Assembly (NCBI GenBank): GCA_934090795.1 | Contig: CAKOJQ010000002.1 | Span: 13,250 to 77,249, forward strand | DNA from: an uncultured Bacilli bacterium | Lineage (GTDB): Bacteria > Bacillota_I > Bacilli_A > RF39 > UBA660 | Length of the DNA: 64,000 bases | Reading direction: 5' to 3' | Shown: one piece after another, positions 1 to 64,000 of the stretch | How positions within the stretch are numbered: the stretch's first letter is position 1 | Layout: the number at the start of each line of letters is the position of its first letter | Program-made: the position numbers and the translations under genes | The notes under the pieces: generated by a model | Told to the model about the DNA's origin: nothing | Seen by the model: the letters and a program-made list of their open reading frames with translations, nothing else | The model's database searches: none

Positions 1-841
1 AGCTTACAATAGAAATAAGATTAAGAAGAATATAGATTTTAGGCATGATGTAAGTAATACAATACCAGATATGTTATATGGTGATTCAATAAAAGTAAAA
101 CAAATTATAAATAGTGTCATAGATAATTCAATAAAAAATACTAGTGAAGGATTTATAGAACTAAGAGTATCATGTATAGTAAAATATGATATATGTAGAT
201 TAATAATATCAGTAGAAGATTCAGGATCAGGAATAGATTTGGTAAAACAAAATAAGATATTAAGTGATAATTCTGAATTAAATGTAAATGAAATAAAAGG
301 AAAAGATGATTTAATAGTAAATTTAAAGATAGTAAACAAATTAATTAATATGATAGGTGGAACATTATCAATTGAATCACTTAATAATAATGGAACAATA
401 GTAAATATAACATTAGATCAAAAGATAGTACAAAGTGATGGAAGTACGTTAGATGAAAAATTAGATACATATAATAAATATATGAGTGATAAAAAAATTA
501 TAGGTATAATAAGTGAAAATAAAGATAATGTAAAAGTAATAAAACAAATTGGAAAGAAAAATAATTATAATGTAGAATCATTTGAAATGACTAAAACTTG
601 TTTAGATAAAATAAGAGATGGGGAAGTATTTGACACAATTGTGATAGATGAAGATATGGATAAAATAGATGCTAGAAGTTTCTTAGATAAAGTAAGAAAA
701 GTAGAGAGTTTTAAGGGAAAAGTATTTGTTATAACGAAGAAAAAGAGTATTCAGTTAAAGAAAGAATTAAAAGATTATGGCTTTGATGCTATATTAATTG
801 AGCCTTTAAATAAAAAAGATGTAGAGGTTAATTTTAAATAA
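1..841 (+). CDS. Hybrid sensor histidine kinase paralogue, C-terminal part (5' end lies outside the window)
   Basis: Reading frame is open from the window edge (codon phase starts at nt 2). The translation is identical to the C-terminal ~280 aa of the 2822..4618 kinase: N-box VIDNSIKNT, G1 EDSGSGID, receiver-like tail. Confidence 0.7.
   Translation, partial: AYNRNKIKKNIDFRHDVSNTIPDMLYGDSIKVKQIINSVIDNSIKNTSEGFIELRVSCIVKYDICRLIISVEDSGSGIDLVKQNKILSDNSELNVNEIKGKDDLIVNLKIVNKLINMIGGTLSIESLNNNGTIVNITLDQKIVQSDGSTLDEKLDTYNKYMSDKKIIGIISENKDNVKVIKQIGKKNNYNVESFEMTKTCLDKIRDGEVFDTIVIDEDMDKIDARSFLDKVRKVESFKGKVFVITKKKSIQLKKELKDYGFDAILIEPLNKKDVEVNFK
1..841. repeat. Direct repeat copy A, identical to 3778..4618
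   Basis: Colinear match at constant offset 3777 with no mismatch found by eye. Track ORFs 71..841 and 4..339(-) translate identically to the C-terminal 256 aa of 2822..4618 and to 3781..4116(-). The left boundary is cut by the window edge. Confidence 0.95.
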
Positions 842-905
842 AAATAATTAATAGATATGAATATAATAGGTGTTAATTTTATGTAATTTTGGGGGAATTA
901 TAAAA

Positions 906-2762
906 ATGAAAAAAGAGGATTTAATAGAGTTAAAGAAAAAAATAATAGAATTATCTAATAAAGAAAAAAAAGAAAGAGATATTTATTTAAGAGATATTGC
1001 TACTGATAAAATTTTAGGACCACAACTTGGATATCCTGAAATTGATAAACCATGGTTGCAATATTATGATTTAAATAAAAGCATAAATCATATAGATATG
1101 ACTGTATATGAATCATTAGTTTATCATAATCAAAATCATTTAAGTGAAGAAGCAATAGAATATTTTGGTGCAAAAATTTCATATAAAAAATTATTTAACA
1201 TGATAGAATCTGTTGCTAAATCTTTCAAATATAATGGAGTAAAAAAAGGAGATTTTGTTACAATTTGTTCTCCTGGTATTCCTGAAACGGTTTATAGTTT
1301 TTATGCACTATCTAAGCTTGGAGCAGTTGCTAATATGGTTGCACCATATTTTGATAAGCAAGACTTTGTAGATAGAATTTCTGATTGTAATAGTAAAATA
1401 TTAATTGTGATGGATAGTTTTTATGATGAAATAAAAGAGGCTGTTAATAAATCAATTATAGAAAAAATTATTATAGTTCCTACTTTAAATTCATCACCTT
1501 TAGGTTTAATTGGTAAAAGAGTTAAAGTAAATAAGAATAATAATGAAGTTTTATGGAATAATTTTCTAAATGAAGGTAAAAAAATAGAAGATTTAGAAAT
1601 AGTTTCATATGAAAAAGATCTACCTTTAGTAATGGTATATTCTAGTGGTACTACGGGTTCTTCAAAGGGAATTCTTTTAACTAATGATAGTTTTCAAAAT
1701 TCAGTAAGTGCTTATTTTAATTCGGGTTTAGATATTCATAGAAATCAAAAATTTTATCAAATTATACCAACATGGTATTCTACGGGGATTAGCACATCAG
1801 TACATTTACCACTTAATTGTGGCGCTACTGTTTTTATGGATCCTAGATTTGAAAGGAAAATTTTTATTAAAAATGTTTTAAAGGCAAGGCCTAATTATGC
1901 GGTTGCACCTACAAGTATGTATGAAGGATTTCTTGATAATCCTTGTTTGAAAAAACATGATCTATCTTATTTTACTAATGCATTTGAAGGTGGAGAGCCT
2001 CTTAGTGAAGAATTAGCAACTAGAATTAATAATGTATTTGAGGAACATAACAATAATTCTAGTATTAAAGTAGGATATGGACAATGTGAGTGTGGGGCAA
2101 CAATAACAACGCAAAATAATTTAACTGATCATTGCAATGGCTCTGTTGGTGTTCCGTTACCAGGAATTAATATTCGAATTTGTGATGATAATATGAATTC
2201 ATTACTATTTGGTGAAAGGGGACAAATTCTAGTTGATACTAAATCTAGCATGATTGGTTATTTTGCAAATAGAGAAGAAACAGATAAATATTTTTATATA
2301 GATGAAAATGGGCATAAATGGAATTGTACTGGTGATATCGGCTATATTGATGCAAAAGGAAATTTATTTGTTCAAGGTCGTGCATCAGACTACACTATTG
2401 TAAATGGTGAGAAATTTTATAATTTTGATATTGAAAATATTATTAAACAAGTTGATGGTGTAAAATTATGTGATGTTTTACATAGAAATATTAATGATAA
2501 GCAAGAATTTGTTGTACATTTGATTTTAGAAGACAATTTAGAAAATACCAATCATTATGATATTTTTAAAAGAATTCAAGATGCTGTTTATCAAGAAACA
2601 CATAATTTGAATATGGTTCCTAATGTATTTAAAGTAAGAAGTGAATTTCCTTATGCTAAATCTGGAAAAAGAGATATAGGAAAAATGATGAACGAAACTG
2701 ATGGTTTTTTAGAATTAAAGTTTGATGCTGCTAAAAATAAATATTTGCTAAAAAGAAAATAA
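906..2762 (+). CDS. AMP-dependent synthetase/ligase (acyl-CoA synthetase family)
   Basis: AMP-binding signature YSSGTTGSSKG and hinge motif GDIGYIDAKGNLFVQGRASD. A GGGGGA RBS lies ~9 nt before the ATG at 906; the track ORF starts at the upstream GTG 870. Confidence 0.85.
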   Translation: MKKEDLIELKKKIIELSNKEKKERDIYLRDIATDKILGPQLGYPEIDKPWLQYYDLNKSINHIDMTVYESLVYHNQNHLSEEAIEYFGAKISYKKLFNMIESVAKSFKYNGVKKGDFVTICSPGIPETVYSFYALSKLGAVANMVAPYFDKQDFVDRISDCNSKILIVMDSFYDEIKEAVNKSIIEKIIIVPTLNSSPLGLIGKRVKVNKNNNEVLWNNFLNEGKKIEDLEIVSYEKDLPLVMVYSSGTTGSSKGILLTNDSFQNSVSAYFNSGLDIHRNQKFYQIIPTWYSTGISTSVHLPLNCGATVFMDPRFERKIFIKNVLKARPNYAVAPTSMYEGFLDNPCLKKHDLSYFTNAFEGGEPLSEELATRINNVFEEHNNNSSIKVGYGQCECGATITTQNNLTDHCNGSVGVPLPGINIRICDDNMNSLLFGERGQILVDTKSSMIGYFANREETDKYFYIDENGHKWNCTGDIGYIDAKGNLFVQGRASDYTIVNGEKFYNFDIENIIKQVDGVKLCDVLHRNINDKQEFVVHLILEDNLENTNHYDIFKRIQDAVYQETHNLNMVPNVFKVRSEFPYAKSGKRDIGKMMNETDGFLELKFDAAKNKYLLKRK

Positions 2763-2821
2763 GTTTTATTAATAGAAATTTATTTTCTTTTTTGTTATTA
2801 TTAAAATGGTGAAAGTAGATT

Positions 2822-4618
2822 ATGACAAATAAAACATTATTAATAATTTTTAGTTTAATATATATGTTTGGATTAAATTTTTTATATTTTTCTAAAACAA
2901 GATTGAAAAATAAAGAAAATAAAGTATATAAAATAATGCTTATAGTTAACATTATAGGTTTGATTTTACAATTATTATGTGATTATGTGTCTTTTAAATA
3001 TGATATTGTTCCTAAAATAATATCTACAATAATTTATAAGTCGTATTTAGTTTACTTTATTGTATTTGTAAATTTAATGTTACTCTATTTAATAATTTTA
3101 GTGTTTAATAAATATGAAAGATTATTAATTAAGTGTGATACTGTAATAACTTTTATTGAATCATGGATTGTTTGTATGGCACCATATAGTTTATATAGAA
3201 ATGTTAAAACTAAAACGTATTATACATATGGTTTAGCTATTAACATATCATTTATATTTTCAGCTATTGTTTGTATATTTATGTTTGTTGTATTAATTGT
3301 GAATCATAAGAAAATATCCAAAACTAAGAGTATTCCAATATATTTATTAATTTTTTCAGGTCTTATTTCTGCTGCTATCCAACATACTTATCCTGATATT
3401 CTAATAATAACTTCTATGGAAAGTTGTATTTGTTTTTTAATGTATTTTACGATAGAAAATCCTGATTTAAAGATGTTAGAAGAGGTAACAAAGATTAAAG
3501 AAATAACAGAGAAAACTAATGAAGATAAATCATCATTTTTATATCATGTTACAGATGAAATGAATTTAGTATTAAATAATGTAAAAACTAAATTAAATAA
3601 CATAAATAAAATGAATGATATTAGTGAAATTAAACATAGTTTAAAAGAAATAGATGCAATAGTTGACAATAGTAAAAAAAGAGTAAATGCAACAATAAAT
3701 ATTTCAGAGATGGATTCTAAAGAATTAAAAGTAATAAATAATACTTATAATATAGTAAATTTATTAAATGGAATAGTAGCTTACAATAGAAATAAGATTA
3801 AGAAGAATATAGATTTTAGGCATGATGTAAGTAATACAATACCAGATATGTTATATGGTGATTCAATAAAAGTAAAACAAATTATAAATAGTGTCATAGA
3901 TAATTCAATAAAAAATACTAGTGAAGGATTTATAGAACTAAGAGTATCATGTATAGTAAAATATGATATATGTAGATTAATAATATCAGTAGAAGATTCA
4001 GGATCAGGAATAGATTTGGTAAAACAAAATAAGATATTAAGTGATAATTCTGAATTAAATGTAAATGAAATAAAAGGAAAAGATGATTTAATAGTAAATT
4101 TAAAGATAGTAAACAAATTAATTAATATGATAGGTGGAACATTATCAATTGAATCACTTAATAATAATGGAACAATAGTAAATATAACATTAGATCAAAA
4201 GATAGTACAAAGTGATGGAAGTACGTTAGATGAAAAATTAGATACATATAATAAATATATGAGTGATAAAAAAATTATAGGTATAATAAGTGAAAATAAA
4301 GATAATGTAAAAGTAATAAAACAAATTGGAAAGAAAAATAATTATAATGTAGAATCATTTGAAATGACTAAAACTTGTTTAGATAAAATAAGAGATGGGG
4401 AAGTATTTGACACAATTGTGATAGATGAAGATATGGATAAAATAGATGCTAGAAGTTTCTTAGATAAAGTAAGAAAAGTAGAGAGTTTTAAGGGAAAAGT
4501 ATTTGTTATAACGAAGAAAAAGAGTATTCAGTTAAAGAAAGAATTAAAAGATTATGGCTTTGATGCTATATTAATTGAGCCTTTAAATAAAAAAGATGTA
4601 GAGGTTAATTTTAAATAA
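2822..4618 (+). CDS. Membrane-bound hybrid sensor histidine kinase with degenerate H-box, G2-box and receiver
   Basis: ~6-7 N-terminal TM helices. DHp-like segment KSSFLYHVTDEMNLVLNN, then HATPase_c (GDSIKVKQIINSVIDNSIKNT, EDSGSGID) and a C-terminal REC-like domain (TIVIDEDMD, VFVITKK). GGTGAA RBS. Confidence 0.8.
   Translation: MTNKTLLIIFSLIYMFGLNFLYFSKTRLKNKENKVYKIMLIVNIIGLILQLLCDYVSFKYDIVPKIISTIIYKSYLVYFIVFVNLMLLYLIILVFNKYERLLIKCDTVITFIESWIVCMAPYSLYRNVKTKTYYTYGLAINISFIFSAIVCIFMFVVLIVNHKKISKTKSIPIYLLIFSGLISAAIQHTYPDILIITSMESCICFLMYFTIENPDLKMLEEVTKIKEITEKTNEDKSSFLYHVTDEMNLVLNNVKTKLNNINKMNDISEIKHSLKEIDAIVDNSKKRVNATINISEMDSKELKVINNTYNIVNLLNGIVAYNRNKIKKNIDFRHDVSNTIPDMLYGDSIKVKQIINSVIDNSIKNTSEGFIELRVSCIVKYDICRLIISVEDSGSGIDLVKQNKILSDNSELNVNEIKGKDDLIVNLKIVNKLINMIGGTLSIESLNNNGTIVNITLDQKIVQSDGSTLDEKLDTYNKYMSDKKIIGIISENKDNVKVIKQIGKKNNYNVESFEMTKTCLDKIRDGEVFDTIVIDEDMDKIDARSFLDKVRKVESFKGKVFVITKKKSIQLKKELKDYGFDAILIEPLNKKDVEVNFK
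3778..4618. repeat. Direct repeat copy B, identical to 1..841
   Basis: See copy A. Identity ends exactly after the TAA stop: 842 is a, 4619 is t. Confidence 0.95.
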
Positions 4619-4679
4619 TTCGACAAAAGTTTACATATCTTGACAATAGTTGTCAGGATATTTTCTTTTTATTTGTCAC
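4619..4679 (+). promoter_or_regulatory. spo0A upstream region with Spo0A-box-like elements
   Basis: TTCGACA at 4619..4625 is the exact reverse complement of the 0A-box core TGTCGAA. Inverted repeat TGACAA-tag-TTGTCA at 4641..4655. TTGTCAC at 4673..4679. A TATAAT-like -10 lies ~40 nt before the RBS. Confidence 0.45.
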
Positions 4680-4739
4680 ATTTAAGTGTATAATTAAATT
4701 ATGTGGTATTTATATAATAAAAGATGAAAAGGAGAGAAA

Positions 4740-5492
4740 ATGAAAACCAAAATACAGGTATTTATTGTAGATGATAACAAAGAAGTTATCAATGAAGTAA
4801 AGAAGTATTTTAGTAGTAAGAATGTTGGTGTAGAAATAGTAGGATCTTGTTCTAATGGAGAAGATGCTTTAATTGAATTAAAAGAAAATTATGGTAGTTA
4901 TGATTTAGTTTTAATGGATTTAGTTATACCAAAGAGAGATGGACTTAGCGTCTTAGAAGAATTAAAGAAAGAAAATATAAATATTAAAAGTATAATTACT
5001 ACATGTATAAATTCAGTGGATATAATTAAAAAGTGTATGGATGTTGGGGTAAGTTATTATATGTTAAAACCATATAATTTAGATTCTTTAGCTGATATTA
5101 TTAAAAGAATTGTTAATAATCAAAATAAAATAAGAATTGATAATAAAGACTTACAACAAGCTATAACAAATTTATTACATTCACTTGGAATGCCTAGTCA
5201 TATTAAAGGTTATAGTTACATTAGAGATAGTATTAGTTTAATGTATAATAAACCTAGTATGTTAGGTGCTATTACAAAAGAATTATATCCGGAAATTGCT
5301 AGTATGTATGATACAACTTCATCAAGAGTTGAAAGAGCAATAAGACATGCAATTGAGGTTAGTTGGACTAGAGGAGATTATGAAGTAATGGAAGAAATAT
5401 TTGGTCACTCTGTTGATTATGATAGAGCAAAACCAACTAATTCAGAGTTCATAGCTACTTTAGCAGATAAATTAAGATTAGAAATACATTAA
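4740..5492 (+). CDS. spo0A: Sporulation master regulator Spo0A
   Basis: Receiver domain (IVDDNKEV, LVLMDLVIPKRDG) plus the Spo0A-specific C-terminal domain including SRVERAIRHAIEVSWTRG. AAGGAGAG RBS. Confidence 0.95.
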   Translation: MKTKIQVFIVDDNKEVINEVKKYFSSKNVGVEIVGSCSNGEDALIELKENYGSYDLVLMDLVIPKRDGLSVLEELKKENINIKSIITTCINSVDIIKKCMDVGVSYYMLKPYNLDSLADIIKRIVNNQNKIRIDNKDLQQAITNLLHSLGMPSHIKGYSYIRDSISLMYNKPSMLGAITKELYPEIASMYDTTSSRVERAIRHAIEVSWTRGDYEVMEEIFGHSVDYDRAKPTNSEFIATLADKLRLEIH

Positions 5493-5496
5493 TTAA

Positions 5497-5520
5497 GGAT
5501 AGCTTAGGCTGTTCTTTTTT
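5497..5520 (+). terminator. Rho-independent terminator after spo0A
   Basis: GGATAGC-ttag-GCTGTTC: a 7-bp stem including G-U pairs, followed by T6. Confidence 0.65.
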
Positions 5521-5573
5521 AGATAAAATTTTTTTATTTTTCGGAAAATCGCAAAATTTTGTTAAAAAAAGTA

Positions 5574-5601
5574 TTGACATAATAAATTTTAGTTGTAAAA
5601 T
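5574..5601 (+). promoter_or_regulatory. Sigma-A-type promoter of the small-ORF module (copy 1)
   Basis: TTGACA (5574..5579), 16-nt spacer, TAAAAT (5596..5601). Confidence 0.6.
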
Positions 5602-5632
5602 ATTGATTAAATTTATTTAAAGGAGAAAAGGT

Positions 5633-5749
5633 ATGGCTAAAGTATTTAAAGAAATTAATTTTATTATTTCTAAAAATATCAATGTTAAATACAATTGTGG
5701 TTTTAACTTTGGCTGCGCATGCCTTAATATTGAAAATAGTTGGCGTTAA
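5633..5749 (+). CDS. 38-aa small ORF MAKVFKEINFIISKNINVKYNCGFNFGCACLNIENSWR (leader peptide or small Cys-containing peptide)
   Basis: AGGAG RBS 7 nt upstream of the ATG, its own promoter and its own terminator. The second copy encodes the identical peptide, with one synonymous difference (Ile33 ATT/ATC). The ORF is below the size cutoff of the ORF track. Confidence 0.45.
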   Translation: MAKVFKEINFIISKNINVKYNCGFNFGCACLNIENSWR

Positions 5750-5781
5750 AGAGTGTTATTTTGCTCTTTGGCGTCTTTTTT
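5742..5781 (+). terminator. Strong rho-independent terminator overlapping the small-ORF stop codon
   Basis: GGCGTTAAAGAG-(10 nt loop)-CTCTTTGGCGTC followed by T6. The 5' arm contains the last codons TGG CGT TAA. Confidence 0.8.
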
Positions 5782-5797
5782 AATTGGGAGGTGTTTT

Positions 5798-7237
5798 ATG
5801 AAAAATATTACTATTGATGATTTGCTTGAAAAATTAAAGGAATACAATGCGGAGGAAGTAGAAATTGTTAATAAAGCATATAAATATGCAAAAAATTTAC
5901 ATGCAGGACAATTTCGGCAAAGCGGAGAACCTTATATAAATCATCCTCTTAATGTAGCATATATTTTATGTGAAATGCATGCTGATAGAGATACTATATG
6001 TGCTGGATTACTTCATGATACATTAGAAGATACTAATATAACAAAAGAAGATATTGCACATGACTTTAATCAAAATATTGCTAATTTAGTAGATGGAGTT
6101 ACAAAGTTATCTAAAATGAATTTTTCTTCTAAACAAGATCAAAATTATGCAAATACGAGAAAGATTATAACTGGTATAACTGATGATGTTAGAATTATTA
6201 TAATTAAACTTGCTGATAGACTTCATAATATGAGAACTTTAGAGTTTAAATCTGAATTTAAACAAAAGGAAAATTCACTTGAAACTATGGAAATATTTGT
6301 TCCTCTTGCTTATTATATAGGAGCTTATAGAATAAAGAGTGAGCTTGAAGATTTATCGTTAAAATATTTGAAACCTGATATGTATAAAACGATAGAAGAA
6401 AGGAAATTAAAAATTGAAGAATCTAGTAAAGATTGTTTAATGGAAATGTTAGGTAAAATAGAAACATTACTTAATGATAGAAATATTCCTAATGAGATAA
6501 AAGTTAGAACTAAAAATATTTATGGAATATATAAAAGATTAAATGAAGGGCATAAGATATCTGATATACATGATTTATTAGCACTTAAAATAATGGTAGA
6601 TGAAATATCGAATTGTTATTTGACTTTAGGATTAATACATAAAGAATATCATCCTATAAATGAGAAATTTAAAGATTATATTTGTAATCCTAAAACAAAT
6701 ATGTATAGAAGTTTACATACAACTGTGTTTGGACCGGATGAAAGAATTGTACAAACTCAAATAAGAACATTTGAGATGGATAGAGTAGCATCTTTTGGTC
6801 TTACTGCATATTGGGATGAACAAAAAGGAAGAGCAAGAGATGTAATGCAGGAAGATTTAAAACAAAAATTTCAATTCTTTAAATCTTTAATAGAAATTAA
6901 TTCTATGTTTGGGGATAACCAACAATTTGTTAATCAAGTAAAGAATGAATTATTTGCAGATAGAATTTATGTTTATACAACTAAAGGAGATATTATAGAA
7001 CTTCCAAAAGGGGCTACACCAATAGATTTTGCATATAAAATACATACTGATATAGGTAATACGATGGTTGGCGTATTTGTTAATGATGAATATGTACCAG
7101 TTGATTATGTTTTACATAATAAGGATAGAGTAAGAATAGTTACAGATGATTATTCTTTTGGGCCAAGAGAGGATTGGATTGAGAAAGCTCAAACTAGCCT
7201 GGCTAAAAAGAAAATAAGAGAGTTTAATAGGAGATAG
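5798..7237 (+). CDS. rel: RelA/SpoT-homologue (Rel), truncated after the TGS domain
   Basis: HD hydrolase motifs (GEPYINHPLNVA, HDTLEDT), synthetase-fold motifs (YRSLHTTV, QIRTFEM), TGS (GATPIDFAYKIHTDIGN). GGGAGG RBS 6 nt before the ATG at 5798; the track ORF starts at upstream GTG 5753, inside the terminator. Confidence 0.85.
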   Translation: MKNITIDDLLEKLKEYNAEEVEIVNKAYKYAKNLHAGQFRQSGEPYINHPLNVAYILCEMHADRDTICAGLLHDTLEDTNITKEDIAHDFNQNIANLVDGVTKLSKMNFSSKQDQNYANTRKIITGITDDVRIIIIKLADRLHNMRTLEFKSEFKQKENSLETMEIFVPLAYYIGAYRIKSELEDLSLKYLKPDMYKTIEERKLKIEESSKDCLMEMLGKIETLLNDRNIPNEIKVRTKNIYGIYKRLNEGHKISDIHDLLALKIMVDEISNCYLTLGLIHKEYHPINEKFKDYICNPKTNMYRSLHTTVFGPDERIVQTQIRTFEMDRVASFGLTAYWDEQKGRARDVMQEDLKQKFQFFKSLIEINSMFGDNQQFVNQVKNELFADRIYVYTTKGDIIELPKGATPIDFAYKIHTDIGNTMVGVFVNDEYVPVDYVLHNKDRVRIVTDDYSFGPREDWIEKAQTSLAKKKIREFNRR

Positions 7238-7246
7238 GAGAAAAAT

Positions 7247-8908
7247 ATGAATTTAAAAGATTATTTTGGATATTGTGATGATAACAATTTTGATATTGTT
7301 TCAAGATATATGAGAGAATTAAATATAGATTTAGAGCAAGTATATAATTTTAATTATCCTTTTTTTAAGGGAAATTATGAAAGAAATTTTGGAAATTTTT
7401 TGCAAAATAAAAAATTGAATTATGATTCCATGTCACCTAGTGATATTTTTAAGTATATTGCACCTTATTTTGAAAATATACCTAATTGGAATAATCCTGG
7501 TACTATGATAAACGTAATTCCACCAGTAAATTTAACATCTCTTGCTGTAACAAATATTGCAAATATGTATAATCCAAATTTTGCTCAAGATACTTATTCC
7601 GGTATGTTAATTACTTCTGAGTTGGAGGTATCTAAATATATAAGTGATTTAGTTGGATGGAATTATAAAAAATCGCATGGAACATTTACTTTTGGTGGTA
7701 AGGGAACAAATCTTTATGCTACAAAAGTTGCTTTAAATAAAGTTGATAAAAAAAGTACCGTTAATGGATTGGAAAGAAATAAATACTTTATGATAACTAG
7801 TAAAAATGGACATCCTTGTCATTATGAGGTTTGTAATTGGTTAGGAATAGGAACTTCTAATTGTTATGAAATAGAGTGTAATAAAGACGGCAAAATAAAT
7901 TTGGCATTTGTTGAAAAAATAATCGACGAAAATATAAAGAAAGGAAAATTATTTCTAGGATATAATTTAACTGCTGGTAGTACTAATGAACTTTTAGTTG
8001 ATGATATTAAAAAAATCTTTTATTTGAATAAAAAAATTGTAAAAAAATATAATTTAAGTTATATTCCTCACATTCATGCAGATGCAGTTTTGGGATGGGT
8101 TTACTTGTTTTTTAATACATATGATTTTGAAACTAATCCCTTGTGTATTGATGAAATTTCATTAAAAAAAATAAAAAGTTTAAATAAAAAAATTCAAGAA
8201 TTAAAATATGTAGATTCGATTGGCGTTGATTTTCATAAAACAGGGTTTTGTCCATATACATCAAGTATTATTTTATTTAAAAATAAAGATGATTATTTTA
8301 CACTTTGTGAAAATGACAATGTAGAATTAGATGACATTTGTTATGGAAATTATAATCCTTATCATTCTACATTGGAATTAACAAGACCGTCAATTGGGCC
8401 TGTAAGTGCTTTATGTTCATTAAAATCATTGGGTATATCTGGTTTTCAAAAAATAGTTGCGAATATGTTTAGCTGTTCAGAATATTTTAGGAAAAAGCTA
8501 TGTGAAAATCCTAAAATAAGCTTAATAAATGGTGAAACAGAAGGAATAGCTTCTTTATTTATAATTAAGCCTTTAAAATATAAAGAATTTGATATAAAAA
8601 AAGTAAAAAAATATTCAAATATAGAAATAGATGAGATAAAAAATTATAATATAAATTATGGAAAATATATTTTAAAAAAATCTATCAAAAATGAAATACA
8701 TTTTATTTTCACATCTTCAAGAAGTTATAAATTACCTGGCACAGAAATTAAAATAGGTGCACTTAAAACATACCCTATGTCTGTATATATGACTTTTGAT
8801 AAAGTAGATGAAATTATAAATGAAATAAATGCATCTATTGATAGCTATGAACAAGAAAAAATTAGTGACGAAAAACTAGAATTAGATGATAATATGGTGT
8901 ATAGATAA
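7247..8908 (+). CDS. PLP-dependent group II decarboxylase-like protein
   Basis: GGKGTNLYATK, HADAVLGW and DFHKTG (putative PLP-lysine) motifs. TAGGAG RBS. Starts 10 nt after the rel stop. Confidence 0.65.
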   Translation: MNLKDYFGYCDDNNFDIVSRYMRELNIDLEQVYNFNYPFFKGNYERNFGNFLQNKKLNYDSMSPSDIFKYIAPYFENIPNWNNPGTMINVIPPVNLTSLAVTNIANMYNPNFAQDTYSGMLITSELEVSKYISDLVGWNYKKSHGTFTFGGKGTNLYATKVALNKVDKKSTVNGLERNKYFMITSKNGHPCHYEVCNWLGIGTSNCYEIECNKDGKINLAFVEKIIDENIKKGKLFLGYNLTAGSTNELLVDDIKKIFYLNKKIVKKYNLSYIPHIHADAVLGWVYLFFNTYDFETNPLCIDEISLKKIKSLNKKIQELKYVDSIGVDFHKTGFCPYTSSIILFKNKDDYFTLCENDNVELDDICYGNYNPYHSTLELTRPSIGPVSALCSLKSLGISGFQKIVANMFSCSEYFRKKLCENPKISLINGETEGIASLFIIKPLKYKEFDIKKVKKYSNIEIDEIKNYNINYGKYILKKSIKNEIHFIFTSSRSYKLPGTEIKIGALKTYPMSVYMTFDKVDEIINEINASIDSYEQEKISDEKLELDDNMVYR

Positions 8909-8937
8909 AATGATAATTAATAAAAAGGATGATTAAT

Positions 8938-9759
8938 ATGGAAATAGAACAATTTAATGATGAAATACAAATAGTTAAACAATTATTAGATTCGTTAACA
9001 TCATTTAAATATGATTCAATAACTTTATATGGATCGGCATATAATAAAGAAACTTTTGAAAAAGATTTATCTGATATTGATATAATTGTAATGTCAAAAA
9101 AATTTAATGATTATAATCTTAATAGTATTGTTAACGAACTTAAAATAAAAAATATAAACTTTAGAGAAAAGTCTCCAAAAATTATAATTGATAATCTCTG
9201 CGCAAGAATTGAATTTTATGTCAAATTTGAAAAAATAAGTATTGATGTAACATTATGCGGAGGATTAATTCCAAATATTGATGAATTAATAAAAAATGCT
9301 TGGTATGATAGTTTTGAAGCATTAATGGGTGGAGTATATATTTATTCAAAAACTATTTATGGAATGATTCCGGATTATGAATTATTTAAGGAAAAATATT
9401 ATCCTTTTTATAATGATGAATTAAGAAAAAAAAGGTTAAAAATTTTATGTGAAAAATTAGAAATTTACAATAAAAAAATAGAGTATAATTACAATATTAA
9501 AAGTACTGAAACTATTGATATGTTAATAAAAGCAAGAAAATATTTTATTAAAATCCTATTTATATATTATAAAAAATATTATTGGTCACCTGAAAAACAT
9601 ATATATTATCAATTAAATAATTTTTTAAATCTTGATGAAGAAACTAAAAAAATATTAACATTTTCATGTGGAGATATATTTGAATGTTCAAAAAAGTATT
9701 TAAATGTATCAAAAATGTATTTATCTTTGATCAAAAAGGAAATTTTAGATAATTTTTAA
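8938..9759 (+). CDS. Nucleotidyltransferase-domain protein
   Basis: Minimal NTase motif LYGSAYN...LSDIDIIVMS. AAGGA RBS favours the ATG at 8938 over 8929. Confidence 0.55.
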   Translation: MEIEQFNDEIQIVKQLLDSLTSFKYDSITLYGSAYNKETFEKDLSDIDIIVMSKKFNDYNLNSIVNELKIKNINFREKSPKIIIDNLCARIEFYVKFEKISIDVTLCGGLIPNIDELIKNAWYDSFEALMGGVYIYSKTIYGMIPDYELFKEKYYPFYNDELRKKRLKILCEKLEIYNKKIEYNYNIKSTETIDMLIKARKYFIKILFIYYKKYYWSPEKHIYYQLNNFLNLDEETKKILTFSCGDIFECSKKYLNVSKMYLSLIKKEILDNF

Positions 9760-9799
9760 AATAATTAGTGAAGAATAAAATATGATAATTTTTAAATTA

Positions 9800-9829
9800 T
9801 TAACAAATTATTAATGTATATGTTATAAT
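9800..9829 (+). promoter_or_regulatory. Probable leuS promoter
   Basis: TTAACA, 18-nt spacer, TGtTATAAT (extended -10). Confidence 0.5.
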
Positions 9830-9871
9830 AAAATCATTAGATGAAATGCAATTACGAAGGAGTTGATTGTT

Positions 9872-12295
9872 ATGTACAATTTTAAAGAAGTAGAGGAAAA
9901 ATGGGAAAAGAGATGGGATGAAGAAAAAAGTTTTAAAGCTATAGATTTTCATCCAACTAAGCCTAAATATTATGTGTTATATGAATTTTTTAATATAAGT
10001 GGAAATTTACATATGGGTCATTTAAAAGGTTCTGTTCCAGCGGATGCACTTGCTAGAATGAAAAGATTTCAAGGTTATAATGTCTTATTCCCAATAGGTG
10101 GTGATTCTTTTGGTTTACCTGCTGAAAATGCGGCAATTAAAACAGGAATAGATCCTAAAATATTTGTTACTAATGGAATGAAAAATGTTCTTGCTCAATC
10201 TAAAAGAATTGGTTTGTCATTTGATTATGATAGAGTGTTTGCAACTAGTGATGAAGATTATTATAAATGGACACAATGGATATTTTTACAATTTTTTAAA
10301 AATGGCAAAGCATATAAAAAGAAAGGCGTTGTAAACTTTTGTCCTAATTGTAAGACCGTACTTTCTAATGAAGATTCTCAAGGTGGAATTTGTGATAGAT
10401 GCCATGGCAAAGTAATTCAAGATGAAAGATGGGTATGGTTCTTAAAGATGAGAGAATACTCTGAAAAACTTCTTGGTAATGTTGATAGAATTAATATGAA
10501 TGAGAACTTGAAAGAACTTCAAAGAAATTGGATAGGTAAGAGTGAAGGATTAAAAGTATCATTTGAAATAGTTGATGAAAAAAATAATAAATTAACTGAT
10601 GCTGAAATATTTACTACTTGTCCTGAAACTATATATGGAATTACATTTATGGTTATGGCTCCTGAACATGAATTAATTAGTAAGTTAAAAGATAATATTA
10701 AAAATTATGAAGAAGTTAAAAAATATCAAGAAGAAACAAGATACAGAAGTGAACTTGATCGAATTAGTAATCAAAAAGAAAAGACTGGATGTATATTAGA
10801 TGGATTATATGCAATTAATCCAGTTAATGGAAGAAAAGTTCCAATTTATATTGCTGATTTTGTTTTAGCAGGATATGGTACGGGAATGGTTATGGCTGTT
10901 CCTACTCATGATCAAAGAGATTATGAATTTGCTAAAGAATTTAATATTCCAATGATTCAAGTCATAGAAGGCGATGTAAGTAATAACTCAGTTGAAAAGA
11001 TGGAATATTTAAATAATAATTATAAGATGATGAACTCTGATGAATTTAGTGGTTTACCGGTTAAAGAAGCTAAAGAAAAGATTGTTGATAAATTAGTAAA
11101 TACTCATGTTGGTGAAAAAGTTGTTAATTACAAAATGCAAGATTGGTCATTCAATAGACAAAGATACTGGGGAGAACCGTTCCCAATCGTATTCTGTGAT
11201 AAATGTGGAACTGTTCCAGTACCTGAAGAAGAATTGCCTGTTAGATTACCACAAACTGATGATTATATGGCAAGAGAAGATGGTGCATCTCCTTTATCTA
11301 AAATAGAAGATTGGGTAAATTGTAAATGTCCTAAGTGTGGCGGACCAGCAAAAAGAGAAACTGATACAATGCCTAACTGGGCTGGATCAAGTTGGTACTG
11401 GCTTAGATATTGTGATCCTAAAAATAATGAGAAATTAGCAGATTTTGATAAACTTAAGTATTGGGGAAGTGTTGATTGCTATACAGGTGGTACTGAACAT
11501 ATAACTAGACATGTACTATATGCATTCTTCTGGCAAAACTTCTTGTATGAAATAGGTGCTGTACCTTCAAGAGATCCATTCATAAGAAAAATGGGTAGTG
11601 GTTTAATTTTAGATGATACTGGAAAGAAAATGAGTAAGAGTTCTGCTAATGGTGTATCTCCTATGGAAGTTATTGATAAATATGGCTCAGATGTAGCAAG
11701 ACTTCATGTTCATTTCTTAGGTGGTTATGAAGATAATATAGCTTGGACATATGATGGAATAAATGGAATAGTTAACTTTATTAATAAAGTATGGGATTTA
11801 CAAAATATTGTAAAAGAAGATGAAGAATTATCAAGTGAACAAGAATATGACTTAAATTCACTTATTAAAAAAGTAACTGAAGATTTAGAAGATTTAAAAT
11901 TAAATACATCTATTGCAGCTTGCATGAGTTATCTTAAAAAAGTTAAGGAACGTGGATATATTACTAAGAGAGAATTAAAATCATTCTTAATTGTATTAAA
12001 CCCACTTGCACCTCATATAACTAGTGAGTTATTTGAAATCGTATTTAATAAAAATATAATTGAAGAATTATGGCCAAAATATGAAGAAAATAAATTAGTA
12101 AAAAACACCTTTAATTTAGTTGTTCAAGTTAATGGTAAGATTAGAGGAAAAATAGAAGTTACAACAGATACTCCAGAAGAAGAAATGTTTGAACTTGCTA
12201 AGTCTATTGATAATGTTAAAACATTTATAGATAATAAAGAAATAGTTAAAGTTATAACTGTTCCTAGGAAGTTAGTTAATATTGTTGTTAAATGA
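9872..12295 (+). CDS. leuS: Leucyl-tRNA synthetase
   Basis: HMGH (HIGH variant), KMSKS, CP1/editing region and Zn-finger-like CxxC pairs. GAAGGAG RBS. TGA stop. Confidence 0.95.
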   Translation: MYNFKEVEEKWEKRWDEEKSFKAIDFHPTKPKYYVLYEFFNISGNLHMGHLKGSVPADALARMKRFQGYNVLFPIGGDSFGLPAENAAIKTGIDPKIFVTNGMKNVLAQSKRIGLSFDYDRVFATSDEDYYKWTQWIFLQFFKNGKAYKKKGVVNFCPNCKTVLSNEDSQGGICDRCHGKVIQDERWVWFLKMREYSEKLLGNVDRINMNENLKELQRNWIGKSEGLKVSFEIVDEKNNKLTDAEIFTTCPETIYGITFMVMAPEHELISKLKDNIKNYEEVKKYQEETRYRSELDRISNQKEKTGCILDGLYAINPVNGRKVPIYIADFVLAGYGTGMVMAVPTHDQRDYEFAKEFNIPMIQVIEGDVSNNSVEKMEYLNNNYKMMNSDEFSGLPVKEAKEKIVDKLVNTHVGEKVVNYKMQDWSFNRQRYWGEPFPIVFCDKCGTVPVPEEELPVRLPQTDDYMAREDGASPLSKIEDWVNCKCPKCGGPAKRETDTMPNWAGSSWYWLRYCDPKNNEKLADFDKLKYWGSVDCYTGGTEHITRHVLYAFFWQNFLYEIGAVPSRDPFIRKMGSGLILDDTGKKMSKSSANGVSPMEVIDKYGSDVARLHVHFLGGYEDNIAWTYDGINGIVNFINKVWDLQNIVKEDEELSSEQEYDLNSLIKKVTEDLEDLKLNTSIAACMSYLKKVKERGYITKRELKSFLIVLNPLAPHITSELFEIVFNKNIIEELWPKYEENKLVKNTFNLVVQVNGKIRGKIEVTTDTPEEEMFELAKSIDNVKTFIDNKEIVKVITVPRKLVNIVVK

Positions 12296-12308
12296 GTATA
12301 ATAATTAA

Positions 12309-12332
12309 GGATAGCTTTGGCTGTTCTTTTTT
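12309..12332 (+). terminator. Rho-independent terminator after leuS
   Basis: Same hairpin as 5497..5520, with one loop substitution, plus a T-tract. Confidence 0.65.
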
Positions 12333-12385
12333 AGATAAAATCTTTTTATTTTTCGGAAAATCGCAAAATTTTGTTAAAAAAAGTA

Positions 12386-12413
12386 TTGACATAATAAATT
12401 TTAGTTGTAAAAT
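12386..12413 (+). promoter_or_regulatory. Sigma-A-type promoter of the small-ORF module (copy 2)
   Basis: TTGACA-16-TAAAAT, identical to copy 1. Confidence 0.6.
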
Positions 12414-12444
12414 ATTGATTAAATTTATTTAAAGGAGAAAAGGT

Positions 12445-12561
12445 ATGGCTAAAGTATTTAAAGAAATTAATTTTATTATTTCTAAAAATATCAATGTTAA
12501 ATACAATTGTGGTTTTAACTTTGGCTGCGCATGCCTTAATATCGAAAATAGTTGGCGTTAA
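12445..12561 (+). CDS. 38-aa small ORF, second copy (identical peptide)
   Basis: Same RBS and frame as copy 1. The only difference is synonymous: ATC instead of ATT at codon 33. Confidence 0.45.
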   Translation: MAKVFKEINFIISKNINVKYNCGFNFGCACLNIENSWR

Positions 12562-12592
12562 AGAGTGCTATTTTGCTCTTTGACGCCTTTTT
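12554..12592 (+). terminator. Strong terminator of module copy 2
   Basis: GGCGTTAAAGAG...CTCTTTGACGCC plus T5. Two 3'-arm substitutions relative to copy 1 turn wobble pairs into Watson-Crick pairs. Confidence 0.8.
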
Positions 12593-12677
12593 AATAAATG
12601 TATATCATAATTCATGCTCTATAAACAAAGAATTAGTATTATTTATAAAAAGTTTACAATAAAATAATTTTTTAATT

Positions 12678-12899
12678 TTGCTGATTTCATCTTCAAATAA
12701 GGAAAAAGTTAATAATGATTTAAAAAATATATCAGAATATATTTTATTTGATGAAATTTATACAAAAGAAAATTTTGAAAATTTTGATTTTGAAACAATT
12801 GAATGTTTTGATGGTGGACCGTATATTGAAAAAGATAATCAAGATAATTTTGCTTTTTATAAACAAACTTATTATATTGGAAAGAGAAAGGAAAGATAA
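12678..12899 (+). CDS. Hypothetical 73-aa ORF, possibly a gene remnant
   Basis: TTG start, no recognisable RBS, no internal Met. Ends 2 nt before the next gene. Weak support. Confidence 0.2.
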   Translation: MLISSSNKEKVNNDLKNISEYILFDEIYTKENFENFDFETIECFDGGPYIEKDNQDNFAFYKQTYYIGKRKER

Positions 12900-12901
12900 A
12901 A

Positions 12902-13561
12902 ATGAAAAATATAATATTATTAAGTGGGCCAGATAAAACAAAATATTTTAATGATGAAATTGTAAAAATAATTAAAGAAAATGCTAATAATCCTATTAAT
13001 ATGGTAGTTATACCAGCAGATTCTAATAATTATGTTAAAAATGATAGACAATTTAATGGTAATGAAACTGTAGTAGGAGTTTATAAAACTTTTAAAGAAA
13101 TATTTTCTGATTTAAATATTTCTTTATTAGATAACAGAGTTAATTTAGAGGACGGAATAAATAGTTTGAAAAATGCAGATATTATATATCTTCTTGGAGG
13201 AAATCCATTTATTCAATTAGAATACTTGAAAAAAAATAAATTTGATGATGTAATACGGAATACTTCTGCATTAGTTATTGGTGTAAGTGCCGGTTCAATG
13301 AATTTAGCAACAAATTCATATTATTCTAAAGATGAAGATTATCCAGAAAGTATAATTTATAAAGGATTAGGACTAACTGATATAACTATTGATCCGCACT
13401 TTGATATCAATAATGAAGAACAGGTAATTGAAATAAGAAAAAATTCAAAAGATATTAAAATTATTGGATTGCCAAATGATTCTGCAATAGTTATTTCAAA
13501 TAATGATATTAAATATATAGGAGATGTATATATTTTTGAAAATGGAAATTTGAATAGTTAA
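12902..13561 (+). CDS. Peptidase S51 (dipeptidase E / PepE-like), paralogue 1
   Basis: LLGGNPF, GVSAGSMNL (nucleophile Ser), IDPHFD and IIGLPNDS motifs, as in PepE. Confidence 0.8.
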   Translation: MKNIILLSGPDKTKYFNDEIVKIIKENANNPINMVVIPADSNNYVKNDRQFNGNETVVGVYKTFKEIFSDLNISLLDNRVNLEDGINSLKNADIIYLLGGNPFIQLEYLKKNKFDDVIRNTSALVIGVSAGSMNLATNSYYSKDEDYPESIIYKGLGLTDITIDPHFDINNEEQVIEIRKNSKDIKIIGLPNDSAIVISNNDIKYIGDVYIFENGNLNS

Positions 13562-13926
13562 AGAATATTAAATTGATTATCAAAAAAGAATTATTATAAA
13601 TAGTGTTCTTAATTGTAATGTAAGTTATCTGTCTATATTTATACAAACAAGAATTTTTTGGAAAATTGTTATTATCTTTTTTGTTGATACACTAAAGTAT
13701 AATTGTCCTCTACATGGTGGATTTGTACTAAGATTGGATAGATTAACAATGTTAATTACATGGACTGGTAATATTTGCGACGAAATTATATTTTTATAGT
13801 ATAAATTATTACATAACATGTTAGATGAAAGAAATATTCACAATTCAAAATTTGAAAGTATTGGTGACAAAATTAATGTTGGGTGTGGTCAAATGGCTGC
13901 TAATAAATTAGAGAGGATAAAGAAAA

Positions 13927-14610
13927 ATGTATAGTGTTTTATTTAGTAGAATTGAAATAGGAATGGATTTAGTTAGTGATAAATTAAAACAAATAATTCC
14001 AAATAATTCAAAAGTTGCGATTTTTCCTTGGGCATTTCCTGTTGAAATAGATGCTCAAAAATTGGATAATGAATTTTTTAAAAAAGGAGAAAAAAGATAT
14101 AATAGATATATAAATGAACTAAAAAAGATAGGCATAAATGAGAATGATATAACTGTGTGCAATTGTTATAGTGATTCAAAGGAAAAATTAAAAGAAATTA
14201 TAAAAAATTCTAATGTTATATTGTTACCTGGTGGTAATCCTGAAATGTTTTTTGGTAAAGTTGTTCATGATACGGAGATTCTTTATGATATAAAGCATTA
14301 TAAAGGAATTATAATTGGTGAAAGTGCTGGAACAGAATTACAATTAAAAAGATATTTTATAACAGCAAAAAATAATTTTTATAAGTATTTTTCATTTTAT
14401 GATGGTTTTGGAGTAATTGATGATCCGTTTTATATTGATGTACATACAATAAATAATTTAAGATATTTATCTAAATTACAAAAAGTTGCAAATGAAAAGG
14501 ATAAAAACGTCTATGCAATATATGATGATGGTGCAATGATTTATAATAGGGATACTGGAGAAATTGAGCTATTTGGTAATGTTAGAACTTTTAAACCAGA
14601 AAATAAGTAA
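13927..14610 (+). CDS. Peptidase S51 family, paralogue 2
   Basis: LPGGNPE and IIGESAGTEL motifs. GAGAGG RBS. Confidence 0.7.
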   Translation: MYSVLFSRIEIGMDLVSDKLKQIIPNNSKVAIFPWAFPVEIDAQKLDNEFFKKGEKRYNRYINELKKIGINENDITVCNCYSDSKEKLKEIIKNSNVILLPGGNPEMFFGKVVHDTEILYDIKHYKGIIIGESAGTELQLKRYFITAKNNFYKYFSFYDGFGVIDDPFYIDVHTINNLRYLSKLQKVANEKDKNVYAIYDDGAMIYNRDTGEIELFGNVRTFKPENK

Positions 14611-14649
14611 AATAGTGTTTTATAATGATTGTATTATTTGTGAGGAAAA

Positions 14650-15207
14650 ATGATAACAATAAAATTAATTGAAACATTAAAAACTAATAGATTAAATTTA
14701 AGAAGATTCTGTATTGATGATGCTGAAACATTATTTAATAATTGGGGAACTGATAAAGAAATTAGTAAATATATGTTATGGAAAAATTAAAAAACAGTAG
14801 ATGATACTATAAATAGCATTAACTATTATATTGAATGTTATGAAAATAATTCTAATTTTAGACAATATGCAATTGAATTAAATGATACAAATGAGTTAAT
14901 TGGCCAGATAAGTTTTACTATTAGCAAAAAACATGAAAGTGCTGAAATAGCATATTTAATTGCTCGACCATATCAAAATAAAGGGCTTATGAAAGAAGCA
15001 TTAAACACTATTATAGATTATTTAATTAATGGTCTAAATTGTACTAGAATAAGTGCTGAAGTTATGATTGAAAATATTTCTAGTATCAAATTATTAGAAA
15101 AAAATGGATTTGTACAAGAAGGAATTGAAAGATTAAAATATAAGAAAAAAGATGGAAAGTTTACTGATATAATTGTAATGAGTTTAATAGATGATAAGAG
15201 ATTATAA
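14650..15207 (+). pseudogene. GNAT (RimJ/RimL-type) N-acetyltransferase interrupted by an in-frame TAA
   Basis: One continuous frame: MITIKLIETLKTNRLNLRRF...LWKN*KTVDDT...QNKGLMKEALNTIIDYL...LLEKNGF. The TAA at 14788..14790 is the only interruption. The track shows only the 3' part (14989..15207). Confidence 0.7.
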
Positions 15208-15276
15208 TTTTATGAAATATAGAATTAAAATTTCTTATTTTCTTTATTGATTATTAAAATGAAATGAGGAATGATT

Positions 15277-16059
15277 ATGGTTAAAAAATTAATTGCAATT
15301 GGTGGCGGAGAAAATGGAAGATTACTGGAAGATGGAACTAAGTCTAAATATGAAACAAGATTAATGGATGAAGAAATTATTAGATTAACTAATAAGAAAA
15401 ATCCAAATTATTTGTTTATTGTTCATGCTATGAGTTTTTCGGAAGAAATAGAAGATAGTTATTATAATACTATGAAAAAAATTTATGGTGATATGTTTGG
15501 ATGTAATTGTAAATGTTTGAAAGCAAAAGATTTAACTAATAAAGATTATGTTAAAGAGTTAGTTGATTGGGCTGATATAATTTATGAAGGCGTTGGAGAC
15601 ACTAGGTTGATGTTAGATTTATGGAAAAAAACTGACTTTGATAAATTATTAAAAGATGCATGGTATAATGGCAAAGTTATTTGTGGAATATCAGCTGGTG
15701 CTGTTTGTTGGTTTAATTCATGTAATTCGGATACGGAATATGGTGGATTTGAAAGTATAAATTGTTTAGATTGGTTTGATTTATATGTTACACCACATGC
15801 TGATGAAGATGGAAGATATGAATCCAGTAAAAATCAGCTTAAGGATAATAAAAAAATAGGAATAATGCTTTCTAATTGTTCGGCTATAGAAATAATTGAC
15901 GATGATTATAGAATTATTTCGGAAAATGGTAATGAAAGAAATTTTGACAAAGGTTATGCTTTAAAATGTTTTTGGAAGGATAACAAATTTAATGAAATAA
16001 AACTAGATGATAGTAATGAATTTAAAAAAATAAGTGATTTATGTGAATTAGATATTTAA
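15277..16059 (+). CDS. Peptidase S51 family, paralogue 3 (divergent)
   Basis: IAIGGGENG and ICGISAGAVCW motifs. GAGGA RBS 6 nt before the ATG at 15277. Confidence 0.7.
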   Translation: MVKKLIAIGGGENGRLLEDGTKSKYETRLMDEEIIRLTNKKNPNYLFIVHAMSFSEEIEDSYYNTMKKIYGDMFGCNCKCLKAKDLTNKDYVKELVDWADIIYEGVGDTRLMLDLWKKTDFDKLLKDAWYNGKVICGISAGAVCWFNSCNSDTEYGGFESINCLDWFDLYVTPHADEDGRYESSKNQLKDNKKIGIMLSNCSAIEIIDDDYRIISENGNERNFDKGYALKCFWKDNKFNEIKLDDSNEFKKISDLCELDI

Positions 16060-16081
16060 AAATAAGGAGATGTTTTAAATT

Positions 16082-16762
16082 ATGAAGTTATTCTTATGTG
16101 GTGGCGGAAGTGGTAAACAAGTAATTGATGCTTATAAAGAATTTGAAAAATGTATTGATAAAAATAAACCTATTTTATATATACCACTAGCTATGGATGA
16201 AGAAAAATATAATAGTTGTTATGAATGGTTTAGCGAGGAAATTAAAAATTTTGGTGGTATGAAATTTGATATGGTTAGAAATTCTTTAGAGTTATCTAAT
16301 AAAGATTTTAATAAATATGCTGCTATATTTATAGGTGGTGGTAATACATTCAAATTATTAAAAGATTTAAAGGAACATTCTAATTGGGATAAAATTATAA
16401 ACTATTTAAATAATGATGGAGTTATTTTTGCTGGAAGTGCTGGTGCTATTGTATTTGGTAAGGATATAAATAGTGCTTTAATTGATGATGGAAATGATGT
16501 AAATATATGTGATTTAAGTGGATTTGATTATTTAAAAGATTATTCTATTTTGTGTCATTTAAAAGAATCTCATTTTAATAAAAATGAAGAATATTTAAAA
16601 AGGTATTCTAAAAAATTTAAAACTATATATATGCCAGAAGAAGATGTTATATTAATTTCTAATAATGAAATTAAAATGATAGGTAATAAGGATATCGTTA
16701 TATTTGATAATGATAAATATTGTTGGTGCACTTGTAAAGAATTTGAAATAATTTTTAAATAA
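16082..16762 (+). CDS. Peptidase S51 family, paralogue 4
   Basis: LFLCGGGSG, FIGGGNTFKLL and FAGSAGAIVFG motifs. Confidence 0.75.
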   Translation: MKLFLCGGGSGKQVIDAYKEFEKCIDKNKPILYIPLAMDEEKYNSCYEWFSEEIKNFGGMKFDMVRNSLELSNKDFNKYAAIFIGGGNTFKLLKDLKEHSNWDKIINYLNNDGVIFAGSAGAIVFGKDINSALIDDGNDVNICDLSGFDYLKDYSILCHLKESHFNKNEEYLKRYSKKFKTIYMPEEDVILISNNEIKMIGNKDIVIFDNDKYCWCTCKEFEIIFK

Positions 16763-16786
16763 TAAATATGTGTTAGGTGATAGATT

Positions 16787-17437
16787 ATGAAAAAAATATT
16801 AATGTTAAGTGGCCCTGATAATAGAAAAGGCTATATAGAAGATGTTAAAGAACTAATAAATAAAAATTTAAGTGGTAAAAGAAGTATAATATGTATTTCG
16901 GCTAATCCGGATAAATATGAAAAAAATGATAAACAAGTTTATGGTAAAGATGATTCTTTAGGCATTATTAAGATGCTTGGTATGTGTTGAGTTAAAATTG
17001 AAAATACATATTTAATTGATAATAGAAACATTAAAGAATTTGATAAAAATTTGTTTTTAGATGTGGATATAATATATTTTATGGGAGGAGATCCTTTGTT
17101 ACAAAATCAATTTGTAATTGATAACAATCTTTTAGAATATATAAAGATGTCAGATGCATTTATAATTGGTGTTAGTGCTGGATCAATGAATTTAGCAGAA
17201 AATACTTTTATTCCTAAATATGAATTAAATGATAAAGCAAGATTTATTAAGGGATTTGGACTATGTAATTATTCTATTGTTCCTCATTATGATATTAATG
17301 ATTTGATGCAGGTTAATGAAGTAAAAGAAAATTGTTGTGAACATAATTTAATTGGATTACCTAATGAATCAGCAATTTATATAAATGGGGATATTGTTGA
17401 ATTTGTTAATGATTATTATTTATATAATAGCAAATAA
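16787..17437 (+). pseudogene. Peptidase S51 family, paralogue 5, interrupted by an in-frame TGA
   Basis: Track ORFs 16787..16990 and 17051..17437 share one frame, and the stretch between them is open. The TGA at 16988..16990 is the only stop. The product is colinear with paralogue 1 (MKxIxLLSGPD..., FMGGDP, GVSAGSMNL, VPHYD, IGLPNES). Confidence 0.75.
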
Positions 17438-17511
17438 AATATTTAGGGAAACCTGAATATTTTTTTAATACTTAAACCATTATATTCATAGAATATTATG
17501 GGAGATAAATC

Positions 17512-19197
17512 ATGAAAAATTGTTATAATAGTGAAACAAATAAAATACTTAAAGTTGCAGAAAAAGAAATGCTTAGTTGTCATCATCCTTATGTTGGAAC
17601 TGAACATTTATTATTATCCTTATTAAAGAATAAAAATATTAGTAAGATATGTTATAAATATAATTTAAATTATTATAATTATAAAAAGAATTTACTTAAG
17701 ATTATAGGAAGTGCTACTAAAGAGTCTAAATATATTTTATATACTCCTTTATTAAAGTTAGTAATTAATAAAGCAAGAGAAAATTCAGATAAAGATAATA
17801 AAGCATTAGATGAATATTATTTATTGTCTAGTTTATTATCTTATAAAGATGGAATAGGTTACAGTATAGTTAATAATATGGGTATTGATTTAGATGCTCT
17901 TACTTTAGAACTTAATAATCAAGGCGTTCTAAATGAATTTGGTACTGTTTTAAATGATGAGGCAACTGATAAAATTTATTTAAGAGATAAAGAAATAAAA
18001 AATATTATGGAGATACTCTTAAGAAAAAATAAAAATAATCCTTTATTAATAGGACATGCGGGAGTTGGAAAGACTGCTTTAGTTAAAGAACTTGCTAGAA
18101 GAATAAAGATTGGAGATGTTCCGGTAGAATTAAAGGATAAAAAAATAATTTCAGTTCAAGTAAGTACTTTAATATCAGGAACTAAATATAGAGGAGAGTT
18201 TGAAGCAAGAGTTAATGATTTAATTAAAGAGTGTATTAAAAATAAAAATATAATTTTATTTATAGATGAAATTCATACAATTATGAAAACTGGTTCTAGT
18301 GAAGGAGCAATAGATGCTGGTAATATATTAAAACCTTATTTATGTAATGGGGAGATAAAAATTATTGGAGCTACTACTATAAGTGAATATAAAGAATATA
18401 TTAAGAAAGATCAGGCTTTACTTAGAAGATTTACTCCTATCATGGTTAATGAACCAAGTTTAAAAGATATGGAATTTATATTAAATAAAGTTAAGAAGAG
18501 TTATGAAGAGTACTATAAATTAAAGATAAATAAAAATATAGTTAATTATATTATTAGTAATACAGATAAGTATATGCCTAATTTATATAATCCCGATAAA
18601 TCAATAGAAGTGTTAGATACAGTTTGTTCTAAGAAAATACTTGATAATTATGTTAATAAATCTAAGGATATGAACATTAAAATGATAGATGTAGATAATT
18701 TAATTAAGGAGAGAGTTAATATTATTAATATAGATGATAATAAGTTTAATGAGGTTAAATGTGAACTTGAGAAAAAATATAATGAATTGATTGTTAAAAA
18801 TATAATGAATATTATTAGGGATAATAAGTTTAATAAGTATATGTTTTTAAATGGAGAAAGTAAGAGTAAAGAGAAAATAATTAGTTATATTGCTAATAAG
18901 TTAGGAATTAATTTAATTAATATTAATTGTTTAGAGTTTAATGATGAATTTGGAGTTAATAAGTTAATTAATAATAATTATTTATATAATAAGATAGATG
19001 AGAATCCTTATTCAATTATTTGTTTTAATAATTATGATAAATCGGGTAGAATTATTAGAAATTTAGTTGATTCGATGATTAGTAATGGTTATATAAGTAA
19101 TATGAATAATGAGAAGGTATATTTAAATAATTCGATTATATTTGTATTTAATAATGAAGAGACAAGTAGAATTGGGTTTAATGAGTTAGTTGCTTAG
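17512..19197 (+). CDS. ClpC-like AAA+ ATPase with a single intact ATPase ring (Clp_N + D1; D2 degenerate or truncated)
   Basis: Clp_N repeat (HPYVGTEHLLLSLL). Walker A GHAGVGKTA, Walker B ILFIDEIH, ALLRRF. The C-terminal ~220 aa retain only a Walker-A remnant (NGESKSKEK). 561 aa; from memory, canonical ClpC is ~810 aa. Confidence 0.7.
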   Translation: MKNCYNSETNKILKVAEKEMLSCHHPYVGTEHLLLSLLKNKNISKICYKYNLNYYNYKKNLLKIIGSATKESKYILYTPLLKLVINKARENSDKDNKALDEYYLLSSLLSYKDGIGYSIVNNMGIDLDALTLELNNQGVLNEFGTVLNDEATDKIYLRDKEIKNIMEILLRKNKNNPLLIGHAGVGKTALVKELARRIKIGDVPVELKDKKIISVQVSTLISGTKYRGEFEARVNDLIKECIKNKNIILFIDEIHTIMKTGSSEGAIDAGNILKPYLCNGEIKIIGATTISEYKEYIKKDQALLRRFTPIMVNEPSLKDMEFILNKVKKSYEEYYKLKINKNIVNYIISNTDKYMPNLYNPDKSIEVLDTVCSKKILDNYVNKSKDMNIKMIDVDNLIKERVNIINIDDNKFNEVKCELEKKYNELIVKNIMNIIRDNKFNKYMFLNGESKSKEKIISYIANKLGINLININCLEFNDEFGVNKLINNNYLYNKIDENPYSIICFNNYDKSGRIIRNLVDSMISNGYISNMNNEKVYLNNSIIFVFNNEETSRIGFNELVA

Positions 19198-19224
19198 TGA
19201 TTATGTTAAAGTAATCACTTTTTT
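19197..19224 (+). terminator. Rho-independent terminator
   Basis: GTGATTA-tgttaaag-TAATCAC followed by T6. Confidence 0.75.
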
Positions 19225-19286
19225 AAGTTATGTTGTTTTATTTTTTTATTATAAATGATAAAATTAGGTATATGAAGGAGGTAATT

Positions 19287-20678
19287 ATGAAGATTTATAA
19301 TACTTTAACTAGAAAAATAGAGGAATTTGCACCTCATAATAAAGACATGGTTACTTTTTATTCTTGTGGTCCTACTGTGTATCATTATGCACATATTGGT
19401 AATTTAAGAAATTATATATGTAATGATTTATTGGATAGAACTTTAAGATATATTGGTTATAAAGTTGAAAGATGTATGAATATTACAGATGTTGGTCATT
19501 TAAAGAGTGATTCTGATTCCGGGGAAGATAAAATGGTTGCTAGTGCTAAGAAGGAACATAAAAGTGTTTTAGATATAGCTAAATTTTATACTGATGCTTT
19601 TTTTAAGGATTTTGATGCTTTAAATTGTAAGAGACCAGAAATTGTAAGCAATGCGAGTGATAATATTGATATGTATATTAAAATTATAGAGAAGTTACTT
19701 AAAGATGGTTATGCTTATCAAGCAGGTGGTAATGTTTATTTTGATGTTTCTAAATTAGATGATTATTATAAACTAACTAACCATAAGGAAGATGAAATGG
19801 TTGTTGGGGTAAGAGATGGAGTAGAGTTTGATGGTAATAAGAAAAATCAGGCTGACTTCGCTTTATGGTTTACTAAAAGTAAGTTTGAAGATCAAGAACT
19901 TAAATGGGATTCTCCTTTTGGTGTAGGTTACCCGGGATGGCATATTGAATGTTCTGGTATATCTATTAAAAATTTAGGAGAATATTTAGATATTCATACT
20001 GGTGGAGTTGATAATATTTTCCCTCATCATACTAATGAGATTGCTCAAAGTGAAGCTTATTTAGGACATAAATGGTGTAGTTATTGGGTACATACGGAAC
20101 ATTTAATGAGTATTGATGGTAAAATGAGTAAGAGTCATGGTGATGTTGTTACTGTTGATAGTTTAATTAATAAGGGATATAATCCATTATCATTTAGATA
20201 TATGTGTTTAAATAGTCATTATCGTAAACAATTAATATTTTCTTTTGATGCTCTTAATGCGGCAGAAAATGAATATAAAAAGTTAAAGAATAAGATAGCT
20301 AATTTAAAAGAAGATGGAATGCTTAGTGATGGTGATTTTGAAAATTATACTAATTTATTTACTGCTTGTATTGCTGATGATTTAAATACTGCTAATGCGA
20401 TTACTGTTATTTATTCTTTACTTAAAGATGAAACTGTTAATGGTACTACTAAAATTGAACTTATTAGATCTTTTGATAAGGTTTTGGCACTTGATTTATT
20501 AAAGAAAGATGAGGCTAAAAGAGAAGACCATGATTTAATTATGAAATTAATTGAAAAAAGAGATAAGGCTAAGAAGAGTAAAGATTATGAACTTGCTGAT
20601 TCAATAAGAGATGAATTATATAGTAAGGGTATTAAGTTAATTGATACTAGAGAAGGAACTACTTACGAGGAGGTATAG
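19287..20678 (+). CDS. cysS: Cysteinyl-tRNA synthetase
   Basis: HIGN (HIGH) and KMSKS motifs, plus WHIECS. GAAGGAGG RBS before the ATG at 19287. Confidence 0.95.
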   Translation: MKIYNTLTRKIEEFAPHNKDMVTFYSCGPTVYHYAHIGNLRNYICNDLLDRTLRYIGYKVERCMNITDVGHLKSDSDSGEDKMVASAKKEHKSVLDIAKFYTDAFFKDFDALNCKRPEIVSNASDNIDMYIKIIEKLLKDGYAYQAGGNVYFDVSKLDDYYKLTNHKEDEMVVGVRDGVEFDGNKKNQADFALWFTKSKFEDQELKWDSPFGVGYPGWHIECSGISIKNLGEYLDIHTGGVDNIFPHHTNEIAQSEAYLGHKWCSYWVHTEHLMSIDGKMSKSHGDVVTVDSLINKGYNPLSFRYMCLNSHYRKQLIFSFDALNAAENEYKKLKNKIANLKEDGMLSDGDFENYTNLFTACIADDLNTANAITVIYSLLKDETVNGTTKIELIRSFDKVLALDLLKKDEAKREDHDLIMKLIEKRDKAKKSKDYELADSIRDELYSKGIKLIDTREGTTYEEV

Positions 20679-20681
20679 ATT

Positions 20682-21338
20682 ATGGATTACATGTATTTAC
20701 TAATGTTGTTAATTCCAATGGCTGCTCAAATTTATATTTCAGTAACTTATGGAAAATATAAAAAGATTAAGAATTCTTATGATATGACAGGATATGATGT
20801 TGCAAGAAAGATTCTTGATGATAATGGTTTAAATGATGTTTATGTTGTAGAAACTACTGGTACTTTAAGTGATCATTATGATCCTAAAAGAAAAACTGTT
20901 AGGTTGTCTAATGAAGTTTATAATGGATCTAGTGTTGCTTCAATGGCTATTGCTGCTCATGAATGTGGCCATGCGATTCAAGATAAAGAAGGATATTTCT
21001 TTTTAAGATTAAGAAGTTTTATCTTTCCGGTTGTTAGCTTGGGTACTAAGTTTGCGTATGTTGTTCTGGTTATTGGATTACTTTTAGAGACAATGGACTT
21101 AATTGCTTTAGGTATTGCTCTTGTTGGACTTGGTTTATTATTCCAATTAGTTACTTTACCGACTGAAATTAATGCATCTAAAAGAGCTCAGGAAAATTTA
21201 AAGAATTTAGGATATGGTGATGATACTGATGGAACTAAAAAAATGCTTGTTAGTGCAGCTTTAACATATGTTGCAGGAGTTTTATCTTCAGCTTTAGAAG
21301 TTATAAGATTAATTAAAATTTTTGGAGATAGGGATTAA
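20682..21338 (+). CDS. Membrane zinc metallopeptidase (YugP-like)
   Basis: HECGHAIQ (HExxH), an N-terminal TM helix and two C-terminal TM helices. GAGGAGG RBS. Confidence 0.75.
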   Translation: MDYMYLLMLLIPMAAQIYISVTYGKYKKIKNSYDMTGYDVARKILDDNGLNDVYVVETTGTLSDHYDPKRKTVRLSNEVYNGSSVASMAIAAHECGHAIQDKEGYFFLRLRSFIFPVVSLGTKFAYVVLVIGLLLETMDLIALGIALVGLGLLFQLVTLPTEINASKRAQENLKNLGYGDDTDGTKKMLVSAALTYVAGVLSSALEVIRLIKIFGDRD

Positions 21339-21350
21339 CTATCTCTTTTT
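21325..21350 (+). terminator. Rho-independent terminator
   Basis: GAGATAG-ggattaa-CTATCTC followed by T5. Confidence 0.75.
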
Positions 21351-21407
21351 ATATAGATTTTTGATTTAAAAATTGTTATACTAAATAGTAGGAAAGAGTT
21401 AAATGAT

Positions 21408-21998
21408 ATGAATAAGATAAAAAATGATGTTACTGTGTCAATTTTTTTAGTTATTTTAATCATAGTTACTACTATGAGTGTTACTTTTGCTTATTTTAGA
21501 GCAGTTATAAATAGCGCTAATAGCAGTATAAATGCTAGTGGAAGTTCAGCTAATGTAAGTTTAACTTTTGCTAATGGTACAACAAATGAAACTATTGTGG
21601 GAGATAAAATTATTCCTGGGTGGAGTGATATTAAGAAATTTACTATAACTGGAATAAATACAAATACTAATAGAAAAAATTTAACTTATAATATATTAAT
21701 GGTTGTAGATGCAAATACGTTTGATAGTGGAGAGTTACTTTACGATTTAGAAGGTAATGGATATACTATTACCAATAAAAAAATACCAAGTTTAAGTGAA
21801 ATAACAAATAATAGATTTAGTTTATTTCCTAGTGGAACTAGTTTGCCTGTTGTTGCTGGTGGAACAAGTAGTGTAACTCATAGTTATACTTTAACTATCA
21901 AATATCCTAATTTAGAAAATGTTCCACAATATGCAGATGGAAAGACATTTGCTGCACATATAATTGTTGAAAGCTCTTCTAAAATTACTAGAAGTTAA
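21408..21998 (+). CDS. Secreted protein with a SipW-dependent-type (TasA/camelysin-like) signal peptide
   Basis: The N-terminal TM helix ends in the TFAYF motif typical of SipW-cognate signal peptides. The mature part is Thr/Asn/Ser-rich. Confidence 0.5.
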   Translation: MNKIKNDVTVSIFLVILIIVTTMSVTFAYFRAVINSANSSINASGSSANVSLTFANGTTNETIVGDKIIPGWSDIKKFTITGINTNTNRKNLTYNILMVVDANTFDSGELLYDLEGNGYTITNKKIPSLSEITNNRFSLFPSGTSLPVVAGGTSSVTHSYTLTIKYPNLENVPQYADGKTFAAHIIVESSSKITRS

Positions 21999-22008
21999 TA
22001 TATAAATA

Positions 22009-22037
22009 AAAAGCATGGATTTTGATTCCATGCTTTA
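22009..22037. terminator. Bidirectional terminator between convergent genes
   Basis: AAAGCATGGA-ttttga-TTCCATGCTTT. Confidence 0.75.
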
Positions 22038-23228
22038 TTCATTTGATAAATTATCAAAATAGCCTTGAATTAGAACAACTGGTGTTCCTTTATCGCCAGA
22101 ACCGCTGGTTAGGTCACATAATGAGCCAACTAAGTCAGTAATTCTTCTTGGAGTAGTTCCTAAAGAAATATTTTGTCCTATTAGGTTATTTTGTTTTTCT
22201 TTTATTTCGTTAATGATAGCCTTTTTTAGATCATTGCCTGTTAAACTAGCATATTTATTATCTGCTACATATTTTAATTTGATTTCATTTGGAGTTCCAA
22301 TAAGTCCATCAGTAAAAGCTGGGGATACTACTGGATCGGCAAGTTCCCATATTTTTCCAACTGGATCTTTAAAGGCACCATCTCCATAAACCATTACTTC
22401 TATTGTTTTACCTGTTTTTTCTTTTAATAAATCTTGAATTTTGTGTACCAATTCATTACCTGTTTTAGGAAATAATTTTAATTTTTCTTCAGTAGATTTA
22501 TTTGAACCTAATAATCCGTATTCAGGATTAAATCCAGAGTTGTTAATTGGTTTGTTTAAAATATCAGTTAAAGAGTAGACATTTGCGTTATGATTTTTTA
22601 ACAAATTTTTAGTTTTTTCTCTAGTATGAATATCGCAATTTATTACATTGTTAGTATATTTTAAAATCTCTAATGGATTATTAGAAAAGATAAATTCAGT
22701 TTTACAATTTTCTTTTTCACATAATTCCTTATAAAATTTAACCATATTTATACCTGTAAATGGATGAATCCAGTCACCAAAGTATTCATTATATTCTTTT
22801 TCTGTAAATGAACTACCTAGATTAAAGTTACTATTATCTAGTTTATTTTCATCTAGGATGCCATTACCAACTTCGTCAGCTGGAAAAGATAATTGGATTG
22901 TTATTTTATCCATATTTCTTGCTATACCTTTTAAGATATTAGAAAAACGATTTCTAGATAATATTGGATAAACTATTCCTATTTCTTTAGTGTTAAATTT
23001 AGAAGATACATCAAGTGCAATGTCATCTATGGTTACATAGTTTCCTTCACTTATACCAACAACTGCTTCAGTTATACCAACAATATCCTTATCATTAAAT
23101 GTAAAGTTATGTTCTTTACTTGCTTCTAATAAAGAATTAACAACAATGGCAGCTAGGTCATCTCCTTCTTTAATAATGGGTGTTCTAATACCTCTTACAC
23201 ATGTTCCTACAATTCTTATAAATATCAC
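22035..23228 (-). CDS. F420-0:gamma-glutamyl ligase (CofE)-like domain protein
   Basis: The N-terminus RGIRTPIIKEGDDL and the GDGAFKDP motif resemble the CofE-like family, recalled from memory. GTG start with a poorly spaced RBS, so the start is uncertain. Confidence 0.45.
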   Translation of the reverse strand: MIFIRIVGTCVRGIRTPIIKEGDDLAAIVVNSLLEASKEHNFTFNDKDIVGITEAVVGISEGNYVTIDDIALDVSSKFNTKEIGIVYPILSRNRFSNILKGIARNMDKITIQLSFPADEVGNGILDENKLDNSNFNLGSSFTEKEYNEYFGDWIHPFTGINMVKFYKELCEKENCKTEFIFSNNPLEILKYTNNVINCDIHTREKTKNLLKNHNANVYSLTDILNKPINNSGFNPEYGLLGSNKSTEEKLKLFPKTGNELVHKIQDLLKEKTGKTIEVMVYGDGAFKDPVGKIWELADPVVSPAFTDGLIGTPNEIKLKYVADNKYASLTGNDLKKAIINEIKEKQNNLIGQNISLGTTPRRITDLVGSLCDLTSGSGDKGTPVVLIQGYFDNLSNE

Positions 23229-23379
23229 GTCCTTACAATAAAATTTTACTAAGTAATTATATGCAAGTCAAATTAATTTACTATTATTTACACTTTATGT
23301 TTATGGTACAATAGATATAATTAAAATTTAATGCAATAATTTGTTATTTTATGTCGTTAATATAGTGAGAGGTTATGTT

Positions 23380-23934
23380 ATGTTTTCAATATTTAAGATA
23401 AACAATGATATTTTATTAGATACTTATATAAGTAGAATTGCAAGTGGTGATATGAGTGCTCTTGAAAAGCTTTATAATGAGACAAGAGTTAATGTATATG
23501 CTTATGCTTTTTCTATTTTAAATAATACTTCTGATAGTGAAGATGTAATGCAGGATGTTTATCTTAATATATATAAGTATGCACAGTCATATAGTTCTAG
23601 AAATAAACCTCTTTCATGGATTTTAACAATAACTAAAAATTTATGTGTGGAAAAGTTAAGAAAAAAGAAAAAGATAATTTATGATGATATTGAGAAAATA
23701 GAAAATATTCTTGGTAAAAAAGATATTTCATATGATAAAGTGCTTTTAAAAATTGTGTTAGAAGAATTACCAGATGAAGAAAGAAAATTAGTTATTTTAA
23801 ATTTAGTTGAAGGATTTACTTTTTTAGAAATAAGTAAATTTCTTAATATGAAATTATCAACCGTACTTTCAAAGTATAACCGAGCTATGAAGAAAGTTCG
23901 TAAAAGATATAAGGAGGCAATTAATGAAAAATGA
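23380..23934 (+). CDS. ECF-type RNA polymerase sigma-70 factor
   Basis: Region 2 (DVMQDVYLNIYK) and a region 4 HTH (FLEISKFLNMKLSTVLSKYNRAMKKVR). Confidence 0.8.
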   Translation: MFSIFKINNDILLDTYISRIASGDMSALEKLYNETRVNVYAYAFSILNNTSDSEDVMQDVYLNIYKYAQSYSSRNKPLSWILTITKNLCVEKLRKKKKIIYDDIEKIENILGKKDISYDKVLLKIVLEELPDEERKLVILNLVEGFTFLEISKFLNMKLSTVLSKYNRAMKKVRKRYKEAINEK

Positions 23935-25309
23935 TATAAAAAAAGAACTAAATAATGTTTTTAGTAATTTAATAAGTAGTAATTTTGAAGATGTGTCTCA
24001 AAAGATAAATAGTGATAGTGGAGTAGTGTTAAATATCAAAAAAGAAAAAAGTAAAAAAATAATATTAGCTGGATGTTTAAGTTTTGCTTGTTTAATTATT
24101 TTGTTTATTGGTTTATTATATTTTAATAATAATTCTGTTGCTGTAATTGGTATTGATGTTAATCCTAGTTTAGAAATATATGTAAATTCTAAAAATAAAG
24201 TTGTTAAAGTAAACACTAATAATGATGATGCGAATATAATGTTAAATGGTTTAAATTTAAAGGGAACTAACATTAATAAAGCTTTAAATATTATCTTTGC
24301 ATTTATGATTAAAGATGGATATATTACTAATGAAGATAATTCAGTATTATTAAGTTTAGTAGATGGTAGTTATGAAATATCTGATTTAGCTAATAGTGTA
24401 TATGATTATTTAAAAAGTAATGATGTTGATTCATCTATAATGATTGAAAATACTGATACTACAGATTTTGATAATGAACTAGCTAAAAAATATAATATAT
24501 CTGTTTCTAAAATTAAATTAATTAAAAGTATTGTAAGTACTAATTCATTATATAATTTTGATGATTTAGTAAAATTAAGCACTAATGAATTAAATTTGTT
24601 ATCTAATAGTAGTATGAATAAAAATGAAAATGTTGTTACGATAGGAAATGCAAGTAAATCTAAATATAAAACTATTGACGAAATTAAACAAATTATTTTT
24701 AAAGAAGCTGGTGTATCTTCTAATAAGGTTAAAAATTTAAAAATTGATCTTGATTATTTTGATGGCAAAATAGGTTATACGTGTAAGTTTACTTCAAATA
24801 AATCTGATTATTATTATGCAATAGATGCTATTACTGGAAAAATATTTAGATTGGGATTGAAGTTTGATTATGATATTAGATTTGCTGATGGATTTGATGA
24901 TGATGGTTATTTAAAAGAAGAAGAAATAAAGGATATTGTAATTAAAAAAACTAATATAACTAATTATTATGATTATAAAATTGAAACTAATTATATTGCT
25001 GGTAAACCTGTATATGAAGTTAAATTTAAAACAGATAAATTAGAATATAAATTAAAAATAAATGCAATTAATGGAGAGATTATTAATTATGAAGTTATAA
25101 ATACTGATAAAGATTTAAAAATTTTAAATGAAGATAAAATTAAAAATATTGTGTTTAATGATGCTAGAGTAGTAAAGTATTATGATTATGAAATGATATT
25201 AGATATTGATAATAATGTATATGATATTAGTTTTAAAACTGATGATAAGGAGTTTAATTATAAGTTAAATTCTAAAACTGGTAAAATATTAAAAAAAGCG
25301 ACTTTTTAG
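23924..25309 (+). CDS. Membrane anti-sigma factor with three extracellular PepSY-like domains
   Basis: Overlaps the sigma gene by 11 nt. It has a single TM helix and three repeated PepSY-like modules (…AIDAITGKI, …KINAINGEI, …KLNSKTGKI). Confidence 0.6.
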   Translation: MKNDIKKELNNVFSNLISSNFEDVSQKINSDSGVVLNIKKEKSKKIILAGCLSFACLIILFIGLLYFNNNSVAVIGIDVNPSLEIYVNSKNKVVKVNTNNDDANIMLNGLNLKGTNINKALNIIFAFMIKDGYITNEDNSVLLSLVDGSYEISDLANSVYDYLKSNDVDSSIMIENTDTTDFDNELAKKYNISVSKIKLIKSIVSTNSLYNFDDLVKLSTNELNLLSNSSMNKNENVVTIGNASKSKYKTIDEIKQIIFKEAGVSSNKVKNLKIDLDYFDGKIGYTCKFTSNKSDYYYAIDAITGKIFRLGLKFDYDIRFADGFDDDGYLKEEEIKDIVIKKTNITNYYDYKIETNYIAGKPVYEVKFKTDKLEYKLKINAINGEIINYEVINTDKDLKILNEDKIKNIVFNDARVVKYYDYEMILDIDNNVYDISFKTDDKEFNYKLNSKTGKILKKATF

Positions 25310-25902
25310 TCGTTTTCATTTTCTAGTAATAATTTTGATATTTCTTGCCAACCTGTTTTCCAATCGTATCCAGCTCTTATAATATTTTTTTCTTTTAATA
25401 TTTTATCGTCAATGTTTTTATTATGATATGATGGAAATAGAATTTTAAGTTTAGTATCATTATCAAAGTTAGGCAAATAATCATCTATTTGAATATTAGC
25501 TTTTACCATGTTTTTAGAGCTTGTTAAAATAAATTTTTTGGGATTTATAAAAGGTAAATTTTTTCTTAAAAAATCATATTTATTTTTAAATTGAATTCCT
25601 GAATTATCTAAATCAAATGTATTTAAACATGCTGAACAAATGTATATTTCATATTTTTCATTTAGTTTTTTTATTGTTTCAATAGCACCTGGTAGAAAAG
25701 ATGTATAATCATAGAGATTTCTTTTACTTACGTATTCATTAAATTCATTAAATCTTTCTTTTGGTATAACTTTTTCATCAATATAATAACAGTCGAAATC
25801 GTCAATATTGTAATTTGTATTTAAGAAATCATTAACTGCTTCTAGATAACCAGAAAAACATATAACTTCATCAACATCTAACAATAGGTCTTTTTTCTTC
25901 AT
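25306..25902 (-). CDS. HAD-superfamily 5'(3')-deoxyribonucleotidase-like protein
   Basis: The DxDxV motif (LLDVDEV) at the N-terminus is typical of NT5C-type HAD phosphatases. AAGGAG RBS. Confidence 0.5.
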   Translation of the reverse strand: MKKKDLLLDVDEVICFSGYLEAVNDFLNTNYNIDDFDCYYIDEKVIPKERFNEFNEYVSKRNLYDYTSFLPGAIETIKKLNEKYEIYICSACLNTFDLDNSGIQFKNKYDFLRKNLPFINPKKFILTSSKNMVKANIQIDDYLPNFDNDTKLKILFPSYHNKNIDDKILKEKNIIRAGYDWKTGWQEISKLLLENEND

Positions 25903-25973
25903 TTAAATCATACTCCTTGTTAACATTATTGTATAATAAATTTATAATTGTTCCAAGTGAAATAATTAAAAAT

Positions 25974-26001
25974 AAAAAAGATGGGTTAAAACCATCTTTT
26001 T
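25974..26001 (-). terminator. Terminator downstream of tRNA-Ala
   Basis: AAAAGATGG-gttaaaa-CCATCTTTT, with an A/T tract on both sides. Confidence 0.7.
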
Positions 26002-26012
26002 AGATTCTTCAT

Positions 26013-26089
26013 TGGTGGAGAATAAGGGACTCGAACCCTTGACCCTCTGCGTGCAAGGCAGATGCTCTAGCCAACTGAGCTAATTCCCC
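26013..26089 (-). tRNA. tRNA-Ala: tRNA-Ala (anticodon UGC)
   Basis: Reverse complement GGGGAATTAGCTCAGTTGGCTAGAGCATCTGCCTTGCACGCAGAGGGTCAAGGGTTCGAGTCCCTTATTCTCCACCA folds as a cloverleaf. The anticodon loop is CTTGCAC, the G3:U70 Ala identity pair is present and CCA is encoded. Confidence 0.95.
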
Positions 26090-26299
26090 AAGAACAAGAT
26101 TATATTATCATAATCATTTTAGAAATTCAATAGAAAAATTTAATAAAAATAACAATTTTTTAAATAAATATTGTTTAAATAGAAATATTTTGTTAAAAAG
26201 CGTAAAACAAAAAGAATAAATGACAATTAAATGTCAACAATCTTAATATAAATAATAAAAAAAGATACTTGAATAAATTAAAAAGTATCTTTTTAAATA

Positions 26300-26557
26300 T
26301 TATTCTTCTTTTAAAGAATTTTTTAGTTTAGTATGGCTTTCTTTAATTTTAGTTTGGTTTGTTTCTTCTAAGGTGTACCAATTATTATTAAAGCCAATGG
26401 TAAATAAGTTTTTGGCAGATGTTGAGATATCTTCAAATATTTCATGATATAAATCATATATTTCATCACATGATGCTTCATTTAAAGCTGTTGCTGTGTT
26501 TATTTTCATGTTTTTTTCAGTGTTTAACATATCATATAGAATAAATTTATCATTCAT
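26300..26557 (-). CDS. Spore coat protein, CotF-like (Coat_F domain)
   Basis: DMLNTEKNMKINTATALNEASCDEIYDLY resembles the Coat_F helical domain. AGGAGG RBS. Confidence 0.55.
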   Translation of the reverse strand: MNDKFILYDMLNTEKNMKINTATALNEASCDEIYDLYHEIFEDISTSAKNLFTIGFNNNWYTLEETNQTKIKESHTKLKNSLKEE

Positions 26558-26762
26558 TAATAAAACCTCCTATATATTTAACTAACTTATCACAGTTTTT
26601 ATAATGCATTTTACTTATTTTTTTAAGTTCTGATTGTAGTTCTTTGTTAGTTACTTTTTTTAAATATTCTTCACATTTTTGATATGCTGTTATATTCCAG
26701 TTAAACATATCTTCAATGTAAGATGTATCTTTAGTAGATAACATACATGGTACTTTTTTCAT
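26550..26762 (-). CDS. Hypothetical small protein translationally coupled to the cotF-like gene
   Basis: TGGAGGA RBS. Its stop overlaps the downstream start by 8 nt. Confidence 0.5.
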   Translation of the reverse strand: MKKVPCMLSTKDTSYIEDMFNWNITAYQKCEEYLKKVTNKELQSELKKISKMHYKNCDKLVKYIGGFINE

Positions 26763-26839
26763 TATTTTTCCTCCATTTATAATTATGGCTTTATTCTTTT
26801 TTAATATACGTGTATAATAATTTTAGAGGTAGTGATAGG

Positions 26840-28027
26840 ATGAATAATGAATTTATACCAGTAATATTAGGAATAGATGTAGGTGCTTATAGTGTTGCTA
26901 GAACTATTTATGAACATTATAAAATTAAGTCAATTGTTATTGGAAAATATACTTATTGGATGACTAAATATTCTAAAATTACAGATGTACTTACTATTGA
27001 TAATATGACAGAAGAAAAGTTAATTAATTTTTTAATTGAACTTAAGAGTAAATATGAGGATAAAAAGTTATTACTTTTTGGTTGTAGTGAAGATTATGTT
27101 GAAATTATTATTAGAAATAAAGATAAATTAAGTAAATATTATGTTGTACCTACTATTGATTATGATACTTTAGTTAAAGTTTCTTCTAAAGAAGGATTTT
27201 ATGATATATGTGAAAAGGTGGGGATTAATTATCCTAAAACTATTGTAGTAGATAAGAATAATTATGAGAAAACTAAGATAAGTTTTAAGTGTCCTTTTAT
27301 AGCTAAGGTAAGTAATAAAGCAATGTATCAAAGACTTAGTTTTGAAGGAAAAGAGAAGGTATTTTTATTTAAATCTTTAGATGAGTATAAAGAAATGATG
27401 AAAAGATTATTTGCATCTGGTTATGATGATACAGTAGTTGTTCAAGAATATATTAAAGGAACAGATGCTAATATGAGAGTTTTAACTTGCTTTGCTGATC
27501 AAAATAGTAATGTTATATTTTCATCAGTTGGTAAGGTATTGTTGGAGGAAAAGGGGCCTGATGTTACGGGAAATTATTCAGCTATATATAATACTCAAGA
27601 TGAAAAAATTGTAGAAGCAGCCAAAAAGTTTATTAAAGAAACCAAATATGTAGGTTATGCTAATTTTGATATTAAGTATGATGATGATACTAAAGAATTT
27701 TATTTCTTTGAGGTTAATGTAAGACTTGGTAGAAGTAACTTCTATATGGGAGCAGGTAATACGAATTATTTAGCACCACTTGTAGATACTTTTATTTATG
27801 ATATACATGATAAAACATATAAGCAAGAAGGATGTGAACTTTATAGTATTATTCCTTTTAGTGTTATTAAAAGATATTGTAAAGATAAAGAATTAGTTAA
27901 AGTTGCTAAAAAATTAAAGAAAAATAATCCACTAGATTATAAGAAAGATTTTAGTTTAAAGAGAAAATATTATATTGTTGGTGCTTTGATTAATCATATT
28001 AGAAAGTTCAGGAAATATTATGAATAA
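26840..28027 (+). CDS. ATP-grasp carboxylate-amine ligase (candidate D-aspartate ligase)
   Basis: ATP-grasp-like layout (…VVQEYIKG…, …FFEVNVRLGRSN…). Translationally coupled to an Asp-racemase gene. Confidence 0.6.
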   Translation: MNNEFIPVILGIDVGAYSVARTIYEHYKIKSIVIGKYTYWMTKYSKITDVLTIDNMTEEKLINFLIELKSKYEDKKLLLFGCSEDYVEIIIRNKDKLSKYYVVPTIDYDTLVKVSSKEGFYDICEKVGINYPKTIVVDKNNYEKTKISFKCPFIAKVSNKAMYQRLSFEGKEKVFLFKSLDEYKEMMKRLFASGYDDTVVVQEYIKGTDANMRVLTCFADQNSNVIFSSVGKVLLEEKGPDVTGNYSAIYNTQDEKIVEAAKKFIKETKYVGYANFDIKYDDDTKEFYFFEVNVRLGRSNFYMGAGNTNYLAPLVDTFIYDIHDKTYKQEGCELYSIIPFSVIKRYCKDKELVKVAKKLKKNNPLDYKKDFSLKRKYYIVGALINHIRKFRKYYE

Positions 28028-28718
28028 TTTAATTGGAGTTATTGGAGGACTTGGACCTAAAGCGACAACTTATTTTATGGATTTAGTTATAGATAATACG
28101 GTTAGTGAAAGTGATCAGGATAATGTTGATATGTTAGTTTGTCAGTATTCAAGTATTCCTGATAGAACTAATTTTATTCTTGGTAAATCTGATGATAGCC
28201 CAGTACCTGAAATGGTTGATTGTGCTAAATTGCTTGATAGAGAAGGATGCAAATATATTGTTATTCCTTGTAATACGGCAAGTTATTTCTTTGATGAGGT
28301 TCAAAAAGAAGTTAGCGCTAAGGTTATTAATATTTTAGAAGAAACTAGTAAAGTTGTTTTAAAGGATAATCCTAAAAGAATTGGTCTAATGGCAACTGAT
28401 GGTACTATAAAATCTGGTGCTTATCATAAGTTTATTGGTAATGATTTGTTATTTATACCAGATGATATGTATCAAGCAAAGGTTATGAATATTATTTATG
28501 ATAAAGTTAAAAAGAATAAGGATGTTTCATTAAAAGAATTTGATGAAATTTTAAATTACTTCAGAGAAAATGGTTGTGAAAAAATAATATTAGGTTGTAC
28601 TGAATTATCTGTTGTTTATAGTTACTTAAAAATAAATTATAGTGATGTTGTTGATAGTTTAACTGTTCTTGCTAGGAAGACTGTAGAACTATCTGGAAAG
28701 AATTTAAAGGAGTTATAG
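28020..28718 (+). CDS. Aspartate/amino-acid racemase (Asp/Glu/hydantoin racemase family)
   Basis: IGVIGGLGPKAT plus the two catalytic-Cys motifs IPCNTASYF and LGCTELS. Overlaps the upstream gene by 8 nt. Confidence 0.8.
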   Translation: MNNLIGVIGGLGPKATTYFMDLVIDNTVSESDQDNVDMLVCQYSSIPDRTNFILGKSDDSPVPEMVDCAKLLDREGCKYIVIPCNTASYFFDEVQKEVSAKVINILEETSKVVLKDNPKRIGLMATDGTIKSGAYHKFIGNDLLFIPDDMYQAKVMNIIYDKVKKNKDVSLKEFDEILNYFRENGCEKIILGCTELSVVYSYLKINYSDVVDSLTVLARKTVELSGKNLKEL

Positions 28719-29780
28719 TTGAAAAAGTTAATAATTGGATTGTATATTATAGTATTTTGTTTAGTTGCTTATACATTTTTTGTTAGATTTAGTAATAAAA
28801 ATATTCGTGTTGATATGCCTTTAATTATAAAAAAAACAAGTGAAGATAGTCTTAAAGTTGATAAAAAGAAAGTTACTTTAAGTTTTGTTGGTGATTGTAC
28901 CATTGGATGGGATCCAAGATATTGGTATGGAAGTAGATTTGATAAGTATTTTGATGATAATAATGGGGATTATGCTTATTATTTTGCTAAAGTAAAGGAA
29001 TATTTAGATCAAGATGATATTACGGTTGCTAATTTAGAGGGACAATTTACATCTTCAAATGATATAGTGGAAAAGGCATTTAATTTTAAAGCACCTACTA
29101 GTTATGTTGATGTTTTAAAAAAAGGTAGTATAGAAATGGTTAGTTTTGCTAATAATCATGCTTATGATTTTGGAAAAAGTGGTTATGATGAAACTATTAA
29201 GACTCTAAATGATAATAATGTATTACATTATGGTTATAGTGACTATTTAATTAAAGAGGTAAATGGTATTAAAATTGGTTTTATGGCTTTTAATGATATT
29301 GATTGTGTAAAATATGCAGAAGCTAAAAAAGGACTTGATTATTTAAAGGAAAATGGTGCTGAACTTATTATTGTTAGTGTACATTGGGGAATTGAAAAGG
29401 ATTTAGTGCAAAATAATGCACAACAGAAAATGGGACGCTATTTAATTGATAATGGTGCTGATTTAGTAGTTGGAACGCATCCTCATGTAATACAGGGGAT
29501 TGAAAAATATAATGATAAATATATAATATATTCTTTAGCTAATTTTGTTTTTGGTGGAAATCAAAATCCACCAGATAAAGATACATTTATGTTTAGACAA
29601 ACGTTTAATTTTTCTAATGGTGAGTTACAATTGGATGATAATATTGAAATTGTTCCTGCATCTGTATCTGGTTTTAAAAATAAAAATAATTATCAACCTG
29701 TTATTTTAGATGGAGAAGAAAAAGTTAGAGTATTTAATAAAATTATGAAATATTCTAGTGGTTTTAATTATGGTATATAA
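28719..29780 (+). CDS. CapA-family (PGA_cap) metallophosphoesterase-like membrane-anchored protein
   Basis: FVGDCTIGWD, ANNHAYDFG, VSVHWGIE and GTHPHVIQG motifs. TTG start with an AAGGAG RBS. Confidence 0.75.
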   Translation: MKKLIIGLYIIVFCLVAYTFFVRFSNKNIRVDMPLIIKKTSEDSLKVDKKKVTLSFVGDCTIGWDPRYWYGSRFDKYFDDNNGDYAYYFAKVKEYLDQDDITVANLEGQFTSSNDIVEKAFNFKAPTSYVDVLKKGSIEMVSFANNHAYDFGKSGYDETIKTLNDNNVLHYGYSDYLIKEVNGIKIGFMAFNDIDCVKYAEAKKGLDYLKENGAELIIVSVHWGIEKDLVQNNAQQKMGRYLIDNGADLVVGTHPHVIQGIEKYNDKYIIYSLANFVFGGNQNPPDKDTFMFRQTFNFSNGELQLDDNIEIVPASVSGFKNKNNYQPVILDGEEKVRVFNKIMKYSSGFNYGI

Positions 29781-29784
29781 AATG

Positions 29785-29832
29785 AAAAAGAAATATTGTT
29801 AGTTATTTTGTAACTTTAATATTTCTTTTTTT
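29785..29832 (+). terminator. Rho-independent terminator
   Basis: AAAAAGAAATATT...AATATTTCTTTTT long stem followed by a T-tract. Confidence 0.75.
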
Positions 29833-30393
29833 GATAAATTAGTCGATTCAGATATTATATCAATAGATATTTCTTTTTAAGTAATTTTTTATCAATTTTG
29901 ATTGAAAGTTTTAGTTTTCTATTTTTTTGCCTAGATTAAATATTTCATTAATTCTTCTTTGGTAAATTATAGTTCTGTTATTCTTATGCTTTTTTAATTG
30001 ATACTACAAATACTAGTTTGAAACTTAATTGAATAAACATTACAATTATACTTAAAGATTTTATCTTTGATTAAAGGTATTATCTTTTTCAACATTATCT
30101 TTAATAACTTTAAATGGTTTTTTCTATAATCTTTGTTGCAATTTTATTAGATCCTTTTCTTTCAACTGGACTATAGAAATAACAATAAAATTTGGGCTAA
30201 ATACTTTAATATAATTCTTAAATTAAACATAACTTTTTTCTCCTTCCATTTATATTTTTTGTACGTACTATGAAACACCTTTCTTTGGTGCTTCTATATA
30301 TATATTTAGTAAAGAGATACCCAAATTACTTTTTAATTTTATTAAGTTGTACATTTACTTGACAATCTTTCAACTTATTAAAAATTGGCAAAA

Positions 30394-30417
30394 ATAAAAA
30401 AACTTCCAAAATGGAAG
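30394..30417 (-). terminator. Rho-independent terminator of the E2-like gene
   Basis: On the minus strand: CTTCC-atttt-GGAAG followed by T7. Confidence 0.7.
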
Positions 30418-30429
30418 AAATATAATTTT

Positions 30430-31284
30430 TTAGCGTAGTTTAATATCATATAATGTATCAGCGTTGTTTTCTAGAGTTTCTGGATTTTCAAAAATATATT
30501 CTAGTAACTTAAGAGATTTAGCAAAGTAAAATCCATCTGCTATTCGTTCATCAATAGTAATTCCAATATCTAACATTTTTCTTATTTCTATTTTACCATT
30601 AATTACTTTAGTTTCATCTTCAATTTTTCCAAAAGTAATCAAAGCTTCATTAGTTCCAAAATCAGTTAGATGATGATAAATAGAATTACAATTAATTGAA
30701 CCTAAGTTAGATAAAAGGGCACTTTGATAATAAATTAAGTTTTCAGTAATAGAATCAGGGATTAAATCATGATTATCTAAAAATTTAAAAATTTTAATAA
30801 TAATATATCTTATTAATTTAGGCATATGACCTATTTTGTCAACTAAATCATCGGTATTATTAGTTTTATTGTTTCTTAGATTAGTTACTTTACCACTTGT
30901 TTTATCACTAATGGTTTTTAAATTATCATCTTTATTAATTTTTATAGAGGTAAATACTTCTTCAGAATGGTCAGTAAATTCTTTTTTAGCAACAAAGCCT
31001 AAAGAAACGTATTTACGATCATAAAATGTTTTATTAATTATAAATCTATTTAGTAATGGTCTATTATAAATTAGTTTTCCAATTGCAATGCAAAAAGTAT
31101 GAAAGTAAGTTAAATTTTTATAGTCATCTTTCTTTTTTAATTTGTTAACATATTCAACTAATTTAGTAACATCAATTTTAGAAGATATATATACATCTGA
31201 ATCACATCTTTTAGGCATGATTTCTAACATTAAATTGTGCATTCCGTCTATATCTTTTACTTTAATTCCATCTCTTCTATTCAT
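30430..31284 (-). CDS. Stand-alone 2-oxoacid dehydrogenase acyltransferase (E2 catalytic domain)-like protein
   Basis: The C-terminal TIDERIADGFYFAKSLKLLEYIFENP matches the E2/CAT-fold DHRxxDG region, but with Glu in place of His. There is no lipoyl domain. GGAG RBS before the ATG at 31284; the track starts at upstream TTG. Confidence 0.6.
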   Translation of the reverse strand: MNRRDGIKVKDIDGMHNLMLEIMPKRCDSDVYISSKIDVTKLVEYVNKLKKKDDYKNLTYFHTFCIAIGKLIYNRPLLNRFIINKTFYDRKYVSLGFVAKKEFTDHSEEVFTSIKINKDDNLKTISDKTSGKVTNLRNNKTNNTDDLVDKIGHMPKLIRYIIIKIFKFLDNHDLIPDSITENLIYYQSALLSNLGSINCNSIYHHLTDFGTNEALITFGKIEDETKVINGKIEIRKMLDIGITIDERIADGFYFAKSLKLLEYIFENPETLENNADTLYDIKLR

Positions 31285-31395
31285 TTTTAATATCTCCAAT
31301 CTTAAAAAATTATAACATTTATGAAATTATATGTCTATTTTCTAGGCAAAATTTATAAAATTGTGCTATAATATGGCTATTGGATGGAGGGAATT

Positions 31396-31512
31396 ATGAA
31401 AGTTTATAAAAAAGAATTACCTAAAAATGTTAGAAAAATGTTTAAATACGAAAAAGGTGTTAAGGTAAAAGTTTTAAATAGTTTATACTATGGCAAGAAG
31501 AAACAAAAGTAG
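31396..31512 (+). CDS. 38-aa lysine-rich small protein MKVYKKELPKNVRKMFKYEKGVKVKVLNSLYYGKKKQK
   Basis: GGATGGAGGG RBS, an extended -10 promoter TGcTATAAT (31364..31372) and a terminator at 31497..31522. Confidence 0.45.
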   Translation: MKVYKKELPKNVRKMFKYEKGVKVKVLNSLYYGKKKQK

Positions 31513-31565
31513 TTTCTTTTTTCGTATAATTTTGCTAAATTAAATATGGTTTGGGATGATAAGTA

Positions 31566-32669
31566 ATGGATACAAATAAATTTTCAAAATTTATAAAGGA
31601 ATTGAGATTGGAGCGTGGACTTAGTCAGGAACAGTTAGCTGAGAAATTATTTGTTCATAGGACTACAGTTAATAAATGGGAAAATGAGGATATAATTCCA
31701 CTTAATGATAAGTTAATTTCGATTGCTAACTTTTTTGATGTTTCAATAGATGAATTATTAAATGGTAAAAGAAACGAAAAAAATGTTGATACAACAGTTA
31801 CTAATAATACTTTAATTACTCTTATTAAATCTAAAAGTAGAAATAAAAAGATAATATTTTTTTTAGCAATTGGATTTTTGGTGATTTTAGTTAATTTCTT
31901 ACTTTATTATTTTATTAGTACTTATAATTCAGTTAAAGTTTATAGATTGTATGGTGAAGCAGATTCTATTAGAATGAGAGATGGACTTGTATTTATTTCT
32001 AAAGAAAAAGTTTATTTTAGACCTGGTAATTTTTATGATGAGGATGACAATTTACTAGATGTAGATTTAATTAGATTATATTATTTTGATGAAAAAGATA
32101 ATGAAGTTATTTTATTAACTGGTGGTGCTAAAACATTAATTATTGAATTAGAACAATCACAAGAAACTTTTATGAATTTATTAAATAATAATAAGGATCT
32201 TTATTTAGATGCTTGTTATAATAAATCATGTACTAAAATTAAACTAAAATATTTTAATGATTTTAAAAATAATGATATAATGGTCAATAATTTAAATGAT
32301 GAAAGTGTAATTAGAGTAAGTACTGGTACTAAAACAAAAGATGATTTAATAAAAAGTTTACTTAGTAATGGTTTTAAATATGATAATGAAGTTGGATATT
32401 ATTATTTAAATGAAAATGAAGTAAAATATTCTTATTTTCCATCAAGAAATTTTATTAAGGTTCATGTTTCTTCTAATAGTATAATAGAGGTGTTTTCAGT
32501 TTACATGGATAACTTAAAATTAGAGTATACGTATTTTGTCAATAATGAACCTGTGAAATCTATTGAATTTTATGATTGTACCAATAAAAATGGTAAAAAT
32601 TATAATTTATTTTTTAATCTATATAATCAGTATTTATCTAAGTATTTTAAGGATTTTTTAGAGGTGTGA
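31566..32669 (+). CDS. XRE-family HTH regulator with a TM helix and a large C-terminal domain
   Basis: N-terminal HTH LRLERGLSQEQLAEKLFVHRTTVNKWE and one TM helix (IIFFLAIGFLVILVNFLLYYFI). Confidence 0.75.
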   Translation: MDTNKFSKFIKELRLERGLSQEQLAEKLFVHRTTVNKWENEDIIPLNDKLISIANFFDVSIDELLNGKRNEKNVDTTVTNNTLITLIKSKSRNKKIIFFLAIGFLVILVNFLLYYFISTYNSVKVYRLYGEADSIRMRDGLVFISKEKVYFRPGNFYDEDDNLLDVDLIRLYYFDEKDNEVILLTGGAKTLIIELEQSQETFMNLLNNNKDLYLDACYNKSCTKIKLKYFNDFKNNDIMVNNLNDESVIRVSTGTKTKDDLIKSLLSNGFKYDNEVGYYYLNENEVKYSYFPSRNFIKVHVSSNSIIEVFSVYMDNLKLEYTYFVNNEPVKSIEFYDCTNKNGKNYNLFFNLYNQYLSKYFKDFLEV

Positions 32670-32733
32670 ATGACATTCACTACCTTTTTTAGTTAATATG
32701 CGTTATGGTTGAACTAGGAAAGGAGTGTGATGT

Positions 32734-33495
32734 ATGTTTAAACTAGTTAAGTTATCTTTAGTTTTTATTGGTGTGTTATTTGCAATTAATACTTCAAGTA
32801 TTATTGTCCATGCAGATGATTACTTTTATACTAATAAGAACGGAGTAAGCATGACGGAAGAACAATATAATTTCTTAGGTGAATTATACTTTGATGGTTA
32901 TCAAGAACATATTACGCAAGATAAGTTTAATAAATATTTGACCATGGGATTATATGATGAAAAAGTTTACAAGAAAGAAATAGAAGATTTTGATGATGGT
33001 GCCTTATCACCTAAAGCCTTAATTCATGAGACAACAGCAAAAAAATTAACTCTTGCCTATTCTTGCAGTGGAAAATATTGTACGATGGTAACTGGACTCG
33101 ATTGGAAAGGTATACCAAAAGTAATTAGTTATGATGTTATTGGTTCATATTTATATGGCAATTTAACAAGAATGACAAATCCAACTACTTTTTTATACTG
33201 GTCTGGACAATCAATTGAATTTACTGATAGAGTTTATAGTGGTACAGGATATGGTTGTACAGCTTTATTACAAAAAAGTTCTGTTCTTATGACAATTGTT
33301 CAGGACGTTGATATTTATGTAAATGGTAGTGGTACTTTTTATTCTTCTTATCAACATGCTACTAAGAGAATAACTTTAGAGACTAGCAAAAAATATACAA
33401 CTGGCTTTGGCGGTGATGGTGGTGTGTTCTTCTTCTATGGTTCTGCAGTCGGAGTCTATGATCAAATGGGTGGTGTCGATGTACATCTATCTTAA
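32734..33495 (+). CDS. Secreted hypothetical protein
   Basis: Signal peptide (…VLFAINTSSIIVHA/DD). AAGGAG RBS. No family recognised. Confidence 0.6.
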   Translation: MFKLVKLSLVFIGVLFAINTSSIIVHADDYFYTNKNGVSMTEEQYNFLGELYFDGYQEHITQDKFNKYLTMGLYDEKVYKKEIEDFDDGALSPKALIHETTAKKLTLAYSCSGKYCTMVTGLDWKGIPKVISYDVIGSYLYGNLTRMTNPTTFLYWSGQSIEFTDRVYSGTGYGCTALLQKSSVLMTIVQDVDIYVNGSGTFYSSYQHATKRITLETSKKYTTGFGGDGGVFFFYGSAVGVYDQMGGVDVHLS

Positions 33496-33600
33496 TACGA
33501 AGTTTTATAAATATTTTGTCTGGTCTTTATCCAATGCAGATAAGGATAAAGGCATGTTTAAATTTCAAAAACAATAAATGTTTTGAAACGAACTTTTGGG

Positions 33601-33634
33601 CTAGAAGCAAATAGAAAGGGGCTTCTAGTTTTTT
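33601..33634 (+). terminator. Rho-independent terminator
   Basis: CTAGAAGC-(12 nt)-GCTTCTAG followed by T6. Confidence 0.75.
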
Positions 33635-33694
33635 CGTGTTAATTTTTCTTTATGAAGAACTGTATTTGTGGTATGATTATTTAGAGGGATATAA

Positions 33695-34339
33695 ATGAAA
33701 AAAATAATTATATTAATATTAAGTATAACCTTACTATGTGGCTGTACCAAAATAGATAATAATAATATAGAACAAATAATAAATAAAGTAATATCTTGTA
33801 AAAGTAATAACGCTAATGAATATAAAAATGGTTATAAGTTTTATTTACCATCTAATTTAATGATAGATAAAATTAATGAAAGAAATATTGTGTTTAGAGA
33901 AAATGGTCTTAAATATTATATGTTTGTAGATATTGTTAGTTATTATCATAAAGTAGAGAATAGTTATAAAATTAAAGATAATGCATATATGAGTAAGTTA
34001 ATTAATTATGATAATAAGAGTGGATATATTGAAATAAATTTAAAAAATGATAAATATTTAATTGAAATAATGTATAATTATGCTAAAATAGAAGTGATAG
34101 TAGATAGTGATGATATTGCTAACGCTATTGCAAATAGTTTAATTATCTTGTCTTCAGTAGAGTATAATGACGATATAATTGAAAATTTGCTTGAGGAAGA
34201 TGTACTTAACTATAGTGAGGAAAGTTTTAATATATTTGAGACTAATTCAAATGATTCAAACTTTCTAAAAGTGGTAGAAGAGTATGATAATTATAAAGAT
34301 GATGAAGTACCAGATTATGATTTAATAAAAGGAGAATAA
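33695..34339 (+). CDS. Putative lipoprotein
   Basis: MKKIIILILSITLLCGC lipobox-like signal. GAGGGA RBS. Confidence 0.6.
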   Translation: MKKIIILILSITLLCGCTKIDNNNIEQIINKVISCKSNNANEYKNGYKFYLPSNLMIDKINERNIVFRENGLKYYMFVDIVSYYHKVENSYKIKDNAYMSKLINYDNKSGYIEINLKNDKYLIEIMYNYAKIEVIVDSDDIANAIANSLIILSSVEYNDDIIENLLEEDVLNYSEESFNIFETNSNDSNFLKVVEEYDNYKDDEVPDYDLIKGE

Positions 34340-34342
34340 CTA

Positions 34343-35218
34343 ATGAGTGTTTTTAAAAAAATAAAAGATGTATTATTTGATATAGAAGATGATGAAGAAG
34401 AAACTACATATGAGAAAAAGAGTGTGGTAAAGGAAAGTAATCCAATAAAAGAGGTTAAAATGCCTGTTGAAGATAAAGATGATGATGTTGTTAGTGAGCC
34501 TCCTAAAAAGACAAGTAATTTTAATTTTCCTTTAGATTTTGATGATGATTTACCAACTAGAAGTGACAAGGATTTAAGTGTTAATAAACGTAATAGTTAT
34601 TCACAAACAAGTAGTAATAGTAGTTTTTTTGAAGATGATTATGATGTTCCTAGAAGAAATAGAGATGAATATGTTGTAAAAGAGCCTGAAAGAAAGAGAG
34701 AACAACCTAGAGATTATTCTAAATTCATGCAACAAAAGAAGGAAGAAAAGAAGAAAATATTTACTCCATCTCCTGTAATATCACCTGTTTATGGAGTTTT
34801 AAATCAAAATTATACTAAAGATGATGTAATTATTAAAACTGATACTGGGGTAAAAGGACCAAGTTTAGAAGATGTTAGAAAAAAAGCGTATGAAATGAAA
34901 AAAGAGGTAGAAAATAAAAAGGTAGAGGATGAATTTGCTGAACCTTTAAAAACATTAGATGAAATTCTTATAAGCAATCAAGAAATTCAAAAAGATAAGC
35001 CTTTAGAAGATGATATTTTACCTGATGTTTCTGAAGAAATTGCTAAAGAAGAAGTTGTAAGTGATAATGAAGAGGTTGAAATTACTACTGAAATTCCTAA
35101 AGTTGAAGAAAAGAAAAGTGAAATAGAAACAAAAGATGGTGAAGATGATACTTTAGAAAAAGATTTATTTAACTTAATAGATTCTATGTATGAAAATAAG
35201 GACGAGGAGGAAGAATAA
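34343..35218 (+). CDS. Highly charged Asp/Glu/Lys-rich hypothetical protein
   Basis: AAGGAG RBS. Low-complexity acidic regions around a conserved-looking core (FTPSPVISPVYGVL). No family recognised. Confidence 0.55.
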   Translation: MSVFKKIKDVLFDIEDDEEETTYEKKSVVKESNPIKEVKMPVEDKDDDVVSEPPKKTSNFNFPLDFDDDLPTRSDKDLSVNKRNSYSQTSSNSSFFEDDYDVPRRNRDEYVVKEPERKREQPRDYSKFMQQKKEEKKKIFTPSPVISPVYGVLNQNYTKDDVIIKTDTGVKGPSLEDVRKKAYEMKKEVENKKVEDEFAEPLKTLDEILISNQEIQKDKPLEDDILPDVSEEIAKEEVVSDNEEVEITTEIPKVEEKKSEIETKDGEDDTLEKDLFNLIDSMYENKDEEEE

Positions 35219-35220
35219 TA

Positions 35221-35511
35221 ATGACATTTATGGAAGTTTTACCGGTTATTATTTATATTTTACTTATAATTTTATTAGTTATTGGTATAATTTTAGGAAT
35301 AAAACTTATAATTACAATAGATAATTTCAATTATTTAATTGATGATGTAACTAAAAAAGTAAAAAGTTTAGATAAAGTATTTAATGTATTTGACTTATTT
35401 ACTAATAAAATTGGATTTCTTACTGATTATGTTGCTAATTTTGTTAAAGGAATTGTCGATAAAATTGTAAGTTTAAAGAAGAGAAAGGAAGAGGAAGACG
35501 ATTATGAGTAA
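35221..35511 (+). CDS. DUF948 (YtxG-like) membrane protein
   Basis: An N-terminal TM helix followed by an amphipathic helix. Precedes and overlaps a YtxH-like gene, as in ytxGH. Confidence 0.55.
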   Translation: MTFMEVLPVIIYILLIILLVIGIILGIKLIITIDNFNYLIDDVTKKVKSLDKVFNVFDLFTNKIGFLTDYVANFVKGIVDKIVSLKKRKEEEDDYE

Positions 35512-35911
35512 AAAAGGTGGATTATTTGCTGGACTAGCAGTAGGTGCTACATTAGGATTATTATTTGCACCAAAAAAGGGTGAAGATACTAGAAAGGATT
35601 TAGTTAATAAGATGAAAAATCTTTGGGAAAAAGCTAAAGATATTGAATATGATGATGTAAAAGAATCTATTGAAAAATCTATTAATGATATCCAAAATGA
35701 ATTAAAAGATTTAGATAAAGAAAAAGTAGTTTCTATTGTTAAGAAAAAGGGAAAAGAAATTGAAAAGAAAGCTAATGATTTATATAATTTAGCTGTTGAA
35801 AAGGGAACTCCTGTTTTAGAAAAAGCTGCTTCTGATGTAAGACAAAAAACAATTGATGTTTTAAACGAAACTGTTGCTAAATTAGAAAAAGCAGGTAATA
35901 AATCAAAATAA
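35504..35911 (+). CDS. YtxH-domain general-stress-like protein
   Basis: N-terminus GGLFAGLAVGATLGLLFAPKKGEDTRKDL is the YtxH signature. Confidence 0.75.
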   Translation: MSKKGGLFAGLAVGATLGLLFAPKKGEDTRKDLVNKMKNLWEKAKDIEYDDVKESIEKSINDIQNELKDLDKEKVVSIVKKKGKEIEKKANDLYNLAVEKGTPVLEKAASDVRQKTIDVLNETVAKLEKAGNKSK

Positions 35912-35922
35912 AAGTAACTTTT

Positions 35923-36429
35923 TTATAAGTTATTTTTTATTTTGTCTAGTAAAGCATTAATGTCATTTATTGGAATTCTTGTTTTATTATTTGCTTTTAA
36001 TAGATGGCATGCTTTTATTGTTTTAGATTTAGATATTTTGTGTTTATCATACATTAATTTTATAATTTTGAGTGTTCGATAGACTTCAATACCATTATGT
36101 TCAGAAAAATTTTTAAGTCTTTTATCTCCCGTTGCTAAAATTCCTTCATAGTCTCTTGCTATTATAAAATTAATTAAATCATATGTTGATAATTTTTTCT
36201 CAATTGCAGATATTTTACTGACTTCCAAAAGTTGCAGATTAGTTGTAGGTAAAGTTTTAAACTTTTCAATCATTTCAATATTACCTGTTTTGTTATTTAT
36301 TTCATCATTTTTAACTAAGTCACTAATATAAACATTATCAAAATTAATAAATTCTTCTAGAATATTGGCATTAAATAAATCAGTTATAATGTTTGTATCA
36401 GTAATTATTATTTTCTTCGTTATACTCAT
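35923..36429 (-). CDS. PIN-like nuclease-domain protein (candidate toxin)
   Basis: Acidic residues in PIN-like spacing (IITDTNII, NDEI, TYDLINF, LATGDKRL). The C-terminal helical tail resembles DUF3368-type PINs. GGAGAA RBS lies inside the upstream gene. Confidence 0.5.
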   Translation of the reverse strand: MSITKKIIITDTNIITDLFNANILEEFINFDNVYISDLVKNDEINNKTGNIEMIEKFKTLPTTNLQLLEVSKISAIEKKLSTYDLINFIIARDYEGILATGDKRLKNFSEHNGIEVYRTLKIIKLMYDKHKISKSKTIKACHLLKANNKTRIPINDINALLDKIKNNL

Positions 36430-37426
36430 CAGTTGTTTCTCCTAGTAATTCACATGCTTTATTAAAAGTTATGAAATCACTTGATTCTAATTTGTGAACT
36501 AATCTTTTAAATTCACAAGATTTTTCAGGCGGAATTGTTGATATTTTAATTTTATCATGTATTTCTTCTCGTAATTTTTTATAAGTGAATTCTGATATAA
36601 TATTTAATTCTTTAAGTCTATGAGTAGTAGCAGTATAACTAACTTTATATTCTTTTACAAATGATGTAATTTCAAATAAACTGATATTTTTTCTTTTACT
36701 ACCAAATTCATTAATTACTGCTTGTTTTGGCATTAATAAGGAACTAGCAAATTTATTGCATATTTTTTCTTCATCAGATTCTTTAATATTTAATAGTAAA
36801 TGACCTAATTCATGAGCTATGGTAAATCTTTGTCTTGCTCCGTCTAATTGATCTTCAAGGATAGTGATAACTGGAATATTATTTATTATTTCACTAAAAC
36901 CATCAAATCCATTAAATTTGTTGTAAATATTTTTTATTTCAATAATAATAATTCCTAAATTTTCTAAAAGTGATGTTAAATCAGATATTGGTTGAATATC
37001 AGAAATATTAATTTTTTTTCTAAAATTATCAACAATATTTTCAATTTCATTTATGTTAATACAAGAATATTTTTTGAATTCTAAATGATTTTGATTAAAA
37101 TCCATTAACTCAATTACTTCTAGATAATTTGCTATGTTATTTTCAATAACATTTTTTAACAAGTTTAGATTTTCTCCAGTTAATGTTTTTTTCTTTCTAA
37201 ATGATGAAAAATTTAGAGATGGTTTATTATATATTTTTAAAAGTTCTACAGTTGTAACATTATAGGCATTTGCAAATTCGATTATTTTTTTAGAATCTGG
37301 TATTATTAATCCTTTTTCATATTTTGATATAGCTGTTGCTGACATATTTAAAAGATTTCCAGCTTGCTTTAAGGATAAGTCTTTTAAGAGTCTTGTTCTT
37401 TTTAAATTATTTCCTATTTCGTTCAT
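36398..37426 (-). CDS. XRE HTH fused to an ImmA/IrrE-family (COG2856) zinc metallopeptidase
   Basis: N-terminal HTH (LKDLSLKQAGNLLNMSATAISKYEKG) and HExxH (IAHELGHLLL) in the C-terminal half. Confidence 0.75.
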   Translation of the reverse strand: MNEIGNNLKRTRLLKDLSLKQAGNLLNMSATAISKYEKGLIIPDSKKIIEFANAYNVTTVELLKIYNKPSLNFSSFRKKKTLTGENLNLLKNVIENNIANYLEVIELMDFNQNHLEFKKYSCININEIENIVDNFRKKINISDIQPISDLTSLLENLGIIIIEIKNIYNKFNGFDGFSEIINNIPVITILEDQLDGARQRFTIAHELGHLLLNIKESDEEKICNKFASSLLMPKQAVINEFGSKRKNISLFEITSFVKEYKVSYTATTHRLKELNIISEFTYKKLREEIHDKIKISTIPPEKSCEFKRLVHKLESSDFITFNKACELLGETTDEYNEENNNY

Positions 37427-37647
37427 AAATTTCTCCTATTGGTTTATATTTTATCATCAAAAGGATGAAATGTAAACTCAAATATAGTATTATTGTAATG
37501 TAATTTAATTTTCAAACTTAAAACACGCTTTTAAAAAAACGTGCATTTACTTTGAGAATTAAATTTGATTTAACTTTTGTTGAATTTTGAATTGACTATT
37601 AAATAATCAAGTGTTATTATAATTTACAAGTTATGGGGGAATGACTT

Positions 37648-38376
37648 ATGTACGAAAGTAAAAAAGTAAAATTTAATTGGAAAGGGTTAATTGTTAAAAT
37701 TCTTATTATACTTGCTATCTTAATATTATTTTTAATGATATTTCCATTAGGTGGTAAAAAGAAAGATAATTATAGCAATGGTTTTAAAGATAATTTAACT
37801 AAATTAAAAGATGTTGGTGGTAGTTATTTTGGAAAAGATAATTTACCTAGTGAAGTTGGTGATTCTATTAAAGTATCATTAAAAGATTTGATTAATGATA
37901 AAAAAATTGATACTTTGAAGGTTGGTAAGACAACATGTAATGAGAATGATAGTTATATTAAAATTGTTAAGAAATCTAAAGGTTATGAACTTGAAACTAC
38001 ATTAATTTGTGGAAATGAGAAAAATACTTCTTATAGTTATCTAGGATGCATTGATAATTGTGAAGAAGAAACAACAACTACAACAACAACGACTTCTACA
38101 AAGAAAAAAACTACTACTAGTAAAGTAGTAAGAACATCTAAAATAACAACAACTACAACAACTACCAAAGCTAAATATGCTGTTATCTTTAATAGAAATC
38201 TGGGTTCTGATGTAACAACTATTTATGTTAATAAAGGTGGTATTGTAGGAAAGCCTGTTGATCCAGTTAGAGAAGGTTATGTATTTGATGGTTGGTATTT
38301 AAATGGATACAAATATGAATTTGATACTCCAGTTAATTCAAATATAATTCTTATTGCTAAATGGGTTAGAAAATAA
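37648..38376 (+). CDS. Membrane-anchored surface protein with a Thr-rich linker and a Listeria-Bacteroides (InlB B-type) repeat
   Basis: N-terminal TM helix, TTTTTTTS...TTTTTT linkers and a C-terminal YAVIF…REGYVFDGWYLNG…W repeat. Confidence 0.65.
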   Translation: MYESKKVKFNWKGLIVKILIILAILILFLMIFPLGGKKKDNYSNGFKDNLTKLKDVGGSYFGKDNLPSEVGDSIKVSLKDLINDKKIDTLKVGKTTCNENDSYIKIVKKSKGYELETTLICGNEKNTSYSYLGCIDNCEEETTTTTTTTSTKKKTTTSKVVRTSKITTTTTTTKAKYAVIFNRNLGSDVTTIYVNKGGIVGKPVDPVREGYVFDGWYLNGYKYEFDTPVNSNIILIAKWVRK

Positions 38377-38393
38377 AAAAGTTAGAATTTATT

Positions 38394-40337
38394 CTAGCTT
38401 TTTTCGTTGGCTTTTAATTCAAATAAGATATCTCTAAGTTGCATTGCTTTTTCGAAATCAAGTTCTTTAGCTGCTTTACGCATTTCATTTTCAATTGTTT
38501 GTAAATCTTTTTTACTGGCTTTTTTAGTGCTTGTATCTTCTTTAATTTCATTAGAAATAAGGTCTCTAACTTCTTTTTGAACTGTTTTAGGAGTTATTCC
38601 ATGTTCTTTATTAAATTCTTCTTGAATCTTACGTCTTCTTTGAGTTTCAGTTATGGCTTTATCCATAGATTCTGATATTGAATCAGCATACATAATGACA
38701 TGACCGTTTTGATTACGAGCAGCTCTACCTATTGTTTGAATTAAACTTCGTTCACTTCTTAAAAATCCTTGTTTATCTGCATCCATAATAGCGATTAAAC
38801 TAACCTCTGGAATATCTAAGCCTTCTCTTAGTAAGTTTATTCCTACTAATGTATCATATTTTCCTAAACGTAAATCTCTAATTATTTTTAATCTTTCAAA
38901 TGTTTTAACTTCGCTATGAAGGTATGCAACTTTCATATTTAAACTTTTTAAATAGTTTGTTAATTCTTCAGCCATTTTAATGGTTAAAGTAGTAATTAAG
39001 ACTCTTTCATTTTTTTGAACTCTTATATTTATTTCATTGATTAAATCATCGATTTGGTTTTTGGTTGGTTTAACTTCAATGGTTGGATCAAGTAATCCGG
39101 TAGGTCTAATAATGCTTTCAACAACTTCATTGTTAGTTAGAGATAGTTCATAATCACCAGGTGTTGCAGAAATATAAATAGCTTGATTAATTTTTTGTTC
39201 AAATTCTTCAAATTTTAATGGTCTATTATCTAGTGCACTTGGCAATCTAAAACCATAATCAACAAGGGTTTGTTTACGCATTCTATCGCCATTATACATT
39301 GCTCTAACTTGAGGTAGTGTAACATGTGATTCATCAACTACTAAAAGAAAATCATCAGGGAAGAAATCAATTAAAGTTGATGGTGTTTCACCTGCACCTC
39401 TTAATGCAAGATGTCTTGAATAGTTTTCAATACCATGACAAAATCCTGTTTCTTTTAACATTTCAATGTCATATTCACAGCGCTCTTTAATACGCTGAGC
39501 TTCAATAAGTTTTCCTTTTTCTTTAAAGTATTCAATTTGTTTATCTTTTTCTTCTTCAATTCTTTTAATAGCTTCTTTTAATTTTTCTTCACCTGTAACA
39601 AAGTGAGAAGCAGGAAATATTGTTATATTTTTAAGTACTTTTATAATATTTCCAGTTAAAGTATCAAATTCACAAATGCGATCTACCTCATTACCAAATA
39701 ATTCAATACGAATACCATTTTTTCTTTCATTTACTGGTATAACATCAATAATATCGCCATTAACTCTAAATGTTCCACGATGAAAATCTATTTGATTTCG
39801 TTCATAGGTCATAGAAACTAATCGATCAATAATAAAGTTTCTTCCAACATTATCTCCTTGTTTTAAAATTAACATATTATTTTTATATTCTTCTTTTTCA
39901 CCAATACCATAAATACATGATACAGATGCAACAACGATGGTATCTCTATAATTAATTAAACTGGAAGTAGCACCATGACGTAATTCATCAATTTCATCAT
40001 TAATACTTGAGTCTTTTTCAATATAAGTATCAGTTTGTGGAACATAAGCTTCTGGTTGATAGTAATCGTAATATGATACAAAGTATTCAACATGATTTTC
40101 AGGAAACAATTCTTTAAATTCACTATAAAGTTGACCTGCTAAAGTCTTATTGTGAGCAAGAATTAAAGTAGGTTTATTTGTTCTTTCAATTACATTAGCA
40201 ATCATAAAAGTTTTACCAGTACCTGTTGCACCTAGTAAAACTTGACTTTTTTTACCTTCATTTATTCCCTTAACTAGTTTATCAATAGCCTCAGGCTGAT
40301 CTCCGGCAGGTTTATATTTAGATATTAATTTGAACAT
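38394..40337 (-). CDS. uvrB: Excinuclease ABC subunit B
   Basis: [10 protein letters not shown], Walker [13 protein letters not shown], the beta-hairpin region and the C-terminal UVR domain. GGAGG RBS before the ATG at 40337. Confidence 0.95.
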
Positions 40338-40391
40338 AAATTCCTCCATATTTATTTTGAATTTTTGAGTATATATTATACTAAGTTATTA

Positions 40392-41069
40392 TTAATTGCA
40401 AGTATCATTTATTTTTAAAGGAATAGTATAGGTTATAGTAGATTCATTTTTCTTTTGTAATTCAATTTTAATATATAATTCATTTTTATTATAATCTAAA
40501 CAAGTAGATTTATAATTATTAACATGATAAGTTAAATCTTTTAAATAATCATTTAATGATAAATTATTTTTTTCTTTATTAGTTATAATAATTTTTTCTT
40601 TATTATTTTCATTTTGATATAACGTACTTGTTATTGTATCGTAGATTTGATCTTTATTTAAACCACAGTAATCTATTTCAGAAATATATATTGCTGTTTT
40701 ATCTTTATTGTAAGCAATTGTTCCTGATAAATTAAAATCATTACAAGTTGTTTCAATAGTACGCATTTCAAAATCATGAGAGTGATTATTAAGATATAAG
40801 ATACCTATGCTTGATAATATTATTAATATGATAATTATTATTAATAGATATAATTTATTTGATTTTTTTTTATTTGTATTTGTTAAATTATTTAAATCAA
40901 TATTATATAATTCAGATATTTTTTGTAGTATAGCAATATCTGGTATGCTTTTATTATTTTCCCATTTAGATACAGCTTGATATGTAACAAATAATTTATC
41001 TGCTAGTTCTTTTTGAGTTAGATTATTATTTTTTCTTATTTCTTTTATTATTTTTCCAAAATCGTTCAT
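40392..41069 (-). CDS. XRE-family HTH protein with a TM anchor
   Basis: HTH NNLTQKELADKLFVTYQAVSKWE plus one TM helix. Confidence 0.7.
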   Translation of the reverse strand: MNDFGKIIKEIRKNNNLTQKELADKLFVTYQAVSKWENNKSIPDIAILQKISELYNIDLNNLTNTNKKKSNKLYLLIIIIILIILSSIGILYLNNHSHDFEMRTIETTCNDFNLSGTIAYNKDKTAIYISEIDYCGLNKDQIYDTITSTLYQNENNKEKIIITNKEKNNLSLNDYLKDLTYHVNNYKSTCLDYNKNELYIKIELQKKNESTITYTIPLKINDTCN

Positions 41070-41078
41070 GTTACCTCG

Positions 41079-42005
41079 TTATTTTTCCATATAGTATGCG
41101 TAGTATTCATCATAGGTAATTCCCTCATTATACACTTTTGTTGCTAAATCTATACCTAAATATCTATAATGCCATGCTTCGTAACTATAACCAGTAATAT
41201 TTTCTTTATTTTCAGGATATCTTAATATATATCCATATTTATGGGCATTATTTACCATCCAAGTATAACTTTCAGTATCTTTAAAACTATCATTTTTATC
41301 ATTAAAATCAGATACATCTATTGCTAAACCAGTTACATGTTCAGACGCACCAGGTCTTGCTACATAAGTGTCATCTTTATCACGATTCCATAATTTTTCT
41401 TGATAGTCGTATGTACGATAAGAAGATAAAATTACAATAGTATGGCCTTCTTTTTTAGCATCGTTTGCTAATTGTTTGAATGCTTCATATGCTTCTTTAT
41501 TTAATTTATTGTTAGCATATCCATAAGTACTTGATACATTTACAATATCTTTTCCTTCAAAATTTTTTTCTAGGAAATGATACTTATTTACTAACATTTC
41601 ATTATAATTTGTTAAATCAGTTAAAGTAGGGTTTTTATAAAACTCATTATCTCTATTAACATTAACTAAAGATACAACATCACTATAACTTAGAGTAGGA
41701 TTAGCACTTAAATAGTTAAGGTATCTATCTAGGTTTTTAGATAAATAATATTTTTCATTAATAATATTTACAATATCTTTATTATATTCTTTAGTTAATA
41801 ATTCATTTATTTTATCACTATTTAAATTATCTAATAATACTTTTATTTCTTCTTTAGAGTAGTTTAAATTTAATAATTTATATTCATAGGTTTGTTTATA
41901 TTTATAATCTTTAATTAAAATTATTCCTACAATTAATAAAACTACGATTATAAATACTTTTATTAAGTTATTTTTAACTTTCTTTTTTAGTTTATATTTT
42001 GCCAT
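41079..42005 (-). CDS. D-alanyl-D-alanine carboxypeptidase (VanY / peptidase M15B family)
   Basis: SEHVTGLAIDV and EAWHYRY motifs. N-terminal TM helix. GAAGGTGG RBS before the ATG at 42005. Confidence 0.8.
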   Translation of the reverse strand: MAKYKLKKKVKNNLIKVFIIVVLLIVGIILIKDYKYKQTYEYKLLNLNYSKEEIKVLLDNLNSDKINELLTKEYNKDIVNIINEKYYLSKNLDRYLNYLSANPTLSYSDVVSLVNVNRDNEFYKNPTLTDLTNYNEMLVNKYHFLEKNFEGKDIVNVSSTYGYANNKLNKEAYEAFKQLANDAKKEGHTIVILSSYRTYDYQEKLWNRDKDDTYVARPGASEHVTGLAIDVSDFNDKNDSFKDTESYTWMVNNAHKYGYILRYPENKENITGYSYEAWHYRYLGIDLATKVYNEGITYDEYYAYYMEK

Positions 42006-42095
42006 ATCACATACCACCTTCTAAATAATTATAACACATAATAACTATATTTTTAGAATTAATTAGTGTATAATTATTATGTTTGGAGGGCTAAT

Positions 42096-43715
42096 ATGGA
42101 TAAAGTATATATATTTGGTCATAAGAAACCAGATACTGACTCAGTTGCAGGAGCAATAAGTTTTGCTTATTTAAAAAGAAAACTAGGTGTTAATGCGGAA
42201 CCGAGAATTTTAAGTGAGATAAATAAAGAAACTACTTTTGCTTTAGATAAATTTGGTTTTGATGTTCCAAAGTATTTAAATGATGTTAAAGTAGAACTAA
42301 AAGATATTAAATATAATAGAGATTATTATGCTAATCAGGATGATTCTATTTTTAAAGTTTATAATTATTTTATGGAGAAAGGAATAACAGGGATTCCTCT
42401 TGTAGATAATCATAAGAAGTTCATAGGATATGTATCTTTAAAGGAACTTGCTAATGAATTAATTAAGGGGGACACTAATGAGATTAGTGCTAAGTTTATG
42501 GATATTGTAGATGTACTTAATGCATCTAGTTATTATAAATATGATAATTATATAAGTGGTAATGTTTTAGCAGTTGCACTTCCTTTTGCTCAGTTTTCAG
42601 ATTTTATAAATATTTATGAAGATACTATTTTGATATGTGGAAGAGATTCTATTATTGAAGATGCAGTTAAACATAAAGCAAAATTAATTATAGTTGTTGC
42701 AAATAAGGAATTAACTAAAGAAGAGATTGAACTAGTTAGATATAATAAAGTTAATGTAATTGTTACTCCTTATGATACTTTTAAAACTAGTAGATTAATA
42801 ACTTTAGCTAATCCAATTAAAATGATTAAGAGATCTAGTTCAGCAGTATGCTTTGGACCTAATGATTATTTAACTGATTTTGTTGAAATATCTAATAAGC
42901 TTAAACATACTAATTATCCAATTGTTAATTCAAAAGGATATTGTGAAGGTATGCTTAGACTAATAGATACTAATTTAATTACAAGAAAGAAAGTTATTTT
43001 GGTAGATCATAATGAACCTAGTCAAAGCGCTGATGGACTTAATGAAGCAGATATCTTAGAAATTGTTGATCATCATAATATAGGTAAGATTAGTACGCTT
43101 TTACCAATTAATTTTAGAAATATGAGTGTCGGATCTGTTAATACAATAATTTATACATTATATAAAGAAAATAATGTTGAAATACCTAGTGATATTGCAG
43201 GATTAATGCTTAGTGGTATTATAAGTGATACATTGTTACTTGCAAGTCCTACTACTACTGAATTAGATAAACAAGTAGCTAAAGATTTAGCAGAAACGGC
43301 AAATGTGGATTTAAATAGTTATGGCAGAGAATTACTTAGAAGTGGTGTATCAAATGACGGATTAACCATTAATGAGATTGTTTATAAAGATTTTAAAGCA
43401 TATGTTGCAGGAGATAATAAATTTGGAATTGGTCAAGTATTTACAACTGATTTTGCAGAATATGAAAGTAGGATAAATGAGTATGTTGATGAACTTAATC
43501 ATATTGCTGAAAATAATGATTATAAAGTAGCTTGTTTATTTGTAACTGATATATTAGAAAATAATTCATATTTATTATTTAATGAAAGTGCTAAAGAGTA
43601 TTTAAATGATGCATATGAACTTACAAATATAAAAGAAGGAGAAAAATTAATGGGTGTTATTTCTCGTAAGAAACAAATGGTACCACCTATAATGGGAGTG
43701 TTGGAAAAATTATGA
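42096..43715 (+). CDS. ppaC: Family II inorganic pyrophosphatase with a CBS/DRTGG insert (CBS-PPase)
   Basis: DHH N-terminus (GHKKPDTDS), a CBS pair, VDHHN and the DHHA2 C-terminal domain. Confidence 0.8.
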   Translation: MDKVYIFGHKKPDTDSVAGAISFAYLKRKLGVNAEPRILSEINKETTFALDKFGFDVPKYLNDVKVELKDIKYNRDYYANQDDSIFKVYNYFMEKGITGIPLVDNHKKFIGYVSLKELANELIKGDTNEISAKFMDIVDVLNASSYYKYDNYISGNVLAVALPFAQFSDFINIYEDTILICGRDSIIEDAVKHKAKLIIVVANKELTKEEIELVRYNKVNVIVTPYDTFKTSRLITLANPIKMIKRSSSAVCFGPNDYLTDFVEISNKLKHTNYPIVNSKGYCEGMLRLIDTNLITRKKVILVDHNEPSQSADGLNEADILEIVDHHNIGKISTLLPINFRNMSVGSVNTIIYTLYKENNVEIPSDIAGLMLSGIISDTLLLASPTTTELDKQVAKDLAETANVDLNSYGRELLRSGVSNDGLTINEIVYKDFKAYVAGDNKFGIGQVFTTDFAEYESRINEYVDELNHIAENNDYKVACLFVTDILENNSYLLFNESAKEYLNDAYELTNIKEGEKLMGVISRKKQMVPPIMGVLEKL

Positions 43716-44398
43716 TTTGTAATGATAAAATAAGTGTTAGAGCTAAAAGTGAAGACAAAGCAATTAGTATTGCATATGAACTTTTAAAAGAAGAAAATAA
43801 ACATAACGTAGTTATTAATAAATTAGTGCCTAGATTTGATGGCATAGGTGAAGTATTTGAAATAAGTTATAGTTATGAGAAATTAGATAAAGATAGTCAT
43901 TTTGAAATTGAAAGAAAATTTTTACTTGGTGAGCAAATTGATTTAAAAGATTATGATTGGGTAGAAATTAATCAATCTTATATTGGTGTTAATCCGGTTT
44001 CAAGAGTAAGAAAAATGGGTAATAAATATTATTATAATCAAAAGGGAGTAGGTACTTTAGTTAGAGAAGAAAATGAAAAAGAAATAACTGAAGAAACTTA
44101 TAACAAGATTATTAAATATCGAATAGGAAGAACTATTAATAAATTAAGATATAGAATTCCTTTAGATAATGAATTAGTTGCTGAACTAGATTATTATTTA
44201 GATGATTTAAGTCCACTTGTTACTGTAGAAGTTGAATTTAAGAGCTTGGAAGATGCTAATTCATTTGTGATGCCTACTTGGTTTGGAAAAGAAATAACTG
44301 AAGATGTAAGATATAAAAATGATAATCTAGCAGTTGCTACAAAAGATGAACTTAGTGAATTACTTAAAGATACAAAGGAAGTACATTTAAGTAGATAA
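43712..44398 (+). CDS. CYTH-domain protein (triphosphate tunnel metalloenzyme)
   Basis: EIERKFLL signature after a ~60-aa N-terminal extension. ATGA overlap with ppaC. Confidence 0.7.
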   Translation: MICNDKISVRAKSEDKAISIAYELLKEENKHNVVINKLVPRFDGIGEVFEISYSYEKLDKDSHFEIERKFLLGEQIDLKDYDWVEINQSYIGVNPVSRVRKMGNKYYYNQKGVGTLVREENEKEITEETYNKIIKYRIGRTINKLRYRIPLDNELVAELDYYLDDLSPLVTVEVEFKSLEDANSFVMPTWFGKEITEDVRYKNDNLAVATKDELSELLKDTKEVHLSR

Positions 44399-44509
44399 TT
44401 TTACGAGTACGTTCAATTAACTGTGTCTTTGTAAAGAGATATTTAGAGTGTTATTCACTCTTTTTTTAATATTTTTAAACCTTCTTCATATATTTAATTG
44501 GAGGAAACA

Positions 44510-47047
44510 ATGACTGGACTAAGCAATGAAGAAGTTGTTAAAAGTAGAGAAAAATATGGTAGTAATGAAGTTAATGTTAAAAATAAAAATACTTTTTTTA
44601 GGTTGTTAATTGAATCTTTAGGGGATCCAATGATTAGAATACTTTTAATAGTTTTAGTTATTAAATTAGTGTTCATATTTGCGGATGAGAGTTGGTTTGA
44701 GACACTTGGGATATTTATAGCAATATTTTTTGCAACATTAATTAGTACTTTAAGTGAATATGGTTCTAATAAAGCGTTTAATAGACTATTTAAAGAAAAT
44801 AATATTAAAGAATGTAAAGTTAAAAGAGATAATAATTTAAAAATTATTAAGATTAGTGAAGTTGTTGTAGGAGACATTATTTATTTAAATGGTGGAGACT
44901 ATGTTCCGGCAGATGGAGTATTAGTTGATGGAGAAATATCTTTAGATGAAGCAAGTATTAGTGGAGAAAGTAAGGATATTCAAAAGAAAACAAACGATAA
45001 AATTTTTAAAGGAACAACAGTAACTAGCGGAGAAGCTATTATGAAAGTTACTTTAGTTGGTGAAAATACAATGCATGGTGCTATAACTATGGAATTGTCT
45101 GATGTAAGTGAAAATAGTCCTTTAAAAACAAGACTTACACATTTAGCGAGAATAATTAGTACAATTGGTTATATTGGAGCTTTTTTAGTATTTTTTTCTT
45201 ATTTATTTTCAGTTATTGTTATTGCTAATAAGTTTAATTTAAGTTTAATTATTAAATTTGTTAGTAATATTCCTTCATTAATTAATCATATAATTTATGC
45301 TATTACTTTAGCAGTTACAATCATTGTTGTCTCAGTTCCTGAAGGATTACCATTAATGGTTGCACTTGTTCTTTCAACCAATATGAAAAAGATGATTAAA
45401 AAGAATGTATTAGTTAAAAAGATGGTTGGTATTGAAACAGCAGGTTCTTTAAATGTGTTGTTATCAGATAAGACAGGAACTTTAACTAATGGAAAGTTAT
45501 CGCTTTATGGAGTAGTAACTCATGAAAATAAAATGTTTAATGATGAAATTGAGATAACTAAGTATAGTGAGTATTATAGATTAGTAGGAAATGCCTGTGT
45601 TTTAAATAATGATGCAATTGTCAGTGAAAATAATATTATTAATGGTAATGCGACTGATAAAGCAATAATTAAATTTTTTTCTTATAAGCCAGTAGATAAA
45701 ATAATTAGAAAAGAATCATTTAGTAGTGATAAAAAGTATTCTAGTGTCGAAACTAAAGAGTATGTATATTATAAAGGTGCACCTGATGTAATTATTCCAA
45801 GATGTAAATATAGTTATTTTAATCAAAAAGAATTAATAGATAAAAATAGAGTTAATAATATTGTTTCAAGATATATGAATAAAGGATTTAGAGTTATTGC
45901 TCTTGCTTATAAAAGTAAAGTATCAGATGATTTAATTTATTTAGGATGTATTTTACTTAAAGATGAGATAAGAAAAGATGCTAAAAATGGAGTTAAATTA
46001 ATAAAAAGTGCTGGTGTTAATTTAATAATGGTTACAGGAGATTCTTTAGATACTGCTATGTATATTGGTAGAGAACTTGATTTATATAAAGATGGTGATG
46101 TTTGTTTAACTAGTTCTGATTTGAGTCTAATGAGTGATGATGAATTAAAGACCATGGCAAATAGGCTTAAAATAGTTGCACGAGCAAAACCTACTGATAA
46201 GAGTAGGTTAGTTAGAATATTTAAAGAATTAAATTTAGTTGTTGGTATGACTGGTGACGGAATTAATGATGCGGCTGCCTTAAAAAAATGCGATGTTGGT
46301 TTTGCAATGGGAAGTGGTGCTGATGTTGCTAAAGAAGCAGCTGATATAGTTATTCTTGATGATAATATAAGTTCAATAAGTATGGCTATTTTATTTGGTA
46401 GAACTATTTTTAAGAATATTAGAAAATTTATTATATTTCAGTTAACAGTAAATATTTGTGCTATGAGTTTATCAATTGTAGGACCATTTATTGGAATTAG
46501 TACTCCTGTAACAGTTATGCAAATGCTTTGGATAAATATGATTATGGATTCTTTAGCCTCCTTAGCGTTTGCTTATGAAAATCCAAGTTTAGAATATATG
46601 AATGAAAAACCTAAGAATAAAGATGAACATATAATTAATAAATACATGTATGGCGAAATAATAATAACCGGTTTATATTCTAGTTTATTATGTATCTTAT
46701 TTTTAAAGTTACCTATATTTAAAGAATTAATTAGATTTGATATTGATAATAAATATTTTTTAACTGCATTTTTTACTTTATTTGTGTTTATAGGAATATT
46801 TAATGCATTTAATGCTAGAACTAGTAGATTAAATTTATTTTCCAACATATTAGGAAATAAAGTATTTATTATTATCTTTACTCTAGTTAGTGTTATTCAA
46901 ATATATTTTATATATCATGGTGGTAGTTTATTTAGAACTTATGGTTTAACCTTAAAAGAGTTATTAATATGTCTAGGACTTGCTTTTACAGTTATTCCTT
47001 TTGATTTATTAAGAAAATATTTAATAGGAAGTAAAGATTATGTTTAA
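44510..47047 (+). CDS. P-type Ca2+-transporting ATPase (type IIA)
   Basis: DKTGTLT, TGES-like SGES, MTGDGINDAAALK and 10 TM segments. GGAGG RBS before the ATG at 44510. Confidence 0.85.
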   Translation: MTGLSNEEVVKSREKYGSNEVNVKNKNTFFRLLIESLGDPMIRILLIVLVIKLVFIFADESWFETLGIFIAIFFATLISTLSEYGSNKAFNRLFKENNIKECKVKRDNNLKIIKISEVVVGDIIYLNGGDYVPADGVLVDGEISLDEASISGESKDIQKKTNDKIFKGTTVTSGEAIMKVTLVGENTMHGAITMELSDVSENSPLKTRLTHLARIISTIGYIGAFLVFFSYLFSVIVIANKFNLSLIIKFVSNIPSLINHIIYAITLAVTIIVVSVPEGLPLMVALVLSTNMKKMIKKNVLVKKMVGIETAGSLNVLLSDKTGTLTNGKLSLYGVVTHENKMFNDEIEITKYSEYYRLVGNACVLNNDAIVSENNIINGNATDKAIIKFFSYKPVDKIIRKESFSSDKKYSSVETKEYVYYKGAPDVIIPRCKYSYFNQKELIDKNRVNNIVSRYMNKGFRVIALAYKSKVSDDLIYLGCILLKDEIRKDAKNGVKLIKSAGVNLIMVTGDSLDTAMYIGRELDLYKDGDVCLTSSDLSLMSDDELKTMANRLKIVARAKPTDKSRLVRIFKELNLVVGMTGDGINDAAALKKCDVGFAMGSGADVAKEAADIVILDDNISSISMAILFGRTIFKNIRKFIIFQLTVNICAMSLSIVGPFIGISTPVTVMQMLWINMIMDSLASLAFAYENPSLEYMNEKPKNKDEHIINKYMYGEIIITGLYSSLLCILFLKLPIFKELIRFDIDNKYFLTAFFTLFVFIGIFNAFNARTSRLNLFSNILGNKVFIIIFTLVSVIQIYFIYHGGSLFRTYGLTLKELLICLGLAFTVIPFDLLRKYLIGSKDYV

Positions 47048-47542
47048 TTATTTGATATAACCATTTTTAACTATTCTTGTATCGTTTACTATAATGAAGG
47101 AACTATCATCTATTTTAGAGATAGTTTCTTTTAATTCATTTAATCTTGATTTTTCAATTTCAATAATAAGTAAGTGTTTATTATCTTCTGTTTTAATAGA
47201 AGTAATACCAAAGTTTTTATCTTTAAACTCTCTAATTTTATCTTTAGTTATTTTATTTGATATAACATTTACAGTTAGGTGGCCTTTGATGTATTTTGAA
47301 GAAATAAAAGTTCCAATATAAGTACCAGTTGCATATCCTAAAGCATAAGATATTGGAATGAATATTGAATTTATTTCCATAGATAAAGCAGTTCTTGCAG
47401 CATAAAACCAGATGATAAGTTCAAAAAAAGATATTATAAAAGATGTTAATCTTTTTTCTTTAAATATATAAAATGTTTTAATTGTTCCTAATGTAACATC
47501 AATAATTCTTGCCGTAAATATTTTAAGACATAATAATATCAT
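47048..47542 (-). CDS. UPF0316 / DUF2179 membrane protein (YebE-like)
   Basis: N-terminus ARIIDVTLGTIKT and a C-terminal DUF2179-like domain. Confidence 0.6.
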   Translation of the reverse strand: MILLCLKIFTARIIDVTLGTIKTFYIFKEKRLTSFIISFFELIIWFYAARTALSMEINSIFIPISYALGYATGTYIGTFISSKYIKGHLTVNVISNKITKDKIREFKDKNFGITSIKTEDNKHLLIIEIEKSRLNELKETISKIDDSSFIIVNDTRIVKNGYIK

Positions 47543-47627
47543 AATCGTACCTCACTAATTATTATGGTTAATAAAATATAATATAACCAATTTTTAGATT
47601 AAACATAGACTATTTTAGGAGGTTAGT

Positions 47628-48041
47628 ATGTTATTTAATTTAGAAAATGAGGATGTACTTAAAAGTTATTTTAATTTAGATAGAGATGATGTTCTTAATC
47701 CAGATGAAGGACTTGTTTTAGGTAATTTATTTTTAGATGAATATGTGCCATATAAAAATTATAAACCTTATAAGATTAAACCTACTTCTGATAAAGATGC
47801 TATGCTTTTAAAGATTAGAGAATATTGTTTTGCTATTGATGATTTAAATTTAAAACTTGATTTAGAACCTAATAATAGGAAATTATATGATTTATTTAAG
47901 ACTTACAATGAAAGATTAAAAGTATTGGTTAAAGATTATGAAGAAAAATATGAAGTTTTAGATTTAAATGATGATTTAAAGGGTAGATATACTTGGTATA
48001 ATGGTAAATGGCCTTGGGAAGGAGATTATAGAAATGTTTAA
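47628..48041 (+). CDS. cotJB: Spore coat protein CotJB with a CotJA-like N-terminal extension (apparent CotJA-CotJB fusion)
   Basis: Residues ~60-137 match CotJB (REYCFAIDDLNLKLDLEPNN…YEEKY). Residues ~20-50 carry the CotJA-like motif EGLVLGNLFLDEYVPY. AGGAGG RBS. Confidence 0.65.
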   Translation: MLFNLENEDVLKSYFNLDRDDVLNPDEGLVLGNLFLDEYVPYKNYKPYKIKPTSDKDAMLLKIREYCFAIDDLNLKLDLEPNNRKLYDLFKTYNERLKVLVKDYEEKYEVLDLNDDLKGRYTWYNGKWPWEGDYRNV

Positions 48042-48588
48042 ATATAAGAAGATGCTTCCTTTTCCTATTAATTTAAAGAAAAAAGATATTAAAATGGCTA
48101 AATATTTAATTACTCAATATGGTGGAGCAAATGGAGAGTTAGGTGCTGCTTTAAGATATTTTAGTCAAAAATTTTCAATGCCAACTGATGAAGGTAGAGC
48201 ACTTTTAAATGATATTGCTACTGAAGAGTTTGGACATGCTGAAATGATTTGTGTAATGGTTCATCAATTATTAGATGGTGCTACAAAAGAGGAATTAGAA
48301 GCAAATGGACTAACTAGTAATTATGTAGAGAATGGTTATGGTATTTATCCAATTAATTCTAATGGAGTACCATTTACAGTTTCTTATTTTGCTTCAATTG
48401 GTGATTCAGTTGCTGATTTAGCAGAGGATATGGCAGCAGAAGAAAAAGCAAGAGCTACTTATGAACATTTAATAGATATTGCAGAAGATCCCGAATTAAT
48501 AAATATTTTATTATTTTTAAGACAAAGGGAAATAGTTCATTATAATAGATTTAAGAAATTATATGAAAAATATAAATATAATAAATAA
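48034..48588 (+). CDS. cotJC: Spore coat protein CotJC (manganese-catalase family)
   Basis: GELGAALRYFSQ and EEFGHAEMI di-metal motifs. Overlaps the cotJB stop by 8 nt. Confidence 0.85.
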   Translation: MFKYKKMLPFPINLKKKDIKMAKYLITQYGGANGELGAALRYFSQKFSMPTDEGRALLNDIATEEFGHAEMICVMVHQLLDGATKEELEANGLTSNYVENGYGIYPINSNGVPFTVSYFASIGDSVADLAEDMAAEEKARATYEHLIDIAEDPELINILLFLRQREIVHYNRFKKLYEKYKYNK

Positions 48589-48632
48589 AGATTACTATTA
48601 TTAGATTACTATTATTAGATTACTATTATTAG
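48589..48632. repeat. Perfect tandem repeat, 3 x 14 bp (ATTACTATTATTAG)
   Basis: Three exact consecutive copies immediately after the cotJC stop codon. Confidence 0.9.
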
Positions 48633-48696
48633 TAGTCTTTTGATTTTGTTTAAAAATAATGATATATTTTTGTTAACAAAAAGAGGAGTAGTGTTT

Positions 48697-49008
48697 GTGA
48701 AATTAATTTGCTTATTTATTCCTGGCGTATTTGCTAGTAGTATCCATATTGATAAATTAAAAGTTAAAGGTAAAGAAGAAAAAATTAAACTATATTTAAT
48801 ATATACTTTTTTAATAAATATGTTTATATTTATAATTTTAAATTTTTATTGTAAAGATTCTAATATTTTATTTAACAATGATTTAATAACTATTAGTTTT
48901 ATTATGAAATTTATGATATTATCTTTATTATTAGCTATCTTATTACCATTTGTTTATGTATTTATTAATAATAATGTTGAAATTAAATTAATAAGGAGAA
49001 GTAAATGA
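48697..49008 (+). CDS. Small polytopic membrane protein
   Basis: AGAGGAG RBS before GTG 48697; the track starts at upstream TTG 48640. About 3 TM helices. Overlaps the next gene by 4 nt. Confidence 0.5.
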   Translation: MKLICLFIPGVFASSIHIDKLKVKGKEEKIKLYLIYTFLINMFIFIILNFYCKDSNILFNNDLITISFIMKFMILSLLLAILLPFVYVFINNNVEIKLIRRSK

Positions 49009-50513
49009 AAAGACATAAATTGATTATTAACTATATTTTACTTTTTTTAGGTATTTTCTTTTTTGTTGTTACTTTATGGGCTAAAGCTAATTGTGCATTT
49101 ACATCTTTTGATGAAATACTTTATACAATAACTTCTCCTTTAGAAGGAACTGGTAATGGGATGATATTTAAATTTATTCTTATTAATATTGGAATTCCTA
49201 TTTTAGTTTTATTAGTGGTAATTGGTATAAGAAACTTAAGAAAGGATTATGATTTAATTGTTAAGATAAATTTATTTAAGAAGAATATTAAATTTAATTT
49301 GTTACATTTCAAGTTTGATAAGCTTTTTAAATATGTTCCATTATTATTATTTATTATTTCTTTTTGGTATATGGGAACTAAGTTATATTTTTTTAAGTTT
49401 ATGGGTTATCAATTTAAAAAATCTAATTTTATTGAAGAAAATTATGTAAGTCCAAAGGATGTTTTACTTGAATTTCCAGATAATAAAAGAAATTTAATTT
49501 ATATTTATTTAGAATCTATGGAAATGACATATGCTGATAAAGATAGTGGTGGAAGTTTTGATAAGAATTATATACCTGAATTATCTAGTTTAGCTAAAAA
49601 GAATATAAATTTTTCTAATACGGATAATTTAGGTGGAGCTTATGTAGTTGGAGCATCAACTTGGACAATTGGAGCCATGGTTGCACAAACTACAGGACTT
49701 CCTTTAAAAACACCTTTTAATGGTAATTTACTACTTAATTATTATAATGAGATAGTACCGGGTGCTTATTCTCTAGGTGAAATATTAGAGAATAATGGTT
49801 ATAAAAATTATATTATGTTTGGTTCTGATGCGGTGTTTGCTGGTAGAGATGTTTATTATAAAAATCATGGTAATTATAAAATTTATGATTATTATAGTGC
49901 AATGGATGATGGAATTATCGATAAAGATTATTTTGTTTTTTGGGGTATGGAAGATGAAAAACTATTTACTTATGCAAAAAAAGAATTAAAAAAGATTTCT
50001 AAAAATAATGAACCTTTTAATTTTACAATGTTAACTGTTGATACTCATTTTATGGATGGATACACAAGTGATTTTTGTAAAAAAGTAAGTGATAATATTT
50101 ATTTAAATTCAGTTGCTTGTTCTAGTTATCAAGTTAATGAATTTATTAAATGGTTACAAAAACAAAGTTTTTATGATAATACGACAATTGTTATTGTAGG
50201 TGATCATTTAAGCATGAATAATTATTCTTTTGATAATATTTCTGATATTGATAGAACTGTTTATAATACGTTTATTAATAGTGGTGTAAAAAGTGAAAAT
50301 ACAAATAATAGAATATTTTCAACAATGGATTATTTTCCAACAACTATAGCTTCGTTAGGTGCAACAATTGATGGAGATAGATTAGGTCTTGGTACTAACT
50401 TATTTAGCGATAAGAAAACATTAATTGAAGAATATGGACTTGAATATGTTAATACGGAATTAAACAAAAATTCTAAATATTATAATAACTGTATAATAAA
50501 TAAAAAATGCTAA
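49005..50513 (+). CDS. LTA synthase / phosphoglycerol transferase family (sulfatase-fold) membrane protein
   Basis: N-terminal TM helices plus an extracellular sulfatase-like domain (YLESMEMT, TWTIGAM, LTVDTHF, VGDHL). Confidence 0.7.
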   Translation: MKRHKLIINYILLFLGIFFFVVTLWAKANCAFTSFDEILYTITSPLEGTGNGMIFKFILINIGIPILVLLVVIGIRNLRKDYDLIVKINLFKKNIKFNLLHFKFDKLFKYVPLLLFIISFWYMGTKLYFFKFMGYQFKKSNFIEENYVSPKDVLLEFPDNKRNLIYIYLESMEMTYADKDSGGSFDKNYIPELSSLAKKNINFSNTDNLGGAYVVGASTWTIGAMVAQTTGLPLKTPFNGNLLLNYYNEIVPGAYSLGEILENNGYKNYIMFGSDAVFAGRDVYYKNHGNYKIYDYYSAMDDGIIDKDYFVFWGMEDEKLFTYAKKELKKISKNNEPFNFTMLTVDTHFMDGYTSDFCKKVSDNIYLNSVACSSYQVNEFIKWLQKQSFYDNTTIVIVGDHLSMNNYSFDNISDIDRTVYNTFINSGVKSENTNNRIFSTMDYFPTTIASLGATIDGDRLGLGTNLFSDKKTLIEEYGLEYVNTELNKNSKYYNNCIINKKC

Positions 50514-50538
50514 AAAATAATATAGCTATGTAGCTATA

Positions 50539-51255
50539 TTATTTTTTAGATATAGAATATTTAGTTTTTTTCTTTTGATTTAATTCCATTTCTAATTTAA
50601 AGTTTGGATTTATTATTAAAATCCATTCAATATTTTTTGTAGTTAATAATTTTATTAATGTTTCTAAATTTGAATCAAAGCAAATGCAAGTTTCATATAT
50701 TAAAGTAGCTTTTAGTGGTTTAAAGTATTCTAAAATTTTGGGGTGAACTTTTAAATTATTATCAGTAAACGCTGTAAATTTATTGTAATTGCTAAAATTC
50801 GCAAAAATGTAATAAGTGTTGTTTAAGTTAATACTATAAATAAATGAATTAAGAATATCGATGACTAATTGTTTAGTTTGATAAAAATATTTTTCGTCTT
50901 CTAATATTTCTTTTCTTTTTTGCTTTAAAAGTTCTAATTCATTAAGCCTTGTAGTTCTATTATTATTGATTAAATTTCTTTTGGTAGTATAAATATTTAT
51001 TACTTTTTCTAAACTTTTTAATTTTTCTGAATTATTTGTTTTTTGTTTAGAATAGTCTAATTTTTTTAAAGCAATATCTATTTGATTTAATTCAATATCT
51101 TCTTTTTCTTTTATTTCAAAATGTGTTTTTTCTTTTAATTTTATAACATGATTAATTACATAATAATCATCACCATATTCAACATTTTTTACTTTTTCCA
51201 TATTTTGATTTATTAGTTCTATAATTTTATTTAGTTCATTTAATTGTTCTTCCAT
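50539..51255 (-). CDS. Hypothetical coiled-coil protein
   Basis: CAGGGG RBS. No family recognised. Confidence 0.5.
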   Translation of the reverse strand: MEEQLNELNKIIELINQNMEKVKNVEYGDDYYVINHVIKLKEKTHFEIKEKEDIELNQIDIALKKLDYSKQKTNNSEKLKSLEKVINIYTTKRNLINNNRTTRLNELELLKQKRKEILEDEKYFYQTKQLVIDILNSFIYSINLNNTYYIFANFSNYNKFTAFTDNNLKVHPKILEYFKPLKATLIYETCICFDSNLETLIKLLTTKNIEWILIINPNFKLEMELNQKKKTKYSISKK

Positions 51256-51391
51256 AATTACCCCTGTTTCTTAGTAAGTTATTATATATTAAAGAACAAG
51301 TAGTGTCAAATAAAAATATTTTTTGGGATTATAAACATATATGGTATAATCTAATTAGATAGGTTTATTAGGAAATGTAAGTGAGGTAAGT

Positions 51392-52666
51392 ATGAATAAA
51401 GAAAAAAAGAATAGATGCTTATATAGATGTGAAAGTATAACTGATGGATATGAGTATAGTAAATTGGCAAAGTATTTTCCAAAAAGAATATATTGGGTAT
51501 ATATTAAATTAGGAACTTTATTAAATTTTGTTATAACAGGTTTTATTTCATTACTTTTTAAAAATCGGATTATTAGTTTAATTTTCTTTGTTTTATTAGA
51601 AATATATATTTTTATTTATTATAAAACTTGTTTAGAATCTGTAACTGAAAGATTTCAAAATAATAGAATTAAAAAAGGTATGGCAGAGGCTAGTGGTGAA
51701 AATGAGTTTTATGAAGATTACATTATAATTAGTGATAAAAAAAGTTCTGTAACTATTAATTACTCTGAAATAAGTAGATGTGTGGAAACTGATACTAATT
51801 TTTATTTTGAATATCCTAATAAAAATATAATTATAATTATACAAAAGAATAAATGTGATTTAGAATTAATTAATTTTATAAGAAGTAAGTTCAAAAATTT
51901 GGAGAATAATTTAGGAGATAATTCAAAAATTAAAGGAGTAGATAATTTTAAAAATATTGATAATACATTATCAATAAGTTATTTTATGACTTTTTTATTT
52001 ATTTTAACTATTGGTAGTTTATGGGGCGCTTTATGGTTATATTCTGTAATTGATGAATTAAATCCTCAACATGGGTTTAATTTTCTAAAAAATACTTGGA
52101 TATTTTGGTGTTGGTTACCTATTCCAATTACATCAATAGTGCTAGGTTACAAATATAAAAATAAAGGAATAAATTGTACTAAAAATATTGTTGGTGGATT
52201 TATAATAGTTTTTTTATTATTAATTTATGGTTCTTTTTGTTTGATGCCAACTTTTAATGAAGACTATAGTAAAATTAATGATTATAGGAATTATATAGAT
52301 GCTAATATACCTAGTAGTGGGGAGTTAGAAATTCATTATTGGGGAAATTATATTGATGATGATAAAAAGGAATATTCTATTATTAATGTTTATTATGATA
52401 AAGAAGATGTTAGTAGTTTAGTTAGTAGTATTGAAAATAGTAAGAATTGGATTTTAAGTACTAAAATAAAATCTGAACTTAAAATATTATTACCTTCTCA
52501 GTTTAGGGCTAAAGAAGATTTATATTATTCAGTTTATAACAAAACTACTAATGAATATAATGTTATTCCTGAAGAATCTGGAATTTATGAAATATATGCT
52601 ATGTCCTATGATAAAAATAAAAAGGAACTAATAATACACAAATATAAACTTATGTATAATAAGTGA
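51392..52666 (+). CDS. Membrane protein with a YcxB-like N-terminal module
   Basis: Two TM helices followed by a YcxB-like segment (FYEDYIIISDKKSSVTINYSEI…TNFYFEY), then 4 more TM helices and a soluble tail. Confidence 0.4.
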   Translation: MNKEKKNRCLYRCESITDGYEYSKLAKYFPKRIYWVYIKLGTLLNFVITGFISLLFKNRIISLIFFVLLEIYIFIYYKTCLESVTERFQNNRIKKGMAEASGENEFYEDYIIISDKKSSVTINYSEISRCVETDTNFYFEYPNKNIIIIIQKNKCDLELINFIRSKFKNLENNLGDNSKIKGVDNFKNIDNTLSISYFMTFLFILTIGSLWGALWLYSVIDELNPQHGFNFLKNTWIFWCWLPIPITSIVLGYKYKNKGINCTKNIVGGFIIVFLLLIYGSFCLMPTFNEDYSKINDYRNYIDANIPSSGELEIHYWGNYIDDDKKEYSIINVYYDKEDVSSLVSSIENSKNWILSTKIKSELKILLPSQFRAKEDLYYSVYNKTTNEYNVIPEESGIYEIYAMSYDKNKKELIIHKYKLMYNK

Positions 52667-52693
52667 GATACTATGTTAAATGGTATCTTTTTT
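52666..52693 (+). terminator. Rho-independent terminator
   Basis: AGATAC-(11 nt)-GTATCT followed by a T-tract. Confidence 0.7.
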
Positions 52694-52700
52694 GTTAAAT

Positions 52701-52730
52701 AAAAAAGCACTATCAAGAAATAATAGTGTC
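52701..52730 (-). terminator. Terminator downstream of tRNA-Trp
   Basis: On the minus strand: CACTAT-tatttcttg-ATAGTG, then CTTTTTT. Confidence 0.6.
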
Positions 52731-52744
52731 TTTATATACAATCA

Positions 52745-52818
52745 TGGCAGGGGTGGAGAGAATCGAACTCCCATCAAAAGTTTTGGAGACTCCTATGCTA
52801 CCATTATACCACACCCCT
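52745..52818 (-). tRNA. tRNA-Trp: tRNA-Trp (anticodon CCA)
   Basis: Reverse complement AGGGGTGTGGTATAATGGTAGCATAGGAGTCTCCAAAACTTTTGATGGGAGTTCGATTCTCTCCACCCCTGCCA. Acceptor stem AGGGGTG/CACCCCT, anticodon loop CTCCAAA, T-loop TTCGATT, CCA encoded. Confidence 0.9.
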
Positions 52819-52900
52819 GTGTGTATGAACTAATTATAGCATAAAATTAGATTATTTCAATATTTTTGTTATTAAAACATATAATAAAATGGTGATTATT

Positions 52901-53323
52901 ATGTTAATTAATTATACAAGTAAGGAACTTGATATGATGGCTAGGCTTATGAGGGCTGAGGCGCTAGCTGAAGGAAATTTAGGGATGCTTATGGTTGGAA
53001 ATGTTATAGTTAATAGAGCAATAGCCTCTTGTTATACATTTAAAAATATTAGAAGTATAAGTAAGGTAGTTAATCAAAATCCTGGTGGATTTAGTGGAGT
53101 CAATAGTTCATTATATGTTGGTTCTGCAACAACAAAAGAAAAACAATTAGCTGAAAGATGTTTAAAAGGCGAATATTATTATCCGGCAACTCATGCGTTA
53201 TGGTTTTATGCTCCTGGAAAAAGTTCTTGTCGTGCAAATTGGTATGATCAACCTTTTGCTGGTAGTTATAAAAACCATTGTTTTTATAAACCGAATAGTG
53301 GTGTATGTCAAGAATTGTATTAA
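52901..53323 (+). CDS. Spore cortex-lytic cell-wall hydrolase (SleB/CwlJ family)
   Basis: MARLMRAEALAEGNLGMLMVGNVIVNR is the Hydrolase_2 signature. Its size of ~140 aa is CwlJ-like. Confidence 0.75.
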   Translation: MLINYTSKELDMMARLMRAEALAEGNLGMLMVGNVIVNRAIASCYTFKNIRSISKVVNQNPGGFSGVNSSLYVGSATTKEKQLAERCLKGEYYYPATHALWFYAPGKSSCRANWYDQPFAGSYKNHCFYKPNSGVCQELY

Positions 53324-53362
53324 ATATAGATATTTTATGATTGATGTTATATAATTTTAATT

Positions 53363-53977
53363 ATGAAAAGAAAATATAAGTATTTAAAAATATTGTTAAT
53401 AATTATAGCTTTAATTTGGACATTATTAGTTGTAACTAATCAATTTAAAGTGATAGATAATTGGATATATAATTTGTTAATTAGTTTAAAATGTGACTTT
53501 TTTACTAACTTCTTTAAAGTAATTACTTTTTTTGGAAGTGTCAAATTTATTGTTATTCTTAATGTTTTAGCTATTATATATGGAATTGTTAAGAAAAATA
53601 ATAAATGTTTTATAATAGTCTTCTTTTCAGCGTGTAGTTCATTTGTAAACTCATTATTAAAAGTAATTGTCAAAAGAGAAAGACCTGATATAAGTTTATG
53701 GTTGGTAAGTGAGAATAATTTTAGTTTTCCATCAGGACATTCAATGACATCTTTTGTTTTTTATGGGATAATTTGCTATTTTATTTATAATAGTAAAATT
53801 AGTTTAAATAATAAAAGAGTGATTATTTCTTTACTTGGCTTACTGGTTATTTTAATTGGTATGAGTAGAATATATTTGGGAGTACATTATTTTTCTGATG
53901 TAATAGGTGGTTTCTTGTGGGGATTTGTAGTATTATTATTAGGAATTAATTATTTGAATAGGAGAGAAATAGAATGA
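53363..53977 (+). CDS. PAP2-family membrane phosphatase (BcrC-like candidate)
   Basis: KRERPD, PSGHS and SRIYLGVHYFSD motifs. Confidence 0.8.
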   Translation: MKRKYKYLKILLIIIALIWTLLVVTNQFKVIDNWIYNLLISLKCDFFTNFFKVITFFGSVKFIVILNVLAIIYGIVKKNNKCFIIVFFSACSSFVNSLLKVIVKRERPDISLWLVSENNFSFPSGHSMTSFVFYGIICYFIYNSKISLNNKRVIISLLGLLVILIGMSRIYLGVHYFSDVIGGFLWGFVVLLLGINYLNRREIE

Positions 53978-54726
53978 AAGCATTAATTACTGGAGCATCT
54001 TCAGGTATAGGTAAAGATATGGCTATTTATTTAGATAGTTTAGGATATGAAGTTTTTTTGGTAGGTAGAAATAAAGAAAGACTTCAAGAGACTGCTAATT
54101 TATGTAAAAACGCAAAAGCAATATATGATTATGATTTATCGATTGATGCTAATGTTTATAAGTTGTATGAAAAAGTTAAGGGTGAAAAAATTGATTTACT
54201 TATAAATAATGCTGGTTTTGGATTATTTGGATTTTTTGATGAAACTGATTTAGATAAAGAATTAGAAATGATTGATGTTAATATAAAGGCTTTACATATT
54301 TTAACTAAGTTATTTTTAAGGAATATGGTTAAATATAATAAAGGTAAAATTCTTAATGTAGCATCATCAGCGGGATTTTTTGCTGGACCTTATTTAAACA
54401 CTTATTATGCAACTAAAAATTATGTTCTTAAACTTACAATGGCAATTAATGAAGAATTAAGGATTAAGAAATCTAATGTTACCATTAGTGCTTTGTGTCC
54501 AGGACCGGTTAATACAAATTTTAATAGTGTAGCTGGTGGTGGATTTAATACAAGAAGTTTAAGTAGTAGTTATGTTGCTAAATATGGAATTGATAAAGCG
54601 TTAAAGGGGAAAATGATAATTATTCCTGGTACGATGATGAAACTCGGAATATTCTTTTCTAGATTTTTACCATATAGATTACAATTAAAGATTTTATATA
54701 AAATTCAAAGAAAGAAGGAAAAATAA
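53974..54726 (+). CDS. Short-chain dehydrogenase/reductase (SDR)
   Basis: TGASSGIGK, NNAG and YYATK motifs. 4-nt overlap with the upstream gene. Confidence 0.85.
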   Translation: MKALITGASSGIGKDMAIYLDSLGYEVFLVGRNKERLQETANLCKNAKAIYDYDLSIDANVYKLYEKVKGEKIDLLINNAGFGLFGFFDETDLDKELEMIDVNIKALHILTKLFLRNMVKYNKGKILNVASSAGFFAGPYLNTYYATKNYVLKLTMAINEELRIKKSNVTISALCPGPVNTNFNSVAGGGFNTRSLSSSYVAKYGIDKALKGKMIIIPGTMMKLGIFFSRFLPYRLQLKILYKIQRKKEK

Positions 54727-55529
54727 TGTTTTTAAATATTATAAAGACCATTATTATAGGTATAATTGAAGGTGTTACTGAGTGGCTTCCAATAAGTAGT
54801 ACTGGACATATGATTTTAGCAAATGAATTAATTAAATTGGATGTATCAAGTGAATTTTGGAAAATGTTTGAGGTAGTTATTCAACTTGGTGCTATAATGG
54901 CTGTTGTTGTTATTTATTTTAAAGATTTATTTCCTTGGGGATTTAATAAAACTAAAGAAGATACTAAGAATACTTTTATATTATGGGGTAAAATATTAGT
55001 AGGATGTATACCATGTGCGATAGTTGGATTGTTATTTGATGATTGGATAGATGAACATTTTTATAATCCATGGACTGTTGCAATAACATTGTTTATTTAT
55101 GGTGTTTTATTTATAATAGTTGAAAATCATAAAAAGAAAAATACGATAAAAGAGGTATCATTTTTAAATGCATTTAAAGTTGGTTTATTTCAAGTATTAT
55201 CTATTATTCCCGGAACTAGTAGAAGTGGTGCAACAATTATTGGTGGTTTAGAAATGGGACTTGATAGGACAACTATTACTAATTTTACCTTTTATATGGC
55301 TATTCCGGTTATGGCTGGAGCATCTTTATTAAAAATACTTAAATTTGGGTTTGTATTTACAAGTAGTGAAATAATTATATTATTAGTTGGAATGATTACT
55401 GCGTTTATTGTTTCTTTAATGGCAATTAAATACCTACTTAAATATATTAAAACAAATGACTTTAAAATATTTGGATATTATCGTATAATACTTAGTGTTA
55501 TCGTAATTTTATATTTTATATTTAGATAA
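54726..55529 (+). CDS. uppP: Undecaprenyl-diphosphate phosphatase (BacA/UppP)
   Basis: GVTEWLPISSTGHM and PGTSRSGATI motifs. Confidence 0.9.
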   Translation: MFLNIIKTIIIGIIEGVTEWLPISSTGHMILANELIKLDVSSEFWKMFEVVIQLGAIMAVVVIYFKDLFPWGFNKTKEDTKNTFILWGKILVGCIPCAIVGLLFDDWIDEHFYNPWTVAITLFIYGVLFIIVENHKKKNTIKEVSFLNAFKVGLFQVLSIIPGTSRSGATIIGGLEMGLDRTTITNFTFYMAIPVMAGASLLKILKFGFVFTSSEIIILLVGMITAFIVSLMAIKYLLKYIKTNDFKIFGYYRIILSVIVILYFIFR

Positions 55530-55545
55530 TAGATAAGAGGTATTT

Positions 55546-56292
55546 ATGAAAAAAGGTTTTATATTCATACTTATTTTAGCAGTATTATTTGTTGGTGCTA
55601 TTCTTATATATGATTTTAGTGATATGCCTAGTGAACAATTAGGTGGACATGATTGGTACTTGTTAGAAAATAATGATATGTATGTTCTTAATTTAGCAAA
55701 TAATAGATTTAGTTTTAAAAATATTAGTAATGATGAAGAAAGATATAAGGATTGTAACACTTATAAATATAATAATTCTTCTAATGTTATTAAGTTAGAT
55801 TGTAGTATTAAAAATAATAAGTTATATATTGCAACATATGATGATAAAAAATTGGTTGTAACTATTAATGGTGAAGAGAAGACTCTTTATAATAGTAAAG
55901 AACTTGCTTATGAACATAAATTTATGGATGATAATAATTTAAGTGAGCAAGAATATAATGAATTATATAAAATTAATTTTGATGAAAAATATTATATTAA
56001 TGTTAAGGAATTTTTATCTATTTATAAAGGTAAAAGTAAGAAAAAGGTTGTGTTAGTTTCAAATAATTATAATTATGATAACATTTTAGATTATGTTAAA
56101 TTAAGTAAAATGATTGACGATAGTTATAAATTAATTGCCATAGATAGTTTAAGTGAAAGTGATTTACAAAGTTTGTTTACTAAAATAGGAATTACTGATT
56201 ATGATAATAGTTTGGTTACTGTTTATTCAGTAGGAAATAAGAAAACTAGTATTAATGAAGTATTAGATATTAAAAATATTAAGGAAATTTAA
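55546..56292 (+). CDS. Membrane-anchored hypothetical protein
   Basis: N-terminal TM helix. AAGAGG RBS. No family recognised. Confidence 0.55.
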   Translation: MKKGFIFILILAVLFVGAILIYDFSDMPSEQLGGHDWYLLENNDMYVLNLANNRFSFKNISNDEERYKDCNTYKYNNSSNVIKLDCSIKNNKLYIATYDDKKLVVTINGEEKTLYNSKELAYEHKFMDDNNLSEQEYNELYKINFDEKYYINVKEFLSIYKGKSKKKVVLVSNNYNYDNILDYVKLSKMIDDSYKLIAIDSLSESDLQSLFTKIGITDYDNSLVTVYSVGNKKTSINEVLDIKNIKEI

Positions 56293-56343
56293 AAAGGGTT
56301 TAGGCCCTTTTTTTGTGATACATTTATATATTTGTTATTTATT

Positions 56344-57273
56344 TTAAAAAAAATTCATTACTAAGTCAGTTAATATATTCTTTTCTTTGGGATTGGATTC
56401 TGCTATTAAAAGTGTAATTGCAACAAGAGTATTATTATCTATAATTTGTTTATTTTCAATATATAAAATATTATAAAATTCAAGAAAATATATAAATAAA
56501 GTAGCTGCAATTCTTTTGTTTCCATCAATAAAAACATGATTTTTAATAATTAAATATAGAAAATTAGCAGCCTTTTCTTCTATAGTAGGATATAAATCTT
56601 TACCATCAAATGATTGATATATAGTTCCAATAATTTCTTTTAATCCTTGATTTCTTTCAAGAGCAAATAAATCACTATCATTACTAAATCTAAGTTTAGT
56701 AATAATATTTAAACAATCTTCATAGGTGATTTGTTTATTATCTTTAGTTCCATTTGGTTTAATTATTCTTTTATGATCATAATCATCTAGAAGATTTAAA
56801 GCGTTAGAATAATTATTAATTACTTTAATTATTTCTTGGGCTTCATTTCCTTTTAATTTTGTATCTATTCTTCCAGCAATATCTATTAATTTAACAGTTT
56901 TTTCAAGATATTCTAATCTCTTTTGATTTACTGCATAACCTTTAATCATATATTCTTTTAAAATCTTAGTAGCCCATTTTCTAAAAATAATACCATTTTG
57001 ACTTTTAACACGATAACCAACACTTATTATCATGTCGAGATTGTAGTAATCTACTTGATAATTTTTTCCATCCTTTGCAGTTGTCGCAAAATTTGCGACA
57101 GTTGAATTATCTAATTCTTCTTTTAGGATATTATTAATATGTTTTCTTATTGTTTTGTAATCCCTTCCAAATAATTCGGCCATTTGATTAGCGTTTAACC
57201 ATACAGTTTCATCTTTCATATTAACCTCAAGTTTTACATTTTGATTTTTAAATAATACAATTTCATTCTTCAT
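56344..57273 (-). CDS. RhuM-family N-terminal domain fused to a Fic/Doc domain
   Basis: RhuM-like N-terminal half (VWLNANQMAELFGRDYKTIRKHI…ISVGYRVKS…FRKWAT). The C-terminal Fic motif is HVFIDGNKRIAA, which is Doc-type (GNKR). AAGGAGG RBS. Confidence 0.75.
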   Translation of the reverse strand: MKNEIVLFKNQNVKLEVNMKDETVWLNANQMAELFGRDYKTIRKHINNILKEELDNSTVANFATTAKDGKNYQVDYYNLDMIISVGYRVKSQNGIIFRKWATKILKEYMIKGYAVNQKRLEYLEKTVKLIDIAGRIDTKLKGNEAQEIIKVINNYSNALNLLDDYDHKRIIKPNGTKDNKQITYEDCLNIITKLRFSNDSDLFALERNQGLKEIIGTIYQSFDGKDLYPTIEEKAANFLYLIIKNHVFIDGNKRIAATLFIYFLEFYNILYIENKQIIDNNTLVAITLLIAESNPKEKNILTDLVMNFF

Positions 57274-57455
57274 TACTTTCCTCCTTTATTGTATAAATTT
57301 AAATATATTACCTATTTTGGCTTGTAACTACTATTATACACATCAAACAAATGTTTATCAATGAAAAATCGTCAATTATTTTAAAAAGTTTAATTAATTA
57401 AAATAATTGTTTATGTATAATTATTAGTATGATACTATATTTGTAGTGATGGTAG

Positions 57456-58844
57456 ATGAATTATTTAAAGAAGTCTAAAAAATATATAATATTGTTTTGT
57501 TTGATAATGCTGTTATCTTTCTTCTTTCCATTTTCATGTGATGATTTTTATTGGGGAAGTAAAAGTTTAAGTTTTAGTACAATTAAAGAAATATATAATG
57601 ATTTATTTTTAAATGGAAGATGGTTAGGAAATTTTGTTGCGATATTTATATCCCACAATCATTTAATTAAAGCATCAGTTGTTTCTATTGTAATAACATT
57701 GATAATATATTTAATTGATAAACATGAAAAGATCTCATTATGGATATTCTTAATATTAATACTTTTAATGCCTGTTAATAGATTTACACAAGTTATAATT
57801 TGGGGCAGTGGATTTAGTAATTATATGATTAGTACCTTACTTTTTATAAGTGTTTATTATTTGATGAAAAAATATTATAAGAAAACTAATAGTAAATGGT
57901 ATGAAAAGATTGGGATATTTATTGTTACAATACTTAATTCATTAGTTGTTGAAAATATAACTGTTGGTACTTTAATGATTTTATTTATTTATAATTTAAT
58001 ACATTTTATTAAAAATAAAAAAGTTAATATTAATCTAATTATTATGTTTATTGGCACTATAATTGGAGCAGTTATAATGTTTATTCATCCATGTTATGTA
58101 AATTTAATATTTGGTACTACGATAAATGATAGATATATTCCTCAAAGTTCTAGTACATTATTTTCAACAATCAAGAACAATTTATTTGATGGAATATTTG
58201 TGAACTTAATTAATGAAAATATACTTTTAAATGGATTTATTTTGTTTGTATTTTTTTATTTATATTTAAAAGGTAAATTAAAAAATATTACTGGAGTAAT
58301 AAGTTTTTATTTATTAACAGTTATGACTATATTAGGTGGTTTATTAAAATTTAACATATACAATATGTTTGTAATTGATATTTTGTATTTAATTAATTAT
58401 TTTTATTTAATATATAAGTTAGTTAGATTTAATAAAGAAATATGGGAAATAATTTTATTAATTATATGTGTTATTTTACCTCTTGTATTTATACATCCTT
58501 TGGGAGAAAGATTATTCTTTTTACCTTATGTGTTAGTTATTATTTTAATGTTTAGAGTTTTAAGTATAAATGAGGTTATTATTAAAGATTATGTTTGGCT
58601 TAAAATTTTTACTTTGATTTTATATGTTTTACTTTTATATGTAAATATTGAAAATTATCGATGTGAAGTTAAAAGAGATAATTATATTAAAAATAATTTA
58701 GATAAAAAGATTATTGAAGTAAATGGTTATAAATATCCTAAATATGTTTGGTTTGATAAAATAGATGGAGAATATTTTGGTAGGTATTATGATTTATATC
58801 ATGGTTATGATGAAAAAATTAGATATGAGATAAGGGATGAATAA
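57456..58844 (+). CDS. Polytopic membrane protein (~11-12 TM), function unknown
   Basis: Hydrophobic throughout. Ends 2 nt before the start of the ABC ATPase gene. Confidence 0.55.
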   Translation: MNYLKKSKKYIILFCLIMLLSFFFPFSCDDFYWGSKSLSFSTIKEIYNDLFLNGRWLGNFVAIFISHNHLIKASVVSIVITLIIYLIDKHEKISLWIFLILILLMPVNRFTQVIIWGSGFSNYMISTLLFISVYYLMKKYYKKTNSKWYEKIGIFIVTILNSLVVENITVGTLMILFIYNLIHFIKNKKVNINLIIMFIGTIIGAVIMFIHPCYVNLIFGTTINDRYIPQSSSTLFSTIKNNLFDGIFVNLINENILLNGFILFVFFYLYLKGKLKNITGVISFYLLTVMTILGGLLKFNIYNMFVIDILYLINYFYLIYKLVRFNKEIWEIILLIICVILPLVFIHPLGERLFFLPYVLVIILMFRVLSINEVIIKDYVWLKIFTLILYVLLLYVNIENYRCEVKRDNYIKNNLDKKIIEVNGYKYPKYVWFDKIDGEYFGRYYDLYHGYDEKIRYEIRDE

Positions 58845-58845
58845 A

Positions 58846-59553
58846 ATGATTGAGATTAAAAATTTAACTAAAAGTTATAATGGGGTAAAGGTAGTTGATA
58901 ATATTAGCTTAATAGTTAATGATGGGGAGATTTTTGCATTTATTGGTCATAATGGAGCTGGTAAAACTACAACAATTAAATCAATAGTAGGAATAAACAA
59001 TTTTGATAGTGGAGAAATATTTATTAATAGAAAGTCAATAGTTAAAGATGCTGTAAACGCTAAAAAAGAGATTGCATATGTTCCTGATAATCCAGATTTA
59101 TATGAGAATATGAAAGCAATTGATTTTATTAACTTTATTTGTGACATGTATGAAACTCCTAGTGATTTTAGAATGAATAATATAATTAAATATGCTAAGA
59201 TGTTTGAAATAGAAGATAAATTAAATAATGAAATATCGACATATTCTCATGGTATGAAACAAAAGATTGCGCTTATTGCCGCTTTAAGTCATGATCCAAA
59301 AGTATTAATTATGGATGAGCCTTTTGTTGGGCTTGATCCTAAGGCAGTATTTGATATGAAAAATATTATGAAAGAAATGTGTAAGGAAGGAAAGTGTATT
59401 TTCTTTTCAACTCATATATTGGATGTTGCGGAAAAATTATGTGATCGTGTTGCGATTATTAAAAAAGGAAAAATAGTTAAAGTTGGTAAGATGAAAGAAA
59501 TAATGGGAGATGAATCATTAGAAGAAGTATTCCTAGAATTAGGTGAGAACTAA
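58846..59553 (+). CDS. ABC transporter ATP-binding protein
   Basis: Walker A GHNGAGKTT, signature YSHGMKQK, Walker B LIMDEPFVGLD. AAGGGA RBS favours the ATG at 58846. Confidence 0.85.
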   Translation: MIEIKNLTKSYNGVKVVDNISLIVNDGEIFAFIGHNGAGKTTTIKSIVGINNFDSGEIFINRKSIVKDAVNAKKEIAYVPDNPDLYENMKAIDFINFICDMYETPSDFRMNNIIKYAKMFEIEDKLNNEISTYSHGMKQKIALIAALSHDPKVLIMDEPFVGLDPKAVFDMKNIMKEMCKEGKCIFFSTHILDVAEKLCDRVAIIKKGKIVKVGKMKEIMGDESLEEVFLELGEN

Positions 59554-61169
59554 TGAAAAAGTTATTTTCTTTAATTAAGGCAGTATGTTCACAAGATATG
59601 GATTTATTTAAATTTAAAAATAATGGAAATAAATTTTCTAAAATATTTTTATTTACCTTTTTATGTATAATACTAATGATATCTTTTGGAACATATTATT
59701 ATATGCTTGCTGAGAATTTGCAAAAAGTTAATTTAACTTATTTAATGTTAGGAATGGCACTTGTTATACCTACTATATTTGTATTTATGCAAGGTATTTA
59801 TAAATCACAAAATATTTTATTTGAAGCTAAAGATAATGATTTGTTAATGTCATTACCAATAAGTAAAGGAACTTTAATATTTATTAGATTCCTTAAAATG
59901 TATTTATATGAGTTAATGTATGGTCTATTATTTACATTACCGGCTATTGTTATTTATGTTTATTTTATTAAAGTAAATTATTTATTTTATATTGTAACAT
60001 TAATTATGATTTTAATGGTACCTATTATTCCAATTGTGCTTTCTAGTTTGATTGGATATTTGATTAAGAGATTTTCGATTAAGTTTAAAGCTAAAAAATT
60101 AGTACAAATTATTAGTACATTTATAATGTTTTTTGTAATTCTTTATTTTTCAAATAATACTGAAGGAATAATAGAGAATATAGCAAGTAATGCATCTAGT
60201 ATAAATGATATTATAACTAGAATTTATTATCCAATTGGTGCGTATATTAGTTTAATTAATAATTTTAATATCTTCAATTTAATAGTTTATTTAATTATAA
60301 ATTTATTACCAATTTTATTGTTTGTTTATATTTTAAATAAATCTTATTTTATGGTTATTAATAAATCTAGGACTAATAGTTATAGTAAAAGTAAAGAGTA
60401 TAAATATGATCGAAAGAAGATAATGAAAGCTTTAGTTGTTAAAGATATTAAAAGATATTTTTCATCAACTGTTTATGTTTTTAATACTTTCTTCGGACTT
60501 GTTCTTATGATTATAGCAACTATTGGATTATGTACTAATTTTGAAAAAACAATCGAATATATTTTAAGTGGAGAAATACCGGGATTAGATATAAACTGGC
60601 TTTATAGTATGGCTCCTAAGGTATTTTTCTTAATAGTTTTAGTTCTTTCATTTATGACAAGTATTACTTCATCAAGTATATCTATTGAAGGAAAAACTTT
60701 TAATATTTCAAAGAGTTTACCGATAGATACTAAAAAAATATTATTATCTAAGGTTATATTTAGTAATTTATTAATTATTCCAGTTGTGTTAATATGTGAT
60801 GTTATTTTCTTTATTAATTTTAAATTAGAAATAATAGATTATATTTTAATTATTTTAGTTAGTTTAGTAGCACCAACTATTTCATCATTGTTAGGTTTAG
60901 TTATTAATTTAAAATATCCTAAGATGGATGCAACAAGTGATACGGAAGTTGTTAAACAAAGTATTAGTTCAATGATATCTGTATTAAGTGGAATGGTTAT
61001 TGCAATTATAATAGGTGCTTTATGTCTAGCTACATTGTTTGGTTATATAAAATTAAGTATAAATAATATGTTAATTTTATGTATGGTTGGATTAATAATT
61101 TTAATGATTGTATTAGTACTGATTCTTAATAATTATGGTGTTAAAAGATATAGAGAGATTGAAGTATAA
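59553..61169 (+). CDS. Large ABC-exporter-type permease (~12 TM)
   Basis: TAATG overlap with the ATPase gene. Two blocks of ~6 TM helices. Confidence 0.65.
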   Translation: MKKLFSLIKAVCSQDMDLFKFKNNGNKFSKIFLFTFLCIILMISFGTYYYMLAENLQKVNLTYLMLGMALVIPTIFVFMQGIYKSQNILFEAKDNDLLMSLPISKGTLIFIRFLKMYLYELMYGLLFTLPAIVIYVYFIKVNYLFYIVTLIMILMVPIIPIVLSSLIGYLIKRFSIKFKAKKLVQIISTFIMFFVILYFSNNTEGIIENIASNASSINDIITRIYYPIGAYISLINNFNIFNLIVYLIINLLPILLFVYILNKSYFMVINKSRTNSYSKSKEYKYDRKKIMKALVVKDIKRYFSSTVYVFNTFFGLVLMIIATIGLCTNFEKTIEYILSGEIPGLDINWLYSMAPKVFFLIVLVLSFMTSITSSSISIEGKTFNISKSLPIDTKKILLSKVIFSNLLIIPVVLICDVIFFINFKLEIIDYILIILVSLVAPTISSLLGLVINLKYPKMDATSDTEVVKQSISSMISVLSGMVIAIIIGALCLATLFGYIKLSINNMLILCMVGLIILMIVLVLILNNYGVKRYREIEV

Positions 61170-61170
61170 A

Positions 61171-61197
61171 GGAATGTTTAATTAATAAAAACATTCC
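61171..61197. terminator. Bidirectional terminator
   Basis: GGAATGTTT-aattaataa-AAACATTCC, flanked by A and T tracts. Confidence 0.75.
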
Positions 61198-61209
61198 TTT
61201 TTAATGTGT

Positions 61210-61440
61210 TTAATCTAATTTATTAAATAAATCCTTAACTTCGATTTCTAAAGCTTTTGCTATTTTTTGAACTGTATCTAAAGAAAATTGTTTATCGCAA
61301 CCACTTTTTGTTTCAATTTTTTTTAAGTAATCTACACTTATATTGCTTTTCATAGCAAGTTTTACTTGTGTCCATCCTTTTATTTTTTTTTGTTTTTTTA
61401 TGTTTTGAGAAATCAAATAATATAAATTGTCTTTATCCAT
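61210..61440 (-). CDS. Small XRE-family HTH regulator
   Basis: GWTQVKLAMKSNISVDYLKKIE HTH. AAGAGG RBS. Confidence 0.75.
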   Translation of the reverse strand: MDKDNLYYLISQNIKKQKKIKGWTQVKLAMKSNISVDYLKKIETKSGCDKQFSLDTVQKIAKALEIEVKDLFNKLD

Positions 61441-61610
61441 TTATCTACCTCTTATAATTATTTAAGTTACCTCAAATGTAATTTTCTCATTAAATTTTTT
61501 AGAAAAACGTTGTTAACTAATGAATCATTTAAATGTTTGGATATTTAAAAAAAATATGTTATATTTGGGTTGTAATTTAGTAGTGCTAAGAATTATAGAA
61601 AGGATATTAA

Positions 61611-62282
61611 ATGAAAAAAATATGTATTTTAATTTTATGTTTAATTTTAACTTTAGTTACGTTTGGTTGTGGTAATAAAAGTGTACAAAAACCTACAAAT
61701 TTACAAGATACTTATAATGTGGTTAGTAATTATTTTGGCGATAGTAGTGTAGATAGATCTAATTTAGGTGCTTTTTATTTAGATGAAGAAAATAATATTA
61801 TTGTAGTTAACTTAATTGATAATAGTGAATCTAAACAAGAAGAATTTTTAGAAAAAGCTAATATTGATTCTAAATATATTAAATTTGAACAAGGTGGACC
61901 TTATAATACTAATAGTTTAGACATTGATTTAAAAGTATCTTAGGAAAATAATAATGAAAATATTAAATTTAAAGAATATTTAAAATTAGATAATAGAACT
62001 ATCTATTTAGCAGAAAACGTTAGTGAATTATTTATTGTTGAAAATAAAAATCAGACATCTTTAAAAAAATATATAATTAATAGTACTGAGGTAGTGGATA
62101 AGTTAATTGAAAATATTACAAACATATTAAATAAGCAATCTATTTTAAAAGATGGTGGGACAATTATATTTAAAAACAAAGATAAAAATATTACATTAAT
62201 TAAATGTAATACGATAGATAATAATAAAGATATTTATATAGGAGATTTTAATTTAAATTTTAAAAGTAGTATGTGTAAGTAG
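61611..62282 (+). pseudogene. Lipoprotein gene interrupted by an in-frame TAG
   Basis: Lipobox LVTFGC. Track ORFs 61611..61943 and 62094..62282 are in the same frame, and the interval between them is open. The TAG at 61941..61943 is the only stop. Confidence 0.55.
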
Positions 62283-62392
62283 TGCTAAGATGGTGTAAAT
62301 TTACTATGATATGTTTGGCTAATGAAAACAAATTAATATATATTTCAGTTGTTAAAAAAATCTTTACTACTGCTAATCATACCAATATAACA

Positions 62393-62545
62393 CTAACCAT
62401 AAGATAAATAATCTTCATATAATTTTAAAGTAAAATCATCTCCAGTCTCAATTATTTTTTGTTCCAAATTAAGTGGATTGATATTTGTAGACATTTTTTC
62501 GTTAAAAATATTTGTAAAATCATAAAAAATTGGTATAATATTCAT
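62393..62545 (-). CDS. Possible 50-aa small ORF (MNIIPIFYDFTNIFNEKMSTNINPLNLEQKIIETGDDFTLKLYEDYLSYG)
   Basis: ATG preceded only by a weak AGG. It lies in an otherwise empty ~470-bp gap. Weak support. Confidence 0.2.
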   Translation of the reverse strand: MNIIPIFYDFTNIFNEKMSTNINPLNLEQKIIETGDDFTLKLYEDYLSYG

Positions 62546-62750
62546 GTGGTTAACCTACTTTCTAATTTATTGTTTCAACTTAATTATAAAGTAAATTTTT
62601 AAGGTTTAACCACTTTTTTTATACAATAATTTACGACTATACGTAAAATTGCATGTTTCCCCGCCTTTGGAAACACTATCATTTGATTAGATTCATTTGT
62701 AAAAATTCTTATTTTATGTTATTATAACGGAAATTTAGGGGGATACTAAA

Positions 62751-64000
62751 ATGGTAAATGAAAATAATATAAAAACTTTATTATCAAAAATGACTAATAA
62801 TGTAAAATCTAATATTAAAGAAATAAAAAAAGTTTTTGGTAGTTTAAATTATACTGATGATGAAAATCAATCAATATTGCATATTTTAGTCGATAATAAA
62901 TATGATGAAAATAAATGTTTTTTAGCAATTCAATCATTACTTCAAAATGGAATGAATCCAAATTTACAATCATATTTTAATTATAATTTTATTCAAGTTG
63001 CATTATATACCGGTTATAGTGAAAATTTTATTTTATGTATAATTAATGAATCACTAAAATGTGGATTAAATGTTAATCATGTTGATTCTGATAATGATAC
63101 AATTATGCATACTGCAATATATAGTGATGATTATTTAGGAAACTTGGAAAAAATTTATGATTTATTATGTGAAAATGGTTTTGATTCTACTTTAGTAGAT
63201 GGTGAGTCAAGAAATTTAGTTGAAGCAATGATTTATCAAAAACAATATTCAAAAACTCAAATAGAGAGTTTTCGTAAAAAATATATAGAAAGAACTAATA
63301 ATGATTTAAATGATAAAACTTCTAATAATATGCCTGCTAATGAAAAGTTAAATAAAGAAAAAACTTGTAGTGAAGTTATTCCTAAATTGTCTAGAGAAGA
63401 TATTGTAAATCTTGAAAAATATGGAACAGTTCTAAATTATAAAAAATATGTTACTGAACCAACCATTGGAAGAGAAAAAGAGTTAAAAAATCTAATGATA
63501 TCACTTGCTCAAAATAAAAAAAGCTCACTTATAGTAGGTGAATCTGGTGTTGGTAAAACAGCATTGGTTGAAGAATTAGTTTATAGAATTATAACTAATC
63601 AAGTTCCAACTTTTTTACAAAATAAGGTAATTTTAGAAATAAATCCATCCGAGATTGCTTCTGGTTGTAAATATGTTGGTACATTTGAAGAAAAGATTAA
63701 AGATTTACTAAATTTATGTAAAGAATTAGAAATAATTATATTTATAGATGAAATTCATACTATGTACGGAACTGGAAGTTATGAAAATAACGACAATGAT
63801 ATGGCTTCGATGTTAAAATATCAACTTGACAGATCAGATTTAAAAGTTATTGGAACAACGACAGAACAGGAATATGAAAAGTATTTTAATGGAGATGCAT
63901 TAAAAAGAAGATTTGATAAAATAACTATGAAGGAGCCAGATAAAAATGTTTTATATCAAATAATTTATAAAGTGATAGATGATTATAACATTACTACTGG
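62751..64000 (+). CDS. Ankyrin-like repeat protein fused to a ClpA/ClpB-type AAA+ D1 module (3' end lies outside the window)
   Basis: Absent from the ORF track because it runs off the window. The frame is open from ATG 62751 (AGGGGGA RBS). Ankyrin-like repeats: SILHILVD…LLQNGMNPN and DTIMHTAIYS…LCENGFDSTLVD. Then IGREKELKNL, Walker A GESGVGKTA, KYVGTFEEK and Walker B IIFIDEIH. Confidence 0.75.
   Translation, partial: MVNENNIKTLLSKMTNNVKSNIKEIKKVFGSLNYTDDENQSILHILVDNKYDENKCFLAIQSLLQNGMNPNLQSYFNYNFIQVALYTGYSENFILCIINESLKCGLNVNHVDSDNDTIMHTAIYSDDYLGNLEKIYDLLCENGFDSTLVDGESRNLVEAMIYQKQYSKTQIESFRKKYIERTNNDLNDKTSNNMPANEKLNKEKTCSEVIPKLSREDIVNLEKYGTVLNYKKYVTEPTIGREKELKNLMISLAQNKKSSLIVGESGVGKTALVEELVYRIITNQVPTFLQNKVILEINPSEIASGCKYVGTFEEKIKDLLNLCKELEIIIFIDEIHTMYGTGSYENNDNDMASMLKYQLDRSDLKVIGTTTEQEYEKYFNGDALKRRFDKITMKEPDKNVLYQIIYKVIDDYNITT

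Follow-up and report, generated by a model that had tools for sequence, protein, structure and literature searches.

A 296-nt sequence that occurs twice in the window (the whole 64-kb stretch of DNA analysed here) is probably the 5' leader of rel, a RelA/SpoT homologue gene, and our reading of its sequence is that it is a pyrBI-type attenuator, in which transcriptional read-through depends on a ribosome, the two copies having arisen from a strain-specific rearrangement of a leuS-leader-rel locus. What really argues for a function is that about 70 other species have conserved the architecture of the leader but not its sequence.

A repeat search of the window aligned positions 5485-5780 with 12297-12592 over 296 nt, at 97% identity and a constant offset of 6812, and a base-by-base comparison of the copies placed the onset of identity at 5490/12302, with TAATTAAGG... 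as the first letters. In 64 kb of DNA with 24% GC, such a repeat far exceeds chance. The copies differ by six substitutions (Table 1) and by the length of one T-tract (6 T in copy 1 and 5 T in copy 2), which bears out the colinear, near-identical repeat reported in a preliminary description of this DNA. The identical two-copy arrangement recurs in independent assemblies of four Hadza samples (L001-L006), and an assembly artefact is thus excluded. The same window contains another exact repeat, of 841 nt. All the elements that the preliminary description had listed for the module are present, namely a terminator, a promoter, a Shine-Dalgarno (SD) sequence, a 38-codon ORF and a second terminator, except that the stem of the latter comprises 14 pairs and not 12 bp. 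The genes in front of the copies, named there as spo0A and leuS, were confirmed using NCBIfam and Pfam, but the sequence behind them is not an autonomous module and is better described as the 5' leader of rel. The idea of a functional, recently copied unit was correct. While the substitutions do follow the synonymous, loop or pair-preserving pattern described earlier, this is weak evidence of constraint by itself, because the ORF of the species representative L011 shows four amino-acid changes, including a premature stop, versus one synonymous change. In L011, Cys22 has moved to position 20, and the Cys count is therefore unchanged.

Table 1. Features of the two module copies and of the flanking genes in the window.
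Feature	Position	Strand	Description	Basis
spo0A	4740-5492			NCBIfam, Pfam
T1, spo0A terminator	5495-5522	+	Hairpin 5495-5516 and T-tract; left end of copy 1	Terminator scan
Substitution A>T	5507		Loop of first hairpin	
Substitution T>C	5530		T-rich spacer, outside hairpins	
Leader promoter	5574-5601	+	TTGACA-16-TAAAAT, 11/12 match	Promoter scan
Leader ORF SD	5620-5625	+	AAGGAG	Read from sequence
P1, 5' strand	5628-5635	+	AAGGUAUG; contains leader start codon	Pairs with 5718-5725 in MFE fold
Leader ORF	5633-5749	+	38 codons, MAKVFKEINFIISKNINVKYNCGFNFGCACLNIENSWR	ORF translation
P2	5684-5707	+	Hairpin within ORF, GUUAAA ... UUUAAC	MFE fold
P1, 3' strand	5718-5725	+	CAUGCCUU; YAUGC motif, its UGC an in-frame Cys codon	Covariation pair counts
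Substitution T>C	5731		Synonymous, Ile33 ATT/ATC	
T2, intrinsic terminator	5742-5781	+	14-pair stem (5742-5775), 6-nt loop, T6	Terminator scan
Substitution T>C	5756		First loop base of second hairpin	
Substitutions G>A, T>C	5771, 5774		3' arm of second hairpin; U.G and G.U pairs become U-A and G-C	
rel SD	5786-5793	+	GGGAGGTG	
rel	5798-7237	+	479-aa RelA/SpoT homologue	TIGR00691, Pfam
leuS	9863-12295			NCBIfam, Pfam
T1' (copy 2), leuS terminator	12307-12334	+		Terminator scan
Copy 2 leader promoter	12386-12413	+		Promoter scan
Copy 2 leader ORF	12445-12561	+	Peptide identical to copy 1	Copy comparison
Copy 2 terminator	12554-12592	+	Two wobble pairs now Watson-Crick	Terminator scan

The Rel protein encoded behind copy 1 scores 525 bits against TIGR00691, over profile positions 1-449 of 687. 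It displays HD, synthetase and TGS domains (Pfam HD_4, RelA_SpoT and TGS) and is devoid of the C-terminal ribosome-binding domains. No further RelA/SpoT-type (p)ppGpp synthetase/hydrolase gene was found in the window. The leader promoter, whose region is conserved 5' of rel in other species, is the sole promoter match of at least 9/12 upstream of rel in the window, and a scan of 5602-5798 revealed no second match of this strength on the + strand. Downstream, the leader ORF contains three Cys codons (5696-5698, 5714-5716 and 5720-5722), and its stop codon (5747-5749) lies within the 5' arm of T2, a terminator with a ΔG of -16.6 kcal/mol whose 3' end is 5 nt before the rel SD. The leader region has a fold z-score of -3.2. 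Searching Rfam for a known family, as the preliminary description had proposed, gave no relevant match: with Rfam 15, the whole window yielded only two tRNAs at the gathering score, and positions 5400-5900 (E <= 10) nothing better than E = 5. As for the 38-aa peptide, it matches no Pfam or NCBIfam family at E <= 0.01, an exhaustive phmmer search of 1.84 billion representative proteins recovered only its own cluster, and the matches in a tblastn search against 90 loci were confined to the same species.

We compared 72 rel loci from low-GC gut MAGs of many species, with rel homologues that are 70-99% identical, and computed composition and ORF statistics on 43 non-redundant lineages (one leader each). 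The succession of promoter, SD, ATG, ORF, terminator, GGAGGTG and rel is found at about 68 of the 72 loci; automated detection of the leader architecture succeeded at 67 loci and four more were recognized by eye, while L080 and L090 are without it. A GGAG-type SD was detected automatically 5-13 nt 5' of the leader ATG at 67 of the 72 loci, and across species the terminator lies about 20 nt ahead of the rel ribosome-binding site. The leader ORF is 18-55 codons long (median 38), in sequences where stops should occur every ~11 codons and where the probability of finding none in 38 codons is 0.023 per lineage, for 43 lineages. The leader peptides are unalignable between groups, yet the ORF is kept open. 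In L028 and L088, when compared to L020, a compensated frameshift rewrites the first 14 residues, after which the frame is restored. Terminators, called by a single-hairpin RNAfold search, were located in 42 of 44 leaders (the 43 representatives and copy 1 of the window). In each of these 42, the stop codon begins no earlier than -12 nt and no later than the 3' end of the hairpin, at a median of +10 nt from its 5' base, and in L048 the ORF crosses the whole terminator. Ordinary genes in these genomes often have terminators abutting the stop codon, T1 for example starting 3 nt after the spo0A stop, and this geometry alone is consequently no proof of regulation. All the sampled Rel homologues are about 479 aa long, and a link between leader loss and full-length Rel, which we looked for, was absent since both leaderless loci (L080 and L090) also encode a Rel of ~479 aa.

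RNAalifold found zero consensus pairs in a 27-sequence MAFFT alignment of whole leaders, which are too divergent for this approach, and explicit helices were therefore tested by pair counts and with a covariance model. In an unfitted MAFFT alignment, 82% of the cells belonging to P1, P2 and the terminator are paired, versus 27-50% when the partners are slid, with a covariation score of 0.373 versus at most 0.14. The analysis of homologous copies suggested in the preliminary description thus reveals that P1 and P2 covary. P2, in which 4-5 of the 7 pairs show compensatory changes across species, is conserved and followed by U-rich sequence; RNA polymerase may pause at this hairpin. P1 is a short helix with an AUG:CAU core fixed by the start codon, and the signs of covariation come from 2-3 flanking pairs. 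Several divergent leaders place CATG at +85 relative to the ATG and in the same frame. When 705 kb were searched with a covariance model of P1 and P2, 32 matches were obtained, all of them directly 5' of rel homologues or corresponding to the copies in the window, copy 2 scoring 92.7 bits.

Cysteine represents 7.55% of leader residues versus a background of 1.30%, a 5.8-fold enrichment (p = 2e-51). It is present in 40 of the 43 leaders, and a tandem CC in 15 of the 43. TGY accounts for 7.6% of codons in frame, versus 1.9% and 4.6% in the remaining two frames, and the TGC share of Cys codons is 54% in leaders versus 18% in genes. The YAUGC motif occurs in 22 of the 43 leaders, and without it Cys still amounts to 6.2%; an RNA-level constraint may account for some of the Cys signal. 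In 17 of 40 leaders, at most 8 codons separate the last Cys codon from the stop. A physiological link from Cys-tRNA to rel is not obvious.

In the mechanism that we propose, the strong sigma-A-type promoter would start a ~175-nt transcript carrying a well-placed SD and a short ORF that enters the 5' arm of an intrinsic terminator, which ends ~20 nt ahead of the rel start codon. Since a promoter is absent between this terminator and rel, rel would be made solely via read-through. A ribosome initiating on the nascent leader, close behind RNA polymerase, would cover the 5' arm during synthesis of the 3' arm and U-tract, so that the hairpin would be blocked and rel transcribed. If the leader were untranslated or the ribosome lagging, the terminator would form. 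The leader could remain untranslated when P1 pairs its AUG with CAUGC 85 nt downstream, and the ribosome could lag by waiting at Cys codons, which are enriched and mostly the rare UGC and which would tune its progress. The P2 hairpin and the U-rich tract may pause the polymerase, letting the ribosome catch up. RNA polymerase moves faster than the ribosome in some Firmicutes, and coupling would then require a pause. Both the signal and the direction of control are inferred, the latter from geometry only, and a ribosome stalled at a Cys codon near the stop could mask the terminator itself, giving the opposite response.

This proposed mechanism resembles that of Escherichia coli pyrBI, where a translated short ORF also runs into or through an intrinsic terminator just 5' of the structural gene (the pyrBI terminator being within the leader ORF), there is no antiterminator, and read-through needs a ribosome close behind RNA polymerase (PMC4824070). 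When a ribosome sits on a stop codon just a few nt away from an intrinsic terminator, termination falls from ~90% to <10% (PMC4824070). The pyrBI geometry, that is, an ORF overlapping the terminator hairpin, is seen in 42 of 42 rel leaders. In contrast to pyrBI, rel leaders are enriched in Cys codons and contain P1, a helix sequestering the start codon; their target is rel rather than a nucleotide biosynthesis operon, and their host is a low-GC Bacillota lineage. The pyrBI leader senses UTP via polymerase pausing at U-tracts. With attenuators of the trp/his/leu type, rel leaders share the SD, a short ORF in which the codons of a single amino acid are enriched, an intrinsic terminator ahead of the structural gene, and a hairpin inside the leader as a candidate pause site. 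In trpL, pairing can sequester the leader's own initiation region, to which P1 is similar. Short ORFs with clustered Cys codons are known as ribosome-stalling sensors 5' of regulated genes (10.1101/834739; PMC8632094). The polycysteine sORFs of mycobacteria are leaderless, unmask a downstream RBS (a translational mode of control) and control cysteine metabolism genes, while the Rhodobacterales uORF controls cysS, the Cys-tRNA ligase gene. The rel leader differs from both in having an SD-led ORF that overlaps a transcription terminator, and in its target. In Gram-positive bacteria, ribosome-dependent attenuation is also found 5' of translation-stress genes, as for vmlR, bmrCD and the hflX uORF (PMC8632094) of Firmicutes; these attenuators respond to antibiotics or to stalling and rely on polymerase pausing (PMC9226507; PMC4191407). 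Unlike the rel leader, they work with an antiterminator/anti-antiterminator switch and with uORFs that are very short; they show no Cys enrichment, and none has been reported for rel.

Other explanations of the leader appear less satisfactory. In a classical cysteine-sensing attenuator of the trp/his type, ribosomes stalled at Cys codons would release an antiterminator, and Cys-tRNA shortage would turn rel ON. This would account for Cys codons that are enriched, often tandem and preferentially the rare TGC; Cys-codon uORF attenuators are known elsewhere, as mentioned above, and ACTTTGGC (5706-5713) in the window can pair with the 5' arm of the terminator (-9.9 kcal/mol, z = -2.3). We consider it unlikely, however, because a conserved antiterminator equivalent to the 2:3 structure of trp/his/leu leaders was not found in the family, where the complementarity of upstream sequence to the 5' arm has a mean z of 0.0 and is below -2 in 3 of 42 leaders. 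The best upstream duplex (median -6.5 kcal/mol versus -15 kcal/mol for the terminator) is no better than in shuffles. Moreover, classic amino-acid attenuators leave >20 nt between stop and terminator (PMC4824070), whereas the stop is inside the terminator in rel leaders, and rel, being neither a Cys biosynthesis nor a charging gene, has no place in the pathway of the amino acid that is enriched. Alternatively, the ORF could be incidental and the leader either a structured RNA that regulates in cis (a riboswitch or a leader bound by a protein) or the source of a small RNA that is set free at the terminator and acts in trans. This would be consistent with the two covarying helices, the conserved YAUGC motif and the low fold z-score, and in other attenuators the terminated leader is capable of a trans role (10.1101/606483). 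This reading is quite unlikely, since about 68 of 72 lineages retain ORF and SD although the sequence turns over, with the frame preserved at the core, while only 14 pairs are conserved, with little conserved unpaired sequence for a ligand pocket and no match in Rfam. A trans role could coexist with attenuation.

It is very unlikely that the ORF is a genuine small-protein gene (for a Cys-rich micropeptide, a toxin or a signalling-peptide precursor) which merely sits beside rel with its own promoter and terminator. Although promoter, SD and terminator are strong, and the ORF is conserved as an ORF with a Cys-rich, hydrophobic composition, the peptides cannot be aligned between lineages or matched among the 1.84 billion representatives, a compensated frameshift rewrites 14 residues, and the closest relative shows four non-synonymous changes, a nonsense change included, versus one synonymous. 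Furthermore, maturation, export and immunity genes are absent nearby, and the terminator would leave rel without a promoter of its own. AgrD-like, RiPP or SCIFF-like precursors and type I toxins were dropped as candidates for want of partner genes and of a conserved peptide, and because the frame turns over. Finally, we regard as extremely unlikely a mobile or selfish (MITE-like) repeat, or a functionless random dispersed duplicate. Two near-identical copies 6.8 kb apart, in a window with an exact 841-nt repeat, could suggest one, but terminal inverted repeats and a transposase are absent, as the preliminary description had observed, and so is a target duplication. The flanks of the copies differ, the two copies are the only ones and both lie at junctions of one rearranged locus, single-copy strains place the module between leuS and rel, and homologous leaders precede rel in about 70 other species and are found nowhere else in 705 kb.

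The history of this locus can be read from gene order, which in the window is spo0A-module-rel-decarboxylase-NTase-leuS-module. Four sister strains (L007, L008, L010 and L011) have one module copy, in the order spo0A-leuS-module-rel, and L009 has leuS-module-rel plus a second rel upstream, so the module is not absent from relatives. In single-copy strains, the same 36 nt of the T1 region are also found 3' of spo0A and leuS. As part of the explanation that we favor as a whole, the two copies are probably the product of a segmental duplication or rearrangement, specific to the strain, that affected an ancestral leuS-leader-rel locus, and judging by this gene order they mark both junctions of a strain-polymorphic segmental rearrangement. 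A locus of the L009 type, flanked by module-rel on either side, would be the intermediate. Downstream of the copy 2 terminator are a 73-aa ORF and S51 peptidase genes, and no rel. With a module at both junctions of the rearranged locus, copy 1 would still control rel, and copy 2 would consist of a promoter, leader and terminator orphaned behind leuS. Local rearrangement can thus strand a regulatory leader as an orphan promoter-terminator cassette.

Control of the stringent factor is normally exerted on the protein, by uncharged tRNA on the ribosome. A full-text literature search found no reported leader-peptide attenuator for rel, and the design of the rel leader, which is shared by dozens of related uncultured gut bacteria, seems to be previously undescribed. 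This reduced-genome gut lineage pairs a C-terminally truncated Rel with a conserved Cys-rich leader whose stop lies inside the terminator. A tentative and rather doubtful extension is that, with a Rel lacking the ribosome-docking C-terminal domains, starvation sensing moved to the mRNA leader, where the pioneer ribosome on the Cys-rich ORF would set the level of the alarmone enzyme at the overlapped terminator. If true, very common uncultured human gut bacteria would possess a stringent-response switch that is encoded in cis and reads translation. If confirmed, the rel leader would represent a new regulatory input to (p)ppGpp metabolism, and Bacillota would have a natural family of attenuators that resemble pyrBI and lack an antiterminator, with some 40 independent sequence variants that could be used for mutagenesis and covariation studies.

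The preliminary description had reported a near-identical module behind spo0A and behind leuS, and a repeat search of the window bore this out, revealing a 296-nt repeat (5485-5780 vs 12297-12592) with 97% identity at a constant offset of 6812. Compared base by base, the copies match from 5490/12302 up to the T-tract after the second hairpin, with six substitutions between them (5507, 5530, 5731, 5756, 5771, and 5774) and a T6/T5 difference. The elements named previously, that is, a first hairpin with T-tract (T1), a promoter, an SD, a 38-codon leader ORF, and a terminator (T2), were all found in both copies by consensus scans. The earlier view that the substitutions are synonymous, lie in hairpin loops, or preserve pairing holds for all but one, 5530, which sits in a spacer and not in a loop. 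Rfam, proposed at the time as a check, returned only two tRNAs across the whole window and gave no match at the module. The 38-aa product (MAKVFKEINFIISKNINVKYNCGFNFGCACLNIENSWR) had no Pfam or NCBIfam match, and phmmer, run exhaustively against 1.84 billion representative proteins, returned its own cluster (P0001, 95% identical) as the sole match. The module thus resembles no known RNA or protein family. Many contigs from human-gut metagenomes (142 index blocks) encode the exact peptide.

Features of the module, its surroundings in the window, and the comparison loci (window genes named by NCBIfam and Pfam profiles)
Feature	Position	Basis or remark
Hybrid histidine kinase	...-841	NCBIfam/Pfam
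AMP-binding enzyme	870-2762	NCBIfam/Pfam
Hybrid histidine kinase	2822-4618	NCBIfam/Pfam
spo0A	4740-5492	TIGR02875, 259 bits, cutoff 200
Module copy 1	5490-5781	
rel, RelA/SpoT homologue, 479 aa	5798-7237	HD, synthetase, TGS domains
PLP decarboxylase	7247-8908	NCBIfam/Pfam
Nucleotidyltransferase-like gene (NTase)	8929-9759	NCBIfam/Pfam
leuS	9863-12295	NCBIfam/Pfam
Module copy 2	12302-12592	
73-aa ORF	12678-12899	
S51 peptidase paralogues	12902 onwards	NCBIfam/Pfam
Hairpin + T-tract	5495-5516 and 12307-12328	Consensus scan
Promoter TTGACA-16-TAAAAT	5574-5601 and 12386-12413	Consensus scan
14-pair terminators	5742-5775 and 12554-12587	Consensus scan
Helix P1	5628-5635 with 5718-5725	Window
Helix P2, hairpin inside ORF	5684-5689 with 5702-5707	Window
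36-nt T1 hairpins, single-copy strains	L007:3304-3339, L010:221-256, L011:1138-1173	
Compensated frameshift loci	L020:3776-3908 vs L028:1964-2096 and L088:3778-3910	

The module is the leader of rel. The rel SD (GGGAGGTG, 5786-5793) begins 5 nt past the end of the T-tract of the copy 1 terminator, and a consensus scan found no other + strand promoter match of at least 9/12 in 5602-5798, so that rel, of which the window carries one only, would be transcribed solely via read-through of T2. The scan thus shows a gene without a predicted promoter of its own. A Rel-based scan of genome collections gave 80 MAG loci (Rel identity 70-99%), with records titled uncultured Bacilli, uncultured Tenericutes, Mycoplasma sp. 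CAG:472, CAG:611, and similar, which we take to belong to the GTDB order RF39; all comparative sequences come from MAG or metagenome contigs. In the 330 nt before each rel start, the same order recurs: TTGACA...TAAAAT, then an A/T-rich stretch ('AAATTTATTT'), an SD of the GGAGG type with its ATG, a short ORF, a strong hairpin and its T-tract, then GGAGGTG and the start of rel. An SD-led ORF was placed by automated calling in 67/72 rel loci, a leader ORF was recognized by eye in four (L030, L048, L063, and L082), and no leader was found upstream of rel in L080 and L090. As for the enzyme, of the 687 positions of the TIGR00691 profile Rel matches 1-449 only. Throughout the related species sampled (L011-L090) it has only ~479 aa, with HD, synthetase, and TGS domains, which means that the C-terminal domains of long RSH enzymes are missing, and several MAGs encode two such paralogues, each gene with its own leader (e.g., L018/L023 and L042/L048).

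Three locus types bear on the origin of the two copies. With M for the module, type A (the window and L001-L006, four samples) reads spo0A-M-rel-decarboxylase-NTase-leuS-M-73aa-S51..., type B (L007, L008, L010, and the species representative L011) reads spo0A-T1-leuS-M-rel-... with a single M, and type C (L009) reads (rel 3' end)-decarboxylase-NTase-leuS-M-rel-DUF402.... These arrangements mark leuS-M and M-rel alike as ancestral adjacencies, and the window has the ancestral leuS-M-rel unit in split form, M standing at both junctions. The intermediate could have been a type C-like locus with M-rel twice: losing its second rel would give type A, and losing its first M-rel-decarboxylase-NTase block would give type B; we infer the order of these steps from metagenome contigs, which can be chimeric at repeats. 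Since type B carries the 36-nt T1 hairpin alone after spo0A as well (94% identical to T1 after leuS), the left breakpoint lies inside an already repeated terminator. T1 was thus repeated before the larger duplication and may have served as a recombination site.

In an alignment of all M copies, Ile33 ATT of copy 1 is the derived state, and copy 2 is distinguished by three terminator changes, at 5756 (loop edge) and at 5771 and 5774 (3' arm), the 5774 change being also present in L009. The two 3'-arm changes turn wobble pairs into Watson-Crick pairs, which should make the orphan terminator stronger. Copy 2 retains the promoter, the ORF, P1, and P2 along with this terminator, and the 73-aa ORF and S51 peptidase genes downstream of it are missing from type B strains. 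The simplest view of copy 2 is that the rearrangement left it behind, although it may act as a leuS terminator and an attenuated promoter for the downstream genes. The copy 2-specific G>A change in its terminator 3' arm also makes TTGACG; with TATCAT 17 nt further on, this gives a 10/12 promoter match (12580-12608; consensus match only). The orphan terminator may at the same time supply the -35 element of the 73-aa ORF and S51 genes.

Other features of the window deserve mention. Five or six S51 (PepE/cyanophycinase-like) peptidase paralogues are clustered at 12902-17437 with interspersed acetyltransferase gene fragments and an internal 70-nt repeat (13267-13336 vs 17155-17224, 79% identity), and gene content of this cluster varies among strains. 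An 841-nt repeat (1-841 vs 3778-4618, 100% identical) corresponds to the 3' ends, coding for the ATPase and receiver domains, of the two hybrid histidine-kinase genes around the AMP-binding enzyme gene, its identity ending exactly at both stop codons. The same two segments in strain L006 match it at only ~98%, as would fit either a recent gene conversion event in the window's strain or a collapsed assembly. The window has a GC content of 24%, and the records of related genomes bear the names "Tenericutes" or "Mycoplasma sp. CAG"; a clear spo0A was unexpected in such a lineage, which is commonly considered reduced and non-sporulating.

Leader ORFs are 18-55 codons long (median 38). At leader composition a stop is expected every ~11 codons, and the probability of 38 open codons is 0.023 per lineage, for a non-redundant set of 43 lineages; within the ORFs, the two other frames contain 151 and 231 stops. 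The peptides of different groups are not alignable. Relative to L020, L028 and L088 lack 1 nt in the A-run that follows the ATG and have 1 nt more in a later A-run, which turns MKKRFYNGIIRFNQK into MKKDSIMELLDLIKK (14 residues) and restores the frame before the conserved core. The ORF in L011 (Rel 99% identical) shows K6E, Y20C, C22Y, and W37stop vs one synonymous change, with the Cys count unchanged and the new stop still within the terminator arm. Open frames and peptide turnover fit a leader peptide, not a functional protein, and the ORF is probably translated with the peptide itself immaterial.

What is kept is cysteine, which makes up 7.55% of residues in the 43 leaders vs a background of 1.30% in the long ORFs of those loci (a 5.8-fold enrichment, binomial p = 2e-51), TGY reaching only 1.9% and 4.6% in the other two frames. 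At least one Cys occurs in 40/43 leaders, three or more in 20, and tandem CC in 15; F, N, and S are mildly enriched and D, E, P, Q, G, and H depleted. TGC accounts for 54% of leader Cys codons vs 18% in genes. The Cys signal is partly entangled with a YAUGC motif, since a conserved CAUG lies exactly 85 nt after the ATG, in the same frame, in several divergent groups, and this spacing makes its UGC a Cys codon. With one motif Cys per leader removed, Cys still stands at 6.15%.

This motif, (U)CAUG[C/U](U), pairs with the leader start region, (A)G[U/C]AUG(A), to form P1, a short helix, and the MFE fold of the window leader includes both P1 and P2 (-43 kcal/mol, z = -3.2). P1 and P2 covary: P2 shows G-C/A-U and U-A/C-G exchanges at 4-5 of 7 pairs, and the three outer pairs of P1 vary around a fixed AUG:CAU core. 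With 27 leaders in an unfitted MAFFT alignment, 82.4% of the cells of P1, P2, and the terminator are paired vs 27-50% with partners slid by 1-3 columns, and the covariation score is 0.373 vs 0.14 or less, values reached by 0/500 column shuffles. A model-fitted alignment, whose fit leans towards the model's structure, gave 88.7% vs 23-46% and 0.346 vs 0.138 or less. A covariance model of SD-P1-P2 (R1) found 32 matches (E <= 1) in 705 kb on both strands, 30 directly upstream of rel homologues, including loci outside the seed, and two being the window copies, with none elsewhere.

Terminators, located by a single-hairpin RNAfold search anchored on the T-tract, consistently meet the end of the ORF. 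The leader stop starts between -12 nt and the hairpin 3' end in 42/42 leaders (median +10 nt from the hairpin 5' base, 10th-90th percentile -5 to +23), although ordinary genes here also have terminators abutting stop codons (T1 starts 3 nt after the spo0A stop). The leader of L048, one rel paralogue of the complete circular MAG OZ007038.1, lies ~160 nt upstream of position 4001; its ORF meets no stop ahead of the terminator and passes through it into the rel start region, in another frame. Together, these comparisons show a leader ORF under selection to remain open, to be rich in Cys, and to stop within or at the terminator. The terminator 5' arm is no more complementary to any leader segment upstream of it than expected from shuffles (mean z 0.0), and the best upstream duplex has a median of -6.5 kcal/mol vs -15 kcal/mol for terminators, so no antiterminator is conserved; z falls below -2 in 3/42 leaders, including the window copy (ACTTTGGC vs 5' arm, -9.9 kcal/mol).

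A ribosome at a stop codon a few nucleotides from an intrinsic terminator suppresses termination, which in one experiment fell from ~90% to under 10% when the stop was moved from 28 to 5 nt away; in amino-acid attenuators, a stop-to-terminator distance of >20 nt prevents this, and the pyrBI terminator sits within its leader ORF (PMC4824070). The rel leader is probably a pyrBI-type, ribosome-occlusion attenuator, pyrBI being nearest in mechanism. It has the leader-ORF and regulatory-codon logic of trp/his attenuators but lacks both their antiterminator and their stop-to-terminator spacing. Cys-codon uORF sensors in mycobacteria, which are leaderless, translational, and control Cys metabolism genes (10.1101/834739), and upstream of cysS in Rhodobacterales (PMC8632094) differ in targets and mechanism. 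We found no report of a leader-ORF attenuator for rel/relA in full-text literature searches, whose incomplete coverage makes this absence of evidence.

The weakest point of this reading is the sign of the response. A ribosome stalled at a late Cys codon could cover the 5' arm, giving read-through on starvation, and the last Cys codon is indeed <=8 codons from the stop in 17/40 leaders. In the pyrBI-type scheme that we favor, the pioneer ribosome would initiate before P1 closes over the AUG and stay close behind the polymerase, P2 followed by U-rich sequence being a candidate pause site that synchronizes the two. When the leader is untranslated, or the ribosome is delayed at rare Cys codons, the terminator would form; a ribosome following closely would mask the terminator 5' arm, and rel would be transcribed.

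What the first reader, a model, noticed from the sequence alone, without database searches (positions are those of the whole stretch)
5633..5781. 38-codon ORF whose stop codon sits inside its own terminator stem: leader peptide, attenuator or small Cys peptide?
The ORF encodes MAKVFKEINFIISKNINVKYNCGFNFGCACLNIENSWR, with Cys at positions 22, 28 and 30. It has a well-spaced AGGAG RBS.

Its last codons, TGG CGT TAA (5741..5749), overlap the 5' arm of the terminator (GGCGTTAAAGAG, 5742..5753). A ribosome reaching the stop would therefore occlude the terminator.

The heptamer CTTTGGC occurs twice: inside the ORF (5707..5713) and in the terminator 3' arm (5766..5772). The upstream copy could pair with GTTAAAG of the 5' arm as a weak 7-bp alternative, anti-terminator-like helix.

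The Cys/Gly/Ala codons form the only GC-rich patch in the module (GGCTGCGCATGCC). That patch may reflect RNA structure rather than a requirement for those amino acids.

Competing explanations are translation-coupled attenuation, a small structured RNA, or a genuine secreted or modified peptide. Against the last, I see no leader or signal sequence and no nearby modification enzyme.
Basis: partly seen in the sequence, partly recalled or inferred. Interest (0 to 1): 0.65.

Follow-up and report, generated by a model that had tools for sequence, protein, structure and literature searches.

The report
Leader ORF attenuator before rel gene
The 38-codon ORF is real and belongs to a conserved control unit (promoter, short translated ORF, terminator that contains the ORF's stop codon) placed in front of the stringent-response gene rel in a clade of uncultured gut Bacilli. 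It most likely makes rel transcription depend on a ribosome translating the short ORF.

Summary
A strong promoter (5574..5601), an SD, the 38-codon ORF (5633..5749) and an intrinsic terminator (5742..5775, -17.8 kcal/mol, z -6.7) lie directly before rel (5798..7237). No other plus-strand promoter match lies between this promoter and rel.

The same layout occurs upstream of rel in about 70 of 80 related loci. The peptides are hypervariable. In 71 loci the ORF stays open up to the terminator, and its stop lies -11 to +24 nt (median +12) from the hairpin foot.

A second helix is conserved and shows compensatory changes. It pairs the start-codon region (5628..5644) with the GC-rich Cys patch (5705..5726). 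This explains the 'SC/AC' motif (xCA-UGy) and the TGC codon bias.

The peptide is only weakly constrained (pN/pS 0.56, against 0.10 for rel).

Best reading: a ribosome-occlusion leader-ORF attenuator of the pyrBI/pyrE type, not a RiPP precursor.

Nothing here was tested experimentally.

The parts
5495..5516 (+). Terminator hairpin of the upstream spo0A-like gene. It forms the 5' part of the 296-nt repeated unit.
   Evidence: Terminator scan. The same sequence follows leuS at 12307..12328.
5574..5601 (+). Sigma-A type promoter, TTGACA-16 nt-TAAAAT, for the leader and rel.
   Evidence: 11 of 12 matches. TTGACA and TAAAAT are conserved in the family alignments. No other plus-strand promoter match lies between here and rel.
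5621..5625 (+). Shine-Dalgarno AGGAG of the short ORF, 7 nt before the ATG.
   Evidence: Sequence. An SD precedes the ORF in all 71 loci, but this was a selection criterion of the scan.
5633..5749 (+). 38-codon leader ORF (the finding).
   Evidence: Positional homologues are found in about 70 of 80 rel loci. pN/pS is 0.56 against 0.10 for rel.
5628..5644 (+). Helix P1, 5' arm: AAAGGUAUGGCUAAAGU. It contains the start codon.
   Evidence: Duplex of -18.2 kcal/mol, z -5.1. The helix was counted on alignment A1.
5705..5726 (+). Helix P1, 3' arm: AACUUUGGCUGCGCAUGCCUUA.
   Evidence: Strain variants at 5716 and 5718 (C to T) keep the pairs as G-U.
5742..5775 (+). Intrinsic terminator hairpin. The ORF stop codon (5747..5749) lies in its 5' arm.
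   Evidence: All stem variants among strains are GU to AU/GC changes. 7 of 11 pairs show compensatory changes in A1.
5776..5781 (+). T-tract of the terminator.
5786..5791 (+). Shine-Dalgarno GGGAGG of rel, 5 nt after the T-tract.
   Evidence: Sequence. GGAGGTG is conserved in the alignments.
5798..7237 (+). rel: a long RSH truncated after the TGS domain (HD, RelA_SpoT and TGS domains; 479 aa). This is the gene controlled by the leader.
   Evidence: Pfam. TIGR00691 scores 525 bits, above the 499 cut-off. Aligns to B. subtilis Rel 6yxa residues 7-482.
12297..12592 (+). Second copy of the whole unit (upstream terminator, promoter, ORF, terminator), 97% identical to 5485..5780. It follows leuS and is not followed by rel.
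   Evidence: The same arrangement is seen in other samples (L099, L101, L102).
12445..12561 (+). Copy 2 of the 38-codon ORF. The peptide is identical, with one synonymous change (ATT to ATC).
12554..12587 (+). Copy 2 of the terminator hairpin (-19.3 kcal/mol). The 3' arm change GGCGTC to GACGCC turns G-U pairs into Watson-Crick pairs.

Best explanation
The ORF is the leader ORF of a ribosome-dependent transcription attenuator that controls rel and the genes cotranscribed behind it.

Transcription starts at the promoter at 5574..5601. By default it ends at the terminator at 5742..5781, 17 nt before the rel start codon. No alternative RNA antiterminator is encoded; the antiterminator is the ribosome itself.

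The ORF is kept open up to the foot of the hairpin and stops inside its 5' arm. A ribosome on the last codons or on the stop codon therefore covers the 5' arm while RNA polymerase makes the 3' arm and the U-tract. The hairpin cannot form, and polymerase reads through into rel.

A second conserved helix, P1, pairs the start-codon region (5628..5644) with a mid-ORF element (5705..5726, the 'Cys patch'). Once that element has been transcribed, the start codon is sequestered. Only a ribosome that loads co-transcriptionally, within roughly the first 75-90 nt, can translate, and terminated leader transcripts stay untranslated.

The unit thus reports whether a pioneer ribosome initiates promptly and keeps pace with polymerase. 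Poor initiation, or a lag at hungry codons (Cys codons are five-fold enriched), gives termination. Tight coupling gives rel expression.

Shown: the anatomy, its conservation, the covariation, the weak constraint on the peptide sequence, and the absence of a conserved antiterminator. Inferred: that the ORF is translated, that the ribosome blocks the hairpin, and the polarity of the response.
For: 1. Promoter, SD, ORF, terminator and rel SD are packed with no room for a separate rel promoter.
2. The layout is conserved in about 70 of 80 rel loci from many species, although the peptides are hypervariable. The stop lies -11..+24 nt (median +12) from the hairpin 5' base in 71 loci.
3. The SD frame is open for a mean of 37 codons, while the other two frames carry 9% and 15% stops. 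A -1/+1 compensated frameshift in L018 and L078 restores the frame before the conserved core.
4. pN/pS is 0.56 for the ORF against 0.10 for rel in the same genome pairs. Synonymous divergence in the ORF is half that of rel, which points to constraint at the nucleotide level.
5. P1 is -18.2 kcal/mol with z -5.1 in the window. On alignment A1, 85% of cells are paired and 4 of 10 pairs show double changes, against 35-56% paired in slid controls. In one family the pair next to the AUG runs C-G, then U-G, then U-A (L009, L021, L073).
6. All terminator-stem variants among strains preserve pairing, and 7 of 11 pairs are compensatory in A1.
7. There is no conserved antiterminator: median z is +0.2, and real arms do no better than shuffled arms (p = 0.89).
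8. Experimental precedent in E. coli: an intrinsic terminator a few nt from a stop codon is almost fully repressed by the translating ribosome, and the repression is lost when translation is uncoupled (PMC4824070).
9. Folding with a ribosome footprint placed on the stop codon is the only tested condition that removes the terminator from the MFE structure.
Against: - There are no expression data.
- In B. subtilis-type Firmicutes, polymerase is thought to outrun the ribosome. That would make terminator occlusion by a pioneer ribosome inefficient (own knowledge).
- Cys codons are enriched outside P1 as well (6.5% against 1.6%), and a Cys sits at codons 22-30 in most peptides. This could mean that the peptide itself matters.
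- pN/pS of 0.56 is below 1.
- RNAalifold on A1 recovered only the terminator, not P1. The P1 structure I counted was derived from one of the aligned sequences.
- Copy 2 of the unit (12297..12592) is not followed by rel, so the unit is not strictly tied to rel.
- The polarity is inferred from anatomy alone.
Confidence: 0.6

Rival explanations
1. The ORF encodes a functional small Cys-containing peptide (a signal, bacteriocin or RiPP precursor, or metal/redox peptide). The terminator is the end of its own gene and is leaky, so the peptide mRNA is abundant and rel and the downstream genes are expressed at a lower level, as with mccA, nisA or sboA.
For: - Cys is five-fold enriched (8.2% against 1.6%), with a Cys or Cys-x-Cys at codons 22-30 in most families. 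Enrichment persists outside the P1 arm (6.5%).
- The ORF is conserved with a good SD, and pN/pS of 0.56 is below 1.
- Radical SAM genes, peptidases and a C39-like peptidase occur behind rel in some loci.
- Copy 2 stands without rel.
Against: - The identical peptide (P0003, or the window peptide) sits before completely different gene sets in different strains. No enzyme other than rel is co-conserved with it.
- The radical SAM proteins are short and RlmN/Cfr-like or viperin-like. They do not reach the cut-off of any SPASM maturase model.
- The peptides are hypervariable. Residues 2-14 can be replaced through a compensated frameshift, and distant relatives have only 18-19 codons.
- The start codon is sequestered in a -18 kcal/mol helix in the finished transcript.
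- The TGC codon bias points to constraint on the RNA.
- There is no Pfam hit, and the only homologues are close relatives of 87-97% identity.
Confidence: 0.2
2. A classical trp/his-type attenuator. A ribosome stalled in the ORF frees an upstream segment (CTTTGGC and its surroundings) to pair with the terminator 5' arm as an RNA antiterminator.
For: - In the window, regions 1:2, 2:3 and 3:4 can be drawn with -18.9, -11.0 and -18.7 kcal/mol.
- The Cys codons could serve as regulatory codons.
- Masking the start region raises pairing of the 5' arm with upstream sequence from 0.38 to 0.52 on average.
Against: - The 2:3 pairing is not conserved: median z is +0.2 and only 1 of 42 leaders has z below -2.
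- The rise in arm pairing is the same for shuffled arms (0.46 against 0.46, p = 0.89; delta p = 0.10).
- The terminator stays in the MFE structure for ribosome footprints at the start or on the Cys codons.
- The stop codon lies inside region 3, not before region 2.
- The regulated gene is not a cysteine biosynthesis gene.
Confidence: 0.08
3. A type I toxin-like module: a small toxic peptide whose mRNA is kept translationally silent by the 5' fold P1 and stabilised by the 3' hairpin.
For: - The start codon is sequestered by long-range pairing.
- There is a strong 3' hairpin.
- Some family members are hydrophobic (L019, L062, L069).
- The units are multicopy and lie in a variable island.
Against: - The window peptide has no membrane-spanning stretch (my reading of the sequence).
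- No conserved antisense promoter or RNA was seen.
- The unit is always fused to the rel SD, with no promoter for rel.
- Versions of 18-19 codons exist.
- The constraint on the peptide is weak.
Confidence: 0.04
4. An RNA-only element (a riboswitch, protein-binding leader or sRNA) in which the ORF is incidental.
For: - P1 closes a multi-stem domain that is followed by a terminator, an architecture typical of riboswitches.
- Synonymous sites are constrained.
- A nucleotide block such as ACUAACAUUAUUUACUCAUG is conserved in family A, including its third codon positions.
Against: - No Rfam family matches, even at E up to 10.
- The sequence enclosed by P1 is hypervariable and has no conserved core.
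- The SD plus an open frame of 30-50 codons is maintained in about 70 loci, while the other frames are full of stops, and one frameshift is compensated.
Confidence: 0.04

Closest known systems
pyrBI and pyrE attenuators of E. coli (leader-ORF translation coupled to transcription; own knowledge, with Roland et al. as cited in PMC4824070)
   Same: The leader ORF runs into, or ends next to, an intrinsic terminator. No RNA antiterminator exists. Read-through happens when the leading ribosome is close enough to polymerase to prevent hairpin folding. [quoted passage not shown]
   Different: The regulated gene is rel, not a pyrimidine gene. No UTP-sensitive pause sites have been shown. The stop lies inside the 5' arm, whereas the pyrBI leader ORF ends downstream of the hairpin and the rph stop lies upstream of the pyrE hairpin. 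The extra helix P1 sequesters the leader start codon. The host is an AT-rich Firmicute-type organism.
trp, his and leu operon leader-peptide attenuators
   Same: A short SD-preceded leader ORF, an intrinsic terminator before the first structural gene, and one amino acid over-represented in the leader.
   Different: There is no conserved 2:3 antiterminator. The stop codon is in the terminator arm. The Cys codons are scattered rather than in tandem runs in most leaders. The controlled gene does not make the over-represented amino acid.
Polycysteine leaderless sORF attenuators of mycobacteria (Canestrari et al., bioRxiv 10.1101/834739)
   Same: Short Cys-rich upstream ORFs act as ribosome-based sensors in front of operons, and the sORF sequences are otherwise variable.
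   Different: The mycobacterial sORFs are leaderless, carry consecutive Cys codons and act on translation: the stalled ribosome unmasks the downstream RBS. They control cysteine metabolism. Here there is an SD, an intrinsic terminator and rel.
Leader ORF plus terminator units of antibiotic-resistance genes in Firmicutes (vmlR, PMC9226507; msrD, PMC10314930; mef/mel, PMC4335068; listed)
   Same: A leader ORF and an intrinsic terminator precede translation-related genes. ABC-F, Cfr/RlmN-like and extra aaRS genes are among the cassettes found behind rel here.
   Different: As I understand them (own knowledge; I did not open these papers), those systems use an alternative RNA structure released by a drug-stalled ribosome. 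No such structure is conserved here, and no inducer is known.
mccA-mccB terminator of microcin C and precursor-gene terminators of lantibiotic operons (own knowledge)
   Same: A very short ORF is followed at once by a terminator, and the downstream enzymes are expressed by read-through.
   Different: In those systems the peptide is the product and co-evolves with its enzymes. Here the same peptide precedes unrelated gene sets, and its own start codon is sequestered.

Membership tests
Ribosome-occlusion (pyrBI/pyrE-type) leader-ORF attenuator | SD-preceded leader ORF between the promoter and the first structural gene | tested here: met
   An SD and an ATG/GTG/TTG start are present in 71 loci.
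Ribosome-occlusion (pyrBI/pyrE-type) leader-ORF attenuator | Intrinsic terminator directly upstream of the structural gene, supported by covariation | tested here: met
Ribosome-occlusion (pyrBI/pyrE-type) leader-ORF attenuator | The leader ORF reaches the terminator hairpin, so that a ribosome on its last codons or stop covers the 5' arm | tested here: met
   The stop lies -11..+24 nt from the hairpin foot (median +12) in 71 loci. In L038 the frame reads through the hairpin.
Ribosome-occlusion (pyrBI/pyrE-type) leader-ORF attenuator | No alternative RNA antiterminator is needed | tested here: met
   pairing with the 5' arm is no better than for shuffled sequence.
Ribosome-occlusion (pyrBI/pyrE-type) leader-ORF attenuator | Read-through depends on translation of the leader and on the ribosome-polymerase distance (NTP-sensitive pausing) | not testable with these tools
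   This needs reporters, Term-seq or in vitro coupled assays.
trp/his-type leader-peptide attenuator | Mutually exclusive 2:3 antiterminator and 3:4 terminator helices | tested here: not met
   The 2:3 pairing reaches -11 kcal/mol in the window only. It is not conserved.
trp/his-type leader-peptide attenuator | Tandem regulatory codons for the amino acid made by the operon | tested here: not met
   Cys is enriched, but the first gene is rel. Sulfur-related genes follow only in some loci (L002, L005).
RiPP or bacteriocin precursor | A co-conserved modifying enzyme or transporter next to the precursor | tested here: not met
   The same peptide has unrelated downstream genes in different strains.
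RiPP or bacteriocin precursor | A recognisable leader/core organisation or a family model hit | tested here: not met
   No Pfam hit. No double-glycine or other motif was seen. Only near-identical homologues exist.
Type I toxin-antitoxin | A hydrophobic membrane-spanning toxin peptide and an antisense or adjacent sRNA | tested here: inconclusive
   The window peptide is not hydrophobic, although some relatives are. No conserved antisense promoter was seen. No RNA data are available.
Known cis-regulatory RNA families (Rfam: T-box, ppGpp/PRPP riboswitch and others) | A match to a covariance model | tested here: not met
   nothing better than E = 4 in 5450..5850.
Mycobacterial polycysteine sORF attenuators | A leaderless sORF with consecutive Cys codons that unmasks the downstream RBS | tested here: not met
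   An SD is present, an intrinsic terminator rather than RBS masking is used, and the rel SD is not paired in the predicted folds.

The most novel reading that the evidence does not exclude
In this clade Rel has lost the C-terminal domains that dock long RSH enzymes onto starved ribosomes; all homologues are about 479 aa and end after TGS. The ribosome-status input would instead be supplied at the level of synthesis, by a leader ORF whose pioneer ribosome decides whether rel is transcribed. The same sensor would then gate a strain-variable set of translation-related cassettes that are fused to the 3' end of rel: extra aaRS genes, Cfr/RlmN-like and viperin-like radical SAM enzymes, ABC-F and SAM synthetase. 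That would be a new way of wiring the stringent response and accessory translation-stress genes to one ribosome sensor.
Probability: 0.2. Interest if true: 0.75.

Novelty: new variant of a known kind. Interest (0 to 1): 0.5.

Why it matters
Control of rel/relA is normally discussed at the level of enzyme activity on the ribosome. I found no description of a leader-ORF attenuator in front of a long RSH gene.

If the mechanism holds, it gives three things:
- A compact natural example of attenuation by terminator occlusion in a Firmicute-type lineage, with an added start-codon clamp (P1).
- A handle on how uncultured, genome-reduced gut Bacilli (RF39-like) regulate their truncated Rel.
- A marker, the leader plus rel, for the 5' edge of a strain-variable island of translation-related genes.

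It is also a caution for small-protein and RiPP mining. A conserved Cys motif in a short ORF can be the footprint of an RNA helix (xCA-UGy pairing with the AUG).

Tried and rejected
- **Rfam**, at gathering and permissive thresholds: no family.
- **Antiterminator, tested two ways.** Best duplex against shuffles gave median z +0.2. Pairing probability of the 5' arm with a ribosome at the start was the same for real and shuffled arms. The apparent effect (p = 3e-7) is generic. Rejected.
- **RNAalifold on 15 family-A-like leaders:** it found only the terminator. P1 had to be specified by hand and counted.
- **PADLOC** on neighbouring proteins: nothing convincing.
- **Rel against phage and plasmid collections:** only about 44% identity to ordinary Firmicute Rel. 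No sign that the unit is a known phage or plasmid gene.
- **Scan of the whole 64-kb window** for other short ORFs whose stop lies in a terminator: only the two copies of this unit.
- **AgrD-like, SCIFF/ranthipeptide-like and microcin C-like readings:** considered and dropped. No AgrB, SPASM maturase or ThiF-like enzyme is present, no C-terminal Asn is conserved, and the neighbours are not conserved.
- **T-box idea** (UGC and AAC as specifier-like codons): dropped for lack of any T-box match.

Full report
**What is there.** The window is about 24% GC. By its closest relatives it comes from an uncultured gut Bacilli lineage; related records are labelled 'uncultured Bacilli', 'Tenericutes' and 'Mycoplasma sp. 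CAG:472/611'.

The finding lies between a spo0A equivalog (4740..5492; TIGR02875 at 259 bits) and a rel gene (5798..7237).

The hairpin folds at -17.8 kcal/mol with z -6.7. A TTGACA-16-TAAAAT promoter (11 of 12) sits at 5574..5601. No other plus-strand promoter match lies between it and rel, and the rel SD begins 5 nt after the T-tract. As far as the sequence shows, rel can only be transcribed by reading through this terminator. No Rfam family matches.

**Conservation.** Using Rel as the query I fetched 80 loci from species-representative genomes, with 70-99% Rel identity. Nearly all have a short ORF ending 40-55 nt before rel and a terminator hairpin ending about 22 nt before the rel ATG, with unrelated stem sequences.

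In 71 loci an SD-preceded ORF of 18-55 codons ends with its stop codon -11 to +24 nt (median +12) from the 5' base of that hairpin. The peptides fall into at least 15 unrelated-looking families.

The SD frame is open for a mean of 37 codons, while the other two frames of the same DNA carry 9% and 15% stops. In L018 and L078 a -1 deletion just after the ATG is compensated by a +1 insertion 38 nt later, which replaces residues 2-14 but restores the frame.

The more distant loci L070 and L080 lack the unit. Within the 64-kb window, only this unit and its copy show the stop-in-terminator arrangement.

**Is the peptide itself selected?**
- Within families, pN/pS is 0.56 for the ORF and 0.10 for rel in the same genome pairs.
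- Synonymous divergence is 0.17 in the ORF against 0.33 in rel, so there is constraint at the nucleotide level and only weak constraint on the amino acids.
- Among strains carrying the window-type leader there are 3 synonymous changes, 4 missense changes and 1 nonsense change (W37 to stop). The nonsense change moves the stop to the hairpin foot and turns a G-U pair into an A-U pair.
- The only database homologues are six clusters at 87-97% identity.

**A second conserved helix explains the Cys patch.** The start region AAAGGUAUGGCUAAAGU (5628..5644) pairs with AACUUUGGCUGCGCAUGCCUUA (5705..5726) at -18.2 kcal/mol, z -5.1.

Most families show the same AUG:CAUG pairing 60-90 nt downstream of the start. 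The CAU is almost always in the frame xCA-UGy, which yields the recurring 'SC' or 'AC' motif.

On a 15-sequence alignment this helix has 85% of cells paired and 4 of 10 pairs with changes on both sides, against 35-56% paired when the partner is slid. The terminator scores 89% and 7 of 11. In another family the pair next to the AUG goes C-G (L009), U-G (L021), U-A (L073); the last step is a Cys-to-Tyr change in the peptide.

Cys is 8.2% of the residues, against 1.6% in the proteome sample. It is 16.6% inside the P1 arm and 6.5% outside. TGC makes up 55% of Cys codons, against 9-12% in genes. Part of the Cys signal is therefore an RNA footprint. The remainder may reflect regulatory codons or further structure.

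**No RNA antiterminator.** In the window a 2:3 pairing of -11 kcal/mol can be drawn. Across 42 non-redundant leaders, however, the best pairing between the ORF interior and the terminator 5' arm is no better than for shuffled sequence (median z +0.2).

Placing a ribosome on the start raises 5'-arm pairing, but it does so equally for shuffled arms (p = 0.89). In constrained folds of the window leader, only a ribosome footprint on the stop codon removes the terminator.

**Mechanism proposed.** The conserved features are as follows:
- a promoter;
- an SD and AUG;
- the helix P1, which sequesters the AUG;
- a frame kept open exactly up to the hairpin foot;
- a stop in the 5' arm;
- a terminator;
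- the rel SD.

These fit an attenuator in which the ribosome itself is the antiterminator, as in pyrBI and pyrE. The position rule has been measured in E. coli: a terminator a few nt from a stop codon is almost fully repressed, and the repression is lost when translation is uncoupled (PMC4824070).

P1 would restrict initiation to the period before its 3' arm is made. It would also keep terminated leader RNAs untranslated, which argues against the peptide being the product.

Read-through would then require prompt initiation and a ribosome that keeps up with polymerase. Lagging, for example at Cys codons, would give termination. Translation, occlusion and polarity are all inferences; none is shown.

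**Context, which bears on the rivals.** Rel here is a genuine long RSH N-terminal half plus TGS. It scores 525 bits on TIGR00691 and aligns to B. subtilis Rel residues 7-482. It stops after TGS in all homologues, at about 479 aa.

The genes behind rel differ completely between strains that carry the same leader peptide:
- in the window, a PLP-decarboxylase-like gene plus NTP_transf_2;
- two unknown genes (379 and 362 aa) plus an RlmN/Cfr-like radical SAM gene;
- two unknown genes (194 and 205 aa), a viperin-like radical SAM gene and a bona fide AsnRS;
- DUF402, a radical-SAM-like gene and a LysRS/EpmA-like gene;
- an archaeal-type SAM synthetase;
- a helicase plus a ligase.

In other species the sets include LeuRS, a TrpRS-like gene, an AsnA/aaRS-like gene, ABC-F, PAPS reductase plus CysNC, and radical SAM plus a cysteine-desulfurase-like gene. 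Homology between strains breaks within the last few codons of rel.

This excludes a precursor peptide that co-evolves with its enzymes. It suggests that rel plus the leader forms the constant head of variable operons.

**The second copy.** The window holds a 296-nt direct repeat, 5485..5780 and 12297..12592, at 97% identity. Copy 2 follows leuS and has the same promoter. Its peptide is identical, with one synonymous change. Its terminator has 3'-arm changes that improve pairing. It is followed not by rel but, after about 90 nt, by a 73-codon ORF and Peptidase_S51 genes.

A strain of the same species (L001) has the order spo0A-leuS-leader-rel, whereas the window has spo0A-leader-rel-PLPdc-NTPt-leuS-leader. 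The repeats therefore appear to be substrates for rearrangement. The unit is not strictly bound to rel.

The best explanation is a ribosome-occlusion leader-ORF attenuator of the rel operon (confidence 0.6). A functional Cys peptide with a leaky terminator remains the main rival (0.2).

It is a new variant of a known kind of regulator. I found no report of such a leader before a long RSH gene.

Noticed in passing
window 5485..5780 and 12297..12592: A 296-nt direct repeat (97% identical) carries a gene-end terminator, a promoter, the 38-codon ORF and its terminator. The two copies flank rel, PLPdc, NTP_transf and leuS. A strain of the same species (L001) has the gene order permuted, which suggests recombination between such units.
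   Followed up: partly
window 7247..9759 and 12600..17440; loci L081-L104: The region behind rel is a strain-variable island. Identical leader and rel are followed by unrelated 2-4 gene cassettes (extra aaRS or aaRS-like genes, RlmN/Cfr-like and viperin-like radical SAM genes, SAM synthetase, helicase plus ligase, PLP-decarboxylase-like plus NTP_transf_2), then by several Peptidase_S51 paralogues and a GNAT. Homology between strains breaks within the last codons of rel.
   Followed up: partly
window 5798..7237; all of L001-L080: Rel is truncated right after the TGS domain (about 479 aa) in every homologue found, so it lacks the C-terminal ribosome-binding domains of long RSH enzymes. Some genomes hold two copies, for example L032 and L038 in the complete MAG OZ007038.1.
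   Followed up: partly
window 1..300 and 3778..4077: A 100% identical 300-nt direct repeat lies inside two hybrid histidine kinase/response regulator genes (71..841, cut by the window start, and 2822..4618). The two genes flank an AMP-binding enzyme gene (870..2762).
   Followed up: no
window 4740..5492: A Spo0A equivalog (TIGR02875, 259 bits against a cut-off of 200) occurs in a lineage labelled Tenericutes or Mycoplasma-like in public records, next to hybrid histidine kinases. Whether these organisms sporulate was not examined.
   Followed up: no
L010 4408..5538; L038 4511..5569; L008 4582..4980: Mob_Pre relaxase-like genes (L010, L038) or a RhuM-family gene (L008) lie directly upstream of the leader-rel unit. 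Some copies may therefore sit in mobilisable elements.
   Followed up: no
L018 and L078 compared with L010 (alignment): A compensated frameshift in the leader ORF: a -1 deletion in the A-run after the ATG and a +1 insertion 38 nt downstream. It changes residues 2-14 but keeps the frame into the conserved core.
   Followed up: yes
window 8929..9759: The NTP_transf_2 protein behind rel has a weak, sub-threshold resemblance to CBASS oligonucleotide cyclases (E = 2e-4 in both NCBIfam and PADLOC).
   Followed up: no
window 1..64000: Rfam at gathering thresholds finds only two tRNAs in 64 kb. No T-box lies upstream of leuS (9863..12295), and there is no riboswitch.
   Followed up: no
L038 (upstream of rel at 6001): In this copy the leader ORF has lost its in-frame stop. 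The frame reads through the terminator hairpin to the rel start region.
   Followed up: partly
family A leaders (alignment A1, columns 94-116): The nucleotide block UACUAACAUUAUUUACUCAUG is almost invariant, including third codon positions (ACU, AAC). It extends 5' of the P1 arm, and no pairing partner or other reason for its conservation was found.
   Followed up: partly
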